Assembly: GCA_036393455.1 (NCBI GenBank)
Contig: DASWGX010000147.1
Span: 1-37,402 of the forward strand
Length of the DNA: 37,402 bases
Direction: 5' to 3'
From: Polyangiaceae bacterium
Lineage (GTDB): Bacteria; Myxococcota_A; Polyangia; Polyangiales; Polyangiaceae
How positions within the stretch are numbered: the first letter of the stretch is position 1; every line of letters starts with the position of its first letter. The notes below the pieces were generated by a model that ran no database searches, was not told where the DNA came from, and saw only the letters and a list, made by a program, of their open reading frames with translations. Shown one piece after another: positions 1 to 37,402 of this stretch. Both the position numbers and the translations under genes were made by a program.

Positions 1-236
1 GGCGCCCCACGCCGCGCTCGGTATACGCTACTGGTGCACCAAGTGAACGACAGCTCGCGGCACGCTCGCGCCGCCGCGGCACGCTCCGCTTCAGAGGGTT
101 CGGCCGTCGTAAAGGCGTTCCCGCAGCCCGAGGTCAAGCCGGCGACGGCTGCGAGCGCGCCAACGGATGCTCCCGATCGGCGCCGCCGCCGTCGTCGCTG
201 GGCGAGCCCCAAGGCCGTCAGGACGAGGCCCAACAC
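1..236 (-). CDS. possible lipoprotein gene whose 3' end lies outside the window (start GTG 236, TTG 233 or TTG 212)
   Basis: Hand translation of the minus frame gives (V)LGLVLTALGLAQRRRRRRRSGASVGALAAVAGLTSGCGNAFTTAEPSEAER..., i.e. an Arg-rich n-region, a hydrophobic core and an LTSGC lipobox. The frame is open to position 1, so it is missing from the ORF track. Hand-counted third-position GC is about 77 percent, versus about 65 percent for the codon-sharing plus frame. There is no clear Shine-Dalgarno. Confidence 0.25.
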   Translation of the reverse strand, partial: MLGLVLTALGLAQRRRRRRRSGASVGALAAVAGLTSGCGNAFTTAEPSEAERAAAARACRELSFTWCTSSVYRARRGA

Positions 237-445
237 AGCGCTGTCGGAGCGCCGCTCTCGCTCGCCGACTCGGTCGATGCTGCACGCGACGCCGGAAATT
301 CTTCCGCGCTCTTCTCCGTCGACCTCGAGGCGCGCCGCTTGATCGGCGTCGCAGTCCGTGGCTCCGTCGTAGGTTACGACGGCGACGCTGTCGGTTGGTT
401 GTGCGCGAGCAGCAGGGGCTTGCCGGCGCTGGCGCCGTGCGGCGA

Positions 446-1744
446 CTAACGCACGCGGGTTTGGCAGCCGAGCACGATGCCCACGGACCCGCTAACGTCT
501 CCCGAGACGCGGGTGCAGGTATCCGGGCAAAGCACGATGCTCGTCGGAGCCGTGGGGTCGTCGTAGTACCAGCCGTCGGGCGTCGACGCACACGCGCTGG
601 CGTCCGCCGCCTTGTAGAGCGGAGTCGCCGTCATGCCGTCGCTGCCCGTGAAATCGACGTTGACCTTTTCGGGGTCCGCGCGCCCGCCGCCCGTCGAAGG
701 AGGGATGTCATAGTTGCAGGGCAAGGCCGCGCCACGGATTTCTTGCATGGCCTGGAGGAACTGGGTCTGGATGTTGGCGCCAGTGCCGTCGACGATGAAC
801 GCGCCGTAGCCGGTGTCGCCCGCTTGTGCGAGCTGATCGAGGTTGTCGACCAGCCCGATGCCGATCACGTAGGTCTTCACGGCGGGCGTCGCGGCGGCGT
901 TGGCCGCAATCAGATCGGCGATGTCCTGTATCGCGTTCTGTTGGCAAGAGAACGGTTGCCCGTCGGTCGCCAGGATGAGCACGCCGACGTGGTCCGGGTA
1001 CTGCGTGAGCCAGCTCGAAAGGTACGTCGCGCTTCCCTCGTAAGCCGGGCGCGTTGGCGTGTCTCCGCGCTCCTGCGTGCGCTGGCCCGGCGTGTACATT
1101 CTGGCGTCGAGCGAGGCGGTTACCACCGCGGCGTTGTCCGGCAGGAGCGCGATGGGCACGTCAGGAGTTTCATAGGACGCCGGCTCGCACTTGGGCGAAG
1201 CATCTCCGACTTCCGACGTGGGGTAGGGGAAGTATCCGAGGCCGACTTCGATTCCAGCCGAGGTGGGATCTTCGACGAATGCTCGAATCGCCGTGGACAC
1301 TGGAGTCCAGCGCTCCGCGGCGCCTTCCTCGTCCGGGTCGCTCATCGAGTTCGATTGGTCGACGATGAGGTACATGGCGAGCGGCTTTTGCGTCGCTTGA
1401 TGCGATTCGGCCGCGCAGGCCGTCTCGCCGCCCTGCCCATTTCCGCCGCCGGCCCCGGTAGTGATGTTGATCGAAGCTCCCGCGCCGCCGTTCGAGCTCG
1501 ATTGAGCGCCGCTGGTGGCGGCTGTGCTTCCCGCTGCTTCGCCCCCGGTACCGCCGGTGCCGGTCGTCGAGCTCTGAGAACCGGTGCCGCTGCTTCCGGT
1601 GCTTCCAGACTCGGGCGTGGAAGAGCACGCCACCAGCGCGAACGCGCAAGAGCCCGCCCACGCTCCTAACGTTCGACGGAGCGTGCCGGCCACCACCAAG
1701 AGTTGCCGCGAGTCGGTCAGCTTGTTCTGATCAACGAACGACAC
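446..1744 (-). CDS. von Willebrand factor A (VWA) domain lipoprotein
   Basis: 432-aa ORF. It has an RR n-region, a hydrophobic stretch and lipobox FALVAC, then a long Gly/Ser/Thr linker. A MIDAS-type DxSxS motif sits in YLIVDQSNSM, and the C-terminal part is Cys-rich. The ORF starts with GTG at 1744; internal TTG/GTG starts at 1699-1693 are equally possible. Confidence 0.85.
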   Translation of the reverse strand: MSFVDQNKLTDSRQLLVVAGTLRRTLGAWAGSCAFALVACSSTPESGSTGSSGTGSQSSTTGTGGTGGEAAGSTAATSGAQSSSNGGAGASINITTGAGGGNGQGGETACAAESHQATQKPLAMYLIVDQSNSMSDPDEEGAAERWTPVSTAIRAFVEDPTSAGIEVGLGYFPYPTSEVGDASPKCEPASYETPDVPIALLPDNAAVVTASLDARMYTPGQRTQERGDTPTRPAYEGSATYLSSWLTQYPDHVGVLILATDGQPFSCQQNAIQDIADLIAANAAATPAVKTYVIGIGLVDNLDQLAQAGDTGYGAFIVDGTGANIQTQFLQAMQEIRGAALPCNYDIPPSTGGGRADPEKVNVDFTGSDGMTATPLYKAADASACASTPDGWYYDDPTAPTSIVLCPDTCTRVSGDVSGSVGIVLGCQTRVR

Positions 1745-2093
1745 CCGCTCAGCGACTCAACAATTGTGACCCAGGTTTTATTATGTCGGTGAGGTCATGC
1801 TGGGAGCGGCTCATGTCGCCAGCAGCCTATGCTGATAGAGTCATACGATTGGCCTTTCCGCTTCATCGCGTACCGTGAACTGCGAGTCTCGCGGCGCACC
1901 CCTCGTGAGGACGCTCCCGGAGTGCGGCCTGTGTCCGACGATGGTCGCGGGCGCGGCGCTCCGTTCGAGCCCCCGACCCGCCGAGCGGCTCGGTTTTCGA
2001 GCGTCTTTTGCCGGGTGGTGCGCGCTGCGTCGACAGGCCGAGCCCGGCTTGCCAATCTTGTCCGGGTTGGCGGCCTTGTCCGAATAGCGGCCG

Positions 2094-2984
2094 ATGCACG
2101 ACATGAAGCTCTATCGATTCGACGACGTCGACGGCCGACTCGATCTCGTGCCGATCGCGGCCCGTCGGGCGTTGGATATGGCAGGCCTCAAACTGTCGCT
2201 CGAAGCGTGGCGCGCTCTGCCGCACTCCGCGCGCGCGGCGCTGACCTCCCTGGGACAACGAGCGGCGGTCGACACGGTAGTCGTCGCGGCGCTCTTGGTG
2301 GACGCCGCGCCGGAAACGCTGGAGCCATTGCAGGAGCCGCCCGCCGACGGTGTGCCTTCGGAGCTCGTTGGTGCTTTGGGCATCGAACGACCTTTGCCGG
2401 CCTCGCTCTGGGCGACGCTCGCCCCCCTCGATCGCTACGCGCTGATGAAGGTTTCCCGACGCGGGCCGAGCGAACGTCTCGCCGCGGCGTATCGCGAGAT
2501 CGTGGGCCAGAGCGCTTTTTCCACTCACGTGGGCCCCGAGGGCGGCGTACGGATGGTCGACGTGGGTGAGAAGGCCGTGACACGACGTCGAGCCGTCGCG
2601 GAGACCTTCGTTGCCATGAGCGGGGCGGCCATGCAGGCCCTGGTGCGCGGCGAAGCGCCGAAAGGCGACGTGCTCGGCACTGCCCGCCTCGCGGGCATCA
2701 TGGGGGCGAAACGCACCTCCGAGCTCTTGCCGCTGTGCCATCCACTGTCGCTCTCCCACTGCGCCGTGGACCTCGATGTCGAAGCAGACGCTGGGCGCGT
2801 TCGCGTCGTCGCCAGCGTGGAAACCACCGACCGCACCGGCGTCGAAATGGAAGCCCTGACGGCGGCGAGCGTTGCCGCGTTGACACTGTATGACATGCTC
2901 AAGGCCATCGATCGCGGCATGCAGATCGGCCCCACGCGGCTGACAGAAAAGTCCGGCGGTCGTTCCGGAGACTACCGCCGGTGA
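2094..2984 (+). CDS. moaC: cyclic pyranopterin monophosphate synthase MoaC with an N-terminal nitrate-reductase-associated (NarM-like) domain
   Basis: 296-aa ORF. The C-terminal ~155 aa is clearly MoaC ([40 protein letters not shown]). The N-terminal ~140 aa ([25 protein letters not shown]..., [11 protein letters not shown]) resembles the small nitrate-reductase-associated family. Third-position GC is high across the whole ORF. Confidence 0.9.
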
Positions 2985-3430
2985 GCGCGCTTTTCGACAT
3001 CAGAAACGAACCGCTCGTTCTGGACGAAGTCGTCCGCGCGGTGCAGGCGCCGTCGGTCGGTGCCGTCGCCGTGTTCAGCGGCACCGTGCGCGATCACAAC
3101 GACGGCAAGCCCGTGAGCTTGCTCGAATACGAGGCGTACGTCGCCATGGCGAAAAAGGAAATGCAGCGCATCGCCGAGGAGCTCGAACGGGAGTCTCCCG
3201 GCGTGCGCCTCGCCGCGCTCCACCGCGTGGGCGCGCTCGCCGTCGGCGACGTCGCGGTGGTGTGCGCCGCCTCGGCCGCTCACCGCGGGCAGGCCTTCGA
3301 CGCGTGCCGCCGCTTCATCGATCGGATAAAAGAGCGCGTCCCCATCTGGAAGCGCGAGCACGGCCCCGACGGTCCGTATTGGGTCGGCTTTCAGGATGCC
3401 CGCTGCACCGGGCACGATCACGAGACGTGA
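2981..3430 (+). CDS. moaE: molybdopterin synthase catalytic subunit MoaE
   Basis: 149-aa ORF. Its GTG start overlaps the moaC stop by 4 nt (GTGA). MoaE-like motifs are present: [28 protein letters not shown]. Confidence 0.9.
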
Positions 3431-3439
3431 GCGGCGGAA

Positions 3440-4021
3440 TCAGCGCCGGATATCTCCGGGCTCGTCCCAGTCTCGGAGCGCGAGCGCTTCCTCCGGTGTG
3501 ACCGGCAGCTGTACCGCGCCGTCGCCGAGGTCCGCGAGCACTCGATACAGGCCGAGCCGACCGCTGGCGAGGCACCGTTCGACCGCCGCGAGCGCGGGCT
3601 CTGGCCGGTAGCGAGCGAACAGGGGGTGCCACTTGTCGTCGAGGCGCGGCGCGACGGCGTCGGCCTCCGGCGCGTGGAGAAGCAGCCGCTCGAGCAGTTT
3701 CAGCGTCACGGACGGCATGTCGCCGGCGAGGGCCACGGCGGCCGGTGCACCGCGCGCTGCGGCGTGCTCGACCAGCGCCGCGAGGCCTCCGATGGGTCCG
3801 ACGCCGCCCGGAGAGTCCGGGATGACGTCGATGCGGACGGCTTCGTACGCGCCGGCCGCGCCGACGAGCATCACTTCGGCGTCGGCTCGCGCCGCGCGCA
3901 CCAGAGCCGCCAGGCGTTCGACGATGGGCTCGCCCGTAGCCGGCGCCGGCAAGAGCCCCTTGGCCACGCCGCCGAAACGCGTTGCGCGGCCCCCGACGAA
4001 AATGCCGAACACGATGGGCAT
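3440..4021 (-). CDS. mobA: molybdenum cofactor guanylyltransferase MobA
   Basis: The N-terminus MPIVFGIFVGGRATRFGGVAKGLL matches the MobA nucleotide-binding signature (LAGGxxxRMGGxDK type). I prefer the ATG at 4021. The ORF track extends to a TTG at 4060, which would overlap the moeA stop by 4 nt. Confidence 0.8.
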   Translation of the reverse strand: MPIVFGIFVGGRATRFGGVAKGLLPAPATGEPIVERLAALVRAARADAEVMLVGAAGAYEAVRIDVIPDSPGGVGPIGGLAALVEHAAARGAPAAVALAGDMPSVTLKLLERLLLHAPEADAVAPRLDDKWHPLFARYRPEPALAAVERCLASGRLGLYRVLADLGDGAVQLPVTPEEALALRDWDEPGDIRR

Positions 4022-4056
4022 CGAGGTGCCAGCGCTCGCACCAGCGCGGCGCACCG

Positions 4057-5244
4057 TCAAGTCAGGGCAATGATCTCCACGCTGGCGCCGGGCTCGAGCT
4101 CGCTCGTCGTCTCGGGAACGACCAAGAGCGCGTCAGCCCAGGCGAGGCTCGTCGGGGCACCCGAAGCCTGGTTCGACAGCGGCACGACGACGTCGTCCGT
4201 GACCTTCGCGCGGTAGAAACCGGTGCGTCCGGTTTTTTGCTTCAGCGCCGCCCCGAGTTTGGCGCGTCGCCGCCGCAACCGGTGCGCGTCTCGCGCTCCC
4301 TGCATCGCCGCGAGCAGGGGCAAGCCGAACAATACGAACGTGACCTGCGCCGAAGCGGGGTTGCCGGGCAGGCCGAGCACACGGACGGCGCCGCGCGTCC
4401 CGTACACCAGCGGCTTGCCCGGCTTGATGCGCACTTTCCAGAAATCCAAACCGACGCCGGCACCTTCCAGCGCGGCGCGCACCAGGTCGTGATCGCCGAC
4501 GCTTACGCCGCCAACGGTGACGACCAAGTCGCTCGAGTCGAGAGCTGCTTCGAGCGTCGAGCGAATCGTGGCTTCGTCGTCCGGCACGATCGGCGTGGCG
4601 CGCGCGTCTGCGCCGGCGCGGCGCGCCAGTGCCGTCACGGCCACGCCGTTGCTCTCGGGAACGCTGCCCGGCCACGGCGCGGAGCCGGGTTGCCTGAGCT
4701 CGTCGCCGGTGCACACGACCGTGACGCGAGGTCTCCGCGCGACCGCGACGTCGGCGTAGTCGAGCGCGGCCACGAGCCCGAGCTGAAGCGCCCCGAGACG
4801 TGTCCCGGCAGCGAGCCCGATTGCTCCAACCTCCAGATCTTCGCCGCGCCGGCGCACGTTCTCGCCCGGGCTCGGACGCGCCGAAAATGTGATGGCGCCG
4901 TCCGCCGCCGTGACGTTTTCCTGCATGACGACGGCGTCGGCGTGCTCGGGGACGGCGGCGCCGGTGAAGATCCGGCACGCTTCTCCCTGTGCGAGTGTCG
5001 GGACGTGGTGTCCAGCTCTGCTTTCGGAGCTGACTCGCAGGCGGTAAGGCGCCGAACCGGTGAGTGCCCGGCTGTCGAGCGCGTAGCCGTCCATCGCGCT
5101 GTAATCGAACGGGGGCAGCGGCGCGCGGGCCACGATGTCCTCGGCGCTGACGCGATCGAAGGCCTCCGAGAGCTCGACGCGCTCGGTCGGTGTGCGCGGC
5201 GCATCGAGAACGATGCGCTCGAGCGCTTCCTCGAAACCCAGCAT
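4057..5244 (-). CDS. moeA: molybdopterin molybdenumtransferase MoeA
   Basis: The internal ATG at 5244 gives MLGFEEALERI..., a typical MoeA N-terminus. The PPFDYSAMDGYA motif and the C-terminal MoeA fold sequence are present. The 44 codons upstream in the ORF track look non-coding. Confidence 0.9.
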   Translation of the reverse strand: MLGFEEALERIVLDAPRTPTERVELSEAFDRVSAEDIVARAPLPPFDYSAMDGYALDSRALTGSAPYRLRVSSESRAGHHVPTLAQGEACRIFTGAAVPEHADAVVMQENVTAADGAITFSARPSPGENVRRRGEDLEVGAIGLAAGTRLGALQLGLVAALDYADVAVARRPRVTVVCTGDELRQPGSAPWPGSVPESNGVAVTALARRAGADARATPIVPDDEATIRSTLEAALDSSDLVVTVGGVSVGDHDLVRAALEGAGVGLDFWKVRIKPGKPLVYGTRGAVRVLGLPGNPASAQVTFVLFGLPLLAAMQGARDAHRLRRRRAKLGAALKQKTGRTGFYRAKVTDDVVVPLSNQASGAPTSLAWADALLVVPETTSELEPGASVEIIALT

Positions 5245-5374
5245 GCGGGGCAGTCTAGCGCCTACCAGGGGCCCGATATCACGTGATTTTTGCTCGAGCG
5301 AGCGCGCTTCGAAGCCGTTCGACGTGGGGTTGCGCCGACCCTCTGCGCGGTTGCCTCTCGCCGAGGTGGGGCTC

Positions 5375-6643
5375 ATGCTTGCCGCAATGAAAAAGCTCGC
5401 GCTCCTGTTCGCGCTGGCGCTCGGCGCGGCTCCTCTTCCCGCGCTTGCCGCGCCGGCAGAGGACGCGGCGGCGGGGGACTCTTACGGGGACGAGTGGTTC
5501 GACGAGGAAGCGGAAATGAGGGCCGACGAGGCGGCTCCTCTACCGCCCGGCGCTGCGGCCGCGCCGTCCAGCGACGCGGCACCGCCGCGCGTCGACGGGG
5601 CGGACGCCGACCCGCGCGCTCTCGACGACTTCAGGCCGGCTCTCGATCCCTACGGCTATTGGGTCGATCACCCCAAGTACGGCCGCGTCTGGGTTCCGAA
5701 TCGCGCCGTCGTCGGAGACTACTTCGCCCCCTACGTCACTTCCGGTCACTGGGCGCTCGACGTCGACGGCAACTGGGTCTGGGTGAGCGACTACCCGTTC
5801 GGGTCCGTCGTGTTCCACTACGGTCGTTGGGTCTGGGTCGGCGGCGTGGGTTGGAGTTGGGTGCCGGGTTACCGCTATGCGCCGGCGTGGGTCGCGTGGC
5901 GCGTGCCCACCGCCGGCTACGCTTACGTCGGCTGGGCTCCGCTGCCGCCGAGCTACGTTTGGTTCTACGGGTCGCCGGTCGCGGTTTGGTACTATACGCC
6001 CTACCCGTTCGTGTTCGTCTCGAGCACGTTCGTGTTTCACCATCACGTGCATCGGCACATTGTGCGTAGCCGTCACCGCATCCGCCACGTCGCCGGCGTG
6101 ACGCGGCGTTACCGGCCGGCACTCGCTCGCCCCTCGACCAGCGGGCCGTCGCTCGATGCGGCGCGCGTTCCACCGTCGCACCGCCCGGTCCAGCGCGTCG
6201 CGGCGATGCCACGCGCGTCGGGCGCCGATCAGCGCGCGCTCACGTATCGTCGCACGTCACCGGCCGGAGCCACGCTTCGCCGTTCGGACGGCGGCGAGCT
6301 ACGCCGCACGACTGCGCCGCGCTCGAGCCCTCGGACGGCCTCGGACGGGCGCTCGCTGCGCATCGATCCGTCCGGGCGATCGGCGGACTCGCCTCGGCGT
6401 TCGCCGGCCGCCGACGGGCGGCGCGCCGCACCCAGCCCGGGGGTACGGCTCGAACGTAGCGAGTCCGCACCACCCGTAACGCGCGAGCGTTCCGCGGCTC
6501 CCGCGCCCCCGCGTCGCGCCGCCCCGAGCGCGGAACGTCGCTTGCGCTCGTTCGACGGGCGCTCCAGCAATGGCAACGGTACGCTTCGCCGCAGCGGCCC
6601 GGCGCCCAGCATGCGACGCTCCGGGTCCTCTCCAAGAAGGTGA
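5375..6643 (+). CDS. secreted Trp/Tyr/Gly-rich repeat protein with a His-rich segment and an Arg/Ser/Pro-rich tail
   Basis: Starting at ATG 5375 (or 5387) gives the signal peptide MLAAMKKLALLFALALGAAPLPALAAP. Repeats of the YGYWV..YGRVWVP / GRWVWVGGVGWSWVPGY type follow (YXWGXW-like). The remainder is a FHHHVHRH segment and about 190 aa of low-complexity tail. The 5135-5374 part of the tracked ORF overlaps moeA and is rejected. Confidence 0.7.
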   Translation: MLAAMKKLALLFALALGAAPLPALAAPAEDAAAGDSYGDEWFDEEAEMRADEAAPLPPGAAAAPSSDAAPPRVDGADADPRALDDFRPALDPYGYWVDHPKYGRVWVPNRAVVGDYFAPYVTSGHWALDVDGNWVWVSDYPFGSVVFHYGRWVWVGGVGWSWVPGYRYAPAWVAWRVPTAGYAYVGWAPLPPSYVWFYGSPVAVWYYTPYPFVFVSSTFVFHHHVHRHIVRSRHRIRHVAGVTRRYRPALARPSTSGPSLDAARVPPSHRPVQRVAAMPRASGADQRALTYRRTSPAGATLRRSDGGELRRTTAPRSSPRTASDGRSLRIDPSGRSADSPRRSPAADGRRAAPSPGVRLERSESAPPVTRERSAAPAPPRRAAPSAERRLRSFDGRSSNGNGTLRRSGPAPSMRRSGSSPRR

Positions 6644-6647
6644 AATC

Positions 6648-7214
6648 TTGTCAGGGTCACTGTTCAAGTCGTTGGCGTTGGCTTCGTGTTGCGGCGTCGT
6701 CGCGTGCGGCTATGGAGGCGGGGACGACGACGCCCCGCTGAGGCGAGGCGCCGATCCGGACGTCGGCGTTCCCGTCGAGAGCGCGAGCGCTCTCATCGAC
6801 GCGGGCGCCGGCATCGACGTGACGCCAGGCGAAGGCGTGGGCCTGTTCGTGGAGTACGAGCCCGGAGGCCTGTGGCGGCTCTTCATGACGTGCGACACCG
6901 ACATCAGCGGGTTCGGATGTGAATGGGACGTAGTGGTCACGCCCAGCGAGGGCGCCATCGATGCGATCACGGCCGAGCGCCTCGAGTTCGAGGATTTCCT
7001 CGATTTTTGGGGCGACCAAGCAGCGCGTATCGTGACGTTGACCGCGTTCGACGTCGACGGCGCGCTGTTCGAAGCGCCGGCGGGAGCCTCGCTCTCGGTA
7101 GACGCGCTGCTCGACGGGTCGTTTGCACACCGGTACATCTACTGGGTCGGCGACGGCGCGCTGCACAGCGGTTCGCCGGGCAGCCCGCTGGAGCTCGAGC
7201 CGAGCGAGCCCTGA
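6648..7214 (+). CDS. small acidic lipoprotein, unknown function
   Basis: Starting at TTG 6648 (GAAGG about 8 nt upstream) gives (M)SGSLFKSLALASCCGVVACGYGG with a lipobox. The product is acidic and Cys-containing. The start is uncertain because the tracked ORF begins at 6570 inside the previous gene. Confidence 0.6.
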   Translation: MSGSLFKSLALASCCGVVACGYGGGDDDAPLRRGADPDVGVPVESASALIDAGAGIDVTPGEGVGLFVEYEPGGLWRLFMTCDTDISGFGCEWDVVVTPSEGAIDAITAERLEFEDFLDFWGDQAARIVTLTAFDVDGALFEAPAGASLSVDALLDGSFAHRYIYWVGDGALHSGSPGSPLELEPSEP

Positions 7215-7283
7215 GCTTCGGTTTTCAGTCTGTTTTTTCGCCGTTGCGCGCCGGGCGCCGGAGCCCGCTTTGGGCGGGTGCGC

Positions 7284-8426
7284 TCAGGGCCCCGGTCCGA
7301 GCGTCATTACGACCTCGAACGCGGAAGCAGGCACGTCCTTGAGAGGCTCGATCTGCTGCTCGCTCCAGTCCGGGTGGGCTTCGCCCTGGAAGTAGAAGCT
7401 TGACCCGTTGTCCGCCAGGATCATTCCATAGCGCTTCATCGCCTCGAGAACGGCGCGCGCGTCGGCGGGAAACTCCGACGTTTCGAAGTCGGCTTGCAGT
7501 CGCACGCGGAGCCCCATCGGCGGCGCGTTGGGGTCGTCGGCATCGCAGCTTCCGGGCACGGCGAAATGAGTCGCCGGCGCCACGTAGCGATCCGTGGTGC
7601 AAGGAAGCGTGAAGCGAAGCGCGTGATGGATTTCCCCTCGTGCAACTTCGTCGTAACGCAGGAGCCCCGGCAAGATGGGGAGGCCTGCCGCGTCCGCGCT
7701 CGTCCAGCCTTCGGGGCGTTGGCCGTAGCTGTTTCGTTCGAGTTCCCAGCTCGCGCCCGAAGAACAGTGCCAGCCGTCGTTTTCGTATTGGCACGCGTAC
7801 CCTTCGTACAGCATGCAGGCCCCCTCCGCTACGACGAGCAAATGGCAATCTCCGTCGCACTCGGTGGGAGAGAAGCCCTCCACGTCGGCGGTGTCGGCGT
7901 CCGGGAAGGGATACGGACCCGGGTCGCTTTCCTCCGGGTAGGCGTCGAAGCTCACCGGCGCGAGCGGCTGATTCTCTGGCACCACGTTGAACGGAATGCC
8001 GTACTGGGTGTCGCCGTCGTTCCCGTAATCGGGGTGAATCATGACGTCGCCGACGAGCGCACGCAGCCGCGCGGTGGCGTCGGCGTCCGCCGGATACTCG
8101 GATACGTCCGTGTTCCACGCGTCGTCCGCGGTGAACACGGGGCAACCCGCGACGACCGGAACCAAGCCGAGCGAGTCCGTGCCGCCCTGCGCCGTGCCGG
8201 CGCCGCCGCCTTGATCCGTGCCGGCGCCGCCGCCCTGCGGCGAGCCGCCCGTGCCGCTCGAACCTCCCGAGCTTCCCGCGACGCTCGAAGAAGCGGACGT
8301 CGATCCGCCCGCTCCAGCGGCGCCGGTCGCGCCGCTGCCCGAAGAGGCTCCGTCACCGTTTCCGCCGCACGCCACCGCGCAGCCGATCAACACGATCGAC
8401 GGGGCGCTTCCGCTCGCTCGCCGCAT
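7284..8426 (-). CDS. lipoprotein, conserved secreted domain of unknown function
   Basis: 380-aa ORF beginning MRRASGSAPSIVLIGCAVACGG (lipobox). It has a long Gly/Ser linker with an in-frame QGGGAGT(D/A) duplication. The globular C-terminal domain carries HHALRFTL, GLRVRLQADF and KRYGMILADNGSSFYFQG. I recognise this as a recurrent actinobacterial/myxobacterial family but cannot name it. Confidence 0.8.
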   Translation of the reverse strand: MRRASGSAPSIVLIGCAVACGGNGDGASSGSGATGAAGAGGSTSASSSVAGSSGGSSGTGGSPQGGGAGTDQGGGAGTAQGGTDSLGLVPVVAGCPVFTADDAWNTDVSEYPADADATARLRALVGDVMIHPDYGNDGDTQYGIPFNVVPENQPLAPVSFDAYPEESDPGPYPFPDADTADVEGFSPTECDGDCHLLVVAEGACMLYEGYACQYENDGWHCSSGASWELERNSYGQRPEGWTSADAAGLPILPGLLRYDEVARGEIHHALRFTLPCTTDRYVAPATHFAVPGSCDADDPNAPPMGLRVRLQADFETSEFPADARAVLEAMKRYGMILADNGSSFYFQGEAHPDWSEQQIEPLKDVPASAFEVVMTLGPGP

Positions 8427-8507
8427 CGGTCCATCGTTGCACGCTCGGCGGCGGTATCAAGTCTTGGCTGGTGGTTCGCGTGTACGGCGGGGTGGTAGCG
8501 CGGGTGC

Positions 8508-8556
8508 GCTCAGTCGTCGTCGCGCCTTCTGGGCTCAGTCGTCGTCGCGCCTTCTG
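8508..8556. repeat. 25-bp-offset tandem duplication spanning the ppk stop codon
   Basis: GCTCAGTCGTCGTCGCGCCTTCTG occurs at 8508-8531 and again at 8533-8556. The second copy encodes the last ppk codons (RRRRDDD-stop on the minus strand). The first copy is a non-coding duplicate just downstream. Confidence 0.9.
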
Positions 8557-10790
8557 CGCTTGGGCTTCTTGCGCTTCCTGCGGCGAAGTTTTTCGAGTGT
8601 CGTGCGCGGGCTGCTCAGGGCCGTCAGTGGCTTCGGCGCCAGCCCGAGCAACGGTTCCGCTTCTCGAGCGCGCTCGCGCGCCAACTCCATGAAGCGCTGT
8701 TGGCTGCGCGTCGGCGCGCTGTCGGGGCGCGTGCGCCGGTAGCCGCCGGTAGCCTCGAGCGTCCAGGCCTTCGCGTTGTCGGCGCGCATCGTCCCGAGGA
8801 TCTCGTCGATCACGCGCCGCTTGAGGGTCGCGTCCGTGATCGGGTACATGACCTCCACGCGGCGCCGGAAATTGCGCGGCATCCAGTCGGCGCTCGAGCA
8901 GTACACTTCGTCGTCTCCGCCGTTCACGAAGTGGAAGATGCGCGCATGCTCCAGGAACCGATCGATGATCGCGTGCACGCGAATGTCGTCGCTGACGCCG
9001 GGGACGCCCGGTCGTAGACAGCAGATGCCGCGCACCAACAGGTCCATCGACACGCCCGCCTGGGCGGCGGCGTAGAGCGCCGCGATCACGTCCGCGTCGA
9101 CCAGTGCGTTCATCTTCGCGACGATCCCCGCCGGGCGGCCCGCCCGCGCGTGCTGCGCCTCGCGCGCAATCATCCCCAATATGGCTTCGTGCAACCCGAG
9201 CGGGGAGACGATGAAACGGTTCCACTTTGCCGGAGCGCTGTATCCGGTGAGCAGATTGAAGAGCGACGTGGCGTCCTCGCCGAACTCGTCACGCGCGGTA
9301 AAAAGCGAGAGATCTTCGTACAAGCGAGCGGTTTGCTGGTTGTAGTTGCCGGTGGCGAGGTGCACGTAGCGCCTGAGCCCGGTCGCTTCCTTGCGCACCA
9401 CCAAGAGCACCTTGGCGTGGGTCTTGAACCCCAGAAGGCCGTACATCACGTTGACGCCCGATCGCTCGAGCGCTCGAGCCCATTGGATGTTGCTCTCCTC
9501 GTCGAAGCGCGCCTTGAGCTCGACCACGGCCGTCACCTGCTTGCCGAGCTCGGCGGCGCGTTGCAGCGCGCGCACCAGCGGCGACTCGCCGCCGGTTCGA
9601 TAGAGCGTCTGCTTGATCGCCAGGACCTGCGGATCTTCCGCGGCATGCAGCACGAAGTCGACGACGGCCTCGAACGACTCGTAGGGATGGTGCAGCAGCA
9701 CGTCGTGCTCGCGAATCGTCGCGAAGAAGTCCTCGGCGTCGCGGAGCGGCGGCACGTACTGCGGATTGAACGGCTCGTCGCGCAAGTCGCGCCGCTCGCT
9801 GCTCGAGGTGAGCCGCGTCATGTCGCCGAGAAAGAGCGGCCCGCTGACGCGGAATACGTCCAGGTTCGGATCGATGTCGAGCTCGCGTGAGAGCCACTGA
9901 ATGGAGTCCGCGGGCGCGTCGGAGCTGACCTCGAGGCGCACCGCGTGCCCCCGGTCGCGACGGCGCAGTTCTGCCTGGAGCGTGAGCAACAGATCTTCCG
10001 CTTCGTCCTCGTCGATCTCGATGTCGAAGTTGCGCGTTACCCGGAAAGCATAGTGCTCCGTCACCTTGAGCTGGGGAAAGAGCATGCCGGCGTGGCGGAA
10101 GACCAGGTCCTCCAGCGCCACGAAAACACGCGCCTTTCCTTCGACGGGGACGCGAATCAGGCGCGGCAGCGTGGCCGGGACTTGAACCAGCCCGAAGCTG
10201 GGTTCGTTCGAGCGTTCGCGCTGCCTCTCGAAAAACACGCCGACGGTGATGCTCTTGTTGCGGAGGTGAGGGAACGGGTGTGACGGATCGATCGCGATGG
10301 GAGTGAGTACCGGGTAGATGTCGCGTTCGAAGTGCCGGTCGAGCGCCGCCTTGTCATCCGCCGACAGCTCGTCGGGTTTGACCAGCGCGATGCCCTGCTC
10401 GACCAGCTCCGGCAGCACGTTTTCGCGCCAGATGCGGTACTGCTCGTCGTAGAGCTCGTGAGCCCGCGTGCTGATCTCGCTCAACTGCTGCTCGGGTGAT
10501 TTGCCGTCGGGCGACAGCTCCTCGACGTCGCCGTACTGTTGCGCCTGCAGGCCCGCGACGCGGACCATGAAGAACTCGTCCAGGTTGGTCGAGAAGATGC
10601 CGATGAATTTCAAGCGTTCGAGCAGCGGGACCGTCGCCTGCGCCGCCTCCTCCAGCACGCGCGCGTTGAACTCGAGCCACGACAGCTCTCGGTTGATGAA
10701 GAGCGAAGGGTCGTCGAGGCGCGGAGGCAGGACGCCGAGCGGCGTGTCCTCGGGAACTGTGACCGGTGCAAGACGCTCGATGTCGTTCAT
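8535..10790 (-). CDS. ppk: polyphosphate kinase 1
   Basis: PPK1 hallmarks are present throughout (FINRELSWLEFNARVLEEA, FIGIFSTNLDEFFMVRV, HLATGNYN, SSADWMPRNFRRRVE). I prefer the ATG at 10790 (MNDIERL...). The protein ends in an unusual polybasic tail, RRRKRKKPKRRRRDDD. Confidence 0.95.
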   Translation of the reverse strand: MNDIERLAPVTVPEDTPLGVLPPRLDDPSLFINRELSWLEFNARVLEEAAQATVPLLERLKFIGIFSTNLDEFFMVRVAGLQAQQYGDVEELSPDGKSPEQQLSEISTRAHELYDEQYRIWRENVLPELVEQGIALVKPDELSADDKAALDRHFERDIYPVLTPIAIDPSHPFPHLRNKSITVGVFFERQRERSNEPSFGLVQVPATLPRLIRVPVEGKARVFVALEDLVFRHAGMLFPQLKVTEHYAFRVTRNFDIEIDEDEAEDLLLTLQAELRRRDRGHAVRLEVSSDAPADSIQWLSRELDIDPNLDVFRVSGPLFLGDMTRLTSSSERRDLRDEPFNPQYVPPLRDAEDFFATIREHDVLLHHPYESFEAVVDFVLHAAEDPQVLAIKQTLYRTGGESPLVRALQRAAELGKQVTAVVELKARFDEESNIQWARALERSGVNVMYGLLGFKTHAKVLLVVRKEATGLRRYVHLATGNYNQQTARLYEDLSLFTARDEFGEDATSLFNLLTGYSAPAKWNRFIVSPLGLHEAILGMIAREAQHARAGRPAGIVAKMNALVDADVIAALYAAAQAGVSMDLLVRGICCLRPGVPGVSDDIRVHAIIDRFLEHARIFHFVNGGDDEVYCSSADWMPRNFRRRVEVMYPITDATLKRRVIDEILGTMRADNAKAWTLEATGGYRRTRPDSAPTRSQQRFMELARERAREAEPLLGLAPKPLTALSSPRTTLEKLRRRKRKKPKRRRRDDD

Positions 10791-10930
10791 GATCGAAGGG
10801 GAATCACGCCACACCTTAGCGCCGGAGCCCATTCCGGCAGCCTGCCGGCCGGAGGTCCGGGAAACATTTCACGCGTCCGTCACCGAGGATTCTCTGGGAC
10901 CGCACCGACGGGCGCGGCTAGTCTTGGTCG

Positions 10931-12226
10931 GTGCGGAAACGCCCCGCTTGGCCGGCTCGCTTGGGACTGGGCGTCGCATTGGTCGCGATGGGCTGTGACG
11001 GGCCGCGTGCGACCCTGGAAACGGTGGCCTCGTCCGAGCGGGACGCCGCCTCCGAGCCGCCTCCGCCGCAGGAGATGGATGCCGCGGTTCGCGATGCCAC
11101 GCCGCCTCCCAGCGAGGCCGCGGTGCCGGAGGCCGGCGAGACCGCGCCGGTTCTCGTCGGGCTCGCGCCGTTGTCTCTGACCACGCCGGACCCGACGGCG
11201 ACGGCGGCGGACTCGGTTCAGGCGCACGTCGACGTGATCGCTTCCGGTGCGCGCGCGGTGACCCTGGGCCTGCGTTGGAACGAGCTCGTCGGCGACGACG
11301 GGGCGCCGATCGAACGCGCATGGGACGATCTCGCGCGGGGGGCGGCGCTCTATCGGGACGCGGAGCGGAGTGTGCTCGTGTCCTTGACGATCGTCGATCG
11401 CACGCTCGACGTCCGCCCGCAAGCGCTCGGTGGCTCGTGGGGTGCATCGGAACTCGACGCGTTCGAGTCTCTGGTAGGCGCCGTGTACGAGATCTTCGAC
11501 GGCTCGCTCAGGTACTTGTCCGTCGGACACCGCGTCGATCAATGGCTCGCCGCGGCGTCACGCGCCCGGCGCGAGGAGCTGACCGAGTTCGTGCTCGAGA
11601 GCCTGGAGCGCGCGCGGGGGCATCGCCGCCATCCGCCAGGCGTCGAAGTGGGGGTATCGCTGAGCTTCGAGGGCCTGATGAGCGACGACGTTCCCGAAGT
11701 CGCGGAGCTCGCGGCAGCAAGCGACGCGGTCTTCGTGAGCTACCTGCCTTTCGACGACGCGTCGCGCGCACGCCCCGCCGAGTCGGTATCCGCGGATCTC
11801 GAAGGCTTGCTCGAACGCTTTTCGGGCGCCGACGGCGAGTCCGCTCGGCTCGTACTGGAGCAGATCGGCTATCCGAGCCACTTCGACGTGGACGCTTCTC
11901 CCGAACGCCAGCGCGCGTTCTTCGACGCGCTGTTTCGCACCGTCGCCCAGCGCCGTGAACGCATCCCGTTCATCACCGTCTTTTCGTTCAACGATCTCCC
12001 CAGGGAAGTCTGCGTTGCCACGGCGGTAGCGCAGGGCTTGAGCCCCGGTTCGGGACGCTATTCACGGCTGCGTGACGGCTATTGTTCGCTCGGTCTGCGC
12101 GAGCGCATCGACGCCGACGACGTCGATGCGCCGGAACCCGCTGGCGTTATCGAGCGTCCGCGCTTCGTGGAAAAGCCGGCGTGGCGGCGCGTGCTCGACG
12201 CCTTCGCGACGTTTCAGGCGCCGTGA
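10931..12226 (+). CDS. lipoprotein, possible TIM-barrel glycosidase-like fold
   Basis: The GTG start gives MRKRPAWPARLGLGVALVAMGCDG (lipobox), followed by a Pro/Glu-rich linker. The alternating beta/alpha-like body is about 330 aa. The function call is weak. Confidence 0.75.
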   Translation: MRKRPAWPARLGLGVALVAMGCDGPRATLETVASSERDAASEPPPPQEMDAAVRDATPPPSEAAVPEAGETAPVLVGLAPLSLTTPDPTATAADSVQAHVDVIASGARAVTLGLRWNELVGDDGAPIERAWDDLARGAALYRDAERSVLVSLTIVDRTLDVRPQALGGSWGASELDAFESLVGAVYEIFDGSLRYLSVGHRVDQWLAAASRARREELTEFVLESLERARGHRRHPPGVEVGVSLSFEGLMSDDVPEVAELAAASDAVFVSYLPFDDASRARPAESVSADLEGLLERFSGADGESARLVLEQIGYPSHFDVDASPERQRAFFDALFRTVAQRRERIPFITVFSFNDLPREVCVATAVAQGLSPGSGRYSRLRDGYCSLGLRERIDADDVDAPEPAGVIERPRFVEKPAWRRVLDAFATFQAP

Positions 12227-12270
12227 CTGATTTCTGGTATGCTTGAAAACCGCCAACAAAAGGAAACTGC

Positions 12271-14382
12271 ATGAGCGAGGTCGAATCGAGAACGGATGGT
12301 CCGAGCGCTCCCGGCGTCGCAGACGCCGCAAGCACGATGGTGGCGCGAATTGCACGCATGCAGGATTACGATCGCTACCGCGACCTTTCGTGGGAAGGGT
12401 CGTTCGAGGACTATCTGAGAATCGTACGCGACCGACCCCAGGTGACGCGCAACGCGTTTCAGCGCGCGTATGACATGGTCATCTCCTACGGTACGGAAGA
12501 GTACATCGACAACAAGAAGAAGCTGATCCGTTACAATTTCTTCCGCGACGAAATCGACGACGGCAAGGACGCCGTCTTCGGTCTCGACATTCCGCTGATG
12601 CGGTTGATGAACGTGTTCAAGGCCGCGGCCGAAGGGTACGGTCCCGAGCGGCGCGTCATCTTGCTCCACGGTCCCGTCGGCTCGAGCAAGTCGACCATTG
12701 CGCGTCTGTTGAAAAAGGGTCTCGAGGCCTATTCGCAGACGCCCGAGGGCGCGCTATTCACGTTTCGGTGGGTAAACCTGGCGGACACCGGGCTGGCCAG
12801 CGGGGGGGCCGACATCTTCGATTCCCCCATGCACGAGGAGCCGCTCCGCATCATTCCGCCCGAGTGGCGAGAACGGGTGATCGGCGAGCTCAATCTGTCG
12901 AACGACAAGTTTCGCGTGCGCGTCGAGGGCGACCTCGACCCGGCGAGCCGTTTCATTTTCAAGGGGTTGATGCAGCGCTACCAGGGCGACTGGGCCAAAG
13001 TGGTGGACCAGCACATCCGCGTGCGGAGGCTGTTGCTGAGCGAAAAAGATCGGGTGGGCATCGGCACGTTTCAGCCGAAGGACGAAAAAAATCAGGATTC
13101 CACCGAGCTCACCGGAGACATCAACTACCGGAAGATCGCCGAGTACGGGTCGGACTCGGACCCCCGCGCCTTCAACTTCGACGGTGAGTTCAACATAGCG
13201 AACCGCGGCATCGTGGAGTTCGTGGAAGTGCTCAAGCTCGACGTGGCGTTCTTGTACGACCTCTTGGGGGCGTCGCAAGAGCATCGTATCAAGCCGAAGA
13301 AGTTCGCGCAGACCGACATCGACGAGGTCATCATCGGACACACGAACGAGGCCGAGTACAAGCGCCTGTTGAACAACGAGTTCATGGAGGCGCTACGCGA
13401 TCGCACCATCAAGATCGACATTCCGTACATCACTCGGCTGAGCGACGAGATCCGAATCTACGAGAAAGACTTCAACCACGAGCGGGTCCGCGGCCGGCAC
13501 ATCGCGCCGCACACGCTCGAGGTGGCGGCGATGTGGGCCGCCCTGACTCGCCTGGAAGAGCCGAAGAAGCACAACCTCGAGCTGATTCACAAGCTCAAGC
13601 TCTACGACGGGAAGGTGCTGCCGGGCTACACGCAGGACACGGTCAAGGAGCTCCGGAAGGAGTCCAAGCGCGAGGGCATGGAGGGCATCAGTCCGCGCTA
13701 CGTCCAGGACAAGATTTCCAATGCGCTGGTCAGCGACGTGGGGGAAGGGACGATCAACCCGTTCATGGTGATGAACGAGCTCGAGAAAGGCCTTTCGCAT
13801 CATTCGCTCGTGACCAGCGAGGACCAGCGCAAGCGCTACCGGGACATGATCGGCGTCGTCAAGCGCGAGTACGAAGAGATCGTGAAGAACGAGGTGCAAC
13901 GAGCCATCAGCGCCGACGAAGAGGCGATCGCCAAGCTCGCGGCGAACTACATCGACAACATCAAGGCCTACACGCTCAAGGAACGCGTGAAGAACCGCTA
14001 CACCGGTCAGGACGAAGAACCTGACGAGCGGTTGATGCGCTCGATCGAGGAGAAAATCGATATCCCCGAGAACCGCAAGGACGATTTTCGCCGCGAGATC
14101 ATGAACTTCATCGGCGCCAAGGCAGTCGAGGGCAAACGCTTCGATTGGCAGACCAACGACCGGCTGCGGCGCGCGCTCGAGCTCAAGTTGTTCGAGGATC
14201 AGAAAGACAGCATCAAGCTGAAGACGCTCGTGAGCGCCGTCGTCGACAAGGAAACCCAGGAAAAGATCGACATCATCAAGTCGCGGCTGATGCGCTACTT
14301 CGGCTATAACGAAGTCAGCGCCACCGACGTGCTCAACTACGTGGCGTCGATCTTCGCCCGCGGCGACGCGGCGAGCTCCTGA
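12271..14382 (+). CDS. prkA: PrkA/YeaG family AAA+ serine protein kinase
   Basis: 703-aa ORF with AAAGGAAA 5 nt upstream of the ATG. It has Walker [13 protein letters not shown] and strong end-to-end resemblance to PrkA/YeaG ([34 protein letters not shown]). Confidence 0.95.
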
Positions 14383-14442
14383 AAGCCGGCGTCGCGACGA
14401 GCGCCCGAGGGCGGCGGCGCGGTTTGGCCTGCTCGGCGCTCT

Positions 14443-14865
14443 CTATCGCTCCGGCTTCTTGCTGTCGCGGGTCTCGAGGTCGAGCGCGGCGGAATTGATA
14501 CAGTAGCGTTGACCCGTAGGCGCGGGGCCGTCGCCGAAGACGTGCCCGAGGTGCGCGCCGCAGCTCTTGCACTGGACTTCCGTTCGTCGCATCCCGTGGC
14601 TCGCGTCGTCGAGCTCGTCGATCGCGCTTGCGTCGATCGGCCGGTAGAAGCTCGGCCAGCCGCTGCCCGAGTCGTACTTCGTCTCGGAGTCGAAGAGCGA
14701 CGCTCCGCAACACACGCAACGGTAGGTCCCCGCGTCCTTGCAGTCGTAATACCGGCCCGTGAACGGCCGCTCCGTCGCGCCTTCACGGGTGACACGATAG
14801 GCTTCCTCGCTCAGCTCGGAACGCCATTGCTCGGGGGTTTTCTCTGGCTTCGGGGTCGCCGGCAT
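14443..14865 (-). CDS. msrB: peptide-methionine (R)-S-oxide reductase MsrB
   Basis: 140 aa with two CxxC pairs (CVCCG, CKSCG), plus GWPSF and the catalytic RYCINSAAL. Confidence 0.95.
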
Positions 14866-14913
14866 GGTCGCAGTATGCCAGAGAACGACTCTTCCGGCGC
14901 CCGCGGGCGAACC

Positions 14914-15330
14914 TCAGCGGGACCGACGCGGGACGGCAGCGAACTGCGTGGACGGCACGGGTTCGCGAGCGTCCGCGCGGATGCGCTCGCCGAGCCCGAG
15001 CCACGCCCGTTCGAGCGTCCGCCGCTCTCGGGCCGATAGAGAACCCGGTTCCGCCCGCTCGTTCTCCGCGCCGAAGCGCAACCACGCCTCCGCGCGGCGC
15101 AAGTCGCCGAGCTCCAGGAACGTCAAACCACGGTAGAGGCCGTAGGCGGCGCGCTCCGAGACGGCGGCATCGCGCATCTTCCCTTCCGTTCGCTCGAACA
15201 CTTCTGCGGCTTCCACGTAGTATCCGTCCTCGTACAACGCCGCGCCCCGCTGCACGGAGCCGCCGCACGCCGCGCACAGCGAGCCGACGATGGCGGCGGC
15301 AGCGAGCCCGTGACGTAGAACGTTCCGCAT
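14914..15330 (-). CDS. small TPR-like lipoprotein (paralog of 33349-33918)
   Basis: The N-terminus MRNVLRHGLAAAAIVGSLCAACGG has a lipobox. It lies 49 nt downstream of, and co-oriented with, the WD40 kinase. The sequence aligns with the N-terminal half of the 33349-33918 lipoprotein. Confidence 0.65.
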   Translation of the reverse strand: MRNVLRHGLAAAAIVGSLCAACGGSVQRGAALYEDGYYVEAAEVFERTEGKMRDAAVSERAAYGLYRGLTFLELGDLRRAEAWLRFGAENERAEPGSLSARERRTLERAWLGLGERIRADAREPVPSTQFAAVPRRSR

Positions 15331-15379
15331 TGAAAGGACTCTACCGGGTTTGCGGCCGCCGCGCTAGCTGCCGTAAGGG

Positions 15380-18300
15380 CTAAGGGCGTTCGACTTCTTC
15401 ACGCGTGAGCGCTTGCAGAAAGGGCTGGAGCGCGTGTGGTTTGGGCGGAGCTACGAGGGGCCAGAGTCGGACAGTAGCGTCCGCGCTGGCGGATGCCGCT
15501 ACATCGTGACCCGGCCACAGCGCCACGTCGAACACCGGTGCTCGATGTCCTTCGAGCTCGCGGCGCTCGCCGCTTTCGACGTCCCATACCGAAAGCGAAG
15601 CGTCACCGCTCGCGCTCACCAGCAGGCGGCCGTTCCGGCTGAACTCTACGTCCCACACGAGCGCGCGGTGGCCGCGAAGCTCGCGACAGCGTGCGTTCGA
15701 CTGCGCGGGACAGAGCCAGAGGCGCGGCGCCACGCCCGCGACGGCAAGCGTCTTTTCATCGGGCGAAAGGTGCGCCAGGCGCGCACCGGTCAGTCCGCCG
15801 AGGCGCCCAGCGGGTTCGCCGGCGGAGCTCCAGAATCGAACCGCGTCGTCGCCGCCCGCGGTAACGAAGCCGGAGCCGTCCCTTCGCCACACGATGCTCG
15901 ATATGCGTCTCCGGTGTGCCTGGATTTCGTGCTTCAGCGTCGCGTCGGCGACGGTCCAGAGGCGGAGCGAGCCGCCGCGCGTTCCCGTGGCCAAGACGCT
16001 TCCGTCCGGCGAAAACGCCACGGCTGCCGCATCGTCTTCGTGCGAGAGCTCGACGCTTCGCCCCGAGTCGATTTGCCAGATACGAACCGTGTGATCTTCC
16101 GCCGCCGACGCGAGCAGATCGCCTCCCGGGGAGAACGCGATTTCCTCCACGTCCGCGCGATGGCCGACGAGCTCCCGCGGAGCGCCGTCCGAAAGCGGCC
16201 ACAGGCGTACCGTTTGATCGTCGCTCGACGACGCCAGCAGGCCTCCGTCGGGAGCGAACGCGACGCGATAGACGTGATCACGATGGCCTTCGAGAGTGCG
16301 CGCCGCGGCCGAGGCGAGCTCGACGAGTCTGACTCGATTGTCGTGACCCCCCGAAGCGAGCAAGCTTCCGTCCGGCGAGAAGGCGACGGCATGCACGCCG
16401 ACCTCGTGCCCGCGCAGCACTCGCTCGTGGTCGTTGACCGGGCCGAGCCGCCAGGCGCGCAGCGTCTTGTCCCAGGAACCGCTGACGAGCAGGTTCTCCC
16501 GCGCCGTCAGGTTGGAAACGACGTCGCCGTGCCCGCGCAGCGTCTGCACGATGCCCGTTTCGAGGTCGTGAACGCGCACCATGCGGTCCCAGCCAGCCGA
16601 CGCAAGCCGCCGGCCTGCGTCGAGGAACAACAGCGCGTCGATGCGTTCGGAATGCGGCTCGAGATCGCGGCGCTCGTCGCGGTCGAGGTCGTAAAGCCCG
16701 AGCGCGCCGTCGATGCTGCCCACCGCGAGCCGCCGTCCCACGGCCGCGAACGCGAGCGCCGTCACCGAGCCACGGCTGCCGCGCAGGACACTGCGCGGCG
16801 CGCCGTCGTCGCCGAACAGAGTCACGTTGCCTTGCACGTCGCCAGCCGCGACGACGTCACCTTCGGGAGCGAATGCGGCGACTCGGAGCGGGCCGGTCCG
16901 GCCGCGCAGCATGCGCTCCTTTCCCGAATCGAATGACCACAGCGACAGCGCGCCGCCGTGCCCGCCGCTCAGCAGAGAGCGGCCGTCCGGAGAGAACGTC
17001 ACGAACGCCGCGCGATCGACCGGCAGAGACGCGCACTCGGGCTCGGCCTTGCCAATCTGCCAGACGCAGACGCGCCGGTCATCGGCGATGGAAGCCACGC
17101 GTGTGCTGTCGGGGCTGAACGCGACGTCGCGCACGGGCGCGGCGTGGCGGCCGAGCGGCGTTCGTTCGAAGGTCGCGGTTTCGTAGAGGTAGATCGCGCC
17201 GTCGTAGCCGGCGCTGACGACGAAGCGGCCGTCGCTCGACGCGCGGACGCTAGTGACTTGGTCGGTGTGCGGCTGGAGCGGAGTCGACTGGTTGGTTTCG
17301 CTGTCCCAGAGCAGCACCTGATGATCCGCGCCGGCGGAGAGCACGCGGCGTCCGTCCGCAAGCATGGCGATGCTTCGGACTTCGGCGCGGTGGCGGCGCG
17401 AAATGGCCCAAGCTACGCCGCGGTCCTCGGCCAGCGCAGCAACCGACGCGGCTCCCGGGGTGGGCGAGCCCAGACGTTTGAGCCACGCGACCGCCTGCGT
17501 CGGATCCGTGTCTGAAAGAAAGCGCGCCTTTTCGACGATGAACTGGTCGACGCGGTGTTCGGCCACCTCGCGCGCGTCGTGTTCCGCCGCGGCGCTCGCC
17601 TTGGCTTTGTCCGCGCTCTGGGTAGCCTGGTCGCGTTCTTCGGCGATGCTGATCAAGCTGTACACGCCGAGCAGCAGCAGGATCAGAATCCCCAGGAACC
17701 CCGTCGCCACCGCGGCGCGGTTCCGCTCCGCGAAGCGCCCGGCTTTCTCGAGCAGCGTGTAGCGGTACGCTCGCACCAGGCGTCGCTGGTTGAAACGCCG
17801 GAGCTCCTCGGCGAGCTCCTCGGCGCTCGCGTACCGCCGGGCGGGTTCTCGCTCCATGGCCTTTTCCACGACGGCCACGAGGTCCGCCGGTGCGTCGGGA
17901 GCGCGGCGCGATAGCGGCGTCGGCGCTCCGCGCAGTACGCGTCCGGGGAAGTCGACGTCGCCTTCGTCGACGTACGGCGGATGCCCGCTCAATAGATGGT
18001 AAATCATTGCGCCGATGGCGTAGATGTCGGCGCTCTTGTCGACCGGCTGCCCCGCGGCCTGCTCCGGCGGCATGTACGCCGGGGTTCCGAGCACCGCGCC
18101 GACGAGGGTTTCGAAGCCCGATGCGTGTCGAAGCGGCTCGACGACGACGGGGTCATCGTCGTCGTCGGTTTCCTTCGCCAAGCCCCAGTCGATGACCACG
18201 GTTTCGCCGAAACTGCCGACGAGCACGTTCGCCGGCTTCAGGTCGCGATGAATGACGCCCTGATCGTGCGCGTAGGCGATGGCTTCGGCGACGTCGATCA

Positions 18301-18802
18301 CCCGGGGCAAAAGGGCGAGGCGTTCGGTGGCGGTGTCGCAGTGAGAGATGGCTTCGGAAAGCGATTGCCCTTCGACGAGCCGCATCGCGTAAAAGTCGCG
18401 ACCCCTAGGGGTCCGCCCCGCCTCGTAGACGGGAATGATGTTGGGATGTTGGAGCTTGGCCGTGATGCGGATTTCGCGCGCGAAGCGTTGCAGCGCTCCG
18501 GAATTCCCCGGCTCGATTTGTTTGAGCGCGACCACGCGTTCGAGCCGGAGATCGCGCGCGCGCAGGATGCGGCCGATGCCGCCGCGGGCGACCTCCCCTT
18601 CGAGCCTGTAGTGCGCCGGGGCGTCCGGACCCTCGAGGGCCGAACTCGGCGGGACGTCGGTGGGCCGCGTCGTCGGCAGGCTCGACTGCGAGGCCGTGAT
18701 CGAGTCCGGGTCCGTCGCCGAGCCTGCCTCTTTTCGGGTCTCGTCCTGCCGCGTCGCCTCAGCGCGTGCTCTTGCCCGGTCCGGCTCGCTCGGCGACGCC
18801 AT
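15380..18802 (-). CDS. membrane-anchored Ser/Thr protein kinase with about 16 WD40 repeats
   Basis: Hanks kinase motifs are present (VVALKQ, VIHRDLKPANVLV, DWGLAK, GTPAYMPPEQ). There is one TM helix (GFLGILILLLLGVYSLISIA), then a coiled segment and about 16 repeats of the type H...V..VAFSPDG..LAS...D.TVRLW. I prefer the ATG at 18802 (MASPSEPD...) over the tracked 19003. Confidence 0.9.
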   Translation of the reverse strand: MASPSEPDRARARAEATRQDETRKEAGSATDPDSITASQSSLPTTRPTDVPPSSALEGPDAPAHYRLEGEVARGGIGRILRARDLRLERVVALKQIEPGNSGALQRFAREIRITAKLQHPNIIPVYEAGRTPRGRDFYAMRLVEGQSLSEAISHCDTATERLALLPRVIDVAEAIAYAHDQGVIHRDLKPANVLVGSFGETVVIDWGLAKETDDDDDPVVVEPLRHASGFETLVGAVLGTPAYMPPEQAAGQPVDKSADIYAIGAMIYHLLSGHPPYVDEGDVDFPGRVLRGAPTPLSRRAPDAPADLVAVVEKAMEREPARRYASAEELAEELRRFNQRRLVRAYRYTLLEKAGRFAERNRAAVATGFLGILILLLLGVYSLISIAEERDQATQSADKAKASAAAEHDAREVAEHRVDQFIVEKARFLSDTDPTQAVAWLKRLGSPTPGAASVAALAEDRGVAWAISRRHRAEVRSIAMLADGRRVLSAGADHQVLLWDSETNQSTPLQPHTDQVTSVRASSDGRFVVSAGYDGAIYLYETATFERTPLGRHAAPVRDVAFSPDSTRVASIADDRRVCVWQIGKAEPECASLPVDRAAFVTFSPDGRSLLSGGHGGALSLWSFDSGKERMLRGRTGPLRVAAFAPEGDVVAAGDVQGNVTLFGDDGAPRSVLRGSRGSVTALAFAAVGRRLAVGSIDGALGLYDLDRDERRDLEPHSERIDALLFLDAGRRLASAGWDRMVRVHDLETGIVQTLRGHGDVVSNLTARENLLVSGSWDKTLRAWRLGPVNDHERVLRGHEVGVHAVAFSPDGSLLASGGHDNRVRLVELASAAARTLEGHRDHVYRVAFAPDGGLLASSSDDQTVRLWPLSDGAPRELVGHRADVEEIAFSPGGDLLASAAEDHTVRIWQIDSGRSVELSHEDDAAAVAFSPDGSVLATGTRGGSLRLWTVADATLKHEIQAHRRRISSIVWRRDGSGFVTAGGDDAVRFWSSAGEPAGRLGGLTGARLAHLSPDEKTLAVAGVAPRLWLCPAQSNARCRELRGHRALVWDVEFSRNGRLLVSASGDASLSVWDVESGERRELEGHRAPVFDVALWPGHDVAASASADATVRLWPLVAPPKPHALQPFLQALTREEVERP

Positions 18803-18995
18803 GCATACCCGCTCGGCCCATAGCACGGCGCGAAAGCGCGCCTCCGACGGAGCAGGAGCGCCACGATTGATTTGTGGTGGAAACGGGAATCGCGTAATGG
18901 AGGGGCTGACGCCGTCCCGGCACGTGGAGCCTTTGCACTGCTGTGCCGGGGTGTTGCGGGAAGTTTCAGGCAGGAGTCGTGGGCTATTTGCAATC

Positions 18996-19046
18996 TGGCA
19001 CATTGTCGTGGCACACTGCGTCTCCGCGAGTGACGCAGGTGTGCCA
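18996..19046. promoter_or_regulatory. TGGCACA direct repeat plus 14/15-bp inverted repeat in the divergent kinase / beta-barrel-EBP control region
   Basis: TGGCACA occurs at 18996-19002 and 19009-19015. The left arm TGGCACACTGCGTC (19009-19022), a 9-nt spacer, and the right arm GACGCAGGTGTGCCA (19032-19046) form a near-perfect palindrome with one bulged base. It lies 65 nt upstream of the 19111 ATG. Confidence 0.5.
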
Positions 19047-19110
19047 AGTGAGCCAACGCGCCGTCCCCACGAGACCCAATGCCAGCTAAGCCATCAGGAG
19101 GTCCCTCGCA

Positions 19111-19947
19111 ATGATCCATCGAACCCTAGCCCTGTGTGCGGCGGTCGCGGCACTGAACCTGGCGCTCCCTTCCCTGGCCGCGGCACAGTCCGCCGGCGAG
19201 GAACCGGGTACCGCCGCCACCGCCGAGCCTGGCCCGGACTCCACCATGATCGCCGATGCCGAGGCCGGCGCCTCGCCGGTGGAACAGGCCGGGCGCACCT
19301 ACCGCTTCGTCGGCTTGCGCTACCGCGGCATCATCGTTCCCAAATTCATGATGAATCTGTTCGGTGACGGCGGCAGCACCGTGTACGTGAACGGCATCGG
19401 GCCGGAGTTCAACATCAGGAAGGACGGGTTCGAGTACAGCTTCGCCGCGTGGTGGGCGGGCTATGGCATGGGCGAGACGCCGTTCAAGTCGAGCTCCGAC
19501 TCGCAGCTTGCTTGGGAAATAGTCGAGAGCAAGCTCAACGTGATCTACCTCACGGCGGACTTTCTCTGGAGTCAGGAGTTCACGCCGCAGTTCTCCTTGA
19601 ACTACGGGCTCGGCGCCGGCTTCGGCTTCGTGTTCGGCGATCTGTTTCGCACTCAGGCGTATCCGAATCCGCCCGAATCCGCAAACGACCCCGACGCGTA
19701 CGTCAAGTGCACCAGCGACACGGATCCCAACGACCCCAGCAACTTTTGCGACACCGACAACAACCACTACGCCGGCTACACCGAGCCGAGCTGGGCGAAC
19801 GGCGGCTCCAAGCCGATCATCTTCCCGTGGCTGTCGGTGCAGACGGGCATCCGCTTCAAACCGCACCGCAACTTCGTGGCTCGTTTCGACGCCGGCTTCG
19901 GCATTACCGGCTTTTTCATCGGCATCGGAGCCGACTATGGCCTGTGA
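19111..19947 (+). CDS. secreted beta-strand-rich protein, possible outer-membrane beta-barrel
   Basis: GGAGG lies 8 nt upstream of the ATG. The signal peptide is MIHRTLALCAAVAALNLALPSLAAAQS. The body has alternating aromatic/Gly-rich segments and ends ...GFGITGFFIGIGADYGL. Confidence 0.75.
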   Translation: MIHRTLALCAAVAALNLALPSLAAAQSAGEEPGTAATAEPGPDSTMIADAEAGASPVEQAGRTYRFVGLRYRGIIVPKFMMNLFGDGGSTVYVNGIGPEFNIRKDGFEYSFAAWWAGYGMGETPFKSSSDSQLAWEIVESKLNVIYLTADFLWSQEFTPQFSLNYGLGAGFGFVFGDLFRTQAYPNPPESANDPDAYVKCTSDTDPNDPSNFCDTDNNHYAGYTEPSWANGGSKPIIFPWLSVQTGIRFKPHRNFVARFDAGFGITGFFIGIGADYGL

Positions 19948-19977
19948 GGCTCGGGTCGGCCCAAGACCGCAGGTGGA

Positions 19978-22900
19978 GTGAAACCGCTCGAGCTTCCGTC
20001 GCGCTATGAACCACTCGCTTGCCTGGGACAGGGCGGCGGAGGGCAGGTTTGGGCGGTCAAAGATCGCCTGAACGGCGATCGCTACGCGCTCAAGGTACTC
20101 TCCGACGGCGCCACCGAGAACGAGATGGCGGCCCTGGTCCGGGAAGCGGTGGCGCTGTCCGGTCTCGAAGGCCTCGGAGTGCCGCGCGTGGTCCGCTTCG
20201 GCAGGCTGCCCCGCGACGGGCGGCCGTTCATGGTGCGCGAGCTGGTCGAGGGAGAGAGCCTCGAAGCGCTCATGGAACGACCGGATCGCTCCGAGGACGT
20301 GCTCCACGCGATCGCTCGCGCGGCGGACCAGCTCACCGTGTTGCATCGCACGGGGCTACTGCACGGCGACGTCAAGCCCGCCAACGTCATCGTTCAGGAC
20401 CGGCGCCGCGCCACCATGGTCGACCTCGGTCTTGCGGCGCCGTGGCTGGAAGGCGGAGCGCGCCCGCAGGGGCTCACGCCGCGCTACGCCGCGCCGGAGC
20501 TCTTCATGGGGCGGCCGCTCACGGTGCGGGCGGAGGTGTACGCGCTCGGCGTCATGCTGGGCGAAGCCCTGGAAGCGGCGTCGCACACCATCGACGCCGC
20601 CCGGCGCGAGGCGCTGCTCGACGTGGCGCGCCGTGCCACGTCGAAAGATCCGGACGAGCGCTATCCATCGGCCGACGAGTTCGCTTCGGCGTTGCGCAGC
20701 GCGGCGCGCTTCGCCGCCGAGGAGCGCGCTGCCACGGACGGCGCGGGTTGGCCGATCGTCGGCATCGACGCGGTGTCGTCGGACCTTTCTCGCTCGGTGC
20801 TCGGGCTGGGCGCCGGGCAGCTGCTTCGCATCGACGGACCTCCGGGCTCGGGGCGAAGCGCGCTCCTGCGCCGCATCGCCTGGTCGCTCGAAATGGCGGG
20901 CCGCGCGGTGGCATGGCTCGACGCGAGCATGGTGAGCTTACCGAGCGCCGTGCGCGGCGAGCTCGAAGCAACACCCGCACCGGACGTCGTCGTCTTGGTC
21001 GACGACGCGAGCGCCCTCTTGCCCGAAAGCGCGCGGGAGCTTTCGGCGCTGCGCGGGAAGGGCGCCCGGCTCGTGACGGTGGGCGGCACGGCGCTCGGAA
21101 CCGTCGATGTCACCTTCGAGGTGCCGCCGCTCGACGCCCGCGCCGCCATCGATCTGGTGCGGCGGGCCGTGCCGTCGTTGACGGAGCGGCTCTCCAAGCG
21201 GCTGGTTTCGGCCGCCGAAGCGCGGCCCGGCGAGCTCCGCCGCCTGGTCCAACTGATTGCGAAGCGCCCGGTCGCGTCGGAACGCGACATCGAGGCGCTG
21301 CTCGGCGTCGCCTCGGTGCCGCCGCCATCCGGGGATCCGCTCGAGGAAGTGACTCAGCTGCTCGATCAGGGTCGTTTCGGCGACGCCGGCGCGGCGCTCG
21401 AACGACTGACTCCGGAGATCATCGCCGAACGGCCGCTGCAAGTGTCGGTGGCGCGCGCGCGCTTGCTGCTCAACCAAGGCGAGGCGCCCGCCGCGCTCAG
21501 GGTGTTGCGCGAGCAAACCCCGAGCGACGACGCGCCCGAAGCGGCACGGTTTGGCTGGACACTGGCGCTCGCTCGCGCGCACCTTGGCGCGGGCGACTAC
21601 GCGAAAACGGCGGAGCTTGCCGCGCCGCTCAGGGACGCGCCCGGCACGTTTCGTTGCGAGGCGCTCACGTCCTACGGGCTCGCGCTTTCGTTTCAGGGCC
21701 GTCACGACGAAGCGGGCAAGGTTCTGGAACAGGCCGTGGCAGCGGCGCAGAGCCTGGGGTTGCCGCGCCTGGAAGCCGTCGCGCTCGGTTCGCTGGCGCT
21801 CGCGCAGCAGCGCGCCGATCGTCTCGAGGACGCCAAGGCTCGCTATGAACAGGGTCTCGAGGCGGCCGAACGCGCCGGCGACGCTGGGAACCTCGCGACG
21901 CTGCGGTTGAACCTGGCGTCGCTCTTGAAGGTGAGCGGCGACATCGCCGCGGCGATCGAGCACTACGAAGCGGCCGTCGACATGGGGCGGCGCAGCGGAC
22001 GTCGCGCGGCCGAGCGTCAAGCCCTCTTGAATCTCGCGAACGCGGACTTGTACCTCGGGCGCCTGGCGCGGGCACGCGCGAGCATAGAAGCGCTTGAGGA
22101 GCAGCGCGGCGAGCTCTCGCCGATGGAGCGAGCACAATTGAACGGACTTGCCGCGGACCTCTACGCACGGCAAGGGCGGATCGAACAGGCCACCGTTGCC
22201 TATGAGGCGTGCGCGGTGGCGTTCGAAGCGCTCGGACGCACGCTCGACGCTGCCGAGTCGCGGCTCGAAAGCATCCTGGTCGCCGTGCGCGATCCCAAGG
22301 CGCAAGTGCTCGAGCTCCGGCGTCAATTGCGCCGCGCCGCGGACGAGCTCGGTAGCGCTCCTGCACATCGCCCGCTGTTGCTCCTGGCGGAGGCGCGCGT
22401 CGCGGCCCTGGCGGGTGACGAGCAGACCGCAAGGGAGCGGCTGGAACGAGCGCTCGATGCTGCGCGAGAGGCGCAGCAGAAGGAATGGATCTGGCGCGCG
22501 CTCGAGTCGCGCGCCGAGCTGGCGGACGCGGCGGGTCAGAGCCTGCACGCGCGCCGCGATCGCGAAGAAGCGCTGGCGCTACTGGAGGAAATCGGAGCCA
22601 GACTGCCGCGCGATCTGCGCGAGGTGTACTGGAATGACCCGCGCCGTCGCGGCCTGCGCGCCCGCGTGGAATCGGGAGTCGCCGCGGCGCCCACGGAGCG
22701 CTACGACGCTGACCCGCTGCGCCTCGACGCCGGAACGCGCGGACGCACTTCGGTGTCGACGTTGTCGGCGACGCCGCTCGAGCAGCGCCTGGCGCGTATC
22801 CTCGAGATCAACAGCGAGCTGGCCGGGGAGGTCGACGTCGAACGGCTCACGACGCGGGTCACCGATCACGCCGTCCAGCTCTTGCGGGCGGAGCGCGGCT

Positions 22901-24381
22901 ACGTGCTCTTGTGCGAGCCGAACGGCGAGCTCACGGTTCACACTTCGCGCTCGCTCGCGGGCGACGCTCAGCACCACGAGTTCTCGCGGTCGATCGCGCA
23001 ACGCGTCGTCGAGACGCGAGAGCCGTTCATGTCGATGAGCGCTCGCGACGACGCGCGCATCGCCGGCTACTCGTCCGTGCATCAACTGATGCTCGAGTCG
23101 GTGGCATGCGTGCCGATTCTGGCGCCTTCGGGGGCGGCAATCGGCGCCCTGTACCTCGAAACTCGACTGCGTCCCGGCGTGCACTTCGAACGCGAGCTGT
23201 CGACGCTGCGCGCGTTCGCGGATCAGGTCGCCATCGCGTTCGAAAACGGGCGGCTGATTCGGGAGAACCGCGCGCGCGCCAGCGAGCTCGAACGAGCCAA
23301 CGTGGATCTCGCGGAAGCCCAGGAGCACCTGCGCGAGCTCTTGGGCGATCGGACGCGCAAGCTCAAGCAGGCACGCAGGAAGCTGCGGGCCGCTCACGAG
23401 CGCCTCTACGCTCATTTCGGCTACCAGGGGCTGGTCGGCACGAGCGACGGGATGCGGCGGGTGTATTCGCTGATCGATCGCGTCAAGGATACGGACGTGC
23501 CCGTGCTCATCACCGGGGAGAGCGGCACCGGCAAGGAGATGGTGGCACATGCCGTGCACGCGGCGTCGTCACGCGCTTCCGCGAAGTTTCTGGGTATCAA
23601 CTGCGGCGCGGTTCCCGAGCAGCTACTCGAGAGCGAGCTTTTTGGTCACGTCCGCGGCGCGTTCACGGGGGCCGATCGCGACCGCAAGGGGCTATTTCGC
23701 GAGTGCGAGGGTGGCACCATCTTGCTCGACGAAATCGGGGAAACCCCTGCCAAGATGCAGGCGACGCTGCTCCGGGTGCTGCAAGAGCGAAAGGTGCGTC
23801 CCGTCGGCGGCAATCAGGAAGAAGACGTCGACGCTCGCGTACTCTTCGCGACGAACAAGGACCTCGCGGAGCTGGTCTCGCGCGGGACCTTTCGAGAGGA
23901 TCTGTACTACCGCATCGTCGTGGTCGAGGTTCCCCTGCCGCCGTTGCGCGAACGCGCCGACGACATTCCGCAGCTCGTCGATCATTTTCTGGGCTTGTTC
24001 GCTGCCCGCTACAAGCGCGAAAAGCGCGCGGTGTCGCGTGAAGCAATGAGGCTGCTGGCGACGCAAACCTGGCCGGGCAACGTGCGGCAGCTCGAGAACG
24101 TGCTGCTCAACGCCTGGATCTTGAGCGAGGAAGCGGAGCTCTTGCCGGAGGATTTCGACTTACCGAGTTCCCACGGCGCCGCGCCGGCTGCCCGGGCCGA
24201 GCGCACATCCGCGGTGGCCCGGCAGCGGCGCGGCACGATTTCGGAACATCATCATGACGAACGTTCGCGCATCCTGGAGGCGCTCGAGGCGAGCAACTGG
24301 AACCGCGTGAAAGCGGCGGAGCTCAGCGGCATTCCGCGACGCACCTTTTACCGCCGGCTGCGCGAATACGGGATCCAGTAG
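19978..24381 (+). CDS. Ser/Thr kinase - P-loop NTPase - TPR - GAF - sigma54-dependent AAA+ activator - Fis HTH fusion protein
   Basis: 1,467-aa ORF starting 30 nt after the previous stop. The kinase module has LGQGGGGQV, YALKV, HGDVKPAN, DLG and AAPE. The central NTPase has Walker A GPPGSGRS and Walker B VVVLVDD. A TPR-like region spans about aa 455-900 and a GAF domain about aa 935-1092. The sigma54 module has GESGTGKE, GAFTGA, LLDEIGE and PGNVRQLEN. The C-terminal HTH reads NWNRVKAAELSGIPRRTFYRRLREYGI. Confidence 0.9.
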   Translation: MKPLELPSRYEPLACLGQGGGGQVWAVKDRLNGDRYALKVLSDGATENEMAALVREAVALSGLEGLGVPRVVRFGRLPRDGRPFMVRELVEGESLEALMERPDRSEDVLHAIARAADQLTVLHRTGLLHGDVKPANVIVQDRRRATMVDLGLAAPWLEGGARPQGLTPRYAAPELFMGRPLTVRAEVYALGVMLGEALEAASHTIDAARREALLDVARRATSKDPDERYPSADEFASALRSAARFAAEERAATDGAGWPIVGIDAVSSDLSRSVLGLGAGQLLRIDGPPGSGRSALLRRIAWSLEMAGRAVAWLDASMVSLPSAVRGELEATPAPDVVVLVDDASALLPESARELSALRGKGARLVTVGGTALGTVDVTFEVPPLDARAAIDLVRRAVPSLTERLSKRLVSAAEARPGELRRLVQLIAKRPVASERDIEALLGVASVPPPSGDPLEEVTQLLDQGRFGDAGAALERLTPEIIAERPLQVSVARARLLLNQGEAPAALRVLREQTPSDDAPEAARFGWTLALARAHLGAGDYAKTAELAAPLRDAPGTFRCEALTSYGLALSFQGRHDEAGKVLEQAVAAAQSLGLPRLEAVALGSLALAQQRADRLEDAKARYEQGLEAAERAGDAGNLATLRLNLASLLKVSGDIAAAIEHYEAAVDMGRRSGRRAAERQALLNLANADLYLGRLARARASIEALEEQRGELSPMERAQLNGLAADLYARQGRIEQATVAYEACAVAFEALGRTLDAAESRLESILVAVRDPKAQVLELRRQLRRAADELGSAPAHRPLLLLAEARVAALAGDEQTARERLERALDAAREAQQKEWIWRALESRAELADAAGQSLHARRDREEALALLEEIGARLPRDLREVYWNDPRRRGLRARVESGVAAAPTERYDADPLRLDAGTRGRTSVSTLSATPLEQRLARILEINSELAGEVDVERLTTRVTDHAVQLLRAERGYVLLCEPNGELTVHTSRSLAGDAQHHEFSRSIAQRVVETREPFMSMSARDDARIAGYSSVHQLMLESVACVPILAPSGAAIGALYLETRLRPGVHFERELSTLRAFADQVAIAFENGRLIRENRARASELERANVDLAEAQEHLRELLGDRTRKLKQARRKLRAAHERLYAHFGYQGLVGTSDGMRRVYSLIDRVKDTDVPVLITGESGTGKEMVAHAVHAASSRASAKFLGINCGAVPEQLLESELFGHVRGAFTGADRDRKGLFRECEGGTILLDEIGETPAKMQATLLRVLQERKVRPVGGNQEEDVDARVLFATNKDLAELVSRGTFREDLYYRIVVVEVPLPPLRERADDIPQLVDHFLGLFAARYKREKRAVSREAMRLLATQTWPGNVRQLENVLLNAWILSEEAELLPEDFDLPSSHGAAPAARAERTSAVARQRRGTISEHHHDERSRILEALEASNWNRVKAAELSGIPRRTFYRRLREYGIQ

Positions 24382-24397
24382 CGGACGAGCCGGCGCC

Positions 24398-24420
24398 GCG
24401 CGCGCTCAGCTCGCGCGCGC
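24398..24420. terminator. GC-only inverted repeat between the convergent EBP and HEAT genes
   Basis: GCGCGCGC (24398-24405), loop tcagctc, GCGCGCGC (24413-24420). The right arm lies inside the last HEAT codons. There is no U-tract on either strand. Confidence 0.2.
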
Positions 24421-26163
24421 CTCGACTCGATACATGACCTGCTTGAGCGGTGCGTCGGCGGCGGCCTTGTCCCGATCCGCGGACTTTTCGTTCTTCTCGA
24501 TGATGGCTTCGAGCTGCTTCGCGACCTCTGCAGAGCCCTTGGGAGACAGGGTGTCGATCACCTTGGCCGCGACGAAGCGAACCGCGGCGTTGTCAATGGA
24601 CTCGAGCCGTTCGATCAATGCGTCGCGAGCCTTCTCGTCGCCCAAGATTCCGATCATGTAGCCGGCCTTGATCCCCGCGTACTGATTCTTCTGATCGAGG
24701 TTTTCGCTCTTTTCGATAGCCGTGAGGTAACAGTCGACTCGGTCGGCGCACTCTTTGACCAGGGGTTCCACCTGCGCGAGCAAATCGTTCTCGAGCTTGG
24801 TGCCGTAGCGCGAGAAAGCGGCCTTGACCTTCGACATCTGCTCGGGCTTGGCCAACTTGACCATGGTGAGCAGCAAGGTGCCCTGAAGCGCCTTCAAATC
24901 CTCGCCGCCGCCCTTCGTGTTGGCGGCCCTGTCGATCAGCCAGTCCACCATGCCGGCATCGAAGAATTGGCCAGATGCCTCGGCGAGCATCTGCAGCGCG
25001 CTTTCGCCGGGTGGCACGACGGTTTCGAGCGAGATGGACTCGAACACGTTCTTGAACGCGCGTTTGGATTCCGGCGTCGGCGGCAGCTTCGTCAGCTCGC
25101 GGGCGATGATGGCTTTGTTCTCGTCCTCGACGTTGCCCTTCAGCGCCTCCACGAGCGGCGTGATCGATTCCGAGCGCCCGATCGTGCCGAGCACCAATGC
25201 GGCGGTGGGGAGATACGGTTTGCCCGTGGGCTCTTCGCGCGCGCCGGTGACTTCTTTGATGCGGCGGCGATTGAACGCGATGAGCTTGTCGGCTTCCCCC
25301 TTGAGCAGCTTGGCGGTGGCGTCAGCCGCGGGCTTTCCGATTTTCACCAGGGCCAGCGCCGCCGTCGCCTGCACGTCGGCCTTGGCCGGGTCGAGCATGA
25401 CTTTGAGCAGCGGCTCGACGGCGCTCGCGTCCCCGATGCGACCGAGAATCTCGGCTGCGGTCACCTGCCAGAACAGCTGATCTCGGTACGGGTCGATCAA
25501 ATCTCGATCTTTGGCGCTCCTCGGTACTTTTATCTCCGGCTCCAGCATCGAGGTCAGCGTGCCCGACCAGGACGAGTGCGACAGCTGATTCATCGCCTTG
25601 CTGAAGTCCTTGTAGACGATCCCGCCCAGCATCGAGCTCGCCTTGAGCTTGGTGAAGGCTTGGAGCATCGGGTCTGCGACGGACTCCAGCTTCATGTCTC
25701 CGGCGGCGAGCGCCGCCCATTTGATGTCTTGCTCGTCTTTGGTCGTGCGCGGACGCTTGGCGAACTCCTCGAACGCCTTGCGAATCGCCGGTTCGGCGCG
25801 CTTGTCCCTGAACGCGCCGAGCAACTTTATCAACGTGACGCGCGTCTTGGTGTCGAGATTGGAGTACTCGTCGACGTAGAGCTTGGTGAGCGGGTCGATC
25901 ACCTCGTCGACCAGAGCCTTGACGTCGGGGGCCTCGCGATCACTGCTCGCTTTGGTGGCGGCGTCCTCGTAGAATTGCTCGAGGCGCTTGACGGACCGCG
26001 GTCTCCAGGGCGGGTCTTCGAGCTTACCCACCCAGTATCCCGGTTGGCTCTCGTCCTTGCAGGCTACGAGCGTGGTGGTCGCCGCGCCGATAGCAACGGT
26101 TGCGGCCGTGCCGAGCGTCAATGAGCGGATGAGCGAAGCGACGACTTTGCGGGAGCGCAGCAT
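24406..26163 (-). CDS. HEAT/armadillo-repeat lipoprotein
   Basis: I prefer the ATG at 26163, which has GGAGG upstream. The N-terminus MLRSRKVVASLIRSLTLGTAATVAIGAATTTLVACKDE has a lipobox. The body is all-helical and repetitive with HEAT-like A..ALG.IGD...V..L.. units. Confidence 0.85.
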   Translation of the reverse strand: MLRSRKVVASLIRSLTLGTAATVAIGAATTTLVACKDESQPGYWVGKLEDPPWRPRSVKRLEQFYEDAATKASSDREAPDVKALVDEVIDPLTKLYVDEYSNLDTKTRVTLIKLLGAFRDKRAEPAIRKAFEEFAKRPRTTKDEQDIKWAALAAGDMKLESVADPMLQAFTKLKASSMLGGIVYKDFSKAMNQLSHSSWSGTLTSMLEPEIKVPRSAKDRDLIDPYRDQLFWQVTAAEILGRIGDASAVEPLLKVMLDPAKADVQATAALALVKIGKPAADATAKLLKGEADKLIAFNRRRIKEVTGAREEPTGKPYLPTAALVLGTIGRSESITPLVEALKGNVEDENKAIIARELTKLPPTPESKRAFKNVFESISLETVVPPGESALQMLAEASGQFFDAGMVDWLIDRAANTKGGGEDLKALQGTLLLTMVKLAKPEQMSKVKAAFSRYGTKLENDLLAQVEPLVKECADRVDCYLTAIEKSENLDQKNQYAGIKAGYMIGILGDEKARDALIERLESIDNAAVRFVAAKVIDTLSPKGSAEVAKQLEAIIEKNEKSADRDKAAADAPLKQVMYRVEARAS

Positions 26164-26255
26164 ACGGTGGCCTCCAGAAAATGCGGTTATGACGAAGGCC
26201 CCTCGAGGTGGGGCGTGCCGGAACCCGCAAATACGCAAGTTCCCAGTGTTTCGGG

Positions 26256-26285
26256 ACGGTACGCCGGAGCACTTCGAGCTGTCAA
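26256..26285 (-). promoter_or_regulatory. candidate sigma70-type promoter of the HEAT lipoprotein gene
   Basis: The minus strand reads TTGACA (26285-26280), an 18-nt spacer, then TACCGT (26261-26256), about 90 nt upstream of the 26163 start codon. Confidence 0.35.
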
Positions 26286-26339
26286 CGAAGGGAGATTAGC
26301 CGTCCGGCTGGCCAATGCGGACCGCGGCGAGCGGGTGAG

Positions 26340-26370
26340 AAAAAAGTGAGCTCGACGATTTCGTGAGCTC
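26340..26370 (-). terminator. candidate intrinsic terminator of the cbi-AKR-cysQ operon
   Basis: The minus strand reads GAGCTC-acgaaatcgtc-GAGCTC-AC-TTTTTT. The two self-complementary GAGCTC copies can form a 6-bp stem followed by a T6 run. The stem is short and alternative pairings with the other repeat units exist. Confidence 0.35.
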
Positions 26371-26413
26371 GGGAGGCTCGTGAGCTCCGGAGGCTCGTGA
26401 GCTCCGGAGGCAT
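26346..26413. repeat. four tandem 17-bp repeats (GTGAGCTCnnGGAGGCTC type)
   Basis: The units are 26346 gtgagctcgacgatttc, 26363 gtgagctcgggaggctc, 26380 gtgagctccggaggctc and 26397 gtgagctccggaggcat. Each contains the palindrome GAGCTC. They lie in the 345-nt gap between the cysQ-like stop and the HEAT lipoprotein start. Confidence 0.9.
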
Positions 26414-26508
26414 TGGCCACGATGCTTCGCGAAGCGGAGCGGAGCACTCTGTGAAGCGATGGCGAGCGAAAGCGAGGCGCGAGCGCAGCGCGAAGCTAAC
26501 GCAGGGCG

Positions 26509-27330
26509 TTAGTCGAGACGGCCGAGCTCGGCCGTGAGGCGCTCGATCACGGCTCGATGCAGATGATGATTCGTCGCAACCAATCCTCTGTCGTTGACGA
26601 GGCTCGGCGCGCGGTAGGAGATGGGCGCACCATTCTGGTCGGTGAAGCACCCGCCGGCCGCGGTCACGATGGCGTCGGGAGCGCACGCATCCCAGCGCTT
26701 GCCGGCGCGGTTGGGGGCGATGTAGGCGTCGGCTTCGCCGCTGGCGACCGCGGCCGCCTTGAGCCCGGCGGAGCCGAGCGAGCGCCAGTGCGCGGCGCCC
26801 AGGGCGCGACGCGCACGCTCGAGGGTTTGGCTCTTGTGCGAGCGCGAGCCGACGATCGAGGCCTCCGCCAGGTTGAGGGTTTCGCTGCACCGAATCGGCC
26901 GGCGCGAGGCATCCGGACCGATCGTCCAGGCGCCGCGGCCCACCTGCCCGACCCAGGTCCAGCCTCGAGCCGGCGCTTGCACGACGCCGTGCGATGCGCG
27001 GTCTCCCTCGAGTAGGCCTATCATCACGACGAACTCGCCGTTCCTTTCGACGAACTCGCGCGTGCCGTCGACGGGATCGACGAAGAACACGCGCGGCGCC
27101 TTGCGAAAGCCGGCGAAGGACTCTTCGTCGCTCTCCTCGGCCACGACGGGCACGTCGGGGTAGCGCTCGTGCAGCCGAACGCAGATGAGCCGGTTCGCGC
27201 GACGATCCGCTTCGGTGACCGGATCGCGCGGAGCCTTGTACTCGACGCTGAACGGCTTGGCGTAGATCTCGTTCACGAGGGCCGACGCCTCCGCGGCGAT
27301 GCGAACCATGTCTTCCAGGAGCTCCGTCAC
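26509..27330 (-). CDS. cysQ: inositol monophosphatase-family phosphatase, CysQ-like 3'(2'),5'-bisphosphate nucleotidase
   Basis: Only the C-terminal 273 codons of the tracked 597-aa ORF look real. The GTG at 27330 overlaps the AKR stop (GTGA). Motifs VAEESDEE, FFVDPVDGTREF (GT[KR]EF is CysQ-typical) and KRWDACAP are present. Confidence 0.8.
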   Translation of the reverse strand: MTELLEDMVRIAAEASALVNEIYAKPFSVEYKAPRDPVTEADRRANRLICVRLHERYPDVPVVAEESDEESFAGFRKAPRVFFVDPVDGTREFVERNGEFVVMIGLLEGDRASHGVVQAPARGWTWVGQVGRGAWTIGPDASRRPIRCSETLNLAEASIVGSRSHKSQTLERARRALGAAHWRSLGSAGLKAAAVASGEADAYIAPNRAGKRWDACAPDAIVTAAGGCFTDQNGAPISYRAPSLVNDRGLVATNHHLHRAVIERLTAELGRLD

Positions 27331-28271
27331 ACTTCGACTCCCGCCGTGCGCAGGCGTCCTTCGAGGCCTCCCGAGCTGCCTGCGGCGAGGTAGGGCGGCT
27401 TCTTTCCCGCCTCGCGCACGAGCTGATCGAGCTGCAAGGTATCGCGCGGCCCGAGCACGGCGGAGGCGACCTTGTCGTTCTCGAGCACGTAGCGCAGAGC
27501 CACGCCGCGAAGCGTGGTCTTTTCGGCGGCCGCCGTGGGCCTCATCGCGTTCAGCTGGCGAATCCTGCGGCGAAACTCGTCGGGGGTCCAGCGTTCGGCG
27601 CGGTGGTCGTTGTCGGGAAACTCTTTGCCGGACGCCCATTGCCCGCACAGAAGGCCATAGAGCAGGGTCGAATGAGCCAGCACGCCCGCGCCCGTCGTCT
27701 CGAGGTCGGGAGTCAAGAGCTTGAGCGGTCGCGGCACGAACGCGTTGTGACCGATCGAAACGACCTCGGCCCCCGCCGCGAGCGCCGACTTCGCCGCTTC
27801 GAGCGTGCCGGCGCTGACGCCCCATGCCTGCAACTTGCCGTTCTGTTTCCACTCCTTCAGCAGGCTCGTCGCGTCGCCGCGTTTCACGACTTGTGAGCTC
27901 GGGTTGTGCAAAAGGACGATATCGATGCGTTCGCGCCTGAGCCGTTCGAGCGAGCGTTCGAGCGCCTGCGACAAGTAGTCGGGCTCGAAGCGCTTCTGGG
28001 GCGGGGAAGCCTCCAGATCGGTGCCGAGCTTGGTGGCGATCAAGGCGTCCGCGCGCCCTTCGAGGCGGGCGCCCAAGCGTTCCTCCATCTTTCCCTTGGC
28101 GTAGCTGTCGGCGGTTTCGAACAGACGGATGCCGAGAGCATAGGCTCGCTCGATCACACGGTCCTGTTCCGCCTCGCTCACGGGTCCGTAGCCGTCGCCG
28201 GACAAACCCCAGGTGCCGAGGCTGAGCTCGGTGACGTCGAGACCGGTCTTGCCCATCTTTCGGCGCCGCAT
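27327..28271 (-). CDS. aldo/keto reductase
   Basis: 314 aa starting MRRRKMGKTGLDVTELSLGTWG. It has FETADSYAKG and the typical AKR (beta/alpha)8 sequence pattern. Confidence 0.9.
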   Translation of the reverse strand: MRRRKMGKTGLDVTELSLGTWGLSGDGYGPVSEAEQDRVIERAYALGIRLFETADSYAKGKMEERLGARLEGRADALIATKLGTDLEASPPQKRFEPDYLSQALERSLERLRRERIDIVLLHNPSSQVVKRGDATSLLKEWKQNGKLQAWGVSAGTLEAAKSALAAGAEVVSIGHNAFVPRPLKLLTPDLETTGAGVLAHSTLLYGLLCGQWASGKEFPDNDHRAERWTPDEFRRRIRQLNAMRPTAAAEKTTLRGVALRYVLENDKVASAVLGPRDTLQLDQLVREAGKKPPYLAAGSSGGLEGRLRTAGVEV

Positions 28272-28332
28272 GCGGGCGGTATAGCAGACGTGGCCGGCGC
28301 ACGCGTTTCGCGTGGGCCCGAGATCCGAGAGG

Positions 28333-29073
28333 TCAGGGGAGCAGCGACCGGGGCACCTCGAGATCGGCGCTCCGCATTAGCGCCCGGTCTCGAAGCACGG
28401 CCGCAGCCGGTCCGCGGGCGTGAACGCGTCCTTCGCGAATCACGACGACGGCGCCTTCGACCTCGAGCGCGGCTTCGAGATCGTGCGTGGCGACCACGAG
28501 TGTCGAATCGGCGTTCGTCATTGCGCGCAGGACGGCCGATCGCGATTTGGGATCGAGGCTCGCCGTAGGCTCGTCGAACAGCAGCACGCCGGGCCGGAGC
28601 GAAAGCGCGGCGGCGAGCGCGAGACGGCGCTGTTCGCCCAGGCTGAGCTCGGCCGGGTCGCGCTCCGAGAGCCGCTCGAGCGCCACCGCTCCGAGCGCGC
28701 TCTCCGTGCGCCGGCGTCTTTCCGCGGGCGGCAGGCCGAGGCGCTCGGGCCCAAAGGCGACCTCTTCTGCGACCGTCGCGCAAAAGAGCTGATCGCTCGG
28801 GTTGGCGAACACGAAACCGATGCGTTCGCGCGCCCGGGCGAGATATTTTTTCGAGAGCGTCACGGGCCCGATGCGCACGGTTCCGCGGAAGGGCAGCGCG
28901 CCGACGAGCGCGAGAAGCAGCGTCGTCTTGCCGGCGGCATTGGGTCCGACCAAGAAGACGCGCTCCCCGGGTTCGACGCGGAGGTCGACGTCCGAAAGCA
29001 CGGTGCGACTGGAACCGCGCGCGTCGACGCGGTCGACCGAGAGCGACTCGACGTCGATTCGGTCCGCGTTCAC
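28333..29073 (-). CDS. cbiO: ECF/cobalt-type ABC transporter ATP-binding protein (CbiO/EcfA-like)
   Basis: The GTG at 29073 overlaps the cbiQ stop (GTGA). It has Walker A GPNAAGKTT, signature LSLGEQRR, Walker B LLLFDEPT and H-loop VATHD. Confidence 0.85.
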   Translation of the reverse strand: MNADRIDVESLSVDRVDARGSSRTVLSDVDLRVEPGERVFLVGPNAAGKTTLLLALVGALPFRGTVRIGPVTLSKKYLARARERIGFVFANPSDQLFCATVAEEVAFGPERLGLPPAERRRRTESALGAVALERLSERDPAELSLGEQRRLALAAALSLRPGVLLFDEPTASLDPKSRSAVLRAMTNADSTLVVATHDLEAALEVEGAVVVIREGRVHARGPAAAVLRDRALMRSADLEVPRSLLP

Positions 29074-29795
29074 GGCCGTACCGGGCTGCTGACCAGCCCG
29101 GCGCGCAACACGTCGCTCGTGTCGGAGTCTGCCGAGCCTGCGAGTGTGTAGAACGATGCGACCAGCAACGTGACCGCGCCGAGGAGCCACGCGTCGTGAA
29201 GCCTCAAACGAGCGCCCTTGCCGGCTCCCGCGCTTGCCGACCCTCGGAGGTTCATCGCGAGCTCCACGCGCTCGGCTCGGCGAACGCTGCACAGGAGCAG
29301 GCTCGGGAGCACGCCTACCATGGAAGCGACGCCGGTCGCGCGTCGCAGCTGGCGCGCCAGCACGAGCCGGTCCCCGACGCGGGCCAGCTCGCCGAGCTGG
29401 CGCAGCAACGTGGAGACGGTGTCGGCGATACCGCGCGGCGTGCCCAGGGCGATGAGCGCCGAGCCGAGCTCGCTTCGCGGCAACGAGGCTGCGAACGCGA
29501 CCGCGAACGTGATGCAAACCGCGGCACGTGCCACGCGCAACAAGGCGCCGTCCAGAGGGCCCGCGAGCGCAATCGGAGTCACGGTAACCAGTACCGCTCC
29601 GTAGGCGAAGAGCAGGCGGCGCGCGTGGCCCCCGCGCGTGACGAAGCAGAACACGGCGGCGAAAAGAGCGGCGAGGGCCAATGACGCGTGTGCCTCGAGC
29701 GGTAGCAGCGCCGTCGCGGTGACCAGCGTAAGGCAGCTCAACAGTCGAGCGGCCGGCGAGCTCCGGCGCTCGAGCCAGCTCGAGGCGCGCGTCAT
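29070..29795 (-). CDS. cbiQ: ECF transporter transmembrane (T) component, CbiQ-like
   Basis: The ATG at 29795 overlaps the cbiM stop (ATGA). The protein is about 241 aa, multi-pass and hydrophobic, with an A..RG-type coupling motif (ELAMNLRG). The upstream part of the tracked 480-aa ORF is out-of-frame overlap with cbiM. Confidence 0.7.
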   Translation of the reverse strand: MTRASSWLERRSSPAARLLSCLTLVTATALLPLEAHASLALAALFAAVFCFVTRGGHARRLLFAYGAVLVTVTPIALAGPLDGALLRVARAAVCITFAVAFAASLPRSELGSALIALGTPRGIADTVSTLLRQLGELARVGDRLVLARQLRRATGVASMVGVLPSLLLCSVRRAERVELAMNLRGSASAGAGKGARLRLHDAWLLGAVTLLVASFYTLAGSADSDTSDVLRAGLVSSPVRP

Positions 29796-30634
29796 GGGCG
29801 GTCCGGAGGCGTTTGCGGCTCCGTGGCGCCCAGAGATTCTTCCGCCAGCGCTGCGCGGGAGCGCGCCGCTGGCTCGGCTCTTTCCTCGCCGACCAGGCGC
29901 TCGAGCGCATCCGGAGCCGAGCTCGCGAAGGGGACCAGCGCTCCCACCGCGAGCGCAGCCACGGCGAACACCTTCCACCCGCCGCGCTGCCCGCTCTGCG
30001 CCGCGAGTGGGGCCGGCGTCAGGGTGAGAATCCCCGGGGCGCGGCCGTGGAGCAGGCGGACCGCGACGGCGGTCAGCGCGCCCTCCACCGCGCCGGCGGC
30101 GGTCTGAACCCCCACCAGCAAACCGTACGTCAGTCCGGGTGGCGCCTGGCCGCCTTCCACGAGCACGAAGGCCAGTGTGCTCGAGCCGAGCAGGCTGCCG
30201 ATCACGGTGCCCGCGAAAGCGCACGCGGTGAGGCCCCGCAGCGTTTGCCCGAACGCCCGACGACAGGCGTGCATCGAGAGCGCGGGCAGAATGGCGATGG
30301 TGAGGAGGTTGATGCCGAGCACGGTCACGCCGCCGTCGCTCAAGAGCAGTGCCTGCACCAAGAGCACAGCGCACAAAGCGGCGATGGCCCGCGCCGGGCC
30401 GAGCGCCAACGTCAAGAGTCCGGCGCCAATGACGTGCGCGCTCGTGCCGAGCCAGACCGGCACGTTGAGCGCCTGCGCCGCCAACGCGAACGCGCCGAGC
30501 GTGCCCGTCCATGCCGCCTGTTCGCTGCCGCGGCGAAACGCGCGATGATACGCGACGCCGGTCAAGGCCAGGCCCGCGACGTTCAGCGCCAGGACGGGCG
30601 CGGTCTGCGTCACGATGCCGTCGGCCAAGTGCAT
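29792..30634 (-). CDS. cbiM: cobalt/nickel ECF transporter substrate-capture subunit CbiM/NikM with a C-terminal PDGLE-like extension
   Basis: The N-terminus MHLADGIV carries the Met-His metal-ligating start typical of CbiM/NikM. About 6 TM segments follow. The tail adds an extra TM plus SSAPDALERL, which resembles the PDGLE/CbiN-like domain. Confidence 0.85.
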   Translation of the reverse strand: MHLADGIVTQTAPVLALNVAGLALTGVAYHRAFRRGSEQAAWTGTLGAFALAAQALNVPVWLGTSAHVIGAGLLTLALGPARAIAALCAVLLVQALLLSDGGVTVLGINLLTIAILPALSMHACRRAFGQTLRGLTACAFAGTVIGSLLGSSTLAFVLVEGGQAPPGLTYGLLVGVQTAAGAVEGALTAVAVRLLHGRAPGILTLTPAPLAAQSGQRGGWKVFAVAALAVGALVPFASSAPDALERLVGEERAEPAARSRAALAEESLGATEPQTPPDRP

Positions 30635-30644
30635 GCGGGGCAGC

Positions 30645-32705
30645 CTACCGGCTGCCCCCGGCCGGTGCCACCTTTTTCTCGTCGCGTGCCACGCGAACCG
30701 GAGGCTTCAGCGACCAGTAGTGAAGCGCCGAGAATTCTCCGGTGGCGTGCAGCGTGAGTGTCACGCGGCGTCGCCCGAGATCGGCAGGCAGCGCGAAAGG
30801 AACCTCTTGCCACGGCGTTCCGTCGAGCACGGCGCCGGCCAGTGTTCGCTCACCCGCGCGCAGCGTGGCGTGGCAGGGAGCTTGCGCCGTCAGCCGGGCA
30901 ACGACCGTGCCGCCGCCGGCCACCTCGAGCTCGAACGACTCGAGGCGACGCCTTGCTCGCATTCCGTCGGCGTGGCCGGCGTGTACGTCGAGGCGATTGT
31001 CGCTGCGCGAGGCGCCGCCCAACACGTATGCGTGCGCGCGTTCGCTCTCGAGATCGGCGACGTCCAGGACGTCGATCAAATCGCCGTTCACGCTCGAGAG
31101 CGGGAACCCGCCGCTCTCGAGCAAACCGTAGTCCGCTTCGCAGGCGACCATGGTCGGGCCCCCGAGGATCGTGGCGCCGGGGACGTGCCGTTCCGTCAAG
31201 CAAGGCCCGAGCAGGGGGTCGAGATCGAACCACGCCGGATAGACGAAGAAGTGAGTCGGCAATCGCTCGCGCGACAGCCGCTCGTAGTGTTCGAAGCGCG
31301 AACCCGGACCCGCGCGCCAGGGCTCGACCTCGCTCGCCGTCGTCAAACCGACGACGTCGAAGGTCGAAAGGTTCGACAAGTACGCGATGGCACCCGCGTC
31401 GTTGAGGCCGATGCGGCTTCCTTCGGGCAGTCTTTCGCGAGCCCAACGCCCGAGCGACACTTGCTGGCGACGAATGGCGTCCGCGCTCGCGGCGACGTCT
31501 TCGATCGTGTAGCCGGTGTGGCCCGCGAAGGCGCCGACCAGCGCTGCAGACAGCAACAGCCCCAGCTTCGGCGCGCCGCGCCAGAATCGCGAAAGTGCGC
31601 CGGCGCAGAGCTCCGACAGCGCGGCGAGGCCGATCAACCAGGGTACCGCGAACGGCCAGAGATAGCGCAGGCGGTTGACGAGAAAGCTGTCGTAGCTGGC
31701 CGGTACCAGCAGGGCGAGCCCGAGCGCGACCAGGGCGAGCGCCCGAAAACGCGCGGCGCGGCGCGCGCCGATCACGATCAGCGCCGGTAGCGAGAGCCAA
31801 AAAATCGGAGCCAACCCTTGCGGCATGAAGATGGCGCTCCAAACACGCCCGTCGAGGAGCGTGCCGAACAGAATGCCGAGGTGCTCGGTTATGCGATCCG
31901 CGAGTGCGCTGCCGGACAGATACGGGTCGTGAAACAGCCACTTCGCTCGCGTAGTCGTGCCGACGGCTTGTCCGGTAAAAAGCAAGTTGATTGCCGGCGT
32001 CGAGAGCGGTGCGGCGAGACACAACGAGCACTTGAATCGGTGCCCCGGCGCCAGCGCGAACGCGGCGGCGGCAGTGAGCGAACCCACGACGCCCTCCGGC
32101 CGGGCCAACGCACAGGCGACGCTGAGCGCCAGGAGCTCGATCGCGTCGCGCCGGTGCGTTCCGGCGCTGGCCCCGGCTTCGTACCACTCGGCGCTCTTGC
32201 GCGTGGTTCTCACGAGGAGCCATGCGAACGGCACGACCTCCATCCCGCTTGCCGCGAACCAGAGGAAAGGTCCGAACGCGCACACCATCGCTGCGGCGGC
32301 GACCGCTCCACCCCGGCCGAGCAGTCGCTGCGCAATGCGCCACGTTTCGTAGCCCAAGGCACCGTAGGCGAGCCAGCCGAGCGCCCATGCCGGCCAGATC
32401 AGGGAAAGCTCCCGAAAGCCGAGCGCGTAAAAGGGCGCGAGCAGCGCCGGCCACAGCAGGCTGGTGGCGCCCGCGACGCGTTCCCCGGCAGCAGAGTACA
32501 CGAAGGGACGCAGCGTTGCGAAGGACCGCGCGAACTGGAAGTGAATGAAGGTGTCGTCCAGCGGAACCGCCGGCTCGCCACCGGTCTGGCTCAAGAGGTG
32601 AAAGGTCGTGACGGTCGCGGCCGCGGCCGCGAGCGCCGCGAAGAGCGCCGCGGGCGGAAACCGGACGCTCGTGAAGCGTTTCGCTATCCGTGCCGAGCGC
32701 GACAT
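30645..32705 (-). CDS. large polytopic membrane protein, GT-C-fold glycosyltransferase-like, with a ~280-aa C-terminal soluble domain
   Basis: 686 aa. The DD motif in PLDDTFIHFQFARSF sits after the first TM, as in GT-C (ArnT/PMT-like) enzymes. There are about 11-13 hydrophobic segments, then a hydrophilic C-terminal domain. Its stop is 10 nt before the cbiM start. The function call is tentative. Confidence 0.75.
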   Translation of the reverse strand: MSRSARIAKRFTSVRFPPAALFAALAAAAATVTTFHLLSQTGGEPAVPLDDTFIHFQFARSFATLRPFVYSAAGERVAGATSLLWPALLAPFYALGFRELSLIWPAWALGWLAYGALGYETWRIAQRLLGRGGAVAAAAMVCAFGPFLWFAASGMEVVPFAWLLVRTTRKSAEWYEAGASAGTHRRDAIELLALSVACALARPEGVVGSLTAAAAFALAPGHRFKCSLCLAAPLSTPAINLLFTGQAVGTTTRAKWLFHDPYLSGSALADRITEHLGILFGTLLDGRVWSAIFMPQGLAPIFWLSLPALIVIGARRAARFRALALVALGLALLVPASYDSFLVNRLRYLWPFAVPWLIGLAALSELCAGALSRFWRGAPKLGLLLSAALVGAFAGHTGYTIEDVAASADAIRRQQVSLGRWARERLPEGSRIGLNDAGAIAYLSNLSTFDVVGLTTASEVEPWRAGPGSRFEHYERLSRERLPTHFFVYPAWFDLDPLLGPCLTERHVPGATILGGPTMVACEADYGLLESGGFPLSSVNGDLIDVLDVADLESERAHAYVLGGASRSDNRLDVHAGHADGMRARRRLESFELEVAGGGTVVARLTAQAPCHATLRAGERTLAGAVLDGTPWQEVPFALPADLGRRRVTLTLHATGEFSALHYWSLKPPVRVARDEKKVAPAGGSR

Positions 32706-32724
32706 GCGCTAACCACCGTAGAGC

Positions 32725-33330
32725 ATGCTTCCCACGCCGTACTCCGACGCCCCGCGCCTGCCGGAAGGGGAGGTCCTGGACCCACGCAGCATTCTCGGGA
32801 CATCGGGCCCAATCGAGCTCGAGATCGGTCCGGGCCGAGGTTGGTTCATGATCGACAGGCTACAGGCCTTTCCCGACGTCTTCATGCTGGGGCTCGAAGT
32901 GCGCCGCAAGTGGGCCAGCATAGTCGACGCGCGGCTCGGCCAACGCGGCCTATCCGGGCGCGGCCGAGTATTCGCCGAGGATGCCCGTGTCGCGTTGCCG
33001 CGCCTCGTGACTGGGAGCATACGCGCCGTGTTCGTGCACTTTCCGGACCCGTGGTGGAAGCGACGGCACCAGAAGCGCACCGTGCTCACACGCGCCGTGA
33101 TCGAAGAGCTGTCGCGCCTCCTCCAGCCGGGTGGAGAACTGTTCCTGCAGACCGACGTCATGGATCGCGCCGTCCGCTACGCCGAGCTGATCGGAGGAAA
33201 CGCGGCGTTCGCTCCGGTCGGTAAAACCGCCCGCGTGGCTGAAAACCCGTTCGGCGTGCGGTCGCCGCGGGAGCGCCGCGTGCTGGCCGATGGGCTGCCC
33301 GTCGCTCGCTTGCACTTCCGGCGGCTCTAG
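32725..33330 (+). CDS. trmB: tRNA (guanine46-N7)-methyltransferase TrmB
   Basis: 201 aa. It has the SAM motif ELEIGPGRGWF, then LGLEVR and HFPDPWWKRRHQKR. Confidence 0.9.
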   Translation: MLPTPYSDAPRLPEGEVLDPRSILGTSGPIELEIGPGRGWFMIDRLQAFPDVFMLGLEVRRKWASIVDARLGQRGLSGRGRVFAEDARVALPRLVTGSIRAVFVHFPDPWWKRRHQKRTVLTRAVIEELSRLLQPGGELFLQTDVMDRAVRYAELIGGNAAFAPVGKTARVAENPFGVRSPRERRVLADGLPVARLHFRRL

Positions 33331-33348
33331 AGCTACGCTTCCGCGCCG

Positions 33349-33918
33349 ATGCGAAGGCTCGTCGGGTTGTTCGTTCAGTGCGTGCTCTTTTCCGTGTTCG
33401 TGGGCGCATGCGCGACCTATCGGGGAGACTTGAACCGAGCCCAACGCCTTTACGAAGAAAACAAGTGGGCGAATGCGCTGGCCATCTGGCGCGCGCTCGA
33501 GCCCGACCTCGAGTCCCTCAGCTCCAACGATCAGGCTCGTTACGCCTACTTGCGTGGCATGACGGACTATCGGCTCAAGTTTCGCGCCGACGCTCGCCAT
33601 TGGCTGGCCATCGCGAAGGCTACCGAGCAGCAACATCCTGGAGGCTTGAGCGAGGATTGGCAGCGACGCCTGGAGGAGACGCTCGACGACCTGAACCAGG
33701 ACGTGTTCGGCGGCGGAGAGAGCTTCGCGCGGTCGCGCTCCACCGTCACCGAGCGGTCACGAATGCCCGCTGAGACGCCCGAGCCGGCGCCGGCCGCCGA
33801 TGTTCCCGCCGAAGAGTCAGACTCGAGCGTCGACACGACGGCGCCGATCGTGTGCCAGCGCGCCACCGATTGCCCGGTCGACTACACGTGCCAGGATCAC
33901 GCGTGCGTTCGACGCTGA
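33349..33918 (+). CDS. lipoprotein with a TPR-like N-domain and Cys-rich C-terminal knot (paralog of 14914-15330)
   Basis: The N-terminus MRRLVGLFVQCVLFSVFVGACATYRG has a lipobox. The N-terminal half aligns with the 14914-15330 product. An acidic/Pro linker follows, then CQRATDCPVDYTCQDHAC. Confidence 0.7.
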   Translation: MRRLVGLFVQCVLFSVFVGACATYRGDLNRAQRLYEENKWANALAIWRALEPDLESLSSNDQARYAYLRGMTDYRLKFRADARHWLAIAKATEQQHPGGLSEDWQRRLEETLDDLNQDVFGGGESFARSRSTVTERSRMPAETPEPAPAADVPAEESDSSVDTTAPIVCQRATDCPVDYTCQDHACVRR

Positions 33919-33978
33919 ACGCTTTGCCACCCGGAGCATCGGGTGCATTCGCCGCCGAGGGCGCCGCCTCGCGTTGAT

Positions 33979-34173
33979 TCAGAGAGTCTCGGCCTTGAGC
34001 GCCCGATAGAGCTCGTCCTTCGCGACGAGCTTTTGCTTCTTGAGGTTCTGCACCTCACGTTGTTCCTTTGGTGTCAGAAAGGCGCGACGCTCCAGAACTC
34101 GAACCTGACGGTCCAAGTCTCGGTGCCTGCGCTCCAGAGTACTAACGCTTCCGATCACTACCACTTGCGTCAT
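33979..34173 (-). CDS. DUF465 (YdcH-like) small coiled-coil protein
   Basis: 64 aa with GGAGG upstream of the ATG. The pattern LERRHRDLDRQVRVLE....TPKEQREVQNLKKQKLVAKDEL is typical of DUF465. Confidence 0.75.
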   Translation of the reverse strand: MTQVVVIGSVSTLERRHRDLDRQVRVLERRAFLTPKEQREVQNLKKQKLVAKDELYRALKAETL

Positions 34174-34666
34174 ATGGGTACGACCTCCGGAATGGAACTA
34201 GAGACGCTTCGGATCTCTTCTGCCTTCTGGTTTCGACAGCCCCAGCTCGCATGGCCCCGCCTGGGCCACCCATCCTCTCGGACAACCCATCCGTCAGGAC
34301 CAACTCAGCCTTGCCAGCGCTCTCTCTCGGTTCTTCGTTCGCCCATACGAATAACCAGCGCATCGACTGCTCACGTTAAAGCACTCTCCGCAGGACGCAA
34401 CCGTTTTTTTGAGCGCGTGCTCCGACGTGCCTCCTTCGAGGCGCCTCCTTCGACGTGCCTTCTCCTTGAGCGGAATTGTACGGCTCTGTTCACACCCTGA
34501 GGGTGCCTGGGCGGGCCACCAGCGGATTGAATGCTTCCAGATCGAGGAGCGCTGTTCGGCGAGACACCGTGCGTGAAATCCGCCGGTGCTGTCTCGGAAA
34601 CAGGTTCTACGCCGGATGCAGCGTGAACACGGGACGACTGCGCGCTATTCCGGCAGACTAGACAGC

Positions 34667-35866
34667 GTGGCAGCGGCGCCCAGCGAAACACCTGCGAAAC
34701 TTGCTCGACCGTGGCTCATCGCGCTCGCGACCTGGGGCTGCGCGCACCCCGGGGCGTCGCACGCCGTTGCGCCGGCCGCCGGCGAACCCGGCGTCGTGGC
34801 GGTCGAGAGAACGATAGTCACTCCGGGGGAGGCCGTCGGCATCGGCGAGCTTTTCGAGCGCGCGGTCGCCGCTCTGAAGGCGGGTGAGTACGAGCGCGCC
34901 GGGGTCGGCTTCGACCGGGTTTTCGAGCTCGACCCGCGAGGCGGCTACGCCGCACGCGCGGCGCTTCTTGCCGGCGAAGCCTACGACGAGGTTGGCGATC
35001 TCGAAGCCGCGGTCGCGCGTTACGAAAGCGCCGCGCGCGCCGGCGGCAAGAGCGCCGTCTCGGCCACTGCTCTGGTGCGCGCCGTGCGAATCCACGTCCA
35101 TCGCGAGCGTTGGGAACGCGCGGCCGCGCTTGCCGACGTCTTGCTAGAGGACGCGTCTTCTCTGCAACCGTTCGAGCTCATCGTGGCTCATGGAGCCAAA
35201 GCCTTGCATCTGGCCGACCGCGGCGAGCGTGACGCCGCAAACTATTACATCACTAAAGGCAGGGACGTCATCGAAATGAATCGGCTCGATGCCGCGGGCC
35301 GCGTTCCACGCGATCTCGCCGCTCTGTACTACGCGCTCGGCGAAGTAGAGCGGCTCGAGGCCGAACGCGTTCTCTTCGTTCCTCTGCCCGAAAACTTCGC
35401 GGCGGCCCTCGAGCGACGCTGCCAGGCTATTCTGGACGCGCAGAGCGCGTACTCGGATGCAATGCGCGCCTACGACGCGCACTGGTCGGCGATGGCCGGC
35501 TATCGCGTGGGTGAGCTCTACGAGCGGCTGCACGACGAGCTCATGCGCATCGAGCCGCCGGCGTCCGCGAGGACCGACGCGGAGCGGCAGCTGTTCGAGG
35601 GAGCCATGCGCGTGCGCTACGCCATCCTGCTTCGCAAGGCGCGCACCATGATGGAGCACACGCTCGAGCTGGCTGAGCGGACGGGGGAGAAGTCCGGCTG
35701 GATCGAGCGCACGCGAGACTCCGCCGCACGGCTCGAACGGGCGATGCTGGCGGAGGAGCGAGCGCTCGCGCGCCTCCCTTACAGTCGCGACGAGCTGGAG
35801 CGCGCGTTCGAAGATCTGAGAGCCCGAGCCGAAGCAAAGCGGTCCGCCGAATCTTCCGCCCAATAG
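34667..35866 (+). CDS. TPR-repeat lipoprotein
   Basis: The GTG at 34667 gives (M)AAAPSETPAKLARPWLIALATWGCAHPG with a lipobox. The body is helical and TPR-like (ALKAGEYERAGVGFDRVFELDP...). Starts at 34586 or 34616 in the tracked ORF would give an implausibly long n-region. Confidence 0.75.
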   Translation: MAAAPSETPAKLARPWLIALATWGCAHPGASHAVAPAAGEPGVVAVERTIVTPGEAVGIGELFERAVAALKAGEYERAGVGFDRVFELDPRGGYAARAALLAGEAYDEVGDLEAAVARYESAARAGGKSAVSATALVRAVRIHVHRERWERAAALADVLLEDASSLQPFELIVAHGAKALHLADRGERDAANYYITKGRDVIEMNRLDAAGRVPRDLAALYYALGEVERLEAERVLFVPLPENFAAALERRCQAILDAQSAYSDAMRAYDAHWSAMAGYRVGELYERLHDELMRIEPPASARTDAERQLFEGAMRVRYAILLRKARTMMEHTLELAERTGEKSGWIERTRDSAARLERAMLAEERALARLPYSRDELERAFEDLRARAEAKRSAESSAQ

Positions 35867-35981
35867 AGCCGGGCTCGATCGCCGGCCGCCGGCCATCCTC
35901 TTCCGGGAGGCGGAGCCCCTGGGCGGGCGCACCGGCCTCCCAGCCGGATGGCTCTCCGGGAAGTCGGTCGGCGCGGCCCAC

Positions 35982-36014
35982 CCGCGGAGCCCCTCGCCGC
36001 GGGCGGCTCCGCGG
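35982..36014 (+). terminator. strong GC hairpin downstream of the TPR lipoprotein gene
   Basis: Perfect 10-bp inverted repeat CCGCGGAGCC (35982-35991) / GGCTCCGCGG (36005-36014) with a 13-nt loop. No U-tract follows, so terminator function is uncertain. Confidence 0.3.
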
Positions 36015-36072
36015 ACAATTCGAGAGAAAAACCGAGGTTTTCGAGCCGAAACGGGTTCGGTATGAATTGTGC

Positions 36073-36101
36073 TTGACAGGGTCGGGAGCCGGCGCTACCA
36101 G
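36073..36101 (+). promoter_or_regulatory. candidate sigma70-type promoter of the tRNA-tuf unit
   Basis: TTGACA (36073-36078), a 17-nt spacer, TACCAG (36096-36101), then a GC-rich discriminator AGCGCCG. An A/T-rich segment at 36020-36060 could act as an UP element. The -10 is weak because its last base is G. Confidence 0.35.
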
Positions 36102-36433
36102 AGCGCCGTCCTCAAGGGTCCCCGCCCCCCGCACTCGTGGATAACGTCGCCGCACCACGGGGCTAAGGTGGGGTGCCGTCATTTGGCAGGCTGGCAGCGT
36201 TTCGCAAGTCCGAAGCTCGCCGGATACGGTCGACACCCTATGAGGCGCTCTGTCCCAACTTCTGAGCCCAATTTTTCCTGGCAGGCTGATTCGTGCAAGA
36301 CCCGGACTTGTACCGCGCGCCGTCAGACGGCCGGTTTCACTCTCCCGACTCAGTGCTCCGTTCAGGAGACCTGCGGCCGTATGGGTATGCCTGCTCGTGG
36401 GCGGGCGCTCCAACCCGCGCCGACCGCTCGACC

Positions 36434-36506
36434 GCTGGCGTAGCTCAATTGGCAGAGCACCTGTTTTGTAAACAGGCGGTTGGGGGTTCAAGTCCCTTCG
36501 CCAGCT
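36434..36506 (+). tRNA. tRNA-Thr (anticodon UGU)
   Basis: Folded by hand into a 73-nt cloverleaf. Acceptor GCTGGCG/CGCCAGC, D-arm GCTC..GAGC, anticodon stem CCTGT/ACAGG with loop TTTGTAA, T-loop TTCAAGT. No encoded CCA. Confidence 0.9.
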
Positions 36507-36687
36507 CCCCGTTGCTGGCTGGCGGGCACCCCGCGGGCCCGCCTGCGGTTGGAACCGTCGAAGTGGGGCTGGCCCAATCGCGCGGCGGCGTGTTGCCAGC
36601 GGGCGCGGTCCGCCTCGCGGGCCTGACTGTGCTTCGAGCTGTCGGAGCCAGGACTGAACGGGGCGGAAGTGCCGTTCGTTCGTCTCT

Positions 36688-36770
36688 GGAGGGTTGCCCG
36701 AGTGGCCAAAGGGAGCAGGCTGTAAACCTGCCGGCTTACGCCTACGGTGGTTCGAATCCACCACCCTCCA
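36688..36770 (+). tRNA. tRNA-Tyr (anticodon GUA)
   Basis: 83-nt class II tRNA. Acceptor GGAGGGT/ACCCTCC, anticodon loop CTGTAAA, long variable arm, T-arm GGTGG TTCGAAT CCACC. Confidence 0.9.
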
Positions 36771-36775
36771 CTCTA

Positions 36776-36883
36776 TTGTTTTCGCGCGGGCGCCCCAACC
36801 CGCGCGAGGTGTTGTTTTCGCCCGGGCGCCCCAACCCGCGCGAGGTGTTGTTTTCGCGCGGGCGCCCCAGCCCGCGCGGGTGC
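36776..36883. repeat. three tandem 36-bp hairpin repeats between tRNA-Tyr and tRNA-Gly
   Basis: Units lie at 36776-36811, 36812-36847 and 36848-36883 (TTGTTTTCGCGCGGGCGCCCCAACCCGCGCGAGGTG with 1-3 substitutions). Each holds an 8-bp GC stem CGCGCGGG/CCCGCGCG with loop CGCCCCAA, followed by GTTGTTTT. Confidence 0.9.
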
Positions 36884-36904
36884 TCTACCGTGCACGGTGT
36901 GTTC

Positions 36905-36977
36905 GCGGGAGTAGCTCAGTTGGTAGAGCGTCAGCCTTCCAAGCTGAATGTCGAGGGTTCGAATCCCTTCTCCCGCT
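36905..36977 (+). tRNA. tRNA-Gly (anticodon UCC)
   Basis: 73 nt. Acceptor GCGGGAG/CTCCCGC, anticodon stem TCAGC/GCTGA with loop CTTCCAA, T-loop TTCGAAT. Confidence 0.9.
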
Positions 36978-37114
36978 CTGTCTTGTTGGAGCGCGGGCAC
37001 CCCCCCGGCCCGCCCGCGATTGTGCTCGGGGGCGGAGGCGCCGGTGACCCGAAGGAGTCGCGCCGGGTGTGGCCGCGTGAGCCCTCTGCCCGCTTTGCCC
37101 CGATGTTTCGCTCC

Positions 37115-37187
<73 letters not shown>

Positions 37188-37261
37188 CGACCGCTCGACA
37201 CGGGGCTTCGGCGCGCCGCAAGCCCGAGACCGCCCTCTGAGAACAAGTCTGGAAGGAAACG

Positions 37262-37402
37262 ATGGCCAAGGAGAAGTTCGTACGCAAAAAGCCCCACGTC
37301 AACGTTGGAACGATCGGTCACATCGACCACGGCAAGACGACGTTGACGGCGGCGTTGGTCAAGGTTCAGAGCAAGAGCGGAATGGCGAAGGAGATCAAGT
37401 AC
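37262..37402 (+). CDS. tuf: elongation factor Tu, first 47 codons (continues beyond the window)
   Basis: The ATG at 37262 is preceded by GGAAGGAAAC. The translation [32 protein letters not shown]... contains the G1 motif. Its position after the Thr-Tyr-Gly-Thr tRNAs matches the classical tufB arrangement. It is absent from the ORF track because it is open-ended. Confidence 0.95.

Follow-up and report, generated by a model that had tools for sequence, protein, structure and literature searches.

A PknK/MalT-like kinase-STAND-TPR arm joined in cis to a NifA-type sigma54 enhancer-binding protein in Polyangia

Ser/Thr phosphorylation has been linked to sigma54 activators in myxobacteria through the FHA-domain sigma54 activators of Myxococcus xanthus, which were reportedly described by Jelsbak et al. 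in 2005. To our knowledge, PknK of Mycobacterium tuberculosis does not carry a GAF-sigma54 AAA+-HTH end. Bacterial enhancer-binding proteins (bEBPs) are dimers at rest and oligomerise on signal [PMC12754779]. In the M. xanthus bEBP PexR, the AAA+ domain is autoinhibited by the GAF domain, and the dimer binds dyad repeats [PMC12754779]. Sigma54 is vital in M. xanthus [PMC12754779], and rpoN is expressed in Sorangium [PMC3696898].

In the present study, we examined a gene in a window of 37,402 nucleotides from a Polyangiaceae bacterium (contig DASWGX010000147.1). A preliminary description, made from the sequence alone, had read the gene as a fusion of six modules on a single open reading frame. 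The gene and its parts are as follows.

19978..24381, + strand: whole kinase-STAND-TPR-GAF-sigma54 AAA+-HTH_8 gene (1467 aa, GTG start, TGA stop)
20002..20727, + strand: Hanks-type Ser/Thr kinase domain, aa 9-250 (Pfam Pkinase, 1.6e-23)
20803..21342, + strand: STAND-type P-loop NTPase (aa 276-385) and helical/winged-helix arm (aa 386-455) (nSTAND_NTPase5, AF2)
21343..22668, + strand: about 20 TPR-like helices, aa 456-897 (TPR_12, TPR_MalT, AF2 solenoid)
22483-22668, + strand: conserved block W..W..RDREEA..LPRDLREVYWNDPRRR at the TPR end, aa 836-897 (column identity)
22669..22770, + strand: predicted disordered Ser/Thr-rich linker, aa 898-931 (AF2 pLDDT <50)
22771..23427, + strand: GAF domain (aa 932-1095) and coiled-coil signalling helix (aa 1096-1150) (GAF_2, 5e-13)
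23428..24168, + strand: sigma54-interaction AAA+ domain and lid, aa 1151-1397 (Sigma54_activat, 8e-67)
24250..24378, + strand: Fis-type HTH_8 DNA-binding domain, aa 1425-1467 (HTH_8, 2e-13)

The translation of 19978-24381 has no internal stop. The GTG at 19978 is the only in-frame start between the TGA at 19945-19947 and the kinase domain, and the GC3 of the frame (0.82) is like that of the neighbouring genes. Pfam models placed Pkinase and Sigma54_activat on one polypeptide, together with nSTAND_NTPase5, TPR, GAF, AAA_lid_14 and HTH_8, each represented by at least one match scoring over its cut-off, and the same search found no receiver domain in the 1467-aa protein, as the preliminary description had stated. 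The six modules are thus backed by HMMs, by motif conservation throughout the family and, for the STAND-TPR arm, by an AlphaFold model of high confidence. A frameshift at the junctions had been raised as a concern; 120 database clusters of 1453-1508 aa (query coverage 98-100%, identity 59-87%) have an identical Pfam set, and the 5' end of the gene was found in 64 metagenome loci, most with a single full-length frame. These colinear sequences exclude a frameshift or assembly artefact.

Polyangiaceae and other Myxococcota metagenome bins hold over 150 non-redundant orthologues that are full-length and colinear, with identities of about 45-87%, and the cultured Polyangium spumosum has one with 54% identity. 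The kinase-STAND-GAF-sigma54 design is conserved and widespread in Myxococcota. The statement that these modules are normally on separate proteins overstates the rarity of the fusion, since many clusters, at 50% identity, share the architecture across the phylum. The orthologues are named 'sigma 54-interacting transcriptional regulator' or 'PknK' in existing databases (JGI calls many of them 'PknK'), and we found no functional study or experiment on any member in the literature.

The kinase domain matches Pkinase at aa 11-201 with 83.9 bits (cut-off 31.7), over profile positions 2-194 of 263. The motifs given for it were recovered on the translation: LGQGGGGQV, YALKV with K39, the non-RD catalytic loop HGDVKPAN, VDLGLA and YAAPE. 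K39, H129-G-D131, K133, N136, D149-L-G and APE are invariant in 35 orthologues and near-universal in 156 members, and the HGD loop occurs in 154 of the 156. Judged by these residues, the non-RD kinase is probably active.

The adjoining NTPase matches nSTAND_NTPase5 at aa 279-366 (36.8 bits, cut-off 34), and its AF2 model has a 5-stranded alpha/beta core with a pLDDT of about 90. Both motifs read earlier, the Walker A GPPGSGRS with Arg293 and the Walker B VVVLVDD, are present. The P-loop had been called degenerate, and this proved to be a family trait: the Walker A Lys position holds Arg in 133, Lys in eight and Gln in one of 156 members, and the second P-loop Gly is gone in about 36. With a column identity of 0.62 in the family alignment, the NTPase is less conserved than any other folded domain of the protein. 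Eight members retain the Lys, as do P. spumosum and many long paralogues, so the STAND ATPase may matter in some lineages. The STAND-TPR arm is modelled with a pLDDT of 86.9, and in the PDB its fold is matched best by 6mfv, a STAND-TPR protein.

The TPR region scores 45.2 bits with TPR_12 (cut-off 30.1) and 31.5 with TPR_MalT at aa 558-831, under the cut-off of 45; its AF2 model matches the TPR folds of LGN, Pins and OGT in the PDB. Column identity is 0.66-0.68 in the STAND helical arm and TPR regions, and reaches 0.89 in the block at aa 836-897, equal to the AAA+ domain. RDLREVYW within this block is present in 156 of 156 members, a count to be read with the fact that it was one of two peptides used to gather the metagenome loci and choose their reading frames. 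In the linker that follows, T906 and S927 are invariant in the alignment, and T932, with which the GAF part begins, is always Ser or Thr. These three residues are candidate phospho-acceptor sites.

The output end is well supported as a complete NifA-type (group III) sigma54 enhancer-binding protein, consisting of a GAF domain, a signalling helix, a GAFTGA AAA+ domain and a Fis-type HTH. GAF_2 matches aa 952-1089 with 49.9 bits (cut-off 28.6), and D1025, H1035, C1044 and E1061 are the invariant residues. Sigma54_activat matches aa 1152-1318 with 224.5 bits (cut-off 20.2), and AAA_lid_14 lies above its cut-off at aa 1324-1395. The AAA+ motifs described before, GESGTGKE, GAFTGA (aa 1227-1232), LLDEIGE and PGNVRQLEN, are all on the translation, as is FREDLYYR. 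GAFTGA occurs in 145 of 156 members and GAYTGA in nine; Walker A is near-invariant, and Walker B fits the search pattern in 133 of 156. HTH_8 matches aa 1428-1464, with the recognition helix PRRTFYRRL invariant among the family sequences listed. Kinase, GAF, AAA+ and HTH domains range from 0.77 to 0.90 in column identity, with 0.86-0.90 for AAA+ and HTH.

The surroundings of the gene contain three further features.

18986..19046, + strand: conserved cis element, TGGCAC-N7-TGGCAC (18996-19014) with inverted GTGTGCCA (19039-19046)
19111..19947, + strand: upstream partner gene for a 278-aa secreted protein, predicted 8-stranded outer-membrane beta-barrel (AF2, synteny)
24406..26238, - strand: convergent HEAT-repeat gene, a conserved neighbour (synteny)

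In 62 of 64 loci the outer-membrane gene directly precedes the kinase gene, both being on one strand. The gap is 30 nt in the window (13-30 nt over the window and two loci that were read), and no terminator-like site was found between the two genes in the window. The 278-aa partner had no Pfam match; its AF2 model (pLDDT 81) resembles OmpA-TM, Ail, OmpX, NspA and OmpW, with a predicted Cys-containing extracellular loop, and every named one among its 961 homologue clusters is 'hypothetical'.

A TGGCAC/GTGCCA array precedes this gene pair. The window has one copy (0.17 expected). Each of 43 orthologous loci has a single copy, in every case on the + strand, and 80 unrelated EBP loci have none; in 55 of 57 loci, two or more of the hexamers fall inside a 40-nt stretch upstream of the two-gene unit. 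Near the operon, no clean sigma54 -24/-12 promoter could be discerned: the sequence of the window copy is TGGCAC-ACTGC-GTCT, in which the -12 GC is missing, and in the family profile of 41 copies the -12 G is present in 25 and the C in 33.

The fusion is well supported as a cytoplasmic one-polypeptide signal integrator of Polyangia (Myxococcota), and so is the assignment of its N-terminal 900 residues to a PknK/MalT-like arm with a Hanks kinase, a STAND NTPase with a decayed P-loop (Lys to Arg) and a TPR solenoid. It is reasonable that kinase, NTPase and GAF inputs would gate the output. We tentatively favour a NifA-type activator whose AAA+ domain would be gated in cis by the kinase-STAND-TPR arm and the GAF domain, a reading that falls somewhat short of probable. 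In the resting state, the AAA+ domains would be kept as an inactive DNA-bound dimer by the GAF domain together with the STAND-TPR arm. A ligand bound by the GAF domain, or else a ligand or partner docking on the TPR surface (above all at the RDLREVYW cap), might then reposition the arm and draw the kinase domains together. The kinase would phosphorylate the disordered pre-GAF linker (T906, S927, T932) and may also phosphorylate a target of the neighbouring FHA-domain activator, where present. Once inhibition is lifted, the AAA+ ring would assemble and remodel the sigma54-RNA polymerase. The decayed STAND domain would serve as a nucleotide-independent or binding-only scaffold and not as an ATP-driven switch. 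The kinase fusion gene and the outer-membrane gene would be co-transcribed under a control region that contains the TGGCAC/GTGCCA arrays, to which the protein's own invariant HTH may bind, giving autoregulation. The link between the HTH and TGGCAC is weakened by P. spumosum, in which the gene pair and an identical recognition helix are retained but the array is lacking.

The kinase might instead be the main output, so that the protein chiefly phosphorylates others (an FHA sigma54 activator or PknK-like targets) and the AAA+/HTH part tethers it at DNA or builds mixed rings. Its invariant catalytic residues suit this proposal, and an FHA-GAF-sigma54 activator lies less than 4 kb away in 41 of 53 loci, always adjoining the HEAT-repeat gene. 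EBP hetero-oligomers in M. xanthus were reportedly described in 2012 (Volz). PknK is reported to phosphorylate response regulators [PMC9045387]. The proposal is nevertheless unlikely: the FHA activator is absent from the window, from its nearest relative (L084) and from the P. spumosum locus, its recognition helix differs from that of the fusion, and the AAA+ domain, GAFTGA loop and HTH are, with the RDLREVYW block, among the most conserved parts, which argues for a working activator. That the whole arm is a pseudo-enzyme scaffold, with kinase and STAND both non-catalytic and serving as a binding or oligomerisation platform while GAF alone gates as in NifA or PexR, would agree with the altered P-loop (Lys to Arg, Gly also lost), the poor conservation of the NTPase, the partial Pkinase match and the precedent for GAF-only control. 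However, the G-loop, K39, D131, K133, N136, D149 and APE are near-universal over more than 150 sequences, and retention of the phosphotransfer residues is not expected of a pseudokinase; we regard this scaffold as quite unlikely.

The array bears on a dual function, in which it overlaps a sigma70-type promoter (TTGCCA, 18 nt, TGn-CACTAT) and the fusion protein or another regulator represses at rest, a sigma54 promoter being activated on signal after the model of PexR at ahpC. The 41-copy profile does contain a conserved block, cTTTGCcAgT-TGGCAC-WgTGCCA-TGGCAC-tAT, in which 36-40 of 41 copies keep TTGCCA as well as the A and T of the -10-like hexamer, and PexR offers a precedent [PMC12754779]. 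This dual function is rather improbable, as a simple sigma70 scan of the window copy returned nothing, TTGCCA is equally readable as a fourth half-site, and P. spumosum has no array. It is hardly credible that the gene is an artefact of mis-assembled or frameshift-fused neighbours, or an nSTAND/kinase anti-phage conflict gene. The nSTAND_NTPase5 family has been described in the context of biological-conflict systems, and the kinase and RtcR-like models of PADLOC give domain-level matches, but the PADLOC matches are to generic domains and not system-specific, and the gene is in stable chromosomal synteny with PrkA, HEAT, inositol-monophosphatase, aldo-keto reductase and CbiM/Q genes. Mis-assembly or frameshift is effectively refuted by the colinear orthologues in independent assemblies.

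Within the Myxococcota proteins, a close comparison is with long paralogues of 1,560-1,810 aa, which share the domain order Pkinase-AAA_16-TPR-GAF-Sigma54_activat-HTH_8, the non-RD HGD loop and, in most, GAFTGA. They differ in that identity is 31-38% and confined to the TPR-GAF part, the NTPase region is longer (with AAA_16 above the Pfam cut-off in two of five scanned), the Walker A Lys is kept in many, DFG replaces the DLG of the 1467-aa group, and the RDLREVYW block is missing. Among described regulators, the fusion shares its GAF, signalling helix, GAFTGA AAA+ and Fis-type HTH with group III bEBPs such as Azotobacter vinelandii NifA and M. xanthus PexR. The NifA model aligns over the full length of the C-terminal 530 aa (936-1467), and the best solved relative is NifA 9qq6_C (8.8e-78). 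The NifA model score of 352.7 is below the cut-off of 528.85, so the fusion is not a NifA equivalog; its locus has no nif or NifL context, and neither NifA nor PexR has the additional 930-aa kinase-STAND-TPR extension. The GAF residues D1025, H1035, C1044 and E1061 also differ from the H102/H120/C122/D140 pattern of PexR. In the FHA-domain activators of M. xanthus the kinase acts in trans on or through an FHA reader, whereas the fusion has its kinase in cis and no FHA domain. With PknK/MalT/AfsR-type STAND regulators, the fusion shares the series of an N-terminal Hanks kinase, a STAND/AAA_16-type NTPase and a MalT-like TPR region; it differs in the Walker A Arg of its group, in its non-RD kinase, and in its output, which would be sigma54 activation and not a LuxR-type HTH or phosphorylation alone.

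The kinase-activator, a 1467-aa protein that joins a Ser/Thr kinase, a STAND-TPR arm, a GAF domain, a sigma54 AAA+ module, and an HTH_8 domain, is encoded by one uninterrupted ORF at 19978-24381 on the + strand (GTG start, 1467 codons, TGA stop), as the preliminary description had proposed. The GTG at 19978 is the sole in-frame start between the upstream stop codon (TGA, 19945-19947) and the first kinase residues. The composition, earlier called coding-like, has a third-position GC of 0.82, the same as in the neighbouring genes, and the motifs quoted in that description all lie in the translation where it had placed them. Pfam assigned both Pkinase and Sigma54_activat to this single polypeptide and no receiver domain, bearing out two further claims.

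Pfam matches in the kinase-activator
aa 11-201: Pkinase, 83.9 bits (cut-off 31.7)
aa 279-366: nSTAND_NTPase5, 36.8 bits (cut-off 34), narrowly over the gathering score
aa 558-831: TPR_MalT, under the gathering score
aa 952-1089: GAF_2
aa 1152-1318: Sigma54_activat, E 8e-67, 224.5 bits (cut-off 20.2)
aa 1428-1464: HTH_8, 50.3 bits (cut-off 22)
Also matched: TPR_12 and AAA_lid_14

In a search of 5.8 billion proteins, the clusters listed included at least 120 with a length of 1453-1508 aa, 98-100% query coverage, 59-87% identity, and the identical Pfam set. A further 80 loci came from a metagenome scan with the peptides RDLREVYW and RDREEALA, both specific to the family, and the two sources were pooled into 156 non-redundant members, which were used for motif counts. 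The cultured species Polyangium spumosum has a colinear orthologue with 54% identity, located at GCA_009649845.1, WJIE01000007.1:255341-271882. Comparison of these sequences indicates that the kinase-activator belongs to a conserved family and did not arise as an artefact. A genome-collection scan with full-length alignment was discarded; the generic peptide L[IV]TGESGTG dominated it, and ordinary activators were returned. Two seemingly full-length matches (L001 and L002) were also rejected, as they are not single ORFs of this architecture. The sequences are already in databases under half-descriptive automated names: the clusters listed are called either 'sigma 54-interacting transcriptional regulator' (in Polyangiaceae, Myxococcales, or Sorangiineae bins) or 'serine/threonine-protein kinase PknK', and each name covers half of the protein. 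No functional study of fusions between a kinase and a sigma54 activator, and no accessible account of them, came up in a full-text literature search.

When residues 1-1150 were searched exhaustively with HMMER against 1.84 billion representatives, 639 clusters were obtained at E<=1e-30. About 25 of these form the orthologous group (colinear, 1420-1530 aa), and dozens more are proteins of 1560-1810 aa, in which the TPR-GAF part was matched at 31-38% identity. According to Pfam, these long proteins have the same order of Pkinase, (AAA_16), TPR, GAF, Sigma54_activat, and HTH_8; almost all contain HGD in the kinase, most contain DFG, and many retain the Walker A lysine. Named members come from Kofleriaceae, Sandaracinaceae, Polyangiales, and Myxococcaceae bins. 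Given this spread and the shared domain order, the architecture is an established Myxococcota-wide class. About 13 of some 75 long representatives (P0256, P0262, P0295, P0297, P0299, P0302, P0303, and others) have neither GAFTGA nor GAYTGA and keep the rest of the architecture; these may be sigma54-independent derivatives.

The activator end bears out the preliminary description's reading of a complete sigma54 AAA+ module: Sigma54_activat scored well over its cut-off, and GESGTGKE is present in 154 of the 156 members. The GAFTGA loop, which makes contact with sigma54, is intact at aa 1227-1232, again as noted earlier, and occurs in 145 members, with GAYTGA in 9 more. The LLDE[IV] pattern of the AAA+ Walker B was found in 133/156; the other 23 do not match that expression. 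[quoted passage not shown] Its C-terminal 533 residues are closest in the PDB to NifA (9qq6_C, 8.8e-78), and then to ZraR, NtrC1, and FleQ. The NCBIfam NifA model (TIGR01817) aligns with residues 936-1467 at 352.7 bits, below the equivalog cut-off of 528.85, and the protein is NifA-like in architecture only. The window ORFs that were scanned against Pfam include no rpoN; rpoN is present in relatives.

Four GAF residues, D1025, H1035, C1044, and E1061 (aa 1025-1061, nt ~23050-23160), are invariant. The Cys-to-acidic spacing of 16 residues resembles that of the metal-binding GAF domain of PexR (C122-x17-D140), and the spacing in the NorR GAF domain seems similar. A metal- or redox-sensing role of this GAF domain is possible.

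In the kinase domain, the Hanks set (G-loop, K39, D131, K133, N136, D149, and A-P-E174) is invariant or nearly so across the family, and together with the Pkinase score these catalytic residues identify a Hanks-type Ser/Thr kinase. An arginine before the catalytic Asp (RD) marks kinases controlled through activation-loop phosphorylation. This arginine is missing here: because the catalytic loop reads HGD in 154/156 members, as it does in nearly all paralogues, the kinase is of the non-RD type recognized earlier. The Mg-binding motif is DLG in 149 members. The motif pattern fits a working kinase without control by activation-loop phosphorylation.

The degenerate P-loop that follows the kinase was also correctly noted. 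R293 replaces the Walker A lysine in the window, so that GxxxxGK[ST] is not matched. Of the 156 members, 133 have Arg at this position, 8 have Lys, and 1 has Gln; in about 36 members the second P-loop glycine is also gone. The Walker B DD is retained in 114/156. Column identity in the STAND nucleotide-binding domain (0.62) is the lowest of all folded domains (kinase, 0.77; GAF, 0.79; AAA+, 0.86; HTH, 0.90), and it reaches 0.89 in the last TPR helices (aa 836-897, W..RDLREVYWNDPRRR). Loss of the Walker A lysine to arginine is probably derived and recurrent.

In a PDB sequence search, the STAND-TPR arm matched TPR proteins and, weakly, a RecA-like P-loop, but nothing else; therefore, the STAND assignment required a fold search. 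An AlphaFold model of residues 245-938, based on an alignment of 35 sequences (mean pLDDT 86.9, pTM 0.79), has a five-stranded P-loop alpha/beta core, then a helical arm, and then about 20 TPR-like helices up to residue ~900. This order, together with the nSTAND_NTPase5 match, is that of a STAND protein with a C-terminal TPR domain. The best fold match in the PDB (E 3.7e-7) was 6mfv, a STAND protein that contains TPRs, with a low global TM-score of 0.27, as expected because the arm is multi-domain; the TPR domains of LGN/Pins and OGT came next. A Ser/Thr-rich linker after the TPR helices is predicted to be disordered (pLDDT <50). The linker is variable, yet positions 906 (T906) and 927 (S927) are always Ser or Thr, as is T932, where the GAF domain begins, and these three residues are candidate phospho-sites.

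The genes and sites around the kinase-activator are as follows.

Features of the window and, for the FHA-GAF-sigma54 activator, of two orthologous loci
8535-10832, - strand: polyphosphate kinase Ppk1
10931-12226, + strand: 431-aa protein, no Pfam match
12271-14382, + strand: PrkA-type AAA serine kinase
14443-14865, - strand: MsrB
18996-19014, + strand: TGGCAC-N7-TGGCAC, once in the window against 0.17 expected
19111-19947, + strand: barrel gene, 278 aa, 30 nt upstream of the kinase-activator on the same strand
26509-30634, - strand: downstream cluster of inositol monophosphatase, aldo-keto reductase, and ABC-ATPase/CbiM (ECF-type cobalt or vitamin transporter)
L081 15096-17048, - strand: FHA activator
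L082 14553-16493, - strand: FHA activator

A homologue of the barrel gene lies immediately upstream of the kinase-activator in 62 of the 64 loci with enough flank. In the window and in two loci that were read directly, 13-30 nt separate the genes; no terminator-like site was found in this interval of the window, and the stop codon of the barrel gene (TGA 19945) shares the frame of the kinase-activator ORF. The barrel protein has no Pfam match; its family comprises secreted proteins of ~280-300 aa in 961 homologue clusters, in which every named one is 'hypothetical'. The model (pLDDT 81) has a signal peptide and an 8-stranded beta-barrel, with fold matches to the OmpA transmembrane domain, Ail, OmpX, NspA, and OmpW. 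This uncharacterised family is predicted to be an OmpA/OmpX/Ail-like outer-membrane barrel. Two Cys in its long loop are conserved (C200 invariant, C213 near-invariant).

Downstream, a HEAT-repeat gene is found in 47/53 loci, and an FHA-GAF-sigma54 activator (~650 aa), always adjoining the HEAT gene, within 4 kb in 41/53, that is, at 39 loci besides L081 and L082. Only the HEAT gene is present in the window and in L084, a relative with 87% identity; the FHA activator was lost or was never at this position. We rejected the idea that the FHA activator is a recent paralogue sharing the DNA specificity of the kinase-activator; identity between the two is 36%, and the recognition helices differ. 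PrkA also precedes the orthologue by a few kb in L081 and Polyangium spumosum, which makes the wider neighbourhood syntenic. The order of inositol monophosphatase, aldo-keto reductase, and ABC-ATPase/CbiM is repeated in L082 and L084. A divergent gene at 15380-19003 (- strand) encodes a 1207-aa protein with Pkinase and a WD40 beta-propeller, and its longest-ORF start overlaps the TGGCAC array; an alpha/beta-hydrolase gene takes its place in the orthologous loci inspected.

The array at 18986-19046, upstream of the barrel gene, has a TGGCAC-N7-TGGCAC core, which occurs exactly once, always on the + strand, in each of 43 orthologous loci, with the exception of L086, which has two adjacent copies, and never in 80 unrelated activator loci. 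The profile of 41 distinct copies, cTTTGCcAgT-TGGCAC-WgTGCCA-TGGCAC-tAT-ssgcgCss-ttt, consists of four hexamers in alternating orientation. At least two hexamers lie within 40 nt at the array site in 55/57 loci, and no cluster of three or more was found elsewhere in any locus. One long-contig genome bin that has both an orthologue and the array is GCA_041389725.1 (contig JAWKRG010000002.1, 1.88 Mb). Many loci contain an additional TGACAC-N4-GTGCCA about 100 nt further upstream, and in the window copy one more GTGTGCCA lies inverted at 19039-19046. The latter forms part of a long imperfect inverted repeat at 19009-19046 (TGGCACAC-TGCGTC, 9 nt, GACGCA-G-GTGTGCCA; arms of ~14 nt), which was not seen in the other loci read and could be a leader-RNA hairpin or an extended palindromic binding site.

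Three readings of the array were weighed. In the first, a Fis-type HTH, in the simplest case that of the protein itself, would bind the hexamers as half-sites, and the operon would then be autoregulated. The invariance of the recognition helix is in keeping with this; however, Polyangium spumosum retains the gene pair and an identical recognition helix and has no TGGCAC array, which argues against any simple link. Alternatively, the second TGGCAC would be the -24 element of a sigma54 promoter, but the -12 G is present in only 25/41 copies and the C in 33/41, and both are missing in the window. As a plain -24/-12 promoter the array was rejected: a -24 element at the first hexamer would have the wrong spacing, and for one at the second hexamer, conservation of the -12 GC is incomplete. 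The surroundings of the operon showed no clean -24/-12 promoter, and a search of the window for TGGCAC-N5-TTGC with up to two mismatches gave 27 matches against 32.8 expected. The array would, in a further reading, be an operator overlapping a sigma70-type promoter (TTGCCA, 18 nt, TGn-CACTAT). PexR at ahpC offers a precedent, where a sigmaA promoter is repressed and a sigma54 promoter activated from dyad repeats (PMC12754779). Simple sigma70 and terminator scans around the operon found nothing.

A mechanism can be proposed on the basis of the intact sigma54 activator module, the intact kinase catalytic set, and the decayed STAND P-loop, and further of the conserved TPR cap, the disordered linker with invariant Ser/Thr, and the conserved operon partner and cis element. 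GAF autoinhibition is known in PexR, and bEBPs in general rest as dimers and oligomerise on signal (PMC12754779). By analogy, the GAF domain and the STAND-TPR arm would hold the AAA+ domains off until a cue at the GAF domain or the TPR shifts the arm; the non-RD kinase might then phosphorylate either the linker, in trans, or the FHA-activator pathway, after which the AAA+ ring would assemble. We also considered that the kinase is the main output, that the protein is a pseudo-enzyme scaffold controlled by the GAF domain only, and that it is a dual repressor-activator. An artefact or an anti-phage defence gene is effectively excluded: colinear orthologues occur both in the protein clusters and in the metagenome loci, the neighbourhood is housekeeping and syntenic, and PADLOC matched the protein only at the domain level (generic kinase and RtcR-like AAA+), with no system-specific model.

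A more novel reading is a self-contained 'eukaryote-style' transcription switch, which we consider unlikely. A signal from the envelope or from metabolism, possibly passed on by the putatively co-transcribed barrel protein, would cluster the STAND-TPR arms, and the non-RD kinase would phosphorylate the linker of a neighbouring subunit. The phosphorylated linker would free the protein from GAF inhibition and recruit the FHA activator into mixed AAA+ rings, and Ser/Thr phosphorylation would directly license sigma54 open-complex formation at TGGCAC-array enhancers. If true, this would be a new way to gate bEBP ring assembly, without a receiver domain or an anti-activator.

Sigma54 activators are known to be controlled by receiver-domain phosphorylation, by ligand-binding domains (for example, GAF, PAS, or V4R), and by anti-activators. 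Myxobacteria, in which large multi-domain regulators are expected, have expanded two signalling systems: their Ser/Thr kinases number in the hundreds, and of sigma54 activators there are dozens. A Hanks kinase and a STAND switch wired in cis to the AAA+ engine, and conserved in this form, would be a distinct control logic and would directly bridge the two. The handles for its study are the orthologue in cultured Polyangium spumosum, the candidate phospho-sites, the natural Lys/Arg polymorphism in the STAND P-loop, the conserved partner gene and operon, and a sharply defined candidate DNA site. The protein is best classed as a bEBP whose kinase-STAND regulatory arm, so far unstudied, acts in cis, and it would work in the manner of a NifA/PexR-type activator to which an arm of the PknK/MalT type is attached.
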